Shown: piece after piece, positions 1 through 64,000 of the stretch
How positions within the stretch are numbered: position 1 is the stretch's first letter
Layout of the letters: the number at the start of each line of letters is the position of its first letter
Origin: Oculina patagonica
Lineage: Eukaryota
NCBI RefSeq assembly: GCF_052425735.1
Contig: NC_135767.1
Location: 1,488,001 to 1,552,000 of the forward strand
Length of the DNA stretch: 64,000 bases
Direction: 5' to 3'
The notes under the pieces: generated by a model
The model's database searches: none
Told to the model about the DNA's origin: nothing
Seen by the model: only the letters and a program-made list of their open reading frames with translations
Translations under genes and position numbers: made by a program

Positions 1-1854
1 ACATAATTCTTTATAACCTCACGGAAAACTAAACGAGAACACAGGTTTCTGATTGATGGTTCATAATTTTTTCCTCCCAAAAACAACAATTTGAAACCGA
101 AACTTTGAATTACCGAAATACCTTACAGCATATGAACATCATTTTAGAAACCTGTCTTCTCTCTAAAACGTTACTTAATTTCAAGATGGCTCTGCATATC
201 AACTGTAAGGCGTATAACGATATTTTACATAGAGAATAAAAAGACCAAACAAAACAAAACAAAAAAAGCCGAAAATGAATTAGGGAGCAAAATTAAAAAA
301 ATTTCCAAACTTTGTTCTACTTGTTGCTATCACGGCTTCAGTCGACATGCAGTGCCACCTTAAAAAGCTTAACCTAATGTCATGCTTTCAAAAAGGGGCT
401 TCGAGCGAGTGTTGACCGATTTTGTTTGTGGTAATTTTATTAATAAATTGAAAACAAACTCGGCTTGATGTTGAACAACATGGTTAAACATGCAAAAAAC
501 AACAAACAAAAACCTCCGAGTAATCCAAAAAGAATTGAATTGAATCAACAAAATGCATTGATCGCTCGATAATGAAACCCCTTTCATGAAAACATGAACC
601 TTTCCAACAAATAAGGCAGAATTTGTATTTCACTGTTGATTTTCTCTTAAGCTTCAGCGTGAATACATTCAATTTGGTAAGCCAGCCATATTTCAGCTGT
701 GAATTTGTGTCCTCCAACGAAAAAATATTCTGAACACCCCCCACCCCCTCTGCAATTTCTTGTCAGACAATATTTCAGTTTAAAAGTAATCCAGCGAGAA
801 TTAAATGTTCACCAATGTAATTAATTCTATCCTGTTACTATGCCATTTCTTGTCGGAAAGGTGTCGTTATTAACTAAATTCACACAAGCTATTCTTATCT
901 TTTATCCCTTCCTCCAGATTATGTCCAGTTGACTTTTCTTGCTTGAATTCTTCAACTCCTCTCATTCCTTTGCGGTTGTTTCTCTCTGGAAGCAAAATAT
1001 ATGAAGAATAAATTAGCAACAAACACACGAGTGCAATAACTAAAAATTCGGTAAACTAGTAAATTTTATCCCGGTTTCTTAGTGCGGTAATATTTATCAT
1101 CTTAAAACTAATCGGAATGACCAAAAAAGTTCAAAAAGTAGTACAAATTATTTCACAGAATAGAACGAACGTTTAGCATTTTGCAGTTAAACCCACAGTT
1201 ACCAATCTGAATTTCGCGGTCACAGAAATCGCGCACTTATCGCGAATAAAGGTACAATTCTGTTTTTACCAATGTAGCGAAACAACACCAACAGTTTTAT
1301 AGCGCCTGGAATGATCTGCGTTATTCTGTTTAAAGTAAAATAGTGTTTGCTAAAGCCATGAGGCGTTTTACAAGAGCTTCGACATGAAACGTAAACCGAG
1401 TTGGAAGCGCACGTGGTGAGATTTGGAGAGATATTTGTAAGAATACTTCGCTCTAATTTCAACTAAAATGCCAAGAAATAGAAACTTACCGTAGATTCAA
1501 ACAATGTGGAGCTACGTTCCCCCAAAGGCCTACATTTCTTCTCCAGAGTTTCTTCTCGTGAAGAAGGGAGCGCTTCACGTCTTACCCCTTCCGCGAACTT
1601 CTCTGACTGACAAACAAACACCTCGGACCTGCGTGGATATGAATATGGAAAATAAGATTAGACCAATCAGCTAACGATACGTCACATATTTTATTCATTG
1701 CATGCTTTCTTCTGCTACATTTTTCAGTGTGCCACGCCTTCTTTGGATTCCTTGTCGTTTTTCTGAGCTTGGGGAATTGTTGTGTCCAGTTGTCTATTGT
1801 TTTGAGAACGATCCACATTTTTGCACTCGTTTTCAGTATGGACACAATAGCCTA

Positions 1855-1937
1855 TTTTGAAATATTAAAATTCTAACTTCACACCGAGGCTCAGAAGAAT
1901 AAAGGAAATGAAATCAAGAATTTTAATATTTCAAAAA
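1855..1937. mobile_element. short hairpin MITE-like element
   Basis: TTTTGAAATATTAAAATTCT (~1855) is the reverse complement of AGAATTTTAATATTTCAAAA (~1917-1937). Confidence 0.5.
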
Positions 1938-2351
1938 CGACCCTTTTGGAAATGCTTCGATAGTTGTGGCGCAAAAAGGAGTGCAAAGGAACAAAAAAGA
2001 CAGATAAAAATGTCTTCAGTTTAAGGACATGTATTGTTAAGATTGAATGGTAAAAGAGGGAGTAGCGCGCATTTTTATCATATGAAATATCACAAGGGCA
2101 GTACTTGGGGATTTTTGGACTCCAGGATCAAAGCTAGAGCTATGTAAGACACCGTTCAAGCTCAAGCCCTGTAAAAATCTAGTTCTGTCAATTTCCATAT
2201 TTATTTACCTGACCTATAACCTGAGATCATGCCCTCCCTACTTATCATTCCCTATCGTGTGACTATATCAGCCTGACTAGCTTGTGAAACACTTCCCCGG
2301 GTACCAGAAGATATTTTTCTCGCGCGCGGCAGATTTTTCTTCGGCGGCCAA

Positions 2352-3015
2352 TAGAGTGAATTCGTGTAACCCGTTTTTTATATGCAAATGCGCCGTGTAA
2401 TATTTAAATGAGCTGTACAGGAAAACAGAAAATTGCGGACAAATCGTAATTATTTGCATGTGGAAGTCAGGTTAAAATTCAAGCATTTACCAATATGTAA
2501 AAAACCAAAACAGATAACGGGGCTTAAAATTTATCATGCCTTGAATTGTCTTGCGATTTTAGACAAACATTTTATATTCAACATCCCGTAAAGAAAAACA
2601 AATTAAACTTGACTGTAACACAATTCTGCGCGAGCAATCCAATGGGGAGCTTTAGCAAATCACGATGACAAACAACTTTTGTTTAGCAAACAAAAGGTTT
2701 AATGAGCAGGAAAATAGCCGTGCACGTGTTCTATTACTCTTGGCAAATTTCTTTCCCATCTTCTGAAAAACAACAATGTGAAATGACTAAATCCTGCGTG
2801 ATTTGAACCAGACCGCTAATTTTCGATTTAGGTTGAACATGTTCTTGAAGTGCTTAAAGAAAGACACGTCCTGTTTATACTTATTTTCTGTATAACTATT
2901 AAAGTGATATCTTTGAGGTTTTCTGACCACTCGTGTATTGTTTTATTGTACACGAACATTAGAATATTATACGACTCATTAACATATAAAAAACGGGTTA
3001 CACGAATTCACTCTA
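2352..3015. mobile_element. non-autonomous TIR element (TAG...CTA ends) nested in a second TIR element (~2299-3078)
   Basis: 33-bp TIR TAGAGTGAATTCGTGTAACCCGTTTTTTATATG / CATATAAAAAACGGGTTACACGAATTCACTCTA; outer imperfect pair GGGTACCAGAAG..TTTTTCTCGCGCGCGGC / GCCGCGCAAGAAAAACTTCTGGAACCC. Confidence 0.7.
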
Positions 3016-3683
3016 ATATATAGAGACATGACCATCGACCGACACCGGAAGCCGCGCAAGAAAAACTTCTGGAACCCAGTAGTGAAACGAAATCTTCTCG
3101 CTCGGCTTTACGATTTTTACCGCACTATAACCCACTGGGGGAGCCTGTCTTGATCGAGGACCCTGGGGACGATCATGAGACTCCTGAATGTTTTAATTTT
3201 TGCAAGTAAATTAACTAATTGAATTTTAATTAATTTTGGTAAACGGACTTCAATAAACTGAATGAAAGAATTCAGCATTATCATCGGCTTCGGAGCCCTA
3301 TAATACGCAGTTTAATTATTAATATTTCTTTATATTTGGTTAGAAAGTACAAAAGTACAGTAATAGCGTAAAAGCATTCTATCTGATGAAGGTGCTAACA
3401 ACATGAAACGGCCCTGAACAAAAGCGTGACTTCATTTAAATTTTAATTTCAATTACTGACTAAAATTTGCATTTGTGATACGTGATTAATAATTAGACCG
3501 TTCACCAATCAAATGTTTGTGTGGAAGCTTTTGTTATCTCAAGTACCTCGTAAACCGCCAGCGCTTTACAAGTGACAGATCGCTCATAAATGAATACCTA
3601 ATTTCTAAATGTTTACCGTAGTTTTTTTGGGCATGGAATCAAAGAGTTAAGGCCACGGCGTTGGTAACACGGTGATCGCGCAA

Positions 3684-6600
3684 ATGGCGAGCTTTGTACG
3701 ACCTGATAAAGTACCCGAACCACAACCAAAACTATCCAAATGGGAGAAGGCCGATATTCGAACGGAGCGGCGGGCGAGATCGAGCAAACATGAACTCTTA
3801 CGCGAAAATATCGCCGACAAGCTGCGATGTCCGCTGTGTTTCTGCCTTCCATGTGTTATTATAGTCTTTATTCTACTTATATTGATAGGAATCTACGTTG
3901 TACAGCCGTATATCCAAGGTAAGTGTTGAATATCGTGGAGTGTTGTGTGTTTAGCGTGTGCGCGTGTTTGTCATTGTCAGCTTGTCGATTTCAGCATCGT
4001 AAACATTTTCGCAATTTGCAAGGAAATAAGCAAGTTATAATGAAAGCTATGTAAACTTACATCTCGCATAGACTCTTCACCTTGTATTTACCACGGGATT
4101 AGTTCAGTGTTTTCCTTTTATCTGAAACTTTCCGTTTTCACTAGCTATTCTGACCCTATTCTCAGTGCAATTTCCGTTCAGTATCCGCTATTCAGTACAT
4201 TTAACCTCTGCGAGTCTGTTCATAAATTGGGTTTTTGTTGTGTGTCATTTCCGTAGCGAGAAAAAGCGTGCTGTTTTGCAGATCTGATCGAAGAAGATCG
4301 TAAAACAATAGGACAGTCAATTAGTTGAGTTATAAAACTGTACACTCTCTTGAGGGTATCCACTTGAGAGTTTAAAATGCACAATTTTTAAATCGAAGTC
4401 CAATTACAGTTTCACCACAAAGGAAACCATTTCAATACATATATCAAACAATGAACAAAATTATAAATGCTTTCACCTAAAGACCCTCTAAACATTGGCT
4501 AAACGTTTCGAAACTGAAGCTGTAATCTGATCTATTTATGAAGTACTTTTATAGTACTTTGCTTGGGGCAATATTGAATATACGAGCTTTCAAATATAAT
4601 ATATAATATAACCCTTAGACTAGGGGAGCGATGCTAAACGGCCTGACCCAGCTTGCGTGCTGGCGCTCAAATCCTCTTATTTGTAACGATGCCAAGGAGC
4701 TAAAGGGCACTCTCTCACGACATTTATTAGCCGGGTCGAAACACGTTGTCTGGACAGTTCGATATTCTCTGCATTGCAAACCATTAATCCCCATAATGGT
4801 TTTCCCATATGGTGGCATAAGACCTACGGGAAGCGACGATGGGGTATGAGTTTACTCACCGGGAATTGAGGGAGGGGAGGGTAACTACGTTCAGGGGTAA
4901 TTGCTCGTTTGTGACATACATTTGGTGTATATATTTTGTTTCTTTAAAACACAGGAAGGGGTTTGGTTTCCACGGAGTGCCGAGTGAATCGCGTTGAGGT
5001 TTTAGAAGAAGGGTCTTGCAGTCACAGGACGAATAAATATCAACCTTGCATCAAAATCTTTGTAAGTAGTTGTAGCAAGTTACAAAGTGGTGATTATGTA
5101 ATGTGCTCGTACATAAATATATTCTCCTAATAGGAAATTTATCCCCTGAAAGCGTGGACTTCTGAATAGCCTGAGGCAGCAGTCTTGCTTGAGAATAACC
5201 TGCGAGCAGGCGTTCTTTTTTTACGGAAAAAATTTATCAGCTGTTCCTTTTTCTCTTTCCTCCCGCCGCGAAAAAAAGAACGCCTGATTGCAGATTAGCT
5301 TGAGATAGGAGATGTCACTGACTATTCCCAGTGAAAGTGACATCTGTTATCTCAGGCCAGCTGAGGATTTAGATTGATTTGTGAATTGTGATATGTTTTC
5401 GTAATTAAATGACGACTTCTCGCAACAACCTAGCCTGTGCAGGGAGGTGCAAGGCAAGTTTTGGCGGTTCGCCTGAGAGAATTAACTTTTTCCCTCGCGC
5501 GCGCCACTTCACGAAAATGAAAAAAAAACAGAGCTGTCTTTTTTTCTGCTCAAACTGAGGCAAGAAGAAATAAAACCGGCTGAATCGGCAACTTAGTACT
5601 GAACACTATGTGTTCTGTTGTTCTACAAGTCCGCTGTTCCTTATTGAGCAACTGGCTTAGATCCGGCCGGCTAGCTAGTGTCCGGAATGCATTGGCTGAA
5701 AAACATGACCAGTTCTGACGATTTTTATCTGCCGTTTTGCGCACTCTACAAGGTATATTAATACAGCTCAGCTTTACAATTGATAACTATGAGTTGATCT
5801 CTATAGGTGACCTACGATGTTAACCAAACAACAGAGTTTGAGGCAGTTCTCATGGAAAACGAACAAGCTTTGGCTCATTGTGAAAAGGTTGGAGAAATTT
5901 GTGTTCGTCTAGAATTGTAATAAATCCATATGAATACTTTTTGCTATATTAAAAGAAGTTATTAAAGGAATTCCAACAATAGTTCTAAAAATTAGAAAGA
6001 TGAGTCATTGACCACTGAGAGCGTCCTTCCACGAGAATCCATTTCCATTCTCGCCATCTTTAGTCACAGTGAGGGGGGGGGGGGGCTTCCTAATGGCTTT
6101 CTGTCATTTGTTGAGCTAGAACTGACAAACCGTCAAGTCAAACCGTTGGAGTTCCTGTGGATGACATGTTATTCTTCTTTATTTTTTCAGTGCTCAGTTA
6201 CATTTGGTAACAGTGACCTTTTTGGAAGATACAGCTCATGTGCTTGGAATTCTGACTTGTCGGCTGCAGACTGCGTGGGAACCTATATGGAGCTGTATGG
6301 AATGGTAAACACTCCGATACAAAACTGAATCCGACCTGGAAAAAGTAGTAGTGTTGGCCGAAATTTGCGGTGAAGAAGTTTATAAGTTTGAAATCGTTAG
6401 CTCATTGTTGCTCTGCAGGCCAATCAGATCAAAAAGGCGCGGGCTTATTGCGGTCGTGAAAACGTGGGCTTGTGAAAATTACGGAGGTACCGCCGAAGAG
6501 GCCTTGCATTTCACTGCTTCCTTCCCCTCCCCGCAAAGTAGCATATTTGTCTCCGAAGTAATTGGCCTCTAACCGCCAAGTTTTTTTAGTATAAGAAAAT

Positions 6601-8027
6601 CTGTCATTTATTAATTGCTCTGTTACTTTTATTTTTCAGGTTAACAAGACATTCTCATGTTATTATGATCCTGACAATACGGAGGACGTCGCCCGCATTC
6701 TCAAGGTGAGAGGTCGTATTTGTTAGAAACGCCTACCTTACCCCCCCCCCCCCCCCCCAGAATCCAATCTCGTTCTCGATGGCTAACGAGGAAAGGAAAC
6801 CTTGCAGGTCTGATATTATTAAAACTAAATTAATTTTTTATAGTCTCCGTCACAGCCGTTTTTTTGGATCATCACGCAATGCTGGTGACAGGTTGAAAGA
6901 AAAAGCGTTGCGTGACGTCTCCATTAACGGTTGGGTTGCCCATGTTTGTGTAATTTTCTTACCGGCTTTTCCTTTTGCGCAGGTCTCGAGTAATGAAGCA
7001 ATCTGTTTGATTCTTCTTCCTCTTTTGTTTCTGTTGCTGTGGCTTGCCGCCATTGTGTTCCTAGTATATGACAATCATCTCCGAAGGTAAGTCCATGTTC
7101 TTAATTCTGCTACACTGCATGACAACTTATGAATCAAACGAGAAAGAGGAACGAACAGTCTAGTCCCTAGGCGTTCACTCTTGTTTTGGTGACCGCGCAA
7201 AGCTTGGGTCGGGAGTGGTATCCGATAGAGCCCAGAATCTCTTGAGCTGAGGACGTCTTGGGACGAGGCTGAGGGACAACAAGAGTTGCGAGTTTTCTTT
7301 AACTCTCATCGACCTATCACTGACGCGCGAGTACGCAAGAGTTCATATTCAGGTCTGACAAATCTGGGAAATCTCATCGTCAATTTGAGCAGGTTCAAAC
7401 TTAGCGAGACTGCGTTTAGGTCCAAAAAAACCGACCGCAAGGAAACCATTTCAGTTCATCTAATACCTCTCATTGTGAGCCAATCATGATTCGACTTTGC
7501 TACTATTTTCACAAAGTAACGTTGCGCATTTTTTTCTTTCTTCATTTAGCGTCATAGATGTGCAGATCATTCAAGAGAACGCTAAAGCTAACAAATATCC
7601 CAACAGGGGAGGTATAAGTAACGGAAAGGCACTATCCCTGGGCAAACTCAACGGCGGATTAGATTTGGATACTTCCACAGTGGGGAGCGTGGAGTCCACT
7701 GCGGTCAGCGCCAACGCAACACCACGCACGCGCAGGAGAAGAAAGAAGAAAATGCCGTGCTCCAGACAACACTATCAATTTAACTACCTGGATGAAGGGA
7801 TTTTATTGGAAGATAAACCCCTGTCCGATACACCGGACCACCCCTATAGTTACAGTTTTGTGGACACTTCGCCTGTGTGTACATGCCATCACAACGGGTT
7901 CCTAGAGGCAGGGTTTGATCTTTTGCAACAAAGGGATTATTTTACGCCGGTTTTCAGCACACCAAATCGTAGCCCGCGTTACTCTAGCCAAAAGGGACTT
8001 AGGTATCTACCAGAATCATTTGTTTGA
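3684..8027 (+). CDS. two-TM protein resembling calcium-activated potassium (BK) channel beta subunits (KCNMB-like), ~394 aa
   Basis: Exons 3684-3918, 4955-5061, 5807-5887, 6191-6304, 6640-6705, 6983-7086, 7550-8027; all GT-AG, phases consistent, 1185 nt. TM1 (CVIIVFILLILIGIYVVQPY), Cys-rich loop (STECRV..QPCIKIFVTY..KCSV..TFSCYYDP), TM2 (LILLPLLFLLLWLAAIVFLV). Topology and the PCxxIxV / FxCYYxP motifs match the KCNMB family. Confidence 0.7.
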
Positions 8028-9719
8028 CTGCTCAGCTTTAATTGATGCGGCATTTTGATTATCGTTCTGGTTATATGCATGGAAGGCGAGTTATTGCTCC
8101 GATGAACTGAAACAATGAATAACTCCCTTATAGAACAAACACTATCCAGAAATTTCCAATCGCCCAAGACTCGATAATGTTCATGCACGAGTTTTTACCA
8201 TACCCTCGCTGGGTAACAGATTCTTTTTGTCGTGTCTGTCGTTTCAGACTGAACATTATTGACGAAAGAACTAGAGTGAGAAAGCGAAGATATTTTAAGC
8301 ATTTTTTGATGTAATAAAAATTAAACCTTTACTCTGCGGCTTTGAGTAACGAAGAAAAAGAAATCAGATCGAGGCTGAGCCTCGGAATCAAGTTTCTCCG
8401 CAGAGGTTGTGAAGGAGACTGGGAAGAGGAAAATCTGTTTTTAAAAAATCCATTGGGAAATGGTGCAGGCGCTTTTCTGTCCATTTGCTCCTTGCACGAG
8501 CATACTCTCACCATGGATACCCTTTTAGTCTCCTTTAGAGCCTCAGGGGAGGGGAGGGTAGCCTGCGTTGCAGACGAACTAAACCCTGGTTACGTTCAAA
8601 ACCGAGGTTTTGTGGATTTTTTTTTTCACGTCCGGCTGTGACGCAGGCTAAGGGGAGGGAAGGGGAGAGGCAGCTACCTTAATAATAAAAGCAGTCAGAA
8701 AAGACAAAAGCCATGTTGTAATTTGCCCAAGCAAGCAGTGGTTTTAATTCGAAATCGATCACAATTATAGTCATAAATAGAACTCATGACCGTATGTACA
8801 ACGCTTGAATAACCTGACTGCTACAATAACAAATAAAGCGCCGCAAAATGGCCACTATAAAGCAGATCAACGTACCCATAACTACCTGGAAATTGCTGAA
8901 ATACAAAATTATAAATCTCTGATCGCAAGAAGAGGGTATTAGAGATAATGACAAAACAAACTAAATGTGTGAATTGGAAATCTGGAAATTAAGGCTTTCT
9001 TAACTAGTTCATACAAAACAATAGTAATGACAAACTTTCATGATTGATAGATTTTTGTAAATATTCTGTTTCATAAAAACTTTCAATTGAGAGTAACTAC
9101 AAGAATAAATTTCCATATTGACTTGTAAAAAGTAAAAAAAAGTCGGTATGCTAGGAAAACAAAATGAAGGTGGCGGGGGAAGGGAGCGAAAGGAAGAAAA
9201 ATGGTAATGGGGGGGGGAGGAGAGTGGAAGTCAGGGAGGAGGGAAAGCCTTTCCAGCGGTCCCTCACACAATTGATCTTAGTGGAAAGGAAGTGGATTAG
9301 CTTTCTAAAGAAACTGCTCTTGAAACATATATATAAGCACAGATAAATTACAAGAACATTTTTTGTTGTGCTCAATCACGTTTATGAATGGTATCCTCGC
9401 TGGTATAACAACCCCTACAGATGAAGACCAAAAATAATATATATAACCCAATATGTATTTCAAAACCATGTAATTCCTTTGTAGTATAAAACGCTTTGTT
9501 TTGCTTCACAGGAGAACAAATATCAAATAAAATGGGCATCGAACTAATTTTCATTTATACACACTTTTGTCGGGAAAATGTGCTGCAAATTCTTTTGTAA
9601 ATAGAAATCTGCCTTCTGAATTTGAACGAATTAGCGATTCCTCTCGATTCTGTCCTTTAAAGAATTTAACGTCTCGGTCCCCGGAGTGCAAAGTGAAGGC
9701 TAACTAGAAGAAACATTCG

Positions 9720-12700
9720 TTAACTCCAAAGACCACGAGCTCTCCCACCGGGGTGAAGTTCAATAAGATCAAGAGCGTACGCCACAATGAACGCTAAAAA
9801 TGCAACTATCCCAGCCATGATGTACGTCCACTGAAAAACAAAAGAAAACTCTCGTTCAGAAATAAGTTGCTACTATGTTCAGAACCGCGGTGAGCTGCGA
9901 GTTCACCACTTCGGCTTTAGACTTTCACGTGTAGTGTCACGCAGTGTCACGTGACTTTTTTGGTAAACAAAGACCGAAAGTTCGGACATCTGCCGAACAT
10001 TCTTTATAGTGGGTAGTGGGTAGTGTACAAGTAGAATGGCCACCACTAAAAGATGTGCTTATTTTGCCTGTAAAAACAATTCCCGATATCCTGAATACTG
10101 GGTAAGAAACCCTAACGGCGATTAAGTCAAGTTCTTCCATTTTTCTGGCGCAACTAGACAGAACGAGAGAAGGTAAAAAGTGGACAAGGGCATGCCATGG
10201 CGATTTGATACTCGTTCGTATGTGTACAAAGGATAGTTAAATAAATTTGTACTCTACATTTTGTCGGTGGAAATGCTCCAGCAAAAGAGAGATCCTAAAC
10301 CTATAACTGCTGTTGCTAGTAAAGAAAGGGTAAGTTCGTCCGTTTAATGTCATCGATCGCAGCGATAAAGATATAATTTTCAACGCACGGCCATTGCTGA
10401 TGTTGTTTAAGTTACTCGTAAAATTATTTTTTACCATTTCTTGACATTCCGTCAGTGAAATTCGTCAAGCAAATTCAAAGCTAACCTTTGTACCGTCTAA
10501 AACTTCTAACGAATGCGTAAATGCCGTCGCTTTTATGTCATAAATCACAGCGATAAAAATATAATTTTCAACCCGTCGTCTGTTGATGTCGTGTTTTAAT
10601 ATACTCTTTGTAAATTATTTTTTACCGTTCGTTGACAATCCATCAATGAAAGTCATTCAACCAAATTTTTAAAAAGCTTGTCTTCGAACTTTCTAAATGA
10701 ATGCGTAAATGCCGACCCTTTTATATGCAATCGCGGCCGATAAATTATCATATTCAATCCGCGTTCTATTGCTGTTGTTTTCACTACGTTCGCTTGAAAA
10801 ACGTTGTTTTCTTCGCAGTCACTGAATCAATTACGACCGTGAAAAAATAATAAGAGTTGTGCATAAACATCATGATCAACAGGGTTTTAGCCACTGATCG
10901 TTCAAGGTAAATTTTCTTGCTTTTATTTTTGTCTCGTTCTCGAACTCCCGCTAACTCGAACCTTTTTTGATTTCCCTTCAGGTCATTTTCTTACTAATTT
11001 TACCCTCGATAACTCGAACTTCCGATATCTCGAACCTTTTTTGATTTCCCTTGAAGGTTCGAGTTATCGGGATTCTTCGTTTACGATTGAGTCGCGACAC
11101 CATGGCATGGCGCGGTATAAATTCAAACGACACTGTCATAAAGCATAAATAGACGAACTCACTCTTTCTTTACCAGCCAACAACAGATAAAGGAACAGAA
11201 TCACTCTTTGTTTGACCATTTCCACCGACAAAATGTAGACTACAAACTAACTATCCTTTGTACACATACGAACGAGTATCAAATCGCCATGGCATGCCCT
11301 TGTCTACTTTTTCCTTCTCTCGTTCTGTCTAGTTGCGCCGGAAAAATGGAAGAACTTGACTTAATCGCCGTTAAGGTTTCTTACCCAGGATTCAGGATAT
11401 CGGGAATCGTTTTTACAAGCACAATAAGCACATATTTTAGTCGTGGCCATTCTGCTTGTACACTACCCGCTACACAAGTATGTTCGGCAGATGTCCGAAC
11501 TTTCGGTCTTTGTTTACCAAAAAAGTCACGTGACACTGCGTGACACTACACGTGAAATCTAAAGCCGAAGTGGTGAATTAGGGCTAACGCACAAAACCGC
11601 AGCTTTCCAAAATCACTATGTTGCTTTATTTACCTTTGTTAACTTCAAGTTGACAAGTAGCTAAGTTTCATCACCTTCTGGCATTAGGCTAATGCAGGAA
11701 GTGAGGATGACTAACGATGGTGAGGACGAACTTGAAAACAAAAGCAACTTCAAGTTTGTCTCGTTTGCTTTTAAGCCTGGGCCAAACGAGGATGAGAGTT
11801 AATGAGAGTTCAAACTCTCACTCTCGTTTGGCATCGACTCTCGTGCGCTCTCATGCGCTCTCATCGACTTTGAACGTGTTCAAATTTTTCATGAGAGTCG
11901 ATGAGAGTTTTCTCTCGTTTGGCCCGAGTTGATGATCGTCGATGAGAATTGACAAAAACTCTCACGAGAGTCAACTCTCATCCTCGCTTTGTCCGGGTCT
12001 TAACAACAGCCATTTATTACAGTTTTGAGGAAATACCCACCACAGCGGCTGAGCCGTAGTGGACGTTTCAAGCCCATTTTCGACAAACCACGTTCACGTG
12101 TGTAAGGATCGAAAGCAAAGCAAAACTCACCAGTTGAGAATTCGCATCATTTAGTTGTTGTATATTCTTTTGAGCTTCTTCTTGATTTTTCTTAAGTTCA
12201 ACTTCAGTTTGATGAAGTCGTTCCTCAAGAGCACAAGCCTGGAGAACAAAGGACGAATTATAATGTTAAAATAAAAAAACTTAAAAGCAACGTGGCTAAA
12301 TGATAGAGCAGAACCACACTCACATTTCCAGAGTATTTTGCTATAGGTTTAATTCCCTGGTTACGGTGAATTCGCAAAAGTCCAAGAGCTGGCGAACGGG
12401 GACCAAAATGTTCCTTTGTTGGCCAACGGTTACCAATCAGGAAAAGCGAAACTAATCGTGATTTGCCTCACACGTGTTTCCCGCGCTTAACAGCCGTTGC
12501 ATATTAATTTTAATAATATTTTTTAATAATTTTACCTCACTGGGCAGCGGTTAGATGTTTTCTCGCGTTTCAGCCGCTTCATTATCTCCCCGACACCCCG
12601 TTTTTATTTTTTCCGCGCTCGGTGCAGGGTGTATGTTTTCGCTTTGAGTTCTGATTGGTTCATTAGATTTATGTTTGTTGTGACCGGTCAGGTTTATTTG

Positions 12701-15700
12701 CTTCAGTGTCGGTCCTACAATGGTCTTTAGAAAACGGCTAACTTCCTGTCAATTCTGCGCCAGCGAGAACAAAGAGACACCTTAATAACACAGCCTGTTT
12801 ACCTGATCTTCGGTGAGTTTTTTCTCGGTAATTTCCCTCTCGATCTTGCCTTGAAGCGTTGTCTGTAACGAACACACACACAAAACAGCCGCTAGTAAGA
12901 AAGCTGACCCTAAACTACCTGCGCTGTCTGACGCATATAATTGATATATAAAGTCCTGGCCAAACGGCAACGCGAGTGGACGCAAGTTGAACTTGCGTAC
13001 AAACTTGCGTTTGCAGGCCAAAAGGACTTGCAAGTGCACGCAAGTTGTCAAAAAAGCCATTCAATGCTACTGCGCGCGCTGCAATTCAGTACTTGAAAAA
13101 AGCAAGACTTGTGTTGACTTGTGTTGGGTGGCCAAACGATGAAATACTTGCGTTGACTTGCGTGCAAATTTTATCTCGACCAAAGTGAGAGCAAGTAATC
13201 GCAAGTACACGCAAGTCCTGGCCAAACAGAGACGCAAGTTGAAAACTTGCGTCCACTTGCGTTGCTGTTTGGCCAGGACTTAACTCTTGTAGTGATATGT
13301 AGTTTGAAGCATTTACAAACCTGTTGTCGCATGATTTTTTCACTTAGAAATTTGCTCTGGTTTTCGATCTCACGGTAGGTGGCCTGGAGCCGAGACTGGT
13401 CGGAAGACAAGCGGTTGTTTTCTCTCCGATATCTGGAGGAACAGGGAAAAAGTATAGGATAAGACGAATGAAGAAATAACTAAAAAAGTAGATTTAAGGC
13501 AATACAGTACACATCCGTTTAACCGGAGGAATAAGTCCCTTGTTCAGTGGAATCAGTGGGATCCTGCGCCTTGGGGAGTCCCTTAGTCCATGGTCAATCC
13601 AGGGTGAATGAACCTCCCTCCCAATTTCAAGATAATGAGTGACTAGTCACCTCTTTAAAAACATGACTGATTAAATAGGAAAGGAATTTAAGGATCAAGG
13701 CCTTTAAATTCAGTGTCAAGGAATTGGAAGTAATAAAACTGTTCGGTGTGCTCACTTTTTCAGCTCGCTTTCCAGGGTCTGTATTCTTTGTTTAAGCACG
13801 CGATTGTCCTCTGTGACTGCACTTAACTCCACTGCAATAAAAAAAAAGAATGGGGATCAATACACAACAGTAACAAAGCACCTTGCCTAAAAAAACAATA
13901 GCAACTGCTTCACTAAAAGACCAGTAGAATTACAAGCTTAGGATGGCTGCAGTCTTATTTGTTCGAAATCGTTTAATACAACGTTGTAAAACACTCCTAC
14001 CTTTATTTTTGCCAGCATCCTTTGCACTCTTGGCCGCCTGTTTTTGCATCTCACGAGCGTTGTTCATGGCGGTTTCAGTGGCGTGGTGTTCACATTTCTT
14101 TTCCAACGCCAGAAGATCTTTCTCATGAATCAATTCATTCAGCTCTCCTACCAAAAAAATCAAATCGTTTAATGAAACGGTCTAAATAATTCATCTGGAG
14201 GTAAGCGGGGTCATATCTTACTATCACAGACCATGTATGCAGCCGTTATTTTGGTCACGCAAGGCTTCTATTTAGTCACGCAACGCGAAGCACTGCATGA
14301 CAGCTCCAATAAAGACCTCCTTTTGGGACACTAAGTTCTCTAGTATTTGTTAATACTTTCGTTCAACTTACTTTTTAACTGGGCTACAAATTCCTCTTTC
14401 TTGCGGGTAGTCTCTTGCTCTTCCAGTAATTTATCTGTAATAAAAACAGAACAAGAATGATTTTCGTATGAAGGCCTACTCTGGGACCCAAAGTCGCCGT
14501 AACTTTGGGCGACATAAGGCGACTTTAAGCGATTTTAGCTTATTTTGTCCAAAGTTACGGGCGATTTTGGGCGACTTTGGGAGATCTTGGGTCCCAGAGT
14601 AGGCCTGTATGAGCAAATGACTACAGAACAACTTCAAAACGGATCTGATTTCAAAATCGTAAGATAGCAGCTAAACGTACATGAGTTATACAAAAGGGCA
14701 GACGAAATGAAACACAAAAAGAAGCATATTACAAAGTGTTAAATATAAGACAAGATTTGAACGTAAAATGTCGTTAACGCAGTGCAAACGTGTGCAGTAA
14801 CATAACAGTGGCATGGCGGTTGAATTGTACCTCTCAGATCTAAAATTTGCTGTTTGAAGTCTTTTGTATAGGACTGGGCATTTTTCAGCTCCTCTGAAAT
14901 TAGATGAAATGAAAATGCTGGTTTAAAATAAATAAACGAAATAAACAAAATAATATTGTGATATTTACTTTAGTGCGTGGATGTAGCGTGTTACTAAGTC
15001 TTTCACTTTCTCGTTAGAGAAAATTTGAGAACAGGTTGTCGGGGGACTGAGTACCACTTTCGGTAGCAATTCCTGAGCCTGCAGTTTTCGTAAGACGTTG
15101 CTAAGCAACATGACATAGCCACTTTAGACGTGTCTGCACTATTCCTGGAGTATAAGATCGGAAAATCTTCGGGTATTTCTTAGGAAGATTTGCCGAATAT
15201 GACGATGGGTTTCCGACGGAATTGACTTTTCTGCCGAAGAAGACAAAGACGAAAGAAACATAGCGAGGTGCTGTTACAACGTAAATTATGTTCAAAAACG
15301 CCGTTAGGAAGTGGAAAAGCTATGTCAGTTTGATCAGTTACGCAATACAAAATAACACAATACACAGAAGTGTTAAAAACGATAATAAAGAAAAATTGCT
15401 AATCACCACCCTTCTTCTTGTTAGAAATCAAAGGTGAAAGAAGTGTTGCATTAATTCAACGTGTTTAAGTTGGAGTTACACCTGCCATCTTTCGTCCGTC
15501 AAACAAGTCAAGTTACTTCTGTGTATCCAAAAGTGGTCGCAGATAAGAACTGTTGCAGATCATCTTCAAATTTTATCCGCATCGACACACAAAATAAAGT
15601 TCTCAACAAACACTCCTGTGGCAAATACTTTGTCACCAAACAATTATCTGACAATGTGTACCGTGCAATGTAAATTTCAAGGTGCTTATCTGTCTTAAGA

Positions 15701-17985
15701 CAATTTCCTAGCAAAAAGTTGAAAAAACATCCAGGCCGGTAAAGCAGGAAAACCTTCAAGTGTAAATTACCTTGTAATTCCACCACAAGCTCGTTGTTTT
15801 CCTTGAGTTCTTGCTGGGTATCATTCAGTTGTCCTACAAAAAAACAAGAGTAAGCATTGCAAAAGGCTTTATCCAAACAGAAAACAAAACTGAAAAAATA
15901 ATTATAATAATTGTCTTACTCAGTAACAACTTCGTCAACATCTTTTCAACGTGAAATCCACAAAGGGACTACAGTTTGAAACTGTTACACATGACTTTAA
16001 GCATGAATCAAGATGAGATATTGTCACAGATAATAGAAATATTGGTCTGTGTCGTCACGGTTTGTGCACATGTCCTTCTGATGTAATATACAGTAAGAAT
16101 ATACAAACCTTGCACATGCTGTGACTCTTCATGTTCACTGTCAATTATTCTGCCAATTTCAATGAACTCCCCTAAAAATAATTAATAGTCAACATAAGTA
16201 ACATTCACGATTTTGGCAAAATGTTTAAGAGGGAATCTGCCAAGACTTCGAGTAGTTATTGATCGAAATTATGTACCAAAATTATTCACACCTTATTGCA
16301 AGCTTTTGTGTTACTGCTTCAAATATCTTATCAAAAGAAATCTTTCTCAACAACACCGAACATCGAAAACAAATTTCGAAGTTCCACTGAATTCCATTAA
16401 AGACGATTTTACAAAATGGCTACACGTGAGATTTTACCCATAGCTTGTGAACTTTGAAATTTATTTTCTCAGACTCTGACAAGAAATTGTTGTTGGTGCT
16501 ATAAAGGATAATTCCTTACATCTTTACCTTTTATTAAGGGCAGGAAATAACGCAATAGGATTTAAATTATTCTGGTACTCGATTTTTGCCCAACTTGAGT
16601 AAATATTACTCGACTTCCTGGTGGATTCCGTCTTAAAAACTACTTAACAAAGTTAAATGGGAAAACAGAACGTTTCTTAATGTTCTCTGTTACCTTTGAT
16701 ATCTTGTACATTATGCAAACTGTCCTGCAATAATTGCCTTGCATTTCGTGGGTGATCTAAAACACAGTGAACAAACTTGACTAAGCTAAGTGCCTCCTTA
16801 AGACACATTAAGTGCTCACGATATAGATCACTTTTCTATGTACACATTTACAATCTTCAAAGAGCCTATATCACACTGTCGTACAATCTCATGTCACGCT
16901 ATCTACAATAGGTACGTCACGCTGGTTAAAGTCAATTTTGCAACGTGAAGAAATGCTCGATGGTACAGGGGCGGATCTAGGGGGAAGGTGCAGGGGGTGC
17001 ACACCCCCCCCCCCCCAAAAAAAGAAAAATCCTGGATCCGCTCCCATGGTAATCCAGTTTTGACATGTTTTGAGCTGTAAGCAAGACAAAGATTCATTCA
17101 CTTACGGACAGGACTTCCCTCTTGGTGAGGTTTTTCACTGCTGTTGCTATTTGCAATTATTTCATCATCATCGTCGTCATCATTGTCATCATCATCGTCA
17201 TCATCAGCTGGAGATCAAAAGTTACTTAACATCAAAGAAAGAATTAATCCTTAGAAGTAAATAATTTGTTCCTACCGGTAACTTTTTTTAGTCTTTACGC
17301 TAGTTAGAGTGCAATAATTTATTATAGACCTTCTCATAACTCCTGGGCGGGAGGGATAAGAGGGAGCTGCATTTGCTGAATAGCTGCAAACTGTTCAAAC
17401 CTTCAAAGTACATGTAATATCTACAGCGATGAGAGGCGTCTGTGTTTGCAGCTTATACTCTTCAGGGTTGCCACAAACATAAATTTTCAAAATTCCCTCA
17501 TTTTTCCCTTATAAAAATAAAATTCCCCTTAACAATTTTTTTTTAAAATTTTATAAAAAATGGGGCCCCCCCACCCCTCTTCCAAAAAAAAAATTTTTTC
17601 TCTTATTTTTTTTCCCCCCCACAAATGTGAAATCAGCGGTGTTATATTCCAATTGTCCCTGACTTAAAACAAAATCCCAACTTTTCCCTGACCTTGAAGA
17701 ATTTATTTTTTCCCTAACCATATCCTGACCTGTGGCAACCCTGCACTTGTTCAACTACCCTGGGAAGAAAGAATTATCTTTAAACTTAAAAAAGTTTGGA
17801 AGTTGGTTTGCATCTCACCCAGCTCGATTTAGGAAACTTGAGCACAGCATCACCTGTCCCCCCTCCCCCAGATTTTAAGAACCCTTTTATGTTCACTTTA
17901 GTAGAAACTCAGCTGTCTTTATTGGAAATCCGCGTATTTTTTTTCTCCCTTTTTTTTTTTTGGGGTGAAAATGTGCGGGTTTTTG

Positions 17986-18016
<31 letters not shown>

Positions 18017-21000
18017 GTTTTGCTTTTTTTTTTTTTTTTTAAAAAAATATTTTTCTCTTTTTTTTATTGACCCCCGCCCCCCCTTTATTTCGACAACCCC
18101 CCCTAAAATAATAGAAATTTATCAGGTCTGCATAACCATGCTTTAGAAGTTACACTGTAGGTTTTAACAGTTTGCAGCCGTTCAGTTGCCCATCAATTTA
18201 TAATGATATACTTTTTTGGTCAGAAGGGATTCCTCCATAATTACTCACCAGACCACCTGATCATCATCAAGTGTCTTTCTTCAGCCATAGTCTTCACTTC
18301 ACAAATGCGATCTAACAAAATAAACAAAATATCTGGGTTTACCTCGGTTTAAGAACCTGTGATATTTTTCTTTGTTTTGGAGCTATTGTTTTCCTGCTCA
18401 ATATTGTTTTGACGCTCTTTGTCGTTTTGTTCGTTCTTTGTTTTACGTCATTGGTGAGTTTCACAGGTTCTTACACCGAGGATGAGCCAAATATCTGAGA
18501 ACCTTCAACTTGTAACATCAGCAAGAGCAACAAGTATTTATTTAGGGGATTGAGGGTTGGGGGGGGGGGGGGGTTATCTTCTACCTTTTACAGGATTTTA
18601 TTTTGTTTTAATTTAATTACTAAGAGAAACAGTTAAACATTGTGCAAAGGCCACTACTCACTGTCCATTTATGAGAGGGGTATCCACCCCAGGTGATTGG
18701 TATTGGATATAACCATCCTAAAATCTTACCATGTAGGCGCCTGACGAGGTCCATTTCCTCAGAAGAGCTCCTAGTGTCCAACTTATTCACTGCATGGTCA
18801 GTATGATCTGTTGACGAAAGTTGCAACATCAGAACACTGTTTTGTAATGCTCTGTTAATATCAAGACGTGCTGAACAAGCATGTACACTAGTGATGCAAA
18901 TGAACAACTTGAAGATAATGATTTAAGAGCAGCTAGGTTAACTAATGGATGTGCAGGATTGTAAAATAACACTAACTTGTAACAGGCAGTGCTGTATCAA
19001 GATGGTCGCCATCATCAACATCACTATCATTTGGAATAGACAACTCATCTATGGCTTGGAGATGATACTCCATTACTTGTTCTGAAACAAAATAATCAAC
19101 TACTGTCAAACCACTGAAAAAGGAAGGAGACCACTTTGTAGCTAAAGAACATGTAGGGTGCAATTAGTATATGAACTCTCCAAATTTCCACACGAGTCGA
19201 CCATTTCTAAGAACTTGAGATCTGGGATAGGAAAGACCAGAGGACTGAGTTGTGCTGTTTTGTATTAAACAGTTTGACTGGAAAGTAAATACATTTCTGC
19301 TAATAACAACTAAGTTTGTTTTCATGAGAATGAAAGGGGGTTACAAATATAGTTTTCTGAAAGTGGTATCTGTGTGATATCACGGTGGCATAGCAGCAGT
19401 GTAAGGGTAACAGTATTGAGGGTAACACTTCTGTTTTTACCTTCAAGTGAGTGGATTTTCTCCTTGTCTTCCAGTGAAACTTGTCGTGATTTCTCTAATT
19501 TTTCTATAAAGTAAGAAGTATTTTAATCTACAGATACATGAATGAAAATAATCTGAAACCTACTGCTGTTTGTTTTACAATTTTCCCAATTTTCATATCA
19601 TTAGTTCTCTGGAACTCTGGCACTCTGGTACAAGTGTCACATCAAAAATGTACAAAGTGAAAGAAGCAGGTGACTGATGTGGACCTGTTCATGCTAATCT
19701 ATAAAACTACACCAATCCTTTCCATGTGTTGACAGGGCAGAGTCAGACAGACAGGCAAGAGTCACCATGCCAGATAGATATTTACATGTACATTACTTGT
19801 AGTTTTGTCTATTTATCTAAATCGGTAATATCATACAGGGATGAGGGTACCATGTGTACCTTTCAAGAGCACTACTTCACTTTGACTTTCTTTATGTAAC
19901 AGTCTTGTTTCCTCTATTTGCTCTGTCGAGACAATAAACACAACACTGTTAAATCTAGGCTAAGTTAGCTAGATAGGATAAGCTGGTTTAGTCTGCCAAG
20001 CAGCAGATGATGTTACAGCATAAGGGTGATGATAAGACTATTGACAAATATTTACAAAATGGCTACCAAAGTAAAACTGCATCTTACAACTCTTCTGTAA
20101 TGATTAATAAGTTTAGCATGCCGAGGTCAAATAATTATGTAGTTGGTACATGTACTAGCGTCTGTGGCATGACATTGAAAGGTGACTGAACAATGACTGT
20201 AGTGTACAGAGCTTAGCCTTTCTGTCTGGGCTCAAAATATTTTATCCTTCTGGATGATTGCCATACAATTATTTTCATGTCAGTTGTGAGAAAGTGAAGT
20301 ACATGTATATGGAAAAATGTCTCCAGGAGTTGCATTCATTTCTCCTCATCACCTACCAACTTGAAAATGCAATGAAATTGTATTGAAGAAATAACATATT
20401 ATCTGCTCTTGAAAGTCAAAGGGTTAGAAACTTTGAATAATTACTCAATATTTAAATCAACAAAAATTACCTAATAGTGAATTCAGGATCTTCTCCTTAT
20501 CTCCAACTTCACTTTGAAGTTTTTCAACTTGAACTGTAAACAAAAACAAGACGATAGTTACCAAAGATATACAGTGTCACAGGGGTACAGTAACATCACA
20601 AAATGTCACAAATTCCAAGTAACAGCTAACCTTGTAAAATCTTTACATCATCTGTGTTGGAGTAATCATTGTCTCTAGGATTGTCCAATTGTGTTGTATT
20701 TTCTATGTAAATAAAAAGCAAACATTGCATTAAACTCTTTTCTCTATAACTGTAAATTTTTTTCTAAAGCATGCCATTTTCCTCTACTGAAAGGCTAACA
20801 TTCAAAACTTAGGCATCCAATTTTCCAAATTTGCCAAGGCAGTTTGTTAACCTTTATCCACTTCAAGCTGATATTAAATGCAGTTAAATGCAAGTTAAGT
20901 ATTTAACAGCAATGATTTTAAAGTTTAAAATTTCTTTTTGGGGTTTTTCCCCGGGGTTTTGGGTTTTTTTTTTGGGGGCCTTTTTTTTTTCCACACCCCC

Positions 21001-24000
21001 CCCCCCCCCCTCTCTTTTTTTTTTTTGGGGGGGGGCCCTTGGGGGGGGGGGCGGGGGGGGGGGGGGGCCGGGGGCCGCCCCCCCCCCCCCCCCTCAATTT
21101 AGTGTTTCCCTTGCTTGTCAATGCAGCGCAACAGTTTCTCCAGAAACTAATCAATTTATGCATCAAATAGGTCAAGTTGATTGGAGATTGAAAATTCATG
21201 TACAGCACTGTACATGTACTTTGTCTATGATAATCTTGTCAATACATACAACAGAACCTACCATCAAAGCTGTCTGGTAATGTTTCTAATTCTCTTGTTC
21301 CATTAACATCTACAGCTTCTATGATAGATTCCTCTGTGAAAAGGAGCAAAACAAACATAATAATGACCAAACTGTCATTACAAAGAAAGAAAAAACTTTA
21401 ATTATAAACAACCATTTCTAATGGCTGAATAAGTAACAGCCATCACAGGTTTTTGTATCAATTTTATCAGTAAGAGTCGCTGATTTTGTCACATTAATGT
21501 TCATATCATATTTTTGATCATTAGGGACCGGTCATATTTATGTAGAGGGGGGGAGGGAAAAAGAAGGGGGGGGTCAAGGTATTTAGAGTGGCAAGAGGGG
21601 GGCAAAAATTTTATAAAGAAGTTTAGGGGGATCAGCAGTTTGAGGTGGGTAAAACAGTTAACAGTGAACAGTGATATTTTACATTTTATGCTATTTCTTT
21701 GTTTTCTTTTTTTAACTCCACTACACTTATATTTTTTACAGAAATCTTTTCCCTAAACTCCATTTATCTCAGTTTATTAAATAAAGAATCCAATCTATCT
21801 GCTTTAACTAGAAATTTTTCTTTTACAAAATGATATCACTGCAAAGCCCAAGAAGCAAAAAACATTATAAAAAAGTATTCTTTACACTTTAGGAAAATCA
21901 TGAAGATTATTTTGATGTTTACATTTTCACCATGAAGATATTGTAAAACATCACTTTTCCAAAGTTAAGGAATTGAGGTTTTACATACACATAACTCATC
22001 AAATGCCTATGAGGAAAGATCAAGCAAAGAAGCTGTGACTAAGTGTTGATCCAGCTGTAAGATGTATGTAACATGATTAATAATTACTTAAGGCATATAA
22101 AGGGAGATATGAGGTGAGGGGGGGGGGGTTATCACGTAAAATGAAAAAGAAGGGGGGTCACTTGCTACTTACATGGCCTGGAGGGGAGGGGGCACAGATT
22201 TTGATCTTTCCAACCCCCTCTACATAAATAATGACCGGTCCCTTAGGTGAATTGGAATTAGATTTTGGTTTGCTTTTACCAGTCCAATGAATCCAAAATA
22301 ATCAAATTTACAGTTGGACTGTATTGTTTTTCATTACACTACACAAAAAAACGGCCTTGACCCTTCCTTCGACTTGAGGTAAAGGTGGTAAAGGCCATCT
22401 TTGCCAAACCTTTGGCATGCATTTGAATAAGGCAAGGCATTTTGATGAAAGAAAGTACACTTTTAAATAACGTTTATCATAGGTGTTACAAAGGTACCAT
22501 GAAATGTGACTTTGACTCCCGCTTAAGGTACATTCGATTCACGTCAAATCTGTTACTAACTTTGACATGTATCAAATCCCTGTCAAAGGCAATACAAAGG
22601 TATTTGTTTACCATTGACATGCGACAAAGGTTAGTCATCCATTCTTGTCTCAATTTCAATGTAAATCAAAGGTGTGGCAATTTCAACTTTTAATGCAGTG
22701 TTACCAATTGTCACACATCTGTACATGTACAACATACTATTTGTTCTAAACATTTTGGTGTGATACATCTAGACAGAACTACCTTAAAAATATGATTTGT
22801 TATTATATGATTTGATATCACCTGTCTGCTTGGCAATTTTTTTGGTCTTGGAAGTTATTTTTTTTAAACAACATGGCAATGAAAGTAGTACTCAGTATTG
22901 TAATGTACTCACTATTGTAATCTTCTATGTGATTTTTTGTACAGTTGAACCTCGATTATCCGGATCTCAATTATCCGGATTTCTCAATCTGGACTGCTTT
23001 CTCTGGTCCCAATTTTTTCATGAATATTAATTAGTCATATTCAAGACCAAATAATTACGGTAAGTTCTACGACGATTTAAACGTTATTTCCAGGAGGTTT
23101 ACCAGTCAAAAAACATTGGAAAACCTCTAAAGTGTAGTTTCCAATCGAACAACATTTAATACATGCAGACAACTTCCTTATTCAGTTTCCACTAGCCATA
23201 AAAACATTCACACAAATAAATTTGCTTTCTGTCTTTGCTTACTTGTATTAATTATACTAAAGTTTACAAGGCAATCCTTCTATGTAGTGAAAAACATCGT
23301 AGAAAGTTCAATCGGTCGACACCGCACCTAAGCACCTCGTCTAGTCACCAGGCCCATCATGAAAAGACGCATGGAACGCCTGGAGGTTCAAAATTGTTTG
23401 CGAACGAATCAGCGTGTTTTCGTCGCCTTTTTCGGAGAAAAACTGACTCAAAATGATCAATGTCTTTGGAATTTTTGTTTGTGAGTATGGTTAACAGCTG
23501 ATTTATCACTATTATGAAGCAACTTTTTTTTTCTTTAATGCGGAAAAATGCGCCAAGATGCCGAGGATGCGCAAGTTAGCAAACAATCCTGTCAGATGCC
23601 CTGGTTTTCTTTTTTGGCTCATTAATATTCATACTTTCGATTATCCGGACTCTCGATTATCCGGACTATTTAGCCTAGTCCCAACGAGTCCAGATAATCG
23701 AGGTTTAACTATACAAGTTTTTTGTAAGTAGCCTATTGTTTATGTACTGTCTTGTTTTTGTGTAAATGTATTAATAAAAAAATCTGCTTGCCAATTTATT
23801 GGTCTTGGGAATTATTTTTTAAGACAACGTGGCAATGATATAGTATTTACTTGGCTGATGCACAAATTTAATAAAGATATTTTCGTTTTAATTATCCTAC
23901 AGTCCTGAGAGGTAACAACCAACACAAACAAAATGACTTGGCAGCAATGATAAGAATGTCATTCTATGCCACAATTTCCATATCCTTGTTACTTCAATGA

Positions 24001-27000
24001 AAAATAAATATCCTTGTTGTAACTGATATTTTATAACAATAATTTATGACAATGTTGCAAATCCAGAGAAAACACCTTGGTCTTAATCAATTTTAAACTG
24101 TTTTTTTTTCTTTCAAAAAATCCTTTTCTTTAAGTTTTGCCTCAGGAGATGCCAGATAGTTTCTCTGCACATTAACAATATATGTTTAAGCAAACTGACT
24201 GTGTGAATTAACAAATTTTTCACCAATAAAAAAAAACATTCAAGTTTTCAAACAAAAAAGTCAGTGTTTACTACAGGTAAGACATAGAGACAGAAAAATA
24301 AATTGCACTTGTATGTGGTACATCACTAACAGTATTTAGTTTACATTGAAAAGTTATTTTTTGTGTAATTTGTTTAATTAACGCAGATTAAAGTTATTTT
24401 TAGCAGATCCAGTCAAAACAGTGTTCACATTATTAATTAGGTACCTGCGATACACCTGCTTTGTTTACACTAACTGTACATGTGGTAATGAATATATGAT
24501 TCTGTGTGAATTGTCAAATGTTCTATATGAGATTACTGTTAGTAGTAATTCCACTGAAATACAACTATGTCGGTATTATTTTTAACTCTGTTCAAAGTTT
24601 TCTCTCAGCATTGAATTTCAGAATTTCAGTTATGACAAAAATAAGTTTACTACAATGTAACAGTCTTTGGTCTGAACAAGTTAATAAATTTACCATTGAT
24701 ATCATTTTGGTATCCAGATTAATAAAATGGACAAATTATACTTCAGTTTTAGTGGATTTTCTTATCGTCTAACCATCACAACATAGCAAAAGTTTGAACA
24801 GTAAAGATACAGTATAAGTGTACCATAATTAAATTACCAATAGTTATGGCATGGAGAATTGACACCAGATGTATGAACAGCATCGACAGTGAGCTTGTAG
24901 CACAAAATATACAACCAAGGCTCATAAATTAAGCAGGGTTTAAAGAGGAGAAAGAGAAGAGAATGATTTTTAAAGGTTCGCACAAAAGAAATACAGTGTA
25001 GGAGAGACCGAAATTTCAGAGCCGGAGAACACGTAGTTGAAGGAGAATTCTCCGATCTCCGAGCCTAATGAACACCCTGATTAAGGTACATGTACATGTG
25101 AAACATTTTTCACTTCATCAACAAAACATTTCAAAGAATTAAATACAGAACATGCACAGTAAGTTATGTGTTTCAAAAGTTCAACACATGCAGGTCTTGT
25201 CAATTGAATAAACACTAATTTATCATGAGAATAGCAAATAACTGCAAATATTTCAGCCTACCTGACAGATAAACAAACCAGAAATAATACATCTTTTGTC
25301 TAGTTAGATCTTGTTGAAAATGAGGGGTTTGTTGCTGATAGCTTAGCTTAAAACCCATAATGGAATCTGTAGACTTCAGATCCCTTGGCTCAAATGTTTA
25401 ATTTAATATTTATACAATCTGGCAGTATACCAGATTGTTCAGCAACCACAGACTAATGTCTGACTAAACATGTGGTCATAGTGGTTAATGTACAGTAATA
25501 AATATAGAAATTGTTGACAGTATTTGCATGATTTAAAACTAGTAATAATCAGAGATTAGAGGAGTGCGTTTGACCCGAGATAGGTACACAAGATAAGGCT
25601 AGCAAACGTAAACAGAGTTACGCGACTGTTTTGAAACGACTGCAACATAAAGCGTGCATCCAACATCACTTGAAACTATCAGAGAAACAATCTCAAATCC
25701 AACAGCACACGAGGAAGCACAGCAATTTTTTCTACTACTGTTGAAAGGGAGCACTACCGAAACGTTTATTTTTCAGCACAACTCACAAGGCAAACTAGAA
25801 AACGCAAACCGAAGAAGATCGTTAGATTGAATCAACCTCGTTCCCAGGGTCTCTCGCAAAGAAACTGTGACGTCATTAATTAGCCAACCTGCCACATACC
25901 AAGATACATAGAACGGCACATAGAACGACTTTCACTGGACAGCAACGGGACCACACGCCACCACAAGATTAGGATGCGTTGTCCTACCGTCAAACACAAA
26001 AATTGTTTACAGCCTATCGTTATCAGCTTCATAAATTGTTTTTGCGCGCGCTGTCTTTGTTGCTCTTGTTGCTGTGGCGCAATTAATTGCTTTCTAATGT
26101 CTAATCACATGAGATCGAGGACAACTTGCCACATACCAACATACATACATACATACATACATACATAGAATGACACTTAGAATCACTTTCCCTTGCGCGT
26201 GCACAGGACAACCACGGGACCACAGGACACCACAAGATTAGGATGCGTTCTCCTACCGTCGAACACAATCAATGTTTACTACAGACTAGGTTTCCCTAAT
26301 TTTGATCAAAATCTAATTTCTGTTTAAAATGCCAATACAATGTCAAGCAGAAAGGTTATGAGAATTAAAGGAATTACTTGCACAACCACTGAATTTTATC
26401 AATTTAAAGAGCTGTATGTTAGTAAGAATGTTCCTATTCTTGGTGCATGTTGAATGAAAAACTAGAAGGTAACCCATCATGATGTTACAAATTATGTGTA
26501 CTCTTAGAAGAATTCTTCTTCCCTGGAATACTGTAAGTTGCTGTAAATTATTGGTAGTAGTAGTACTAAGTCTTGGCTAAAGATTGGTTGAAAAAATTTA
26601 ATAGGAAATATCATTTACATTATTTTACGCATAAAATAAATACAGTAAACTATCTTGGGAAGCCAGACACTCTCTACAGAATGACATACCGTAATTGTAG
26701 CTGTCCATTCTGGAGGTGTCTGCCTTACAATGGTGTCTGTTTTAAGAGAGTTCATTGTACAGTGGAACCTCGATTTAATGAACCTCTATATAACGAAGAC
26801 CTCGGTATAACGTACGATTTTCTTCAGCCCGGTCAAAGTTACAGTAAAATGTTTGGAGCAGTACTCGATATACGCACCCGATATACGAAATCCTTGTTTT
26901 ACGAACACATTCCGGGAGCCCAAACGTAAAATGTACCTCGATATGTTTTAGTTACACGTGAAAAATGATGTAAAATAGACCAACAAGGATGAAATCTTTA

Positions 27001-30000
27001 ATCCTAAAGGAAAACAACTTCAAAGAAATATCCCATACCAACGTGGAAATTAAACGTTTAAGCACAAATGTAATTTTTGACAGGCGTTCAGCGTTAAAAA
27101 CAATTATTAACTATACCTCGATATAACAAACATTTTGGTTTTTTTCCGCAATTTATTATATCGAGGTTTTCGATATAACAAACCCTCGATATAACGAACA
27201 AATTTCCCCAGTCCCTTGGCTGTTCGTTAAATCGAGGTTCCACTGTATCAGCCATTCTTAGGGCTTAAATTTTCCCAAAAGCCACCATTCTGGATCTTGG
27301 GAGTTCCCAAAAACGGTAGGAAACAGAGCACTCTTTTGTTGTATTGCAACAAAGGGGCAATCTGGTAACATCATAAAATCCATGTGTTTGTTATACATGT
27401 ACCTTGTAGTTGGATGACTGGTGTTTTGTATTCATTACTTGGCTGATGAAGTTCACCTTTAGTTTTTTCCATGTGAACTAAATATGGATAGAAAAAGCTC
27501 AGTAAGAATTGTATAAAGAACTTTTATTATTTATTGATTCCGGGTAATACATGTAATTTACCCCCTTCCTCACAAAAAACCCTGCCTAGTTATTAATTTT
27601 GTACAATCAATGCCATTTTCCATGACTTTCTATGGCCTACAGTTAAATTCCATGACTTTCCAGGCCTGAAAAATAAAATTCTAAAATTCCACGATTTTCC
27701 AGGTTTTTCATGACCGTTACTAACCCTGTATACACATTCCTGTATATTATCTGAGCTTTGTCCACAAAATTTCAAACTGACAATGAAGCTTTGAAAGGAT
27801 CTCTGTTATGTCTCTGAATTGTTTGTGTCAATTCTCATGACTCTCACTTTTCAATATACAGTGGAACCTTGATTTCTCAGAACCCTTTATCTCTTAAATC
27901 TCATGATAACTTGCAGCTGCGGCAAAAGTAGTTTTCCTTCCCTCAGTCAACAAAGAACTCCCCCCCTGCCCCCATACATTTCTCAAACCTCCCAATTTCT
28001 TGAACCAATTTCATATCCCTTTGAGGTTTGAGAAACCAGGACACCACTGCACAGCAATGTCCCTCACCTTTCATTGCTGTGACCTGTTCTTTGGTAAAAT
28101 CGCATTCTGCTTGCAGAGATTCTGCCTGTATTAAACAAAAGACAAAAAACTTCAGTAAAGTTATATTTGATTCCTTTTAAAAAAAGCACAAAGCAGCAGG
28201 GATATATCTACAGTTCTGCATTTTGACAAAATACAGTGTAAGTTGTTTGTACATGTAAGAATGAACCAACCTTGGCAGCTAAGGCAGCCTCACGAAGCTG
28301 TGCTTCTTTAATTCTTATTTCAAATTCTGTTTTCTCTTGGACAGCCTAGGAATCAAAATAGGATTGCTTTAACATATACGAAATGTACTTTCTTCCTTTG
28401 AATGAGAAATGAATGAAAACAGAAACAAACAAATCACAAGCTTAATGACAGAAAGAATGAGTGAACAAAAAAAAATTGATTGAAACTCAGTATTTATTGA
28501 CTATGATTGCCTGATGCAGAATGAATTGTATGGACTGATTTGCCCACAAATTCAGCAATAATACTATTTTGAACTAAAATAATCAAAAAAAAAAAAAACT
28601 TAACAAAACATACTCATGGTACATGTAGAACTGACCTGTCCTTCAACTACTGAGTGTCTTCTTTCTGCTTCTTCAACTTGATCTTGAAGACTCTGCATCT
28701 CTTGTAACCGCTGTCAAGTTATGAAACAATTTACCCGTAATGACAAAGAAGATGGTGATGTTGAGGATGTTACATGTAACTTAAGGGACAAGAAAGCTCA
28801 GGGAAAGATTACATATAAACGCCCATTTATACAGGCAGTTTTTGTTTTGCAACTCAATGCTATTTTTGTCGCGCCAAAGTGGCATTAAGTTTCGAACAGG
28901 TTTGAAACTCCTGCTAGTTTACATGCGTGCAAACTCGCGACGATTTCAGGGTGATTTTATCGCCACGATTCGCAGGAGACGACGAAGACTCTAAAGCATT
29001 TTCGGTGTGACAAATATCGCCTGTGTAAACAGGCCTTAGAATTAAAGCTATTTCTAAGTTCCTTTTTACCTATTTTACAACAAATCCTCACTAACAAGTA
29101 TTTAAACTATGCAAATTTTATACCTGCTTGTGCTTTTCAGCCAAGTCTTTGAGTTCCTGCTGCGATCTATCGTATAAGGATTTGTAATGTAGACACTCGT
29201 CCTCTGCATTGTTACAGGATTTCTAAACAGAATAAAATAAAATAATCAACCTTACACCCCTGTAAGCTATTTTAACCTTAATGGTCATACCGTAATGATT
29301 CGATTTAGCGCCCTCCTTCGAATAAGCGCCCCCTTCCGAATAACGCCCCCCTTCAAATGTGTTTTTGTCAATAAGCGCCCCTATTCCAATAAGCGCCCCC
29401 ATTCTAATAAGCGCCCCCATTCTGATAAGCGCCTCTATTCTAAAAAGCGCCCCTTTTGTGGATAACTGCCCCACTGAAGTCATCGACATCGAATAGATAA
29501 ATACAAACTCATAAACATTCACCGTACTGCACATGCATATATTTACCACTAAAATGAACAATTCTTTAAAAATTAACTGAAGTTTCAACAATTTGTTATT
29601 CTTACTGTTTCTGTTATTGTTAGTTATTTTAATATATGTAAAAGTTTGGTTTTGAACTTTTGGTTGTTTCTCAAAAAAATTAAATAAGCGCCCTGTCCCG
29701 AATAAGCGTCCTGTCTCGAATTAGCGCCCTCCCTTGAGGTGCCAAAAGTAAATAAGCGCCCCGGGCACAAAATCGAATCATTACGGTAAGTATCTGGGCA
29801 ACAAACTCATCTATAACCAAATTTGAGAAATATCGTAGAGTATTTTGAAGAACTTACTCATACAGGGCTGCAAATTCTTTTTTTTTTTTTACTTGAAAGG
29901 ACCTTTGTCCTACTAAGACACCATCTTGGTAGGACAAAATAAAATTGTGGTTGGGCAGATTTTTATTCACTGTTGTCGTAAAATGATTTACGATCAAAAA

Positions 30001-33000
30001 ATTGTTCGGACATCATGTCCGACCACACTTGGGATTTCGCCAGACATGTTATTAGCAGCCCTGCTCATATTTGCCTTACCTCTATTTCTGTTAATTTTTG
30101 AATTGCTTCCAGTTTTTCCTGTAGAACTTTTTTCAATGACTCCTGTGAGAAACAAAATACAAATGCAAAAATACTCAACTAAATTCAACTCATGATAAAC
30201 AAGAAAACAGAGAATCAACCCTAACTGCGATTGTAAAATCCATTTCCATGCACTCAGTGATGTCCAAATAACAAGCATAACAAGTTGAAACAGATGTTCA
30301 ATATTTGCACAGTGTGTTATAAAATATCTCACAATAATTTGTAACTAAAGCAATCTTGAGCACAGTAACATAATAAATCATCTAACAGTTACTTCATGTA
30401 ATGAAACTGTACAGTCGGGAGGGGGAAGGGTAGAAAATCTCATATAAGATGGGCAGGGATGCTCCTATCTTGCTTAGGGATGTAAATAAGGAATTTTTGG
30501 TCTCCCTGAGGGAGTTCAGGACAGAATGATGACGATGAACCTGAGGTGTCCCCATAATCTTAAAGAAGAAAAAGAAACACACATACCTTTGCTCTCATTT
30601 CATAATGATGTCTTTCTTCTTGGAGAACAAGTAGTTCCTTTTTTATGTCATCTTCATTTAAATTCTGAAAAATATACATCATAATTAATTTTCCAAGGCT
30701 ACTGAATTTATTGACTCATGCAGTCACTCTCTCTTATTCCTAGTGACATTGTCTTAATTGGGAATTCAGTGCTTACTGTGGAAGGGAGGCAATTAATTAA
30801 TCAATGCCATAGATCCAGATCAAATGTTGGAATACTAAAAGTACTTTTTTTTTGGTGGAGTGAGAAAACTGGAGAAGCAGGTTGAAAATTACTTGAAGGA
30901 TTGCATGAAGCCAGCGTCAACACTAGGCACAAAGTACATGTACATGTTTTCCAGGGGAGGGGGGGGGGGGTATAGTATGTGCTGCGCACGCCCCTTAAAA
31001 AAGAATTTGCATCCAAAATGATACCCTGTTCTAGAAACAATTCAGTTTTTTAATACATGTACCTCCTTTAGGCTGCTGATAATTTGAAACTATTGTGCAT
31101 TCAAAATGTCATACCCTGGGCATGTATGAGGCTGGAAAAAGGAAAAACCCAACCTGGCTGTGAACTTAGATAAGCAACAAGTACATGTAACTAGTACATA
31201 AATTAATGGAATTTTGAAGTTATCTACCTTTGTAAGAGTTTCTAATTGGTTTTCTAAAGTCTCTAATCTTGACAGCAACTTGTCCTCTTGAGCAAATGTC
31301 TACAAACACAACCATTACAAAATATTTAGCAGAAAGAAAATACATTGTATGTTGCAGGTGTAAATAGAGAGCTTGTTTAACACCTACTGTATAATATATA
31401 GAGGATATAACATGGTTGCGCGGAGATATGAAATTTATCTTCGAGTGTTCAAATCGATAGCTCACGAGCGAGCGCAGCAAACGAGATATCGCTTCGAACA
31501 TAAATCTACTAATTGCGATGTTTTTGACGATTTTCCAAAGATTTCTGAAGATTTGCAAAATGTTGTCTGAAGGTCGTACGATTGTTTCCGAATATTTTCC
31601 AAACTTTTCTGAAAAATTTACGAAGGTATCCGAAGATGTTTCGACTTAATATTGATTTACTTTGGCTCATTCAGCATTAAAACAGGCAAACTTGTCAAAA
31701 AACATTTTGAAATCGATTTCTTCACATGTGAAGATAACATGTTATTCTCACATGTGAAGATATGATTTTTATCAGCGAGAGAAATCCTCGTATTTCACTC
31801 TAGTTTATATAATAAATAAGTAACTATAAGCTAACATCATAATGATCCCGAATATGTTGGGGTTAGGTGTGTGGCTAATAAATGACACTGTTGCATCATT
31901 TAACAATAATTTGAGGGTTTCTGTACATGTGTTGGTCATTCTATATGATTCATTTGTTCCACTATAGATGGCTGCAAGGGTAAACCTAGAGTACTGACAA
32001 AATTATGTTACCTGAGTGTTTTCTTCTACAGCTGCTTGTGAGTCTGATAAAAGTCTTTGAAGGTTTGCCAGTTTGTTTTCAAGCATTTGTTCTCTATACA
32101 ATGCATCCTATGAAAAATGATGACTGGTTAGATAAATAAGTAAACATAATTACTGACTCAACATGCACATGTCCCATGGCAGCCCAGAGAGGGCTCATGT
32201 TGAGAAGGCTGGGATAAACATCCGAGTCACTGTTGAACTCAGATTTTTGATTTGTCCCATGCTCTTGACAATTGAATTTACATGTACATCATTCCCATTT
32301 CCTTTACTGAGCTTAAAATTATCTTTCTTTCTCTATCTCCAGGCAGGAAGCCTTCAACTGTGCAGATCCCAGCTTATACAGGACAAGAGTCACATGCAGA
32401 TGTACAAACCTACATCTAATACACTTAATTGACCTACAGTACATCTAGCTGGCCACTGGGGCAAGTCTCACAGTGCATGTAACTCAATGGTTAGAGCATC
32501 CAACTAGCATAGTCTGTGGAAAGTGATGGGTTTGACTCCCACTGGGATGTACATGTACTCTTAAACTTACATGTTTACATGATGTTTATCTTAAATGCAC
32601 ACACCTGTAGAAACTGGGATAACTGCCACATTTCTTGAGCTTGGATGCCATTTTCATTCTATTTTGATACGGCAACAACATAGGTTAATAATTAACCTTG
32701 GAAATTTGTGATCTTTTAAGCGAAAGAGCTGTTCAAATTCATAAGGTAATGCAGTATAAATTAATGTAGTTATTACAAGTACATGTTTGTTAAAATAAAC
32801 CTCTTTTAGGCACATCATGATGAACAAGTGCTTTCAGCCATGACAAGTTGTGGACTTAACTATTTTGGAAAGCTGAATAAGCTTATAAAATTTCTTGAAT
32901 CCAACATATCACAAATACAATGTACAACTGTACATGTATAAATTTCTGAAGGTTTTAACAAGACCATTAAAAAGGAAAAAACACAACAACAACATCATTA

Positions 33001-36000
33001 AAAAATTAAAAGCAATTACAAGTAGCTATAGACCTGCTGTTACATTTTTTGTTACATTTTTAACATTTCTAACATTTCTAACATACCAATGCAAACAAGC
33101 TTCTTGGAACACCGCTTCTGCAAATCAAAATGTGAAAAATGTTTTAGATACTGAAAAGCATATGATATAATAAATCTGAGAAGATACTGTTTTTCTAAGT
33201 GTAGTACACCAAGGTACTGACATACAATCTGCATAGCCAGTAATTGGCAAAACATAATAAAATGGACTAACTCAGCTGTGACACAGTTCCTTTACAGTTT
33301 AACAGTACGTTGTGATTCAGATTTATCTCTGGTTTAAAATCTTTCAAAACAGTTTGATTTTATTTTTCATTGTCTCATAATTATTCATTATCATAATCTG
33401 AACAAAGCGATATCAAAATCGAACTGGTTTGAACAATTTTTAATGTACACTGTGACTGGGTAATAGCTGGGGCCCAGTTTCCCTGGAAAAGCCCACCTGA
33501 GCATTATTAGCAATATTAATGCTTGGCTGGCTGGTAAAATGTGCAGCAAAGACAGCCATAAAATATAGTTCTTATTAACTCTAACTAGCTGGGGACCATT
33601 CTGGGAGAATATTGCCCTCGGCCTTTCTTGAACAAACCTTGCCTTGTGTGGCCTTTACCAAAAGGACATTGAGGAATATTCCCCCAGTATGACCCACGCA
33701 CTTAGTTAATAAGTAAAACAACCTTACAGAAAATCCTCCACTAAAAGAAACCTCCCTTAAGTGTGCATTTAGACATGGTCCCAGCCACATACAAACATTA
33801 CATTTTTAAACTTTTATAAGCAGACACAGAATTCAGTACTAGTCACAATTGCTGTTTTTATTTCCAGCAACTAATGGGTGCTATCATGATACTTTTAATT
33901 AGCAAGTTGCATGACCACCAGCCACCAGGGTTTTTATTAGAAGCCGGGACCCGGGTACCGGCACCCGTCTACTCTAAGTACAGTACCCGCCTTCGCGAAA
34001 ATGAGGTCTCAAGTAGACAAATACAAGATCTATCAAAAGTCAGACTAACCGAAACATCTTTTCACCATTCTCCTACTTTGATAGCAGAGTCTAACCAGGA
34101 ATTGCATCACAGTCCTTTTTCATGTAAATTAATATTCTTGTGTCCGGATTACCGAGGGTTTCCTCAAGCAAAGTAATAAATTTCAAAGTTTGATCGCATC
34201 GCGTTCCTTCGCGAAACGCATCGCCTACGATATCAAAGTAGTAACCAGGACCTCTCTTGCAAGCTGTTGCATAACATTTGCACGTGACATTTCACACGAC
34301 TGAAAAGCACATGGTTTAAAATGGCCGCAACAAATAAAAGATCTGCTCAAGGCGTCCTTGACAATTTCTTCGTCGTTTCAAAGAAGTCAAAAGGTGAGTG
34401 ATTAATACTTCACAAGTCTTTTTTTCAATATAATAAACTTGCACTGGCGTATATAAATAAAGTGTACGCTCATTTGCATGTCAAAACAGTCAGTGAACCG
34501 GAACGACCTTTGAATACAAACAATAATCGAAATCGCCGTTCTTGAAAACTTTCGTTCGCCACCGATTTCGCCGCTTTTTCTTACTTCCCGACTATCAGGC
34601 CCCTGTGTCTTTGAGGATGCATACAAATATAAATAATCAAAGACCGGCTCTTCTTCGCTTATTGTGGGATCCCTGAGAACTTGCAAGCACGCTGAGTTGT
34701 ATGATTCGATTACTTACACTTTAAAAACAATATTGTTAATTACATTACCTAATAAGCTTATCTAACATAAAACAGCGTGTGGCGCGGATGTTGTCCGTGG
34801 AACATTGAAGATTGCTGTCAGCTTTTTGACAAAGGAGCTGGTTGAAATTTTGAAGAAAAATGTACAGATTCTTTGCACTGTTCCAAGCGCTTAATCTTCT
34901 TGATATTGGGTTTTTTACTGAAGATAAACCTCGTGTACACATACAATTTTTGTGCTTTTCCAGCAACTCATAAAACAAACGACACAAAAACCACTACAAA
35001 AAGGGAAATGTAATTCTGCAATGGAAATCCACCAAAAACGTGAACTCAGCACATGTGATAAGGTAAGGCCTATACATTGTAATATTGGTCATTTCTTTGG
35101 CAGACAATTCAACCATGCCTTCGGTACAAGAGGCAACTGGAGAGGCAGAAACGCAGTCTTCACATGAAGCATTCTCAGATACCTCACAGCAAGTAGAAAT
35201 GCAGTCATCTAATGAAGCAGTCTCAGATACCTCACAGCGAGTAGAAAAATCTCGCGGGGCAAATGTTTCTAAAGCAATAGCAGATGACGTTATGTTATTA
35301 GAGATAGAGAAGTGTGGACTTTCTAACCTGCACAACTACTATGAGTGCAAACAGAAATGCTGCAAAGTTTTCTCAGAAGAAGAAGAGGCCAGGCAGAAGA
35401 AGCTGAAGAAGAGACGTTTTCACCACAGCTGGGTTGAAGAAAGAGAACTAGCCTATGATAACACCACAGGCATTTGGTGGCTTCTTTTCTCAGAAAACCA
35501 AGGCATGTTTTGTTTTCTTTGCTGCAAACATAAAACTTTGAACACTCAGAACAATGCTGCAGTATTCAGCAATGCACCCAGCACAAGATACAGGAAAGAG
35601 GCCATCAGAGAACATTCTTTAACCAAAATGCATGAAGCTGCTGTGGAAGCTGAAATGAATCAGAGGGTGTCAATGTTTCATCAACAGTATGAAGAAAAGA
35701 AAGCAGTTCGCAATGATGTTTTGTACAATGCTTTTGCAGCCTTGTACTGGTTAGCGAAGGAGGCAGTTGCCAATGTTAAGTTTTTCTCTTTGCTTAATCT
35801 GTTCCGTGCTGTTGGTCTAGACAAAATGCAACATTTTAGCTACAAATCTCCCGCTGCAGTGAGAGAAATGTTCTTGACCAGTGGACAAGTGGTCAAGAAC
35901 ATGTTAGTGGAAGAAATTAAGAAAGCAGGGTCTTTTGGCCTTCTAATTGACGAAGTGACAGACATTGCTGTTACTGAGCAGTTAGTCACATTCGTGCAGT

Positions 36001-39000
36001 TTTGGAACAGTACTTCTGGTGGCACAGACATTAACTTTCTTAGTGCTAATGATCTGCTTGTTGAGTCTGATTCTGCAAATGCAGAAACCATAACAAACAC
36101 TCTTGTAAAGGAGTTAAATCAGTGTGACTTATCAGTTGGAAAGCTCAATGGCCTTTGCACGGATGGAGCATCAGTGATGACCGGAAAAACCAGTGGGGTA
36201 GCCACCAGACTCAAAGAATTAAACAAACACCTTGTCAGCATTCACTGCATCTGCCATAAACTGTCACTTGCTTGCTGTGATACTAATGACGAGATCGCAT
36301 ACATGCAAGAAGTTGAGAGATGGCTTTTCCAGGTCTGGAAATTTTTTGAAAATTCCCCCAAACGACTTGCAGCATATCTGAAGACCCAACTTTCTGTTAA
36401 AAAGCTGCAAGAGCCTTCCAAAGAGGCTAAAGATAAGTGCGTCCGTAGACTTGCTAAGGCTACTCGCACAAGGTGGCTCTCTCTTGGCAAGGCTGTAGAG
36501 GGTGTACATAAGGATTACATACCCCTCATGCTTACACTAAGGCAACTTGACCAGAAAGATGCTCAAGCATCAGGTCTTCGTGGAAAAATGTACAAAGTGA
36601 AATTCATTGGGGTGGTAACAGTCATGCATCACGTTCTTCCTGTTCTCAACAGGCTTAGCTGTACCTTCCAGGAAGGAAAGATTTCCTTCTCCCATATAAA
36701 GCCAGCAATTCAGAAGTGTATTGACGATCTTGACAACATTGTCCAGACGGGAGTACCAGTCACCGAGTTTCTTAGAGATCTATCACCTGGAGGCAGACTG
36801 GAACAAGCTGATCTCACTGCTTCTGATGGAGATAAGCTGTTTCTCACCAATTTCCTGGTGAAATATGTCAATTCACTAAAAAAAAGCTTAAACAGCAGAT
36901 TTCCCGCCCTTCCCCTCCTGTCTGCTTTTAGCATATTCGACCCTGCACTAGTTCCAGAAAGAGGCCAGCCAGGATTTAGGGATTATGGCAGTGCATCAGT
37001 GAAACTTCTGGCTGAGCAGTTCTTTGATGAAGACAGCGACAAAAGGCAGCTGATGGATGAGTGGCAGGTATTCAAGTACAACTTGGCAAAATGGAAGAAT
37101 GAGCTGCCTGAGGAAGTTAGAAAGCCCCCTGGTGGGAGCAAACCTACAGTCACTTCAACTGATTGGTGCCTCCAGAAGCTAATGTTCATGAAGGACCTGG
37201 TTCCATTTAATCTTCCACTAGTTGCAAAGGTGGCAGAGGCAGTGATTTCTCTTCCAGTCTCAAATGCATGGCCGGAAAGGGGTGCCAGTTCTTTAAAACT
37301 GATGAAGACAAGGCTTCGAAGTAGAATGAAGAATGACATGCTCAACGCCCTACTACACATTCTCATTAATGGTCCTAAAGTGGGAAGTAAAGAATTTGAA
37401 GAGGTGATTGATGCTTCTGTTAGAGCTTGGTTATCTGCTAAACCACGGCGAAAGTGTCCTCCAAAGTTTGTCAGCACACCAGTGGCCACCAGTTCAGGTG
37501 ATATAAGTGAGAATGTTGTAACTGTGCAGGATGCTGGTGTACAGACAGAGGCTGACAGTGTCATGCCAAGTCAGCTGTCAATTGCAGAGCAAGTTGATGC
37601 CACTTCCAAAGCATTGGAGCTGCCTGCAGATGACGGGGATGATTCAGATTATGGCTCAGATTTCGATGACTTTTAGTTCAGTTTTTTCACCTGACACTGT
37701 TTATTTGTAAACAAAGTAAACATTATAAGCCAATGAGTTAGATGTGATATAGTCATTCATGTTATGAATTTAGTAAATTCCCTGAGTCTGCAAATAGTTA
37801 CGATATTGTTTTTCACAAAGTCACTTAAATTTAGTAAATTCTCCAAGGCTGAACAGTTCCAGTAGTGTTTAATAAAGTCACAATGCTTGTCAATTTAGTA
37901 AATTCTCTAAGCCAAAAGGCTGTGAACAGTTACAGTAGTGTTTAATGAGGTCACAATGATTGTCAATTTAATAAATTCTCTAAGGTTGTGGACAGTTACA
38001 GTAATGAGTAAATTGTTTTTCATTAAGTCACTATGTGCTAGTGGGTAAAAGCTCCATAAATTTTTCACAATTTGTGTTTGCAAAATGAGGATGTAGAATG
38101 TTAAATTTCCACCTCAGAATGCTGGAAAATGCATTTCCGAGAGTCTAATTTTAAAAATTTTCTGGGGGGGCATGCCCCCAGACCCCCCTAGCGGCTCGGG
38201 CCTTCGGCCCTCGTGTAGGTGGGGTGCCCGCTTACTCTATCAAAAGAACCCTCCTACTTCAAAACTTAATGAAACCCCTGAGCCACATAGATTTACATTT
38301 GATCAACTCATTGAACAGTAAGTTGGCTTTCAACTTGACATTGATAAAGGTAAATAACAAACAAAGTATGAAAAGCTAGCGTTTCAACCATTAGCCCTTT
38401 ATTTTTCTTTGACGAAGGGCAAGCTTAAAACATCAGCTTTACAATTAATCGCCCACAGCAGTTAACTTGCCGTGACACAGCACAACAATTTCTTTAGCAA
38501 CTTATCCACTTGTTCATTTTACACTTACTTTGTTGCCTCTTTTCCATCAGGAAGAAACAGGGTCACGGTGGCAACAATACAGCCATGAGTAACTGTAAAA
38601 AAAGCAAATAAAAATGACAGTTACAGACGTGAACTTAAACATGGAGCAGCTGTAGTCAGCAGTTGACATTGTTGTAATGTAAAGAATTGGTTTGATACTG
38701 ACTCGTTCCTGTGATCCATATGGTCTCAGCTCATCCCAGTTTCTGTAGCATTGGGCGACTACATGTATAAGTATCTCTAATCCCCCCTGGGTGAGATGTT
38801 ATCCCGTTGAGGGTTATCCCCCAGCATTAAATCTGATTGTACCCATTTATACACCTGGGTGAAGAGTGTCTTGCCCAAGAACACCAACACCAACCTTTTT
38901 GACGACCGTGCCTTCCTACTTGTTTTTGTAGTAGACTGAAAATTTGTTTATGATGAAATGTTAATTCAATTTACAACAAAACAAGTCAGTAACAAACCAA

Positions 39001-41418
39001 TTATACAATACTGACATGTACATTGAAGTAAAATGATAACCAATGAAAAATGATCAAGCTAATTTACAAACCTTTTTTCGAGTTTTCCACTACATCTACT
39101 CCAAATTGAACAATATCTCCAGATTTGATCTCTTTAGGTTCACTTTCCTCTGAACCTTTACTTAGTCGCACATTGTTTACAAATGTTCCATTGCTACTTT
39201 TGGTGTCTTGCAAGTAAAACTGGAAAAGAAAAATACATTAATGTTGCATTGTCAAATCACAGAATATAACTTGATTAACAAAACAACAAAAACATAAAAG
39301 CCTGCAGATAGCACTGCTTAAAAACTTGGCAGAGTTTGAAAAAGTTATTACAGTCAAATTCGCTATAAATATTTAAGGGAATAAACTCAACTATTGACTG
39401 GTTTTCTGTCTTGTTTCATATTGAGACAGATGTAAATTAGCAGAGAATTGAAAGGATTCTGATCTTTGTATAATATTATGGCTCAGAAATTTGATCCAAA
39501 AAATCCACACTAATGACGAAGTTTTTGAGAGATCGTCATACATATTTTTTTTACGTACATGTACAGATGTAGTGTCTCTGATTCTTCCTCAGTTTTGAAT
39601 TTTCGGATTCAAGTAAAAACCAATCAGAGGCATTACATGCATGTATATATTGTGGTTTAAATTAATATTTGGTTCAAAACTTTTTAAACCAGTTTGATTT
39701 TTACTTTTGCTTGTCCTATATCTATTATTATTATCCGAAACAAAAGGAATTAAAATTCAAACTGGTTTGAAAAATTTTAAACCAAAGACAAATTTAAACC
39801 ACAACATGTACATGTGAGTGTATGTCCATGTACATCTGTATGGAATTTTGGGGGCAAATCTCAGACAAAGATATAAGGCAGTGAAAGATTCCTGTGTAAT
39901 CAGGCTACATGTACATGTATATAATGGGGTTTGGGGTTGTTTGAATATTACAACAACATACTTCAGAAAAATACTTGAGAAGCAGTTGTATTTAAGTGCT
40001 GCTTGCCTGTGAGCAGGACTTTATGCTTTAGATAATATTCTGATAAATTTTGAATGATGTCAAAAGGTGCTCAATTATATTAATCTCACTGATACTATAA
40101 ATAAACCTACACAATTACTAACATTTCACCAAGGTCACCAAGTTTATACGGAAACAAGTGAAATTCATAGTTGAAGTCATTTTCCACTCTTAACACAGTC
40201 ACTGAGGGATTATAAACTCACATTAGCCTTCACCTGCTTAAAACTTGTAAGAAAGTGAACACAAATCAAATGAATGCTATGCAAGTTGAACTTTGCGTAA
40301 TTATATAGAGCTTGGGTAGCCTTTGATTTACCAGGGTTACAACAGCAGAAAAAATATGTCCCAGCTTGCATACACACATGAAAATTAACACTCCTTTTGA
40401 ATAAACAAAATATATTTACTTTTAATTAATAATAGCATTTCCGTTTTGTGGTTCAGACAGGTTTATTGACACTTGACAAAATAGAAGGAAAAAGGAAGGA
40501 AGGACTTAAAACCAAATAAGGCAAACCTGTTGTGCAGAGCATTAAAAATTGGTTGGACTATTTTTAGTGAAACTGAAATTATTGAATGAAAGCAAACACG
40601 CGCACAGAAGCGGGCATGTTTATTTATACATCATGCAAGACATTTTCAACGAAAGAAATCCTGGTATCTCATGTAAGGCGAATTCCAAAACACGTAATCT
40701 TCTATAGCGAACCAGTAATCTGTCGCTGTGTCTAATTGATTAAGCTTGTTGTTTTTCCCAAAATTAAAGGCGGAATGGTTAAAAGACGATGAGAAATTTT
40801 CAAACATTTTGCTCGATCAAAGATCAATATTGTAGCAAGTCGTATGTGACAAGTACAAAATTATTTCGACAAGTTTTGTTTCCGGAAAAATTCACGCAAT
40901 TATTCGTTTAACAAGGACCCTTGAATTGAAGATTAATTTACAATCTTCAACGCAAGTCTCGCTTAAGCGACAAGCCTTCGTACATCATCTATCTGCCATG
41001 CAACGATCGGTGACAACGCTGTCAAACGGACCTTGGTGAAAACGTTAGGAACTCGGTTATACAGCTAAATGGCGGCTTACATAACGACTTTGGTCCCTTA
41101 CACTTTGATCAACGTTATAAATTTTAAAAGACGTCCATTAACTTCTCATTATATGAACGAACTTTTCAGACAATGCAGGTAATTTCTTGATGTAAACATC
41201 GCCTTTATAATGAGCCATAAAAGTATACTGACCTTCCCATCTTCATACCACAAGATAGCATGGTTTCGGGACAAGACTTTGCAGTCGAAGATACAATTGT
41301 TTGTAGCGGGTCTGCTTTTCGCTACTGAACGTCCTATTTTCACTGGTTCCGTCAAAGGAACTCTCCTCTCTTCAAAGGGATGGGAATTAGGCCGAGAAGT
41401 GAATACTGCCATCGCCAT
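9720..41418 (-). CDS. SLMAP: sarcolemmal membrane-associated protein (FHA domain, long coiled coil, C-terminal tail anchor), ~927 aa
   Basis: N-terminal FHA ..[58 protein letters not shown], then [22 protein letters not shown], as in SLMAP. Exons: 41418-41233, 39219-39072, 38592-38529, 33117-33087, 32658-32605, 32107-32012, 31299-31228, 30664-30587, 30142-30080, 29222-29124, 28710-28636, 28345-28271, 28125-28068, 27477-27403, 21333-21262, 20702-20631, 20533-20471, 19503-19441, 19081-18977, 18870-18730, 18311-18249, 17207-17106, 16756-16694, 16171-16109, 15833-15771, 14893-14831, 14434-14372, 14147-14001, 13831-13756, 13432-13321, 12862-12803, 12238-12131, 9830-9720 ([20 protein letters not shown]). 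Sum 2784 nt, frame closed; middle exons are less certain. Confidence 0.92.
9902..11577. repeat. foldback-like element with ~440-bp inverted arms and internal ~188-bp tandem units
   Basis: 9902-~10348 is the reverse complement of ~11148-11577, which explains the near-identical spurious ORFs 9937-10140(-) and 11208-11543(+). Internal periodicity: CGATAAA at 10363/10551/10738 and GAATGCGTAAATGCCG at 10511/10699. Confidence 0.85.
11772..12003. mobile_element. MITE with GATGAGAGT internal repeats
   Basis: Ends TAAGCCTGGGCCAAACGAGGATGAGAGTT / AACTCTCATCCTCGCTTTGTCCGGGTCTTAA. Confidence 0.65.
12951..13282. mobile_element. MITE with ACGCAAGT internal repeats
   Basis: Ends AAGTCCTGGCCAAACGGCAACGC / GCGTTGCTGTTTGGCCAGGACTT. 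Confidence 0.7.
14472..14606. mobile_element. 135-bp MITE with 6-bp TSD
   Basis: Perfect 20-bp TIR AGGCCTACTCTGGGACCCAA; GTATGA duplicated at 14466-14471 and 14607-14612. Confidence 0.85.
17463..17743. mobile_element. hAT-type MITE
   Basis: TIR CAGGGTTGCCACA / TGTGGCAACCCTG; the interior is homopolymer-garbled. Confidence 0.65.
21524..22242. mobile_element. PIF/Harbinger-type MITE
   Basis: TIR GGGACCGGTCAT(A)TTTATGTAGAGGGG / CCCCTCTACATAAATAATGACCGGTCCC; TTA on both flanks (3-bp TWA TSD). Confidence 0.8.
22942..23711. mobile_element. pogo/Tigger-type MITE
   Basis: TA|CAGTTGAACCTCGATTATCCGGA ... TCCAGATAATCGAGGTTTAACTA|TA. Confidence 0.75.
25885..26282. repeat. interspersed repeat with internal direct repeat and (ACAT)n microsatellite
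   Basis: CCACCACAAGATTAGGATGCGTT..CCTACCGTC occurs at ~25958 and ~26229; (ACAT)~7 at ~26138-26166. Confidence 0.55.
26760..27245. mobile_element. pogo/Tigger-type MITE
   Basis: TA|CAGTGGAACCTCGATTTAA ... TTAAATCGAGGTTCCACTG|TA. Confidence 0.85.
29290..29786. mobile_element. Tc1/mariner-superfamily MITE (CCGTA ends, ATAAGCGCCC repeats)
   Basis: TA|CCGTAATGATTCGATTT ... AAATCGAATCATTACGG|TA; the subterminal repeats create the spurious ORF 29223-29591. Confidence 0.85.
29863..30063. mobile_element. hAT-type MITE with 6-bp TSD
   Basis: TIR CAGGGCTGC / GCAGCCCTG; CTCATA at 29857-29862 and 30064-30069. Confidence 0.8.
33926..38280 (+). mobile_element. full-length hAT-superfamily DNA transposon in SLMAP intron 3
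   Basis: Left end CAGGGTTTTTATTA versus reverse-complemented right end CAGGGGTTTCATTA (12/14). AGCCAC duplicated at 33920-33925 and 38281-38286. Right subterminal TTTAGTAAATTC repeats (~37760-38000). Encodes an intact transposase. Confidence 0.9.
34321..37676 (+). CDS. hAT transposase (ZNF862/KIAA1586-like): zinc finger, DDE core, C-terminal dimerisation region
   Basis: ORF 35085-37676 has CFLC..H..H zinc-finger ligands, IDEVTD, CTDGAS, HCICH (CxxH), TRW and WPERGAS. Probable first exon 34321-34393 ([24 protein letters not shown], phase 1, GTGAGT) joins in frame to the acceptor at 35104. Confidence 0.88.
38710..38885 (-). mobile_element. degenerate, truncated copy of the tRNA-derived SINE
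   Basis: Shares GTACCCATTTATACACCTGGGTG and GTGTCTTGCCCAAGAACAC with the element at 53322-53618. Confidence 0.7.
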
Positions 41419-43021
41419 TTTACTGATTTCATGTTGTTCTTCGCGCCGACCATAAATTGTACGTGAGAAGTTGACAACTAATGCGCATGAGCAGTTTGAA
41501 CGGCTCCGCTGCTGTCACGTGATTTGGAACTACCTTCCCCTCCCTACTGGAAGTGAAATATAAGGAGAAGAGGAAGAGAAGGGCTAATCTACAAAATACC
41601 TTATTATAGGAATATAACGAAGAATTTTAACAACGCGAACAAAATATACGCGTAATAAAATTAACGCGAATTGTCAAAAATTTATGTTTACACGCATTTA
41701 ATTAACGCGAATTCTCGTGTGGTGTGTGCTTACACGCAGTTAATTAACGCGCGAATTTGTTGCGTAGTAATTTTTTACAGCAACTTGGGCTATTCAAAAG
41801 TCAAAGCAACAACGTCCAAGAACGGAATTTGAGGTTCAATTCTGATAAACCATATACGCGACAAAGAAATTTAAATCGTTAATTTCCTGTAATATAATTA
41901 TTCAATGAATGGGTCCAGGGATGGAATACATCCCGTCCTGGCGCTTTCCACTGCCTCAGTTATTCCTGCAGCTTTGACGGAGAAGTAGATGTTGCACCCG
42001 GAAATAAAGGTGTCTTAAAATAACAATGCTGGAAAATAGAGTGACTTGAATTAACAATGACGTAAATTAAGGTACATAAAATTAACGCGAATTTTTGAAA
42101 TTCGCGTTAATTACATGTATCGTTAATTTCCTATAATAAGGTACTTTCTTTTCTACCTATGAACGTCCTATTTTCACTGGTTCCTACTGAACGTCCTATT
42201 TTCACTGGTTCCGTCAAAGGAACTCTCCTCTCTTCAAAGGGATGGGAATTAGGCCGAGAAGTGAATACTGCCATCGCCATTTTACTGATTTCATGTTGTT
42301 CTTCGCGCTGACCATAAATTGTACGTGAGAAGTTGACAACTAATGCGCATGAGCAGTTTGAACGGCTCCGCTGCTGTCACGTGATTTGGAACTACCTTCC
42401 CCTCCCTACTGGAAGTGAAATATAAGGAGAAGAGGAAGAGAAGGGCTAATCTACAAAATACCTTATTATAGGAATATAACGAAGAATTTTAACAACGCGA
42501 ACAAAATATACGCGTAATAAAATTAACGCGAATTGTCAAAAATTTATGTTTACACGCATTTAATTAACGCGAATTCTCGTGTGGTGTGTGCTTACACGCA
42601 GTTAATTAACGCGCGAATTTGTTGCGTAGTAATTTTTTACAGCAACTTGGGCTATTCAAAAGTCAAAGCAACAACGTCCAAGAACGGAATTTGAGGTTCA
42701 ATTCTGATAAACCATATACGCGACAAAGAAATTTAAATCGTTAATTTCCTGTAATATAATTATTCAATGAATGGGTCCAGGGATGGAATACATCCCGTCC
42801 TGGCGCTTTCCACTGCCTCAGTTATTCCTGCAGCTTTGACGGAGAAGTAGATGTTGCACCCGGAAATAAAGGTGTCTTAAAATAACAATGCTGGAAAATA
42901 GAGTGACTTGAATTAACAATGACGTAAATTAAGGTACATAAAATTAACGCGAATTTTTGAAATTCGCGTTAATTACATGTATCGTTAATTTCCTATAATA
43001 AGGTACTTTCTTTTCTACCTA
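41322..43021. repeat. tandem duplication (838-bp unit, offset 862) of the SLMAP promoter and 5' half of exon 1
   Basis: 41322-42159 matches 42184-43021 (I saw one C/T difference, 41447/42309); the copies are separated by 24 bp (42160-42183) copied from 41326-41349. Confidence 0.92.
41599..42141. mobile_element. TA-flanked MITE with AATTAACGCG repeats (second copy 42461-43003)
   Basis: TA|CCTTATTATAGGAATATAACGA ... TCGTTAATTTCCTATAATAAGG|TA. Confidence 0.8.
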
Positions 43022-44310
43022 GCGCGAGAGCGAAAACAGGAATGCGAGGGAGGTGACAAATCTGCATATATAACTATAAAGTCCACTCGCAGGGACGAGA
43101 AACGACCGACTGCTAACTTTTTCTTTTTCCAACTCTTGGTTTTCACATGACGTCATCAAAATTTTAAAAATTTAATACATGTCTTATTAAAGGTTTTCAG
43201 TTCGCAGGTTCGTTTAGTTCCCCCATCTTAAAGATATAACATTTTGAATTTCGGAATTTCGCGCCACACGACATCAAAATGGTCGCCTGAAGGCTGTCAC
43301 GCCTCATTCTGGTATTTTTTAACAATCTAAACAGTTGACGTTTTCGAGAAGTGTTTATGTGAATGTTTACGTGTTTAATGAAGGCAAACGTGACCGCTTT
43401 TTATAGCAGATGTAAATGCCAGATGTTTTCACAGTTTTTTTCCGGCGGCCATCTTGGAGCCCCTTCACACGGACTCCAGCATGGCATTTCCATACTGTGC
43501 TCTCTTAATCAGTGTAAAACATTTAAACGGATAACTCAAGTACGGAGTACCGTACAGACCTGAGACTTGGACACGGTGTTTATCCAGTAATTTTCTACAA
43601 CCTGTAAAATTCTAGATTTTTTTGAGTCAATAGCTTTGGATTTATTTTTTAGTAGCGCGTGACAGAAGCGTTACTGGCGTGACAGTGAAAACCAGCAATG
43701 GGGTGAGCCGTCAAGAGCCCATGGAGCCGTTAGCCGTAAAACGACCAAAACTTTAGCTGTTAGGCGCAAAAATTGGAAAATTTTATCCATTAGCGGTAAA
43801 AAATCGGTCAGTATAATCGGTCATCGTCCCAGAACGGGAGGAGGAGCCTTTTTTATAACAAAAAGCACCTGAAAAAAGCTTTTTCCCAGGTGGTTACTGG
43901 ACTTAATAGCGATTATTACCATTTGTTGTATCGACAAAAAAATGCGTAATATGTTGTTGAAGCGTGACATCCGATATATGATACTCAGCCGTCAGTATTA
44001 AAGGTCAAAGGCGCTTTGATGGCTTTTTGAAGACTTTGAAGGCAGAGATGCCAGGGCTGTTTTCTTTCTACTACTAAAACTCATAAAATATAACGTGTCC
44101 CTTTCGTTTATATCTCTTACTGGTCATTTCTAACTATCCGGTTTTATTCTGCTTTGTGGTCCAAGCGGGGATTCCTTGTTGAATTGAGTTAACACAGGCC
44201 AAATGCGTATAACGCACGTAATTTTATCCCTCAAGTGGCAAGTAATTTAAAAAATCCTTTCGTCCTATTCCCCTTACTCCACCCAGGCAATTTCAAGTGG
44301 ATGAAAAAAG

Positions 44311-44585
44311 ATGACTACTAGACTATTTTTAAAAGCCAATGAAAGCTTATCAGCGTGACCTTCAATGCCCTGCCTGGGCACCAGGCTCCACCCGGTTAAT
44401 CAATATAATACAGTGGCATTCACTGGTAACTGACGTGGACAGTTCCCATAGTTCCCAGTTCCCATGACTACTAGACTATTTTTAAAAAGCCAATGAAAGC
44501 TAATCAGCGTGACCCTGCCTGGGCACCAGGCTCCACCCGGTTAATCAATATATACAGTGGCATTCAAATGTGGACAGTTCCTATA
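44311..44585 (+). promoter_or_regulatory. duplicated ~120-150-bp proximal block with CCAAT motifs upstream of the DED-STAND gene
   Basis: ATGACTACTAGACTATTTTTAAAAGCCAATGAAAGC..CAGCGTGACC..CTGCCTGGGCACCAGGCTCCACCCGGTTAATCAATATA occurs at 44311 and 44464; CRE-like TGACGTCA at 44599-44606. Confidence 0.5.
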
Positions 44586-44728
44586 GTCTAGTCACGAGTG
44601 ACGTCATGGGTGATCAGTTCCGCGTTCATAAGCAGCTGTGCTTTAACTAATCGTATTGAGTAGAGTATTGCGTGCTAACGGATTCACCTGCAGGTTCTTC
44701 AAAAGTTTACCGAAGAAATAGTTTAAAT

Positions 44729-47700
44729 ATGACGGGCTTGTCGTTCAAGTCGCTTCTGATGTCCATTTCGGATCAACTCAAGAGCGAAGACCTCGACAGA
44801 ATGAAGTTTGGCCTGGACTTACCTCAGGGGAAATTAGAAGACGTGCACAAACCGTATGAACTTTTTCAAAAAATGATAAACGCTAAGCTGTTATCTGAGG
44901 AAAATCGCGACCATTTAGCGTCCCTATTACAGTTTGCTGGGCGAATCGATTTAAGTAAAGAGCTGCTTCAAGACATTCATGATCAAGTGAAGTCAACTAC
45001 TGAACAAGGTGAGCTACAAAGAGCTAAATTTGCTACTACAAATTATTCTAAAAGAGGGACACGAAATGGCATTCAATCAGCTTACATAGAACTGGAAACA
45101 TAACTATATAAAGCACCTGTCTTTCTTTCTCTATTTTATGTTTTCCTGAACTTTAAGCGTTTTAAATAATGCTACACGGGACGAGAACAATAATGATAAT
45201 GATAATTTTCCATATGTATATATACAAAAGCAACTACCCTGTACAGTTCAGTTCTTCCAAACACAATTCTATGATCAGTTTAGGACGTTCTTTGTTGACA
45301 GCTAGTATGAATAGCTAATAACTATAAACAAATCTGGATCTACTGCTCACCGAGTAAGAAAGAACGAAGGAAAGAAAATTGTTGTCAATTTACTACAAAA
45401 GCGGAAGTCGATCAGGATCGAAAGATTTTCTGCGTGACCATCATTGAATCCAAAGATAAAGAATTACCAATTTTCTCCAATTCCTAGGACGTATTTTAGA
45501 GATGATTTTTCTCGTCTGGTCACTCGAGCTTCATTTATTTATTAATTTTGGTTAACAAATCAGAGAAGCCAGAATTTTTTCTGTAAATGGGACTGAATTC
45601 GTCACGCTGTTTAATATTGCAGTTCAAATGTTGAAGGTTACATGTGTTTACGTTTCGGAAATCACGCTATCACTAAAATCGTTTTGTAGCCGTTATTGGG
45701 ATGAAAGTCAGTGGTAGTGGACAGTTTTACAGTGTAAAACAATGATTCTTGTGGAAGAAATAACTGTTGTTTGTTTGCCAGAGGTTCGCGCGTCCAAAAG
45801 TGCACGAAATATCCTCGACCCTTCCGGTGTCAATATTCGCGTGCTTTCCGCCATGTGCGCTGACGGTCACGTCACGGATGGAGTGATACCAAGTGACTTA
45901 GAACATTAATATGCTGCTAGTGGTTTAATTGTTTATTTGTTATCGGTTATTCATGAATTCTGAATAAGGGCAATCAGTTGAAAACATGTTCGCTCTGCAT
46001 AAGAAATGAATGAAACTCTAGGGGGAGTGGGGTTGGGACTAACAGCGACTACAGGAAGGGGAACAGGAAGGGGTTGAACAGGCGCGGCTGTGTATTTAGC
46101 GTGGCTAATTCAAGGAGGGAATTTGTCTCACCAAAATTAAAACTATGTGATTCCAGTTTTGAATTTCATTTGGTTGTAAATATTTTAACTTCGTAAGGGT
46201 ACGAGATTATCCAGTTAATCGTAACAGAATGCTTGATTTTGATTGGTTCTGCGCGCCCCTATTTAAAGAGTACCGATTGGCGCGCGATCGCGTGGGTGTC
46301 CAATGTGAACAACCTCGCGCGTCAATCACCAGCATTTAAATGGGTTCTCTCTTGTTCAGTTATTTTTCTACTGTTTTTACAACCTGTTGAATTTACCTTT
46401 AACTTTTTCACACAAAAAAGGTTCTTAAAGACTTCATAACCTCAAATTTTGTTATCGATACGATTGATAAGTAATTGGACATCGTGTCGTACAATTCAGA
46501 GAGTAATCGTGCTCATAATTTCAAAAAAGTTTTTTTGAAATTACTTGCCCAATTACTCCCTGAATTGTACTCCACTCAGTTCAATTACTATTTCTTATTC
46601 TACTAGTTCCACAAGTTATTCTACTATCTTTGTTTTGCGTTTTAGAAATCAGTTCATTTTTCGATGGCCAAGACAACGCCCTCCCCTGCAGACCACCTCA
46701 TTTTTACGGAAGAGATGAAACTTTGGATGAAATTGTTGGAATACTCAGTGAAAACGATGGCCGACGCCTTGTTGTCATAACTGGACCACCAGGTTACGGA
46801 AAATCCTGTTTAGCGCGAGCTATCGGTCACACTATGCTTGAAAAAGAATTCCAAGTTATTTTCTTGTCCTTACGGGAAATTAAGTCTGTAGACAAAATGT
46901 CTACGAATATTCTTCTTGCTTTGAATGTTTCCCAGGGAGTCGCCAACAGGCAGCGGGATTTGGCTTTGTCGCATTTAAGTTCTTTAACCACGAAGACTAT
47001 TTTGATTTTGGACAATGCTGAAGATCTTATAAATCAACCGGACACGAAACAAAAATTTGGTAGTTTTGTTGATCACGTGATTATGTATGCAAAGAATGTG
47101 CAATGCGTCATCGCCTCAAGAGTGTCGTGTCCAGCCTCTTGTCAGACCTTGCGTCACCCGGTCGAACTAGGCGCCTTAGAAAACGATGCCGCGGCTAAAC
47201 TACTTCAAGCAAAGGTTCAAGAAAACTCCAAATTAACGCTCGAAGACGCTGAAGCTTCAACCATTGCTAACCTTTGTTTGAACATTCCCCTCATTTTGCA
47301 CGCTGCGGCAGCTTACTTGGAAGTTGTCAACCCGCAGACACTTATTCAAATTTTGGAAGAAAATTTCACCGCTCCTTTAGACCTGGCGGACATGGATGAT
47401 TTGTCACCGGACTTTAAAATGAAGCGCTTTCTCAAAGATTGTTTGCAACAGCTCGGCCAAGAACTAGAAGAGGCGCTTATCTCGTTGGCTGTCTTCCCAG
47501 CTGCTTTCAGTTACGAACAAGCAGCGTGCGTTTATGGTTCACACCAACTCCACTCCACTTTGATGCAGCTTGTGAAGAGATCCCTTGTACACAGTAATGT
47601 GACATCTAAGACGTTTGTTGTCCACCGAGTCATTCAGCTTTGCTGCGAGGAAAAAGCCGAGAAAGATGAGCGGTTGTGCGCGTGTTACAGCAATGCGCGC

Positions 47701-50700
47701 CAGAGGTTTATTGAACATTATTTGAGTCTAATTACAGAACTTCATCGGGGATTTTTAAGCAAAGATGACTCGAAAAAGACACTTTGTCGTTATTTTGCAG
47801 AGGAGCAGCACATTATTCAAGCAATTTGGTGGGCGGCCAAAAGTGGTACAGCGCTCGCTACACGCTGTGCAGAGATTCTCAACCAAGCAGTCATTTTCTT
47901 ATGCAAAGTCATGAAGAAGAGTGAATTTGAAAAACTCTACGAGGTCGTCCTCAACTGTTGCCAAGGAGATTTGCGGATCGTGGCTGATTGTCTTACGTGT
48001 GTTGGTATAAATCAAATCTACAGCTGTGAGTGCCACCGGACATGTGACGTAGTGTCAGAATGGGGCTACAGGATACTCCAGAGAGCGTTGGGGAACTACG
48101 AACAGCTAAACCTGACAGAGGGAGATCTAGTAGCGCAGTGCAATAGCAAGATCGCCCGTTGCATGGCCATGAATGGAAATCCTATAACAGCTCTTAAACT
48201 GAGCGCAAAAGCTCTTGCTATCTGTGAAAAGAAGAAAGAAGAGGAACCCCTGCAGTATGCAGCTTGCTGTAACGATAGAGCAGGTTTGACGCATTTGACT
48301 GCTTCATCGTTAAGTAAGGGGAATACAGATAGACAGTCGAGGGAATAAGTGCCAGTTTTGGCAAATCTTCGTTGAAGCACTCAAAAAATTTCCGAATTAT
48401 TTCATCCAATCAAAAACTTGCGCGAGTGCTCACGAGTGCTCCGAAATCACGCGTACAATTACGTCATGTTGCTTAGCAACTTCTGGGACGAAAACCGCGG
48501 GCTCAGTCACTTCTCGGAGAAGTGATATCCGGCCATGATTCTGTCGTCATCAAATGGCACTTGTTCCGACGACTGTAGAGTGAGATTTGCGCTATAACCG
48601 GTTGGAGAAATTTCTGCTGATCCGCCAAAAAATTACAATCATTTGAAAATAACCCGGTAGGAGACACAAGTTAAACTGTTGAACGTGTTTGTTGCAGATT
48701 GTACAGAAAAAGTTTTCTGGTTTGGTTTTAATTGAGTCGAGCCCATACTTTATACAAAGAGTCGCAAAAGTCACAAGAGGGTCTGAATGGGGTTTATTTG
48801 CTCATAATTTTTAGTATTTGCTGTAAAATTGGCAAATGTTTAGGAAAAAATTAGCATTGAAAATTCTTATCTGCTCTTCTAAAATCGGATAAAATCAGTC
48901 ATGAACTTAGAGAAAATTTTCGGATTTCTCCTCGGAAATCTTCAGTAGGCTTCTTAGTTCTTCAGCAGTCTTTGGAAATCTTCGGCAGTCTTCGGGAATA
49001 TTCGGTAGACTTTGGAAATCGTCCGAACTGATCGGTAAACGTCGGAAATGGCCGACAACTTCTTCATATACTAAACAAAATAATATTGGTCTTTTTGGAG
49101 TCGTTTTTATTTCTTTTCGCTGAAAATTTGCTGTTACAATGATTTTTTTACTGTTAGTGTTAAAATGCCTAAAATTTTACTGTTTCGTGTTACAGAGCCA
49201 AAAAAATAAAGTGTTTAGTGTTATCGACGTAACCCCATTCAGACCCTCTCACAAGTTTAATTGTTTTGATTAACACGGGTTAATTTGCTTCATTAGTTGT
49301 ACAAAGCTCCTTGAACAACCACGAGGAAGCCCTGAGCCTCAGAGAACGCGCTCTCAGTGCTTGTGTTGACCAACTAGACGATCACCCATTAACAGGAACC
49401 CTTTATAACTACCTTGGTAATGATTGCCTCGCGCTGGGCAACTTTGATAAAGCTGTTGAATATTTCTCCAAGGCGCTAAGCATCAGGAATGAGTTTCTTG
49501 GGTTTTACCACCAAAAGACTTCCCGCACACTCCACGATTTGGGTGTAGCTTACAAAATGAAGGTTAGTTTATCTTTTTTTCGTGTTTACTTTTTATAAGC
49601 TATAATAGGTCTCGCACGATCGAGTGTGAGAGGTCTGCAATCTGTTAAGATTGTATTTGACATTACCTGTGGCATCGGCGACTTCAGAGTGTAAATTTCT
49701 GCCCTCCAACGTCTGAAGAACAACCCAAAAAACACCATGAAGCGGGATCGTCTGATCTGCCTAGTTATGCATTGTCACAAATCGATTTCGGACACACCGG
49801 ACATTGTTAAAGACATTTTGGGAGGGGGTATGCGCTTTGCTTGGGGTGCGATAGCCCCCCACCCCCGGGGTTTGAAAACGCTCTGCCGCCTCAGTAAACC
49901 ATGGTCACATCCTCAAAATGGCGTCGGTAGCAGCCCAGAACTAAAAACTGCGGCTAAAAGTTGTCAAACGCAATTTTGCAGATAGTGTACATGCTGCAGG
50001 TCAAAATGATGTTCAGGTTAAATCTTTTTTCAACCTAGGTTGATCTGTTTCAGCCCGAAGATAACGCTCTTTTAATAACTTATAATAATTCGAATTTATT
50101 TATTAGGATTTTTTAATCAATTTAAATTGTTTTAAGTGATTAAAAGAGTATCAGATCTTCAGATTGAAACAGATGAACCTAGGTTGAAAACAGATTTAAC
50201 CTGAAAACCAATTTGTCCTGCAACCATGCAGAAGCCATAATTGGGTCCCATAATCGGAGCCATAATCGGGTCCCATAATCGGAGCCATAATCGGTTCCCA
50301 TAATCGGGTCCTATAATTGGAGCCATAATTGGGTCCCATAATTGGAGCCATAATTGGGTCACATAATTGGAGCCATAATCGGGTCCCATAATCGGAGTCA
50401 TAATCGGTTATGTTGCCAGCAATGCGTGCAACATTGTGCCCAATGCAAAAGCTTGAGTGTTGCATCGTGTATTCAGGCCTATGACTGATTCTAATAAATT
50501 TTCCTTCATTTCCAGGGAGACTATGTCAACGCTATGGAGAAACTAAACTCGGCCGTTGTGATCCAAGAAGCCTTGTTTGACATTCCACAGGAGAAACTCT
50601 ATTCCCTCCAGGAGAAGAGTGAAGTATGCTGTCGGCTGAATTTACCTGATAGTGAAACATGCGTTCAGCAAATACAAGTAAAAATAGAAGAATGCAAGGA

Positions 50701-50785
50701 ACAGATAAAACAAGCCAAAGAGTTCACAACATTTAGACTGGAAAAAATTATGGACATTGCTAACAAAAATTATGTTGCACCTTAG
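44729..50785 (+). CDS. DED - STAND P-loop NTPase (NB-ARC-like) - TPR protein, NLR-like, ~817 aa
   Basis: Exons 44729-45008, 46646-48283, 49297-49562, 50516-50785; phases 1,1,0; 2454 nt. Exon 1 is a DED (FKSLLMSISDQL..DLDRMKF..LF..AGRIDL, with the RxDL motif). Exon 2 has FYGR, Walker A GPPGYGKS, Walker B ILILDNAED, sensor IASR, NIPL (GxP-equivalent) and a winged helix ending VHRVIQ. TPRs follow (HPLTGTLYNYLGN..LGNFDKAVEYFSKALSIR..HQKTSRTLHDLGVAY). Confidence 0.88.
48777..49248. mobile_element. TIR element with 6-bp TSD in intron 2 of the STAND gene
   Basis: TIR GAGGGTCTGAATGGGGTT / AACCCCATTCAGACCCTC; TCACAA at 48771-48776 and 49249-49254. Confidence 0.8.
50234..50407. repeat. 25-bp minisatellite (~7 copies) in intron 3
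   Basis: Unit GCCATAATYGGGTCCCATAATYGGA; it causes the spurious PIMAPIMG ORFs. Confidence 0.9.
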
Positions 50786-50841
50786 GACTGGAATTGAAGA
50801 TGTTACTTTAGTCATGTAACGGAGTTCTACATATAACCAAC

Positions 50842-51088
50842 TAGCCTGTGTTGCAGACGAACTAAACCTGGTATAGTCCGTCTGCGAACCAGCCAACGTG
50901 TAACTATGGTTTCACTGACGAGATCTACTCGACCAATCACGGCGCACGAAAGAATGGACCTAGTCAAGAGCCAATCAGTAGCTATTATAAAATACCCGGG
51001 TTACACGCGGGGGAGAGGGGGACAAGCTTTTGTTCACTGGCTCGCAGACGGACTATACCGGGGGTTTGTTCGTCTGCAACGCCGGCTA
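50842..51088. mobile_element. MITE (shorter related copy at ~8558-8650)
   Basis: TAGCCTGTGTTGCAGACGAAC / GTTCGTCTGCAACGCCGGCTA. Confidence 0.7.
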
Positions 51089-51547
51089 ATAACAAATGGG
51101 CAGTTTGAACAGTTCAGCTACTATCACGTGATTTCGTAACTACCCCCTCCCCCCCCCCCCCCACTGCACGAGATGTGAAATTGCTCTCCCGTCGTGAGTG
51201 GAAATATTTAAAGAAAAAAAAAAAACAGGCAGCTTTACAAAATGTAACTTCAGGACAAAACGTCAGTAACAAATCCTAAAACAACAGACGATTTCCCTTT
51301 TCTTCAAGAACAAAATTTGTAAATAAAAATTTAAAGTTCAGTTTAACGTGTCACTTTTTGTCCTTGAGCAGCAAGTATCAGGTGATAACATTTTTTTGAA
51401 AGTGACGGACGTTTGGGATTTCAGGGATTTGAAGTAGTGAATTGTTATTTACCCTCGTGTGGACCCTCGTGTGCAGATGGCCTTGATTTCCAGTAGTTCT
51501 GGGAGTCCAGTTGTCAAGAAACGCGGGCTCACAGAACGGCTGGACCA

Positions 51548-51721
51548 CAGGGCCGTACATAGGATTTTTTGTCTGTGGGGGCAAGTTTTCCTGGCGGGGG
51601 CAACTGGGGTTTTTTAGTTTAGTTTTTCTTTTTTTTCTTTAGTTTTCTCAGTTTAGTTTTCCTGGTGGGGGCAACTGCCCCCGCTGCCCCCGCCCCCCCC
51701 CCCCCGCTAGGTACGGCCCTG
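51548..51721. mobile_element. hAT-type MITE
   Basis: TIR CAGGGCCGTAC / GTACGGCCCTG; flanks GACCA / GACAA. Confidence 0.7.
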
Positions 51722-52545
51722 GACAAGCGCACATACGTCTCCTATTTAAACCGAAACCGAGATTAGAAACTCCAAAGCGGTCAGTGAGCCAGGCCCAGGG
51801 GCAGTTTTTCCCCACTCCCTCGTCCTTAAGACTGGTTAACACTTGCGAGATAAGCGCAAGCATAACCCCAAGGATGTTCACACTTGAGATAAGCTCAAGC
51901 ACAAGACGACCTACGCATACACAATGTTTAAGAAATTGTATAATAAACTCTTAATGATGGGAGTCACCTCAATAGTTTAATTTTGTGCGGCTTGTGTCTG
52001 TGCTTATCTTACGCTGGTTCACACGAGTTTTTATTATGACTATGCTTATCACACAATTGTGAACCAGGCTTAACAGTTTTGCGTTCCAATTGAATAAATC
52101 CTGAGGTCAAATGTACCAAAAATCCTGTCATTTTACTTGCCCCAGACACACTTGATGAGCTTTCAAACACGAGAAATGTAAGTTCGAGACATCTGACCTT
52201 TTAAGTAGAAAATAAATAACATCTACCAAGCATTACATGGATCCGTCGTTTCTACTCATCACCTAAGAAAGGAAAACTCCTTCCTCTTTTCACGTTATAT
52301 CGCATAAGGCCTGGTTTTCATCCCCTTGCTAAAGAAATAAGTTAAGACGAGCATTTCTTTAGGGTTGCTGGGTATGATAACGGATAATGTGACCCAAAGA
52401 GGTCTTCTGGTTCAAGTCTAGTACTATTCTTTTATTTCTTTTTTGGTTAAATAGTTGTAACTTGAAACCAAGCAACAATCCACTCTGTTACAAAGATCAA
52501 TACATTACTGCCTTTAACATGTCAATTTACATTTTGTTTTGTTTC

Positions 52546-52587
<42 letters not shown>

Positions 52588-53321
52588 CAACAACTAAAAC
52601 TCTAGTACAGACTGGAAAATCTGGCTATCTATATCACCAAAGCTTTTTTTAAAAAACCTTACTTTGCTTGTGGAACTGCAGTTTATCAATTAATGGAACA
52701 ACTTTCTTATAGTTGCACTCAATGGTTCACTGAATACTATCAGCTTATTATGTCTTAACACTTTCATCTATGGTTGACGTCTGGGCTTGGGAATGCACTG
52801 AGTCCTCTGTGAACTGAAATCCGCCAATCTGATTGGCGGATTTCCTGCAATCCCTTTGAGTGTTTACTAAAACAATCACACTGCTCCCCCCTCGCTTCCT
52901 ACAAGCGACAAATAACTCGGCTGTGCCTCGTTGACAACAGTCAACTCTCGCCTTGCGGACTCCCTGCTATTGCGGACAAAATCCAGATCCCCGGCGGAAG
53001 AGGTTTGACTGGAAATGACTCCCGCTTTTACGGACTCTCGCTATAACGGACGCTAAACGACGCCCCGAGCGTGTCCAATACAACAAGAGTTGACTGTATT
53101 TGGTCATAGAAAGTAAATTTCGATAAAGTAGACTACGCGCGTCGACCCGCGCGTCTCGCTTCCAGATCTTACACGGCCATTTTCCCTGTCGCACTATTTT
53201 AAGCTTCACGCTGGACGAACTAAAATAAAAGAGGGGCCGGAGTGCTCGTAGTCTAGAATAAAGTTACACGTGAAACAAGCGTGGTCATTGCTATTAACAA
53301 CGGACCACTATTATCATGATA

Positions 53322-53618
53322 GGTAAAGTCTGCTTCGAGCCTAGTGGCCCATACAGGCCGGAGCTTATCCCGGTTTCCGTAGCATTAAGCGACTGAGAGT
53401 ATTGCTACTCCCCCCTGGATGGGATGCTAGTCCATCGCAGGGTTACCCCCCAGCAGTAAATTCGCCGGTACCCATTTATACACCTGGGTGGAGAGAGGCA
53501 CTGTGAGAGTAAAGTGTCTTGCCCAAGAACACAACGCAGCGCCCCGGCCAGGCCTCGAACCCGGGCCGTTCGACTCGGAGGCGAGCGCGCTAACCATTAG
53601 GCCACCGCGCCTCCCACA
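53322..53618 (-). mobile_element. full-length tRNA-derived SINE with 12-bp TSD
   Basis: Minus strand has A box TGGCCTAATGG, B box GGTTCGAGGCC and a TTTACC tail; ATTATCATGATA at 53310-53321 and 53619-53630. Confidence 0.9.
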
Positions 53619-53657
53619 ATTATCATGATAACATAATCAAAATGTCTTCTTATGCTT

Positions 53658-53921
53658 CTAAGGAGCAACATTATTGTTGTTAGCAAAGTCCATAATTCTT
53701 TCCAGTCTGATGTTGCTAAACTCTCTCGCTTGCGTCATCTGTTCCGTGCACTCCTGTATTTTCACTTGTATTTGCTGAGCAGTTGTTTCGGGTAAATTCA
53801 TCTGACAGCATAACTCGCTCTTCTCTTTGAGGGACTTGAGTTTCTCGTGTGGAACGTCAAATAACTTCTCTTGGATCCTGACAGCCGCGTTAAGTTGTTC
53901 CATTGCTGTCACAAAGTTTCC
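53658..53921 (-). CDS. intact terminal exon paralogous to the last (TPR-helical) exon of the DED-STAND-TPR gene; parent transcript unresolved
   Basis: Acceptor TTCATTTCCAG|GGA is identical to that at 50516. The 87-aa product GNFVTAMEQLNAAV..IMDFANNNNVAP* matches 59/87 residues of 50516-50785 by hand alignment, with the same stop position. Confidence 0.8.
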   Translation of the reverse strand, partial: GNFVTAMEQLNAAVRIQEKLFDVPHEKLKSLKEKSELCCQMNLPETTAQQIQVKIQECTEQMTQAREFSNIRLERIMDFANNNNVAP

Positions 53922-53998
53922 CTGGAAATGAAAGAGAAAGCAGCATCGATGAAGACGCCGAAAAGTCACACGCAGTGCCGGGATGTCACCCCCATTTA

Positions 53999-54368
53999 CC
54001 GTATTTATTCGATTAAGCGCCCTTGGCGCTTATTAAATTTTTGGACCTTGAGGATGGGCGCTTATTTGAGGTGGGCGCTTATTACATTTTCACCCTTTTT
54101 AGCAAGTAGTACGCTTATTTTGCAAGAAAACAGTAAATAATAACTAAACGTGAAGATGTACCAAAGCTGAATTTTAACTGTTCATTGAAAGTTTCTGTAA
54201 ATTACTAAGAAAGCTCGGTCTTCGGGGTAGTCTCTTGGTAGTACTTAGTCGATTTCACTCCTATCATTTTACTCCTCTCGTGCACTTCATTCTTTTAGGG
54301 GGTGGGGGTGGGCGCTTTTTCGAGGTGGGCGCTTATTCGAGGTTGGGCGCTAAATCGAATAAATACGG
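53999..54368. mobile_element. Tc1/mariner-superfamily MITE (CCGTA ends)
   Basis: TA|CCGTATTTATTCGATT ... AATCGAATAAATACGG|TA, with GGGCGCTTATT repeats. Confidence 0.85.
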
Positions 54369-55783
54369 TAAGTAGTAGAATCGTTTTTTACTTCTGAGGA
54401 AATAGCGCGACTACACGATTACACGATAATCAAATCGAAAAAAAGAAAATATAACTTTATTTCGCATTCAAGTTCATGCCTGTCCTGGGTTTGCAAAAAT
54501 AGTCAAATCTACTTAGCTATCGTGCTGGACAATTTAATACAAATTTAACGTAGTGCCTGACTGTGCGACACTGTCACTAAAAGAATTAATTTTTCAGTTC
54601 AGTGGTTGTTGTTAGAGAGGTTGCTAACTAAATATGTATTATATTAAAGACAAATTAAGTCGAAATTGAACTGGAATATTGATGATGGCGCTGAACTCAC
54701 GCTGTACTCAATCTTCGTCTGAAGTATCGGAGCTAATTGTGATCGAACGTGAACGAATCCGCTTCCTCTGAACATCAGAATCTGACTGTGAAGAACTATA
54801 AAGGCAATGAATAGGAAAAGAAAAAGTAAAATTTTCTGGCACCTCTATTTAACTGTGATCCTGTGTCTATTGTTTTCAGAGCAAATTTAAGAATCATCAT
54901 ATCACGAGCGTGAGACAATGAAAGAAAGAAAATCTTAGTCCCCGACGGCCGACGGGAAGCGAACCGATGACCTCCCCATGATCTCCCTTATTCCTTTTGA
55001 TCTCCAAACAGTTTTCTATAGCTAACAGAGGGATCTTTACGGCCATTGCCCCGAAATAAAACTGAACATAGATTTTTACCCAAACTTCGCCTACTGGTTT
55101 ATTACTTTAAGGGAACTTAAATTTTGAAATAAAAAAGGGGGGTCAGCACATTCGTTTAGGAGCAGGAAGACCTTGTATATTCCATATAATTCCTTTATAA
55201 TTCCTCTCCGAGTACTGGCAAAGTACAAAGTTTAGCGATAATTTATTTTCTCAAACATAGGAATTGATCTGTTTTCATTTTACAGAAAGAATTTGATCGC
55301 TACACCCAAAATGTGAGAAAAAATTGATAGGTCACCATACTCGTTTACGAGAAAGCGACAATTTACTTCTCTCGCGGTCTAAGCCGCATAGAAAAAAGCC
55401 GCCATTTTGTTTATGTGCGCGCGCTAATTACGCGTAAAATTCTGCGCAGTTAAGATGCGCAATGCAATACAGGGCAATGACCTTAATAACGCATAAAGCG
55501 AACTTATTTTATTCCTCCTGGCAAACTAAGGTTTTTTAAAAAATGTTGCCTAGCGTCTGTGCTTGGTGAAAGTATTTTTCTAATCATCTTTCAAAATATA
55601 ATATTTATTACAGTGACCAATGGATAAAATATTTCAGGCTAGAAATTAAATGGAGATTTCTATGCAATAAAGGAAAAACAACAACAACATTCCCGAGCCT
55701 TACTTTCTTTTTTGTTTGCCTTTTTTCATAGCGTCAGCCTTCTTCGGTCCTAGTACATAAGGTTTTATCAGACTGATGATCTT

Positions 55784-57057
55784 TTAGTTTTCAGCTGCGG
55801 TGCGTTTTACGACTTCAAGTTGATTTTTGACTTCTTTCACTTCCTTCTTCAATTCCTCGTTTTCCACTTCAAGCTTCTTCCGGTTGCTACGCTCCCTTTT
55901 CAAAGATCTTTTCAACGTTTTTTTGTCTTTTTTTAATCGTTTTACGTCCTCTTCTACGTCGTCCAACAAAACATTTGCTGTGTCTTGGAGAAGAGACCAA
56001 GTTCTCTTCAGGTGGTCCTCGGTAGAGGCTTCAATGTGGATGGTCAAATTACTCCTTTTGTCCTGAGGTTGAAATAAAAATCAATACATTTATTTATTCC
56101 CATGTTAAGTTTGGTCTGGCACGGGCGAAACATTTCCCTACACTGCTTTCAGTTGCTATTTAGACATTCAAAGAACGTGAGCCATGCTTGATGATGAGTA
56201 GCCTGCGAACAGGATCTCTGCTCGAGGATGGGGCGAAGAGAAAGTGGGAAGAAAAAGGAGGGAGAAGTGGTGGGGAGGATTGCACGAGATGGAGGTCTCC
56301 ACCCCTTCCCCCTTTCCACTTCACTCTCAACAATTTTCTTCTCGGCCCGCAGCCAGTACCTTCGCAGCCCTTCAAACCAGTGTCTGTTCATAGACGAGAG
56401 GCTTAATATTCATGATGGGAATCTGCGGGAGCGTTATGTTATGAATTACGCTGAACAATGCTAAGCCACTGACACTAATGAAAAAATTCTCACCATGCAT
56501 AACTTACATGAAAGGTGCACCCTGCCTCCTTGTAAGGGCAGGTAACCATCGTCAACAGACAATCGTTTTTCACATGGTTCTTCACCTGCAAAAGAACATG
56601 CATACGTAGATGTGTAAGTAGGTTTACTTATCCTAATTTGTTTGTTTGAAAAAGAGACAGGCAGCTTGGTGTACGTAATAATTGGTTACAGTCAGCTTAG
56701 CTGACCGACACAGTCTAATGGTTTGTTTTGGGGATCTTTCTAGGCCCTCTTACTATTTTTTACAATAATAGGCACTGAAAATTCTTTTGCTCTCGCTAAT
56801 TAAGAGCTTTGGCACTTAATTGCATCCATTTTAAAATCTCCGGTGATCCTTGCAATATGGTTGGCTCTTAGCAGGGCGATTTATTTACGAAACGCACTAT
56901 ATTTTGCTCTAAATCGCATCTTTTCCCCAGCCAATGAGAAAAGAGCACTAAAAAAAACAATCAGATTTTAAGGCTTGCTTAGCTACAATCAAATTGCAGA
57001 AAATGAAGTGATGAGCCATATCCATGATTCATGGATATGGCGCTATATAAATCTTTT

Positions 57058-57088
<31 letters not shown>

Positions 57089-60000
57089 TTTATTTAATTC
57101 ACTCTAGATCGCCTAATTCGCCTTTTTTTATTATTTCTGGATCAATAAATATTGGTACTAACTAAAATCCTGAATTTGGACTGTTGCGTGCTACCCTCGT
57201 AAAATAAAGGCGATTTATTTTATTTTTTTTTTTAAATCATATTTGTGATTTCAAATCGCGCTGCGCCCTCGTTCGATTTTGAAATCACACGTACATGTTT
57301 ATGATTTCAGACCAAATTGTACTCCACTGACTTTAATTACCACTTTACATTCTCTCTAATTCGTCAGTACGTTTCAACGATACTACGATAGTCATCTCAA
57401 GGCAATGAAAGATGTGGTCGATTCTTTACTAGTTTAACCAATTATAGATAATTTAGGAAAGAACGTTTATTCGTTTGTCTCACGAATAGCAGCGAACCAA
57501 CGTGTAAATAGTGACGCGCAAACAATCGACGTCAACGCCTAATGAAGACTAGCAGTATTGCAGTCGAAACGTCGCGATCAACATCTCAAAACGATTCTAT
57601 CGTGAGACAAACGAATAAACGTTCATTCTTACCTTACACTACGATGAACAATATTCACATCTTAAATGACATAAAGATAATTTTTTACCTCCTCTCGGGG
57701 TATTTCTCGCACTCCACATTGCTGAGGACAATCAAGAGGAAAGCGTTTGCATTTGTTTTGGTGAATCTGTTGATTTTAATAAACATTACGTTTGCGCGAC
57801 AGGTTCCCAATATACTTGTACGCTACGTAAAATCCTAATCACGCAATATATTTATCTAAAAAAAGGCAAGGTCCCAAATTTAATTGATCATTGTATGACC
57901 AAACACACGACATACATAGTAAATAAACCTGCAAAAGTAGCCTGTTCGAGGGGTTCGCTTAGTTGGAGGAGCCATTGCGAAAAACGGGATTGGTGCGAAG
58001 AACCCCCCTCCCCCCTTACGTTCACTCGCCGTTTTCCACGCTGCCCAGAACACGCTAGTGAAAAAGCAGCATCTGAAATGGGGAAAGCGCAGAAAGCACA
58101 TGAATTCTAGCTACCTAACGCCTGGCTATGTGAAAACTCGGACTTCCTGTATCCACCCTGACATTGTCAGCAGTGTACCAGCTCTCGCAAGCTTGTAAAT
58201 CTAGTAGTCCTCTAGTGTAGCAGCTGTTATTGTGTTTGGGACTAGGGGCATTGTTCATGTTTGTTCTATTGTTCTCTTGAAAGGAAGCGAGTAATTCATA
58301 CGAGACCTTCCGAGAGCTGCGAGCCGATCCGAAATTAATATTGTTGAGGGATTGTTGCGCCTGACTCGTCCCCAGTCGTCTTCTTATAGCACTCGGCTAT
58401 ATGAAGACGACTGGGGACGAGTCAGTTGTTGCGCAACATAAACTGCACGCAACAAGTCTAAAGAAGGATCAGGGAGGCGCACGCGCTGCAATTTTGTTGC
58501 AATGTTGCACTGTGTGTCCGCCACATAAGGAGGCTCGATGTAGTTTTTTTAGCCCCACGGTGGTCGTTTTGAAAATGAAAATTATCTAGGAAGCTAATGT
58601 TCGACTACTGACAAAATACACCATAATAATCAATTTAGACCAACGTTTAATTTTTTACTGGTCACTTCGTCACAAATGTTACCATAGCAACGACTTTCGT
58701 TTTCTTTTGTTTTCAAACCAGCTGGATTTTCTCGAAATCTAGATTGACATCTTGGTATTCATTTTTTGAATTGACTACCTGTAGACAAAATTTTAGAAAA
58801 ATCTGCAAAAATCCTTGATAATTTTCATTTTCAAAACAACCACCCTAGGGCTAAAAAAAACTACATCGAGCCTCCTTAAGGCTGTATCCAGATTCGACTG
58901 AGGAATGATATAGTCTGTTTCAGGCGTTTGCTTAGTCTGGAGAAGCACGAAAAAAAAAGAAGTTTGGATTCTTCCCCGCTCCCCTTTCCCTATTTTTTAG
59001 GTTGCCGTTTTCGCGCTGCTACCCAACAATAATCGAACTCTTGGAACAGGCTAAGGAATAAGACAATTCTTATAAGGGTAGGGTGGCAGAAAGTGATTAG
59101 GCTAGCATATGAAACAAACATTCATGAACTTCAGCGTCAACGTTAAAATGAAATCGGTATTTCCTGCATTTCAGTGTTCGTGTAGGGAATTTGTACATGA
59201 ATACATTACTGCGGTCTAAAAACAGCCGAACTTACAGATGGTTCGTAAACATTGTGTAACCTCACCTCTGTGCGAAAGAAAGCAAACTTCGTTTGACAGT
59301 ATTCACATTGCACAATCCTTTTGCGACATTCTGCAGTTTTGTGATGTTGCAAGAAAAATCGTTCCGTTACTTCGTCACAGTCATCACAGACAACATCTTC
59401 ATATTGACACATCCTGAAGTGTTTCTGAGAAAAAAGAAAAACAAACACTAGTTACTTCCTTGATCTTGCAACTTCCGTGACGACTGTTCCATCCATACCT
59501 GAGCCAGGCGGCGTTTTCCATGGTCTCCTGCTCAGACACTCTTTGGGCTCGTCAAGTGTTCCTCCCCCACGAAACGGGGTAGAAACTTGTCCAGTCCCTG
59601 AACTCTCTCTTCCGCGGCGCGAGAAAAGAGAGTCCAGGATAACTTGCATGCGCATGCTTAGAATGAACCAATCAGAAACGAGGAGTTTGGCGTTACTTGC
59701 TTGGGACGCGCTTGCTAGGGTTAAAATTGCTCGCTCAAATGACGAATTAAACTACGCGACCAAGCACGCGAAAAATGCAAAAAAACTGTGCTGAATTGCG
59801 TGCAAAGCCAGTTCAATGAACAGGTACAAAATACCAGGAATAGTTGACGGATAGCGATTTGTGTTAATCCTGCTTTAGTACACAGAGTGAACTCGTCATC
59901 TGTGCGCGCGCGTTTTCAAAATTGCTGCGAAATATGGTTTCCCCTGATTTCGGGAAAAAAAACTGGCGCATGTGCATTCAAGATATCCTGGACCCTCTCT

Positions 60001-62961
60001 TCCCGCGCCTGGGTTCAACCCCTATGAAGGGCGCGCGGAAGAGAGAGTTCAGGGACCGGACTAGGGAGAAACAGGATAAACGCGTGACGAGTCCAAAGAA
60101 CATCTTCTGCGTAGGAGGCTACAGTTTCCAGCAACAATGACAAAAACGAAGTAGCTACGTGAAATGCATTCACCTTATAGTTACGTAGTTGCCCAGTCCA
60201 ACCACATCCTCGTTCACTCTTCTTGCACTTCACACGAAGAGAAAGTATGTCCCTCTTCCAGGCCACATCGCTAAAAAACTGTGACAGGAAAGCAAATTAT
60301 AAAACGACCTTCATTGTTCAGTTTATCCAGGGAAGAAAGTGGTACAAACTCAAAAACTGCCGCCGAGACAACGCGACGTCACGACTTAAAATTTTAAACA
60401 ATTATAACCGTCAACACCGATTTTCGCTTTATTTCGTAGATTGAATTTAAAAGCTTGCTTCAATCCCTGACACTTATTCTCCTTAGTTTGTTACACGTTT
60501 GACAGCCAAAGTGGAAACAATTTATAGCGACAAACATACCGATTTAGTCGCCTTCTCAGCTGTTGTTTGGGCTCGTCACGCAAAGCTCCACCAAGCGTTT
60601 CGTGACGACACAAATAACGGCTGCAAAGGAGGCAAACGTTATGCTGGATTTCCACTGACGCGTAATTTTCTACGTGCGTTTACGTGCGTGAAAAAGTTTA
60701 GAGACAATGTATGAACGACTTGCGTACAGGTTTACGCAAGTCGTTCATACATTGTCTCTACATTTTTTTAAGCGCGTAAACGCACGTAAAAAATTACGCG
60801 ACAGTGGAAACCAACCTTTAGTCTCCCTCGCAGCCGTTTTTAGTGTCGTCGCCCGGGAGGAGCGTTGCGTGACAACACAAAAACGGCTGCGAGGGAGACT
60901 AGGCAAACATAGACATCAGGATCCTTCCTAGTTAAATATAATGAAGAGCGATAGGGATAACTGTGTTTATAGTTATGATTTGTTCAGCTCACGTTAGTTA
61001 GAACTCACCCCTTCATCTTCAGGAATAGGATTTCTTTCTTGCGGACAATGGTTGCCTCGCCTGAAGGGAGATAAATCGCAAATTCAAACTTATGATTTGC
61101 ATGCATGTTCATGACAATATTCAATAATTCAGTATCCAATATGCACAAGCTCCCATCGAGAGCTATTCAAAAAAAGCTAAAAGCAACTGACGAAGGAGCC
61201 AATAGTTTGGTTCCGAAACCGGTCTTGCGCTTTTTCAGTGATTCCTGAACTAGTACCAGCCGCTCAAAAGCAGAGATCAGAAGCTGAGGGCGTTAAATCC
61301 ATCCGGAATCGACTTACAGCACTGAAAACCAGACGAGCCAAATGTAAACGATCACTTCAAGTCCTCAGAGAACACGCGAGGAACTCCACGTGTCCCTACG
61401 GACTCCAATACAGACCGAGACCACACATCCGGTTCGACCAGACCTTCTAGACAGCCTGGCAGTCTAAGGATGGTCCGATACAGGTTTTTCAAAACGATAC
61501 GATATCGATACAATATTTGCCTTTTTCCTCGATATCAATATCGATTTTGACGCCATTTTCGTCCTGATGTCACGTGATTTGTCTGACCATACAAAGGGTC
61601 GTAAAGGACAGTCCTGACATTATAAATGATAGCTATGAATGTTGATTTTTGGTCTTTTTGTTTCACTGATGCATCAGCAATGTGTGGACATCAAGCAAGG
61701 CAATAAAAAAAATAAAATATTGACAAGAACATCAATATTTGTTTGAGCAAAACTACATTTTAAACCTCAGGTGCTGACCAGAAGACCGCAGGCTCAGGTC
61801 GCGTGTGCAGTATCGAAAACGTATCGAAAGTGCGATATTTGTCGAAAGTATCGATACTTTTCAAAATTGTCAAAATATCGGTGTATCGAATATCGGCCCA
61901 TCCTTACCTTGGACCATATCAGCCGAAACGCCCAGGCGGAACTACCGAGGTCTTGAAAGGACCCCTCCTCACAACTCTCAAAATCTTTGCCTTACAAACA
62001 CATTTTAAACCCACTGAAACTTTTCAATATACGGACTTCTCATCTTGCCACCCTTTAAACACTAAAAAGGGTTTTATCAAAGGAAAAGCGCTGCGCCTTT
62101 TAAGAACAAACTCAGTCAAAGAAAACTTTGAAACAAGCAAACAAGTCTTTAATTTGAACAATGACTCTGCGAAAGAGGCTACCCTTTAATACTCGTTCAT
62201 AAAATCTTGACTGCAGTTCAGTTCAGCGATAGAAAAGAGGCGCTCCAAAAGAAACTAGAGACTCTACCGTTACAACTTCCAACAACCCGGCCACCCACCA
62301 GCTACCCGCCGAATCCTAAAAAGATTCTTATAAAACACTGGCACATTTTCAACAACAGACTAAACTCAAACACATCTTTAACAAGCAACCGATTGTATAT
62401 TATAAAAAGGAAAAATCTCTCAAGGACATTCTTATCCGCGCATGCAAAACTTCCCTCAGTCAAACAACAATGAAAAAGCGATTAACCAATAAAGCGTGGA
62501 GGAAATTTGCATATGATCAGTTTTAAACCGACCCTATCTCAGTGTAACGGTCGTGCAATTTTTGACGATTACACAATAATTGGGTTTAATTCACTCCTGA
62601 TCACCAAACCCTTTCCGTTCAGTGATCACTTGCATTACGAACGTAGAAGCTGAGGACTTGTAGACTTTAATCAGAAACATTTGAGAGTCAGTGATAGAAC
62701 TGAACATTTTACTGTTGACAGTCCTTTAAAATCACATTTTGAACATCAGTGTTTAGGAGAAGTTAAGCATTTTCAAGAGCGCATGTATACAACAACATAC
62801 CTGAGTGCCTTTAACAAGCATGTTTTGCAAAAGCGGTGACCACAAGAAGTCTGCACTGGGTTTCGCATGGCAAGAAAACAAATGGGGCAAGTTTGGCATG
62901 GAGGTAACTCGTCTACAAACTCAAAATCATAGCCACCGTCAACTTCAGTTTCTTCCTCCAT
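55784..62961 (-). CDS. TRAF-like protein (RING, TRAF-type zinc fingers, coiled coil; no MATH domain), ~303 aa to first stop
   Basis: Exons 62961-62801, 61060-61009, 60278-60174, 59424-59266, 57766-57689, 56585-56508, 56062-55784(TAA). RING GGYDFEFV..CPICFLAMRNPVQTSCGHRFCKTC..CPQE, then RDILSLRVKC..RGCGWTG and repeated H-x3/4-C..C-x2/3-C fingers, typical of TRAF4/6-like proteins. The frame continues to a donor at 55704 and exon 54795-54708. Confidence 0.85.
58361..58425. mobile_element. 65-bp hairpin MITE with 9-bp TSD (Mutator-like)
   Basis: Perfect 23-bp TIR CTGACTCGTCCCCAGTCGTCTTC; TTGTTGCGC at 58352-58360 and 58426-58434. Confidence 0.85.
58529..58875. mobile_element. TIR element with TTAA-like target (Kolobok-like)
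   Basis: TIR GGAGGCTCGATGTAGTTTTTTTTAGCCC; flanks ATAA / TTAA. Confidence 0.7.
59588..60064. mobile_element. MITE in TRAF-like intron 3
   Basis: GTCCCTGAACTCTCTCTTCCGCG / CGCGGAAGAGAGAGTTCAGGGAC, plus an inner inverted pair. Confidence 0.7.
60645..60812. repeat. near-perfect ~170-bp palindromic element
   Basis: TTTCCACTG.CGCGTAATTTT..TAGAGACAATGTATGAACGACTTGCGTA-caggtt-TACGCAAGTCGTTCATACATTGTCTCTA..AAAATTACGCGACAGTGGAAA. Confidence 0.85.
61141..62473 (+). mobile_element. internally deleted Penelope-like retroelement remnant in TRAF-like intron 1
   Basis: TEVLKGP..QTHFKPTETFQYTDFSSCHPLNTKKGFIKGKALRLLRTNS resembles the PLE RT motif-7/thumb region. It contains frameshifts and stops, lacks most of the RT core, and is interrupted by a MITE. 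Confidence 0.75.
61465..61906. mobile_element. hAT-type MITE with TATCGA repeats inserted in the Penelope remnant
   Basis: TIR TAAGGATGGTCCGATA / TATCGGCCCATCCTTA. Confidence 0.75.
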
Positions 62962-63065
62962 CGTTGAAGCTAAAAGATTGAAAGACGGAACTGCAAAGTG
63001 AAGTGCTGATCGATGCTTAGATGAGTGTTTCGTCGGGCGTTATTGAGAGTCGGCTAGGATTAGGT

Positions 63066-63342
63066 TAGAGCAGCTTTCAGTTGAGTGTCGTAAAACCAAA
63101 ACCAAAGTATTACATGTGTTATTAGTCTGATCAATCACAAGGGACACTAACAATTCAGTAAACCAATCAAAACTCGAAGTAATTGCATAAAGTTGTCACG
63201 AAGCGCACGAAAACGTACGTTTGGTTTTACTTCTGATTGGCTGAGAAAGTGGCGCGAGATTTTTGAGCCAATTAATGAGCGTAGTAATGCAAAACCAAAG
63301 TAAAAGCAAACTATTTTCGACACTCAAGTGCAAACCGCTCTA
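63066..63342. mobile_element. MITE (TAGAGC..GCTCTA ends) just upstream of the TRAF-like start
   Basis: TAGAGCAGCTTTCAGTTGAGTGTCG / CGACACTCAAGTGCAAACCGCTCTA. Confidence 0.7.
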
Positions 63343-64000
63343 CAACAACATAATTGGTTTTAATCGTGCCAGATGCTAGTCACACGAGCGCTTTGTCCAA
63401 AAGTTCAAGCCCAATCGCAATCCAAGCCCTATCAAGCAATCGAAATAGATATATTACGGTCACATCTTGGCTAAAGACGGTGATTTGTTTTCAAAAAGTT
63501 CATCGAGTAGCTACGGGGAAAGAATTCGAGGAGGATTTCGAGCTTGTTTTTTTTATGCATTTGACGGTGAAAGCAGCCACAGGAAGAAATGCAACCCCAT
63601 TTCGGTGGCTATGAGTACGAATTTGATTACTTGCACGGGATTTTCTTGCATGCTCTTGGGTAAAATAATGCCAAAAAACACAGTTTCAAGTCTTTCAAGA
63701 TTTTTTACGAACTCCTTTTCTAATTTCTTGGCTGAGCCGATCAAGGGAATGTCTTAAGCCGATCAATGACAGTCCGCAAAATGGCAATTACCTCACCAAA
63801 AAAATCTGCTTTTCAATGCATTTATGGGCAGTCTTCGACAACAGTGCAAAGTATTGGAGGAAGGTTATAATTAAGGTTTATGTCGCGGCCTAATAATTTT
63901 TTAGATGATCAGTGGAGATTAAATAATTTCAAGAGTAGGTTTTTCCGTTGTGAGCCGGTCAGGTGAGTCGAAATAAGTCGTTCCTGCTGAGCGAGGCGTT

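Follow-up and report, generated by a model that had tools for sequence, protein, structure and literature searches.

Repertoires of cnidarian NB-ARC and NACHT genes, whose products have a Death, DED or CARD domain in front and TPRs behind, have been catalogued repeatedly. DED-bearing homologues of CED-4/Apaf-1 from Nematostella, and TPRs in the place of WD40 repeats, were reported in 2007 (Zmasek et al. 2007, PMC2246300), and Death/DED-NACHT or NB-ARC proteins are known from Hydra (Lange et al. 2011, cited in PMC3879445). Coral NB-ARC proteins mostly carry TPRs (Noel et al. 2023, PMC10236652), NACHT/NB-ARC-TPR genes number 57 in Acropora and 103 in Hydra viridissima (PMC7642931), and shuffling of the effector domains at the N-terminus has been suggested for Acropora (Hamada et al. 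2013, according to the summary in PMC4083563). DED/Death-NB-ARC-TPR proteins had already been described in Nematostella, Hydra and Acropora (PMC2246300, PMC7642931, PMC4083563, PMC3879445). A sequence-only reading of the DNA analysed here had taken a STAND-TPR design to be unusual for an animal; this premise is not supported, given these surveys and the shuffling proposal.

The window, a 64,000-nucleotide stretch of the Oculina patagonica genome, contains at positions 44729-50785 (plus strand) a four-exon gene for an 817-aa product, with a joined coding sequence of 2454 nt and no internal stop (Table 1). The locus is a real, spliced and conserved gene encoding an APAF-1-like switch with a DED in front and TPRs behind. 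It is an ordinary, well-documented member of its kind, which has been on record from corals, sea anemones and Hydra since 2007, and not a new receptor type. Our analysis adds to this record a scleractinian-wide, low-copy clade under purifying selection, and paralogues in which Death or CARD exons occupy the same phase-1 slot.

Gene structure and splicing

The recomputed coding sequence reproduced the exon coordinates, lengths and phases of the sequence-only reading. The locus is already in the public annotation as the NCBI hypothetical protein ACROYT_G032679 of Oculina patagonica (817 aa), which has the same length and aligned sequence as the predicted product, with a 100% match over exon 2 and agreement in the N- and C-terminal sequence of the alignment.

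Splicing of exon 1 to exon 2, on which the earlier reading had staked its interpretation, was recovered in contigs of runs X4 and X5 (45008->46646, with the joint placed at 45006/8->46644/6). The joint that removes intron 2 (48283->49297) was found in contigs of X1 and X5, and that removing intron 3 (49562->50516) in contigs of X1, X4 and X5. All three introns are therefore taken out at GT..AG in RNA-like assemblies from three studies, and exons 1, 2 and 3 are joined in a single 2032-nt contig. The public runs X1, X4 and X5 were only guessed to be RNA; splicing is accepted on three grounds: the GT..AG joints without intron sequence, the depth over the unique parts of intron 1, which is zero in X4 and close to zero in X1 and X5, and the DNA-like run X13, which lacks all three joints and has continuous coverage of intron 1. 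No contig of the assembled runs reached the start codon, so that the 5' end is predicted, and one X1 contig has intron 1 running into exon 2.

Table 1. Features of the focal gene, with positions in the window
Feature	Position	Strand	Description
Exon 1	44729..45008	+	280 nt, ATG to phase-1 donor AAG|gtgagc; aa 1-93 and first base of codon 94; DED
Intron 1	45009..46645	+	1637 nt, GT..AG; high-copy repeats
Inverted repeat in intron 1	46470-46589		59-nt
Exon 2	46646..48283	+	1638 nt, phase 1-1; acceptor ttttag|AAATCA, donor GCAG|gtttga
Exon 2 content			Linker; NTPase of NB-ARC type (aa ~105-420: NBD, helical domain, winged helix); start of TPR-like arm (aa 421-639)
Walker A / P-loop GPPGYGKS	46783..46806	+	aa 140-147; G145 and K146 invariant, G143 nearly invariant (n=14 homologues)
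Walker B ILILDNAED	46999..47025	+	aa 212-220; D216, N217 and E219 invariant among homologues
MHD-like His420 (FVVHRV)	47623..47625	+	End of second winged-helix strand (416-419)
Intron 2	48284..49296	+	1013 nt, GT..AG; many high-copy repeats, word depths in thousands
Exon 3	49297..49562	+	266 nt, begins in phase 1 and ends in phase 0; aa 640-727, canonical TPR_12 repeats
Intron 3	49563..50515	+	953 nt, GT..AG
Inverted repeat in intron 3	49995-50222		68-nt
Tandem array in intron 3	50233-50407		25-nt period
Exon 4	50516..50785	+	Last TPR-like helices, long C-terminal helix aa 774-811; stop TAG 50783-50785

Domains of the predicted protein

The first exon matches the Pfam DED profile (PF01335) at 7.7e-16, with 58.6 bits against a cut-off of 35.9, over profile positions 1-77 of 82. 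AlphaFold2 (AF2) models it as a six-helix bundle at pLDDT 78-90 (helices 3-16, 19-28, 33-36, 42-51, 61-69 and 73-99). When the DED-only model was compared with the PDB by Foldseek, the best 50 matches were all DEDs (caspase-8, FADD, cFLIP, PEA-15, MC159), at probability 1.00 and TM 0.7-0.84, with E-values of only ~0.01 because the domain is small. The best structural match was caspase-8 DED1 (38-40% identity, rmsd 1.1-1.4 A), which was also matched in a sequence search of the PDB (E 7e-4). The sequence-only reading had proposed a DED on a phase-1 exon of its own, to be checked by HMM and AlphaFold, and both the fold and the exon boundary bear this out.

An RxDL motif in helix 6 and a hydrophobic F-L patch in helix 2 are hallmarks of DEDs. 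The focal domain has an RxDL-type motif (R72-I-D74-L75), and the position of the patch reads F-G (F27 then G28). The motif is replaced by KxHL or KxNL in the orthologues of Montipora and Acropora (Acroporidae) and is absent in Nematostella, which makes a single conserved DED interface less likely.

The NTPase class of exon 2 is ambiguous from single-sequence Pfam scores alone, with NB-ARC at 4.5e-10 (39.7 bits), nSTAND1 at 3.8e-10 (40.4 bits) and NACHT at 1.1e-8 (35.5 bits). A profile search of the PDB retrieved AfsR (1.8e-28), APAF-1 (1.1e-17) and Sr35 (1.9e-13), with no NACHT protein among the best 60 matches listed. The Foldseek list for the model was headed by the STAND-TPR protein PH0952 (TMt 0.64 over 738 columns), APAF-1, CED-4, NRCs and MalT, and its first NACHT protein stood only at rank 45. 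By these PDB profile and fold searches the NTPase is assigned to the NB-ARC (AP-ATPase) clade with APAF-1, CED-4, plant NLRs, AfsR and PH0952. Membership in NACHT, considered for its 35.5 bits, was ruled out by the same comparisons.

Both Walker motifs are intact, as had been claimed, with one refinement: the Walker B core ILILD (aa 212-216) is followed by N217 and E219-D220, so that an invariant Asn, and not an acidic residue, comes after the Walker B Asp. The usual second Walker B residue in NB-ARC proteins is Asp, and hydrolysis kinetics may therefore differ. The helical domain carries a GxP-like motif (N306-I-P308-L309) in which P308 and L309, together with C304, are invariant or nearly so. 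His420 is kept in 11 of the 14 aligned homologues and, judging from what is known of NB-ARC proteins, may serve as an MHD-type histidine. The NTPase module does lie within one 1638-nt phase 1-1 exon, as first described; this exon is not confined to the module, however, and also encodes ~220 aa of helical arm (aa 421-639).

Exon 3 matches TPR_12 at 2.1e-26 and exon 2 contains a weak TPR match, with kinesin light chain, LGN and consensus TPR as the TPR sequence matches in the PDB. Searched against Pfam, exon 4 alone gave nothing meaningful and no exon matched an LRR family, the repeats being TPRs. The full-length AF2 model (pLDDT 85.4, pTM 0.76) has ~18 helices after the winged helix (aa 421-811), mostly at pLDDT 85-97. 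This TPR-like solenoid of ~390 aa would, by analogy, be a regulatory or sensing arm. Pfam and AF2 agree with the order DED, STAND NTPase, TPR, and with the placement of the TPR exons after the NTPase exon, that had been read from the DNA.

Orthologues, paralogues and selection

The Acropora digitifera orthologue is LOC107358031 (823 aa); aligned end to end with the focal protein it shows 54% identity, and the TPR part is well conserved. Orthologues from Montipora and a partial Stylophora model were also recovered, and transcript-length contigs of other corals encode the same architecture in 816-826 aa. In the NTPase tree the focal clade is scleractinian only (support 100/100). It has two copies in the Oculina patagonica genome, one being an inverted tandem paralogue of the focal gene. 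Between these two, dN/dS is 0.18 overall, 0.12-0.31 per region and 0.14-0.23 in the helical and TPR regions, as a two-sequence Nei-Gojobori estimate by which selection on single sites would be missed; diversifying selection on the TPR arm was not found at this resolution. The dS of 0.68 implies that the tandem duplication is old. Judged from these comparisons, the clade is scleractinian-wide, low-copy and under purifying selection.

Proteins of similar architecture in Nematostella (837 aa; LOC5505963 / A7SNU5, 'DED domain-containing protein') and Actinia tenebrosa (838 aa; LOC116308654) align with the focal protein at 28% identity from residue 5-6 to ~797. Strict orthology with them was rejected, as they group with other Oculina DED paralogues (94/88, 99/97), located at C1:9.44 and C1:3.27 Mb. 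The tree contains three subclades, namely the focal DED, other DED and Death-bearing proteins, whose mutual order the tree does not settle.

Across the genome, at least 84 related NTPase exons were found, many in tandem clusters. The proposed survey of paralogues for swapped N-terminal exons was run and yielded Death or CARD exons that end in phase 1 before a homologous NTPase exon, in the same slot as the focal DED. The suggestion that the gene was built by exon shuffling is compatible with this exon structure; of these paralogues, only the one with the Death exon showed a matching phase-1 acceptor. In the paralogue with the CARD exon (C1:3.368-3.372 Mb) the reading frame changes within the NTPase exon, and this copy may be a pseudogene or contain an extra intron. 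Separately, a copy of the last exon of a paralogue lies in the window a few kb downstream of the focal gene.

Possible function and relation to known systems

A functional interpretation can build on what has been observed: the structure of the gene and its splicing, the identities and folds of the domains, their motifs, the conservation, and the candidate partners encoded in the genome. At least 75 DED exons occur in the genome. Candidate partners include a caspase-8-like DED-DED-caspase gene with QACRG at C1:43.088-43.096 Mb, another at C3:17.495-17.502 Mb, and a FADD-like DED+Death gene at C11:22.952-22.955 Mb. A complex prediction for the focal DED (aa 1-95) with the tandem DED encoded by the coral caspase-8-like gene L018 gave a score of 0.11 (mark 0.34), which counts neither for nor against an interaction.

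On balance, we lean towards an 817-aa cytosolic NB-ARC STAND switch with a DED output and a TPR arm that regulates or senses, in which clustered DEDs would set off cell death or a related signal. The analogy is with APAF-1, CED-4, plant NLRs and STAND-TPR proteins of the MalT/PH0952 type: the TPR arm would hold an ADP-bound monomer closed, and binding of a cue would lead to nucleotide exchange and oligomerisation. The clustered DEDs would then nucleate DED assemblies with a DED-containing partner, and these assemblies would pass on the signal; the partner, encoded in the same genome, would be a caspase-8-like protease or a FADD-like adaptor. Autoinhibition, oligomerisation, DED partner, cue and outcome are all inferred parts of this scheme. 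The low copy number, the conservation across stony corals and the purifying selection make a conserved cue, be it a danger signal of endogenous origin or a microbial molecule that is broadly conserved, more likely than a fast-changing pathogen effector. For the NB-ARC/NACHT proteins of cnidarians, a mechanism of the same class has been put forward before (PMC2246300, PMC4083563, PMC7642931).

A bolder extension, which we consider unlikely, is that the scleractinian clade forms a dedicated 'DED-apoptosome', responding through its TPR arm to a conserved endogenous cue (set free by stress or bleaching, for example) and nucleating caspase-8-type tandem-DED filaments directly, without a death receptor or FADD. 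If true, initiator caspases would have a third kind of platform in addition to the apoptosome and the DISC.

The same architecture might belong to a regulator or scaffold and not to a death trigger, with the DED acting as a decoy or modulator, as in cFLIP and PEA-15, or in non-death signalling (NF-kB or MAPK via FADD-like or TRAF-like proteins), and the NB-ARC-TPR part controlling its availability. The DEDs of PEA-15 and cFLIP are among the best structural matches, and F-G in place of F-L in the hydrophobic patch, together with the variable RxDL, would suit a modulatory DED. However, caspase-8 DED1 is closest by sequence (38-40% identity in the structural alignment, E 7e-4), and a STAND module behind an N-terminal death-fold is the architecture of the activation platforms APAF-1 and CED-4; we regard this alternative as somewhat improbable. 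A receptor of the plant-NLR type, evolving fast and specific to strains of a pathogen or symbiont, with a TPR arm that diversifies to follow its ligands, would be consistent with the many clustered NTPase exons, with the inverted tandem paralogue, and with the interpretation of cnidarian NB-ARC/NACHT expansions as immune repertoires (PMC4083563, PMC7642931). Such a role is quite unlikely for this gene, given the low dN/dS in the helical and TPR regions and the age of the duplication, the well-conserved TPR part of the Acropora orthologue, and a clade with only two copies in the genome.

That the model is instead an annotation artefact, with exon 1 taken from another transcript, or a decaying gene, is very improbable and refuted as far as present data go. 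The guessed nature of the RNA runs, the start codon missing from the contigs and the X1 contig with intron 1 sequence could be read this way, but exons 1-2-3 stand in one contig at GT..AG, their joints come from three studies and are lacking in the DNA-like run, the 2454-nt frame is open and under purifying selection, and the transcript-length contigs of other corals encode the same architecture.

As a clean test case the gene has a modest value: it is unusually conserved, its exon structure is confirmed, and candidate DED partners are encoded alongside it in the genome. Since Oculina patagonica serves as a model of bleaching, a link from such a platform to caspase-8-type apoptosis, if true, would bear on coral cell-death decisions under stress. 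We know of no functional, biochemical or genetic study of any DED-NB-ARC-TPR protein.

Among described proteins, those of Nematostella and Actinia share the order DED, NB-ARC, TPR and are of almost equal length; a hydrophobic tail closes the anemone proteins and is absent from the coral ones. The genome-wide surveys behind the repertoire of Acropora digitifera (Hamada et al. 2013) and the NB-ARC-TPR genes of corals (Noel et al. 2023), as covered by PMC4083563, PMC7642931 and PMC10236652, do not single out the focal low-copy clade, its exon phases or its purifying selection. The tripartite logic of effector, NOD and repeats, with death-fold effectors, is shared with bona fide NLRs of animals (NACHT-LRR) and with the Death/DED-NACHT or NB-ARC proteins of Hydra. 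The sequence-only reading used the label 'NLR-like'; under the strict definition in PMC3879445 the focal protein is not an NLR because its NTPase is of NB-ARC type, not NACHT, and its repeats are TPRs, not LRRs.

PH0952 (6mfv), the best structural match, AfsR, the best profile match for the NTPase, and MalT likewise combine an NB-ARC/MalT-type NOD with a TPR sensor arm. They have DNA-binding or other N-terminal effectors in place of a death-fold, and are transcription regulators, not death platforms. APAF-1/CED-4, the second-best structural match, shares with the focal protein an NB-ARC module (NBD, helical domain, winged helix) behind a death-fold domain and, as proposed, action as an oligomeric caspase-activation platform. 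The N-terminal CARD and C-terminal WD40 propellers of an APAF-1 orthologue are lacking here. With a DED for the CARD and TPRs for WD40, the expected client would therefore be a DED-caspase, not a CARD-caspase, and cytochrome c would not be the expected cue.

Gene structure and transcript support

The focal gene (44729-50785, +), within C10:1488001-1552000 of this stony coral (N count zero), has four exons separated by GT..AG introns with polypyrimidine tracts, and the joined coding sequence of 2454 nt translates into 817 aa. The exon phases of 1, 1 and 0 claimed from sequence alone were borne out. The exon-2 translation is 100% identical to the 817-aa NCBI entry 'hypothetical protein ACROYT_G032679 [Oculina patagonica]', whose start and end agree with the gene model in alignment.

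Features of the focal gene, its surroundings, its paralogues and candidate partners (plain positions refer to the window; C and L numbers are contigs and sub-stretches of the O. patagonica genome, G000)
Feature	Position	Strand	Details
Direct repeats (two)	44326-44552		spacing about 150 nt; 35 nt (94% identity) and 40 nt (100% identity); 180-400 nt 5' of focal start codon
Focal exon 1	44729-45008	+	280 nt
Focal exon 2	46646-48283	+	1638 nt
Focal exon 3	49297-49562	+	266 nt
Focal exon 4	50516-50785	+	terminates in TAG
High-copy intronic repeats	46442-46640, 48233-48630, 48830-49430, 49626-49824		word depth hundreds or thousands in 4/4 runs
Hairpin among these repeats	46470-46589		59 nt, near-perfect
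Cys/His cluster DCLTC...SCECHRTC	48258-48317		aa 541-560
Inverted repeat, intron 3	49995-50062 and 50155-50222		68 nt, 87% complementary
Tandem array	50233-50407		12/13-nt CCATAATCGG-type unit, period 25
Inverted repeat, 3' side	50867-51062		31 nt, complementarity 87%, spacing 134 nt; 80 nt 3' of focal stop codon
Solitary inverted exon-4 copy	53661-53966	-	60.6% protein identity to focal exon 4
Inverted tandem paralogue	C10:1553941-1559854 (L013:1941-7854)	-	822 aa
Other DED-headed paralogues	C1:9.46, 9.44, 9.41 and 3.27 Mb
Death-headed paralogue	C1:9.290 Mb		Death exon, Pfam 1.4e-9
CARD-headed paralogue	L021 (C1:3366500-3374500)		CARD exon at C1:3.368 Mb
DED-DED-caspase	C1:43.088-43.096 Mb		active site QACRG
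Second DED-DED-caspase	C3:17.495-17.502 Mb		QVCRA
DED+Death, FADD-like genes	C11:22.95 and C5:6.40 Mb

Logan contigs of four public runs (X1, X4, X5 and X13), each from a different study, were placed on 44850-50800. Splicing of exon 1 to exon 2, as the sequence-only reading had proposed, was confirmed by X4 and X5 contigs that jump from 45008 to 46646; the joint 48283 to 49297 was found in X1 and X5, and 49562 to 50516 in X1, X4 and X5, with GT..AG ends at every contig-supported joint and exons 1, 2 and 3 united in one X5 contig (2032 nt). Over the unique parts of intron 1 (45049-46043), word depth fell to zero in X4 and almost to zero in both X1 and X5; in X13, one contig (depth 13.8) spanned this intron and no focal splice joint was seen among the contigs. 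By behaviour, X13 is DNA-like and X1, X4 and X5 are RNA-like, the RNA label in the index being only a guess. The focal ATG was reached by no contig among the four runs, and the 5' end is therefore putative. Independent support for the exon 1-exon 2 splice comes from other corals, in which transcript-length contigs (2.6-3.1 kb) encode 816-826-aa proteins of equal DED, NB-ARC and TPR Pfam content.

One X1 contig (1382 nt, 18 gap letters) extends upstream from exon 2 into intron 1 (46471-46645); an alternative first exon, a retained intron, RNA that had not been spliced or an assembly error caused by repeats could each account for it. In transcript contigs of 'organism C', 6 nt are deleted in frame at 44977, in the DED-linker region, and about 5% of positions in 47805-48355 differ from the window in contigs of three runs, the DNA-like X13 among them; these differences point to divergence between haplotypes or populations rather than to RNA editing. 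The direct repeats 5' of the gene may be a transposon end or a promoter-proximal element that was duplicated, the intron-3 inverted repeat with the array right after it (49995-50407) resembles a MITE next to a microsatellite, and the inverted repeat past the stop codon is MITE-like and falls in the putative 3' UTR.

Domains, fold and STAND clade

Pfam profiles identified a DED in exon 1 (7.7e-16; 58.6 bits, cut-off 35.9), NB-ARC (4.5e-10), nSTAND1 (3.8e-10) and NACHT (1.1e-8) in exon 2, and TPR_12 (2.1e-26) in exon 3. The full-length AlphaFold2 model, built from 50 homologues (pLDDT 85.4, pTM 0.76), comprises a six-helix bundle (aa 3-99), an alpha/beta NBD, helical domain and winged helix to about aa 420, and about 18 helices over aa 421-811, the last one long (774-811). 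The NTPase module does lie within exon 2, as had been claimed, but this exon also begins the helical arm, because the model helices run from aa 421. A DED-only model (pLDDT 78) compared with PDB structures upheld the DED fold of exon 1, as all of its best 50 matches were DEDs, including caspase-8 DED1 (38-40% identity, rmsd 1.1-1.4 A), FADD (TM 0.81-0.84), cFLIP, PEA-15 and MC159. The Cys/His cluster inside the helical arm, in a loop of lower model confidence (pLDDT about 67), is kept in seven of seven aligned scleractinian orthologues but only in part among remoter relatives, and might bind a metal.

Both Walker motifs are intact, in agreement with the sequence-only reading: the P-loop GPPGYGKS (aa 140-147) and Walker B ILILD (aa 212-216), the latter followed by N217 and E219, invariant in the homologue alignment. 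A GxP-like NIPL contains the invariant P308, and an MHD-like FVVHRV contains H420. When a profile of 50 homologues was searched against all PDB sequences, the NTPase matched AfsR (1.8e-28), APAF-1 (1.1e-17), wheat CNL Sr35 (1.9e-13) and NRC4, with no NACHT protein among the best 60 matches listed. Foldseek ranked the full model closest to PH0952, a STAND-TPR protein of archaea (TMt 0.64 over 738 columns), then to APAF-1, CED-4, tomato NRCs and MalT; the earliest NACHT protein appeared at rank 45. Together, these matches and motifs place the predicted protein among the NB-ARC (AP-ATPase) proteins.

Ancestry, selection and head exons

The focal protein and its Acropora digitifera orthologue LOC107358031 (823 aa) align over their whole length at 54% identity; orthologues of 826 aa occur in Montipora foliosa and M. 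capricornis, and that of Stylophora is an incomplete model wrongly named 'Nephrocystin-3'. A maximum-likelihood tree built from 32 rows of the NTPase region unites the focal protein and its coral orthologues in a scleractinian clade (100/100 support) on a long stem. One-to-one orthology with the DED-NB-ARC-TPR proteins of Nematostella (LOC5505963 / A7SNU5, 837 aa) and Actinia (838 aa) was rejected on this tree, which groups them elsewhere. The architecture is nevertheless old in Hexacorallia, because these anemone proteins cluster with other Oculina DED-headed paralogues.

The inverted tandem paralogue, about 20 kb from the focal gene and 2 kb past the window's end, is intact, matches the focal gene in its four exons and their phases, and encodes a protein about 79% identical to the focal one. 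Divergence between the two (dS 0.68, dN/dS 0.18 overall; DED 0.31, NBD 0.12, helical arm 0.23, TPR exon 0.14) shows purifying selection on all regions, in contrast with a fast-evolving receptor. TPR exon 3 is the most similar region (90% aa, dS 0.41), perhaps as a result of gene conversion. The solitary exon-4 copy, about 12 kb from the tandem paralogue, is almost identical to that paralogue's exon 4, with the tail ...LNLPETTAQQIQVKIQECTEQMTQAREFSNIRLERIMDFANNNNVAP common to both, and may represent either a relic or a terminal exon that was captured.

Exon shuffling had been proposed as the origin of the gene. Exon counts across the genome reach at least 84 for the related NTPase, 75 for DED, 150 for Death and 30 for CARD, each figure a lower bound, and a DED exon lies 1-7 kb 5' of a homologous NTPase exon in the focal gene, in its tandem paralogue and at four C1 loci (the pairing at 9.41 Mb, 6.7 kb apart, being the least certain). 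Elsewhere a Death or CARD exon fills the head position; every head exon examined ends in phase 1, the NTPase exon is phase 1-1 in the Death and DED paralogues checked, and paralogue heads are presumably spliced to their NTPase exons. This design is compatible with shuffling. Death-headed and DED-headed lineages form separate old clades in the NTPase tree; head swapping did take place within the family, yet not recently at the focal locus. In the CARD-headed paralogue, the CARD exon has a phase-1 donor 1.6 kb 5' of the homologous NB-ARC exon, whose reading frame changes near C1:3371047; this copy either is damaged or contains an additional intron.

Putative mechanism and known systems

No functional study of a DED-NB-ARC-TPR protein was found in the literature searched. 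If the protein behaves like APAF-1, CED-4, plant NLRs or STAND proteins of the MalT type, an ADP-bound monomer would be held closed by the TPR arm, a cue on this arm would allow nucleotide exchange and oligomerisation, and the DEDs thus brought together would recruit a DED partner, for which the genome offers two DED-DED-caspases and FADD-like genes as candidates. A complex prediction that paired the focal DED with the tandem DED of the C3 caspase scored 0.11 against a mark of 0.34, which speaks neither for nor against binding. A conserved cue is more likely than a variable pathogen effector, because the clade is low-copy and constrained. The proposal, made from the sequence, that caspase-8 is activated directly is weakened by two features: the focal DED has F27-G28 where F-L is usual, and its RxDL motif (R72-x-D74-L75) is lost from Acroporidae orthologues.

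The Actinia (P0059) and Nematostella (P0063) proteins differ from those of corals in a C-terminal hydrophobic stretch of about 20 residues (e.g., LLVVAILVLVAAIVA), which suggests a tail anchor. The architecture could be called NLR-like loosely, but not under the strict NACHT-LRR definition (PMC3879445). The premise that TPR sensors do not belong in animal receptors was mistaken, given the published cnidarian record: in Nematostella, CED-4/Apaf-1 homologues bear DEDs, and WD40 is 'replaced by TPR repeats' (Zmasek et al. 2007, PMC2246300), Acropora has about 500 NACHT/NB-ARC loci (Hamada et al. 2013, in the summary of PMC4083563), TPR-type genes number 57 in Acropora and 103 in Hydra viridissima (PMC7642931), and most coral NB-ARC proteins have TPRs (PMC10236652). 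Because of these records, DED-NB-ARC-TPR is an already known kind of architecture, of which the focal gene is a well-documented member.

Follow-up and report, generated by a model that had tools for sequence, protein, structure and literature searches.

A TRAF-type ubiquitin-ligase gene without a MATH domain was identified on the minus strand of a 64,000-nucleotide stretch of Oculina patagonica DNA (contig NC_135767.1, positions 1,488,001 to 1,552,000; hereafter, the window), and the protein that it encodes probably ends in an acidic tail, with a duplicated 3′-end of the neighboring NOD-like receptor (NLR)-like gene, NLR-B, serving its transcripts as 3′UTR and giving rise to no fusion protein. 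None of the junctions observed encodes a RING-ZnF-coiled-coil-TPR protein. The gene comprises eight exons with canonical splice sites (62961-54701; Table 1), which encode RING, zf-TRAF and putative coiled-coil segments; all of its introns are of the GT..AG type, and the phases computed from the splice sites confirm that exons 2-6 end in phase 0, as previously noted.

Table 1. Positions of the TRAF-like exons and of the associated NLR-type segments, numbered from the first nucleotide of the window.
Feature	Position	Strand	Description
TRAF-like exon 1	62801..62961	-	Start codon (ATG) at 62961; RING finger, first part; phase 2 out
Exon 2	61009..61060	-	End of RING; phase 2 in, phase 0 out; canonical splice sites
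Exon 3	60174..60278	-	Linker and first part of zinc finger; phase 0/0; splice sites present
Exon 4	59266..59424	-	TRAF-type zinc finger; phase 0/0; Pfam zf-TRAF 4e-4
Exon 5	57689..57766	-	First half of zf-TRAF (profile positions 1-25); phase 0/0; Pfam zf-TRAF 5.4e-6
Exon 6	56508..56585	-	Second half of zf-TRAF (profile positions 26-49); phase 0/0; Pfam zf-TRAF 7.5e-6; splice sites present
Exon 7	55704..56062	-	Putative coiled coil with basic linker; phase 2 out, donor GAAA/GTAAGG
TAA	55784..55786	-	Premature stop of exon 7, which extends 80 nt beyond it
Exon 8	54701..54795	-	Small Ser/Asp-rich exon; stop TGA at 54710-54708; GTGAGT donor after 54701
Orphan exon	53658..53921	-	Sequence duplicate of the NLR-B last exon; in TRAF transcripts either out of frame or part of the 3′UTR
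Duplicated 3′ flank	51941..52683	-	88% identical to the NLR-B 3′ flank (L004, 484-1265); same order and orientation
NLR-A last exon	50516..50785	+	Last exon of a DED-NB-ARC-TPR gene; more distant copy of the orphan exon

The N-terminal RING finger typical of canonical TRAFs is represented in exon 1 (Pfam zf-C3HC4_2, 3.5e-9; TRAF3_RING, 6.8e-7), which ends at the donor CAG/gtatgt and shows 80% nucleotide identity to a paralogue on contig C4 (the C4 paralogue). Exon 2 is conserved in this paralogue and in the orthologue of the latter in another coral (L015), and exon 3, the translation of which contains a TRAF6-like motif when read by eye, is 90% identical to the paralogue at the nucleotide level. 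TRAF-type zinc fingers were detected by Pfam on exons 4, 5 and 6, for which the best PDB chains are those of TRAF6 and TRAF4; exon 4 aligns to residues 102-150 of TRAF6 (5vo0; E 1.7e-4), and its splicing to exon 5 is recorded in an X6 contig (joint 59266/57766, with GT..AG ends). The K/E-rich exon 7 yielded weak Pfam matches to coiled-coil families only (SIKE and Syntaxin; E about 1e-3). A protein homologue search with the coiled-coil exon of the window returned no match, and a search with the L015 open frame that holds exon 4 returned the query itself as its sole match. The TRAF-MATH profile (PF21355) had no match in the window (C10:1.488-1.552 Mb) or near the C4 paralogue (C4:23.29-23.31 Mb), and 82 matches genome-wide. 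The TRAF-like gene is truly MATH-less, lacking the TRAF-C/MATH domain of canonical TRAFs; the earlier statement that no MATH-coding exon follows the coiled coil thus stands, and the conserved ORF ends in a small acidic exon.

The coiled-coil exon had been taken to end at the TAA, but it continues for a further 80 nt to the strong phase-2 donor after 55704, a donor that the C4 paralogue and L015 have retained in the same phase. The exon-7 segment of X1 record 3 and X6 record 29 stop at the same donor, and depth in 55500-55699 is absent from every run. An origin of the coiled-coil-exon contigs in the C4 paralogue was rejected, the contigs being about 94.5% identical to the window as against 79% for the paralogue. 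At the site of the TAA, the contigs of X1, X2 and X6 carry C instead of T, which gives CAA (Gln); the codon is also CAA in the C4 paralogue, and Gln is found in three homologues from other corals (P0028, P0029 and P0030). The TAA is read as a derived nonsense codon specific to this assembly or haplotype, with misassembly or heterozygosity as possible causes; it removes 56 residues, leaving 303 aa instead of 359 aa. Phase 2 at the end of exon 7 is matched by the small exon 8 alone, which is therefore the in-frame partner of exon 7; the joined frame reads ...KQKR-N-SSQSDSD...SDTSDED-stop, and a similar acidic tail in equal phase is found in the C4 paralogue (SSDEDTE-stop) and in L015 (SSSSDED-stop). 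The depth of X6 record 29, scaled as 2.82 x 91/200 = 1.28, equals the X6 depth on the bin of the small exon, a match from which we infer that the two are linked. This exon had been overlooked in the first-pass annotation as the in-frame coding end of the TRAF-like gene.

Downstream of exon 8, the orphan exon does copy an NLR-like C-terminal exon, as had been proposed: it matches the last exon of NLR-A (65% aa and 78% nt identity; tblastn E 3e-39, blastn E 3e-64) and, more closely, that of NLR-B, which lies just outside the window (93% nt). The label "TPR" given to it is loose, however, since no TPR was detected by Pfam in its 87 aa; residues 1-27 alone match long proteins (1,285-1,346 aa). Similarity confined to the exon was rejected, because the 743-nt flank is duplicated together with it on both sides of the TRAF-like gene, and only two full copies exist genome-wide; by sequence comparison, the orphan exon and its 3′ flank are a direct duplicate, of ~2 kb, of the 3′-end of NLR-B. 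ARAGORN, applied to the repeat beside the orphan exon, and a scan for bacterial promoters and terminators returned nothing useful. Three nonsynonymous substitutions to one synonymous (and two further ambiguous nonsynonymous ones) were assigned to the orphan branch and one to five to the NLR-B branch, counts too small for significance; the substitutions of the orphan exon look unconstrained or under relaxed constraint. Its 3′ half differs from NLR-B at a single position in 135 nt, which we read as gene conversion, although constraint could also be the cause.

The neighbors themselves carry the DED, NB-ARC/STAND NTPase and TPR-type C-terminus of coral NLR-like receptors: in NLR-A, DED (5.8e-16) and NB-ARC (5.1e-10) were detected by Pfam on upstream exons, together with a weak TPR_12 (0.0089), and NLR-B, at locus L004 directly upstream of the TRAF-like gene, is 79% identical to NLR-A over NB-ARC and 71% over DED. 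Neither DED nor NB-ARC was found near the C4 paralogue or L015 (to a distance of about 10 kb), and an orphan-type exon is likewise absent at both. The proposal of a linked TRAF/NLR module is thus not supported by the paralogous locus or by the corresponding locus of another coral, neither of which shows the linkage.

The transcript data consisted of Logan contigs rather than raw reads, from four runs of which none is recorded as RNA, the type being guessed; the contigs are ~5% different from the window and come from another haplotype, strain or species, in which the gene structure may differ, and contigs drop rare isoforms. X1 record 3 (472 nt) covers 56066-55703 and continues directly with 53920-53817, corresponding to a GT..AG intron of 55703-53922 with one ambiguous G and hence to the joint 55704/53921. 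This was the only contig with a TRAF-to-orphan joint, found in one of the four runs, and its first 104 nt of orphan exon differ from the window at five positions, two of which could be read. Transcripts of the TRAF-like gene that include orphan sequence do therefore exist, contrary to the outcome named in advance as refuting the proposal, and the suggested connection between exon 7 and the orphan exon is real as splicing, but not as a reading frame: the join leads from phase 2 into a phase-0 exon and translates as ...KQKR-K-E-T-L-stop. The two in-frame junctions that had been predicted, 55811-53921 and 56508-53921, were not seen among the contigs. The donor GTC/GTAAAA (55811/55810) exists and is in phase 0, as described, but it is weak compared with GAAA/GTAAGG and is crossed unspliced in X1 record 3 and X2 record 13. 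A gene model of the genome annotators, KAL9959364.1 (112 aa; 54775-54701 and 53921-53661), contains the further joint 54701/53921. As the orphan exon is joined either out of frame or after a stop codon, it adds 3′UTR and not a receptor-tail domain, and since the transcripts join it out of frame, no TRAF-receptor-tail fusion protein is expected. The idea of an E3 ligase whose targeting domain was replaced by the C-terminus of its neighbor is thus not supported, in view of the stop at the junction, the acidic exon as the conserved coding end and the apparently relaxed constraint of the orphan exon.

These observations favor an account in which the TRAF-like protein would consist, in order, of the RING, the TRAF-type zinc fingers, the coiled coil and a short basic linker, with the small last coding exon supplying an acidic Ser/Asp tail. 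Judged from its domain content alone, it would most likely be a self-associating E3 ligase or adaptor unable to dock on receptors via TRAF-C, and a putative dominant-negative TRAF role for the family is a possibility. The window copy would be a derived duplicate, in which a Gln codon changed to TAA in this assembly, and the conserved home of the gene would be the C4-type locus. A partial duplication of the NLR-B 3′-end may then have placed the orphan exon downstream of the TRAF-like gene, where it could serve as a terminal exon joined straight to exon 7 or following the small exon; it would then be translated out of frame, with a stop after four codons, or lie behind a stop codon. The locus is a case of ordinary immune-cluster turnover.

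The orphan exon might instead be an inert relic of partial duplication, with the TRAF-like gene ending at the small exon or the TAA and the TRAF-to-orphan contig representing splicing noise or another species. X2 record 10, which crosses the 54701 donor from the small exon and continues into the sequence beyond it as a terminal exon would, the poly(A) signals that follow at 54538 and 54461, the lack of a donor downstream of the small exon of L015, and the restriction of the joint to a single run all agree with such an end. However, the sites of the joint are exactly canonical, and X1, without any depth on the small exon (54795-54701), contains no other form; moreover, the GTGAGT donor is kept in both Oculina paralogues and the annotators' model likewise takes the 53921 acceptor, and we regard an inert relic as unlikely. 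It is improbable, too, that the orphan exon belongs elsewhere, whether as an alternative terminal exon that NLR-B transcripts would reach by reading through the TRAF-like gene or as part of an independent small gene, KAL9959364.1. Both last exons start in phase 0, so that the penultimate exon of NLR-B would join the orphan exon in frame, and the near identity of the 3′ half to NLR-B and the annotators' call of a two-exon ORF fit this reading; against it, splicing from NLR-B needs a read-through of 12 kb, and the orphan-type 5′ half lies with the TRAF coiled-coil exon on one X1 contig at equal depth (8.74). The 25 N-terminal residues of the ORF correspond to the small TRAF exon in a frame other than that conserved in the paralogue and orthologue, and because of this difference in frame the model looks like a by-product of ORF calling in the TRAF 3′ region.

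A minor or condition-specific isoform, in which the phase-0 donor at 55811 or 56508 is spliced in frame to the orphan exon to yield a RING-ZnF(-coiled-coil) protein with an NLR-type tail, would direct the ligase to whatever the tail binds. The phases fit (phase 0 at the ends of exons 2-6, at the 55811 site and at the start of the orphan exon), the orphan frame is open over 87 codons behind an intact acceptor, and the X1 contig demonstrates that the exon can be reached by TRAF splicing. The only joint seen is nevertheless out of frame, the 55811 site is weak and passed over, the changes on the orphan branch are mainly nonsynonymous, and the exon has no counterpart at the C4 paralogue or its orthologue, which makes this isoform highly improbable. 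A rare or induced form of the same junctions (56508 or 55811 to 53921), encoding an E3 ligase with an NLR tail kept NLR-B-like by gene conversion, would dock where the receptor tail docks and so regulate the receptor pair, but we consider it highly improbable as well.

The preferred reading, that of a MATH-less TRAF with a non-coding NLR-type terminal exon, replaces the exchange of MATH for an NLR sensor tail with a simpler and testable account, in which the 3′-end of a receptor gene was partly duplicated and captured by the adjacent gene. It also delineates, in corals, a conserved family of TRAF-like proteins that have an acidic SDED-type tail and no MATH domain, and flags the reference allele of the window copy as carrying a premature stop. 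KAL9959364.1, annotated as a "hypothetical protein" of 112 aa, probably represents a by-product of the TRAF 3′ region, a reading of use for the annotation of coral immune gene clusters.

With canonical TRAFs (TRAF6 and TRAF4; PDB 5VO0, 3HCS and 2YUC), the coral gene shares a RING at the N-terminus, TRAF-type zinc fingers behind it and a putative coiled coil. Where these proteins have TRAF-C/MATH, it has instead a basic linker with an acidic Ser/Asp tail behind it. Relatives of TRAFs that lack MATH are well established: TRAF7 and short proteins such as RNF151 combine a RING with TRAF-type zinc fingers without MATH, TRAF7 carrying WD40 repeats and RNF151 lacking a long coiled coil. No WD40-like exon was seen in the coral gene. 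NOD-like receptors with DED, NB-ARC and TPR often occur in corals as pairs or triplets, as in Acropora (PMC4083563; PMC10236652), and NLR-A and NLR-B form such a local pair, each having exons for DED and NB-ARC and, at the C-terminus, TPR-like ones. What differs here is that a partial 3′ copy of one member sits 3′ of an unrelated TRAF-like gene, whose transcripts acquire it by splicing.

In the stony coral Oculina patagonica, the TRAF-like gene on the minus strand of the window (C10:1488001-1552000) comprises eight exons (see table), and every intron has GT..AG ends; the intron between E4 and E5 is further backed by a contig joint (59266|57766) with these ends. A genome-wide search with the TRAF-MATH profile gave 82 matches, none of which lies in the window or near a paralogous copy of the gene on contig C4 (hereafter, the C4 paralogue). 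Therefore, the gene is confirmed to be MATH-less, as proposed in the first-pass annotation, in which the phase-0 ends of exons 2 to 6 were also correctly assigned. The sequence observations in that annotation were largely real, but its reading as a RING-ZnF-coiled coil-TPR protein chimera in a paired module is not supported. We propose instead that the reference allele holds a truncated version of a TRAF-like gene that lacks MATH and has a conserved acidic tail, and that this gene has taken over a duplicated NLR last exon as its terminal exon, either non-coding or read out of frame.

Exons of the TRAF-like gene in window coordinates
Exon	Position	Strand	Feature	End phase
E1	62961-62801	-	RING, including Pfam TRAF3_RING	
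E2	61060-61009	-		0
E3	60278-60174	-		0
E4	59424-59266	-	zf-TRAF (Pfam)	0
E5	57766-57689	-	zf-TRAF (Pfam)	0
E6	56585-56508	-	zf-TRAF (Pfam)	0
E7	56062-55704	-	Coiled-coil exon	2
E8 (small exon)	54795-54701	-	Only downstream exon fitting phase 2	

Logan contigs from public sequencing runs, which are presumed to be RNA, were aligned on the window; they differ from it by about 5% (another haplotype, strain or species) and are blind to rare isoforms, levels and transcript ends. The gene had been thought to end at a TAA codon in E7 (55786-55784), but two contigs (X1 record 3 and X6 record 29) extend past this codon and stop at 55703/55704, and depth at 55500-55699 is zero in all four runs. A donor, GAAA|GTAAGG, is present at 55704; therefore, E7 ends at this position, 80 nt beyond the TAA. 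Translation of the E7-E8 join gives ...KQKR-N-SSQSDSD...SDTSDED-stop, with the TGA at 54710-54708. The C4 paralogue, which aligns collinearly with window positions 54653 to about 63698 across both exons and introns (70-90% nucleotide identity), has an identical donor and phase and a similar acidic tail (SSDEDTE-stop), and the syntenic locus in another coral assembly (L015) has the same donor and phase and a like tail (SSSSDED-stop). Since these features are common to both loci, the conserved protein keeps the acidic tail, and its predicted order is RING, TRAF zinc fingers, coiled coil, basic linker and acidic tail; the window protein would be 359 aa if the TAA codon were read through. X6 record 29 stops at 55704, leaving 134 letters unplaced, and its depth multiplied by 91/200 equals the X6 depth on the small-exon bin, a match that hints at, but does not prove, the E7-E8 join. 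X2 record 10 continues across the 54701 donor, as though the small exon were terminal there, and poly(A) signals are located downstream at 54538 and 54461.

The small exon of the window also contains a 5-nt TGAGT (54706-54710) that is absent from the C4 paralogue (L008, about 9500); these five bases supply the TGA stop of the window immediately ahead of the GTGAGT donor, and the stop of the C4 paralogue is the TGA within GTGAGT itself. The basic linker (55704-55783) is about 20-25 residues shorter than in C4-type proteins (the C4 paralogue and the other-coral homologues P0028-P0030), without the segments around ...VEKDRC.NPV... and ...YRDTDY.

At position 55786 (minus strand), contigs of X1, X2 and X6 carry C for T, giving CAA, which is also the codon in the C4 paralogue, and the three other-coral homologues read ...TAAENQK... 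at this site. The contigs side with the C4 paralogue at six of the nine listed E7 differences from the window; therefore, it is the window allele that has changed, and the TAA is, judged by these sequences, derived, although it may be heterozygous or stem from an assembly error. The protein in this assembly ends at 303 aa. In mammals, a stop 80 nt ahead of an exon junction, as the TAA is here, would mark the transcript for nonsense-mediated decay.

The claim that the orphan exon (53921-53658, minus strand) is a copy of the last exon of the neighboring NLR-like gene reflects true homology, with 65% amino acid and 78% nucleotide identity to the last exon of NLR-A, the plus-strand DED-NB-ARC-TPR gene of the window. 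Only three copies of this exon type exist in the genome, and the nearest (93% nucleotide, 94% amino acid) is the last exon of NLR-B, a minus-strand DED-NB-ARC-TPR gene located directly upstream of the TRAF-like gene, just outside the window (L004). A 743-nt piece of the NLR-B 3′ flank, with only two copies in the genome, also follows the orphan exon, with order and orientation preserved. Since exon and flank are both duplicated, the orphan exon is part of an approximately 2 kb partial duplication of the NLR-B 3′ end, with a breakpoint about 18 nt upstream of the orphan-exon acceptor. Polarization of the substitutions with NLR-A assigned three nonsynonymous and one synonymous change, plus two ambiguous nonsynonymous changes, to the orphan branch, and one nonsynonymous and five synonymous changes to the NLR-B branch; this pattern suggests relaxed constraint on the orphan exon, but the counts are too few to test. 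Its 3′ half (53658-53790) differs from NLR-B (L004 1941-2075) at 1 of 135 nt, as against about 10% in the 5′ half and 12% in the neutral flank, and looks like a recent gene-conversion tract. Pfam detected no TPR in the 87 aa of the exon, and long proteins (1,285-1,346 aa) match only residues 1-27 of the orphan-exon protein.

High-copy repeats lie beside the orphan exon (53500-53640 and 53990-54420; summed contig depths about 3,800-16,800, all four runs), and ARAGORN found no tRNA in the repeat. The window may carry a repeat insertion missing from the sampled organisms, because every contig over the exon loses its match at 53641/53642, 16-17 nt past the stop codon.

The predicted joining of the TRAF-like gene to the orphan exon does occur in RNA, but out of frame. 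The key joint rests on one spliced contig, X1 record 3 (472 nt, gapless), which covers 56066-55703 and then directly 53920-53817, with one G assignable to either side; its canonical reading is an intron at 55703-53922 and a joint at 55704|53921. X1 shows no depth on the small exon; therefore, this form skips it. Joining of phase 2 to the phase-0 exon gives AAG GAA ACT TTG TGA (K-E-T-L-stop). The weak donor at 55811, suggested earlier as a possible join site, is crossed unspliced by X1 record 3 and X2 record 13. The annotators' two-exon protein (KAL9959364.1, P0001; 112 aa), which matches the stretch under study at 100%, is modeled with a 54701|53921 joint; its first 25 residues come from reading the small exon outside its conserved frame, and in the TRAF frame a stop comes before the 54701 donor. 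By eye, the out-of-frame C-terminus (53909-53921, minus strand) resembles a class I PDZ-binding motif (S/T-x-hydrophobic), a likeness of four residues that could easily be chance.

NLR-A (+), the orphan exon (-), the TRAF-like gene (-) and NLR-B (-) are clustered within about 100 kb. No DED or NB-ARC gene was found within about 10 kb of the C4 paralogue or its other-coral orthologue, which counts against a paired TRAF/NLR module; therefore, the conserved location of the family is free of NLR genes, and the copy in the window would be a secondary arrival within the NLR pair. Upstream of the NLR-like gene, 35085-37676 (+) holds an intact 863-aa ORF that looks transposase-type, possibly hAT/ZBED-like by the appearance of its translation. 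Within NLR-B, on the opposite strand, L004 3477-4429 (+) contains long overlapping frames encoding a Cys/His-rich repetitive peptide (units like CNI.CNNF.VC.LSATL) and is probably an intronic tandem DNA repeat. Among solved structures, TRAF6 and TRAF4 are the best matches to E4, and coral NACHT/NB-ARC genes in pairs or triplets, as well as DED and TPR combinations, have already been described (PMC4083563; PMC10236652).
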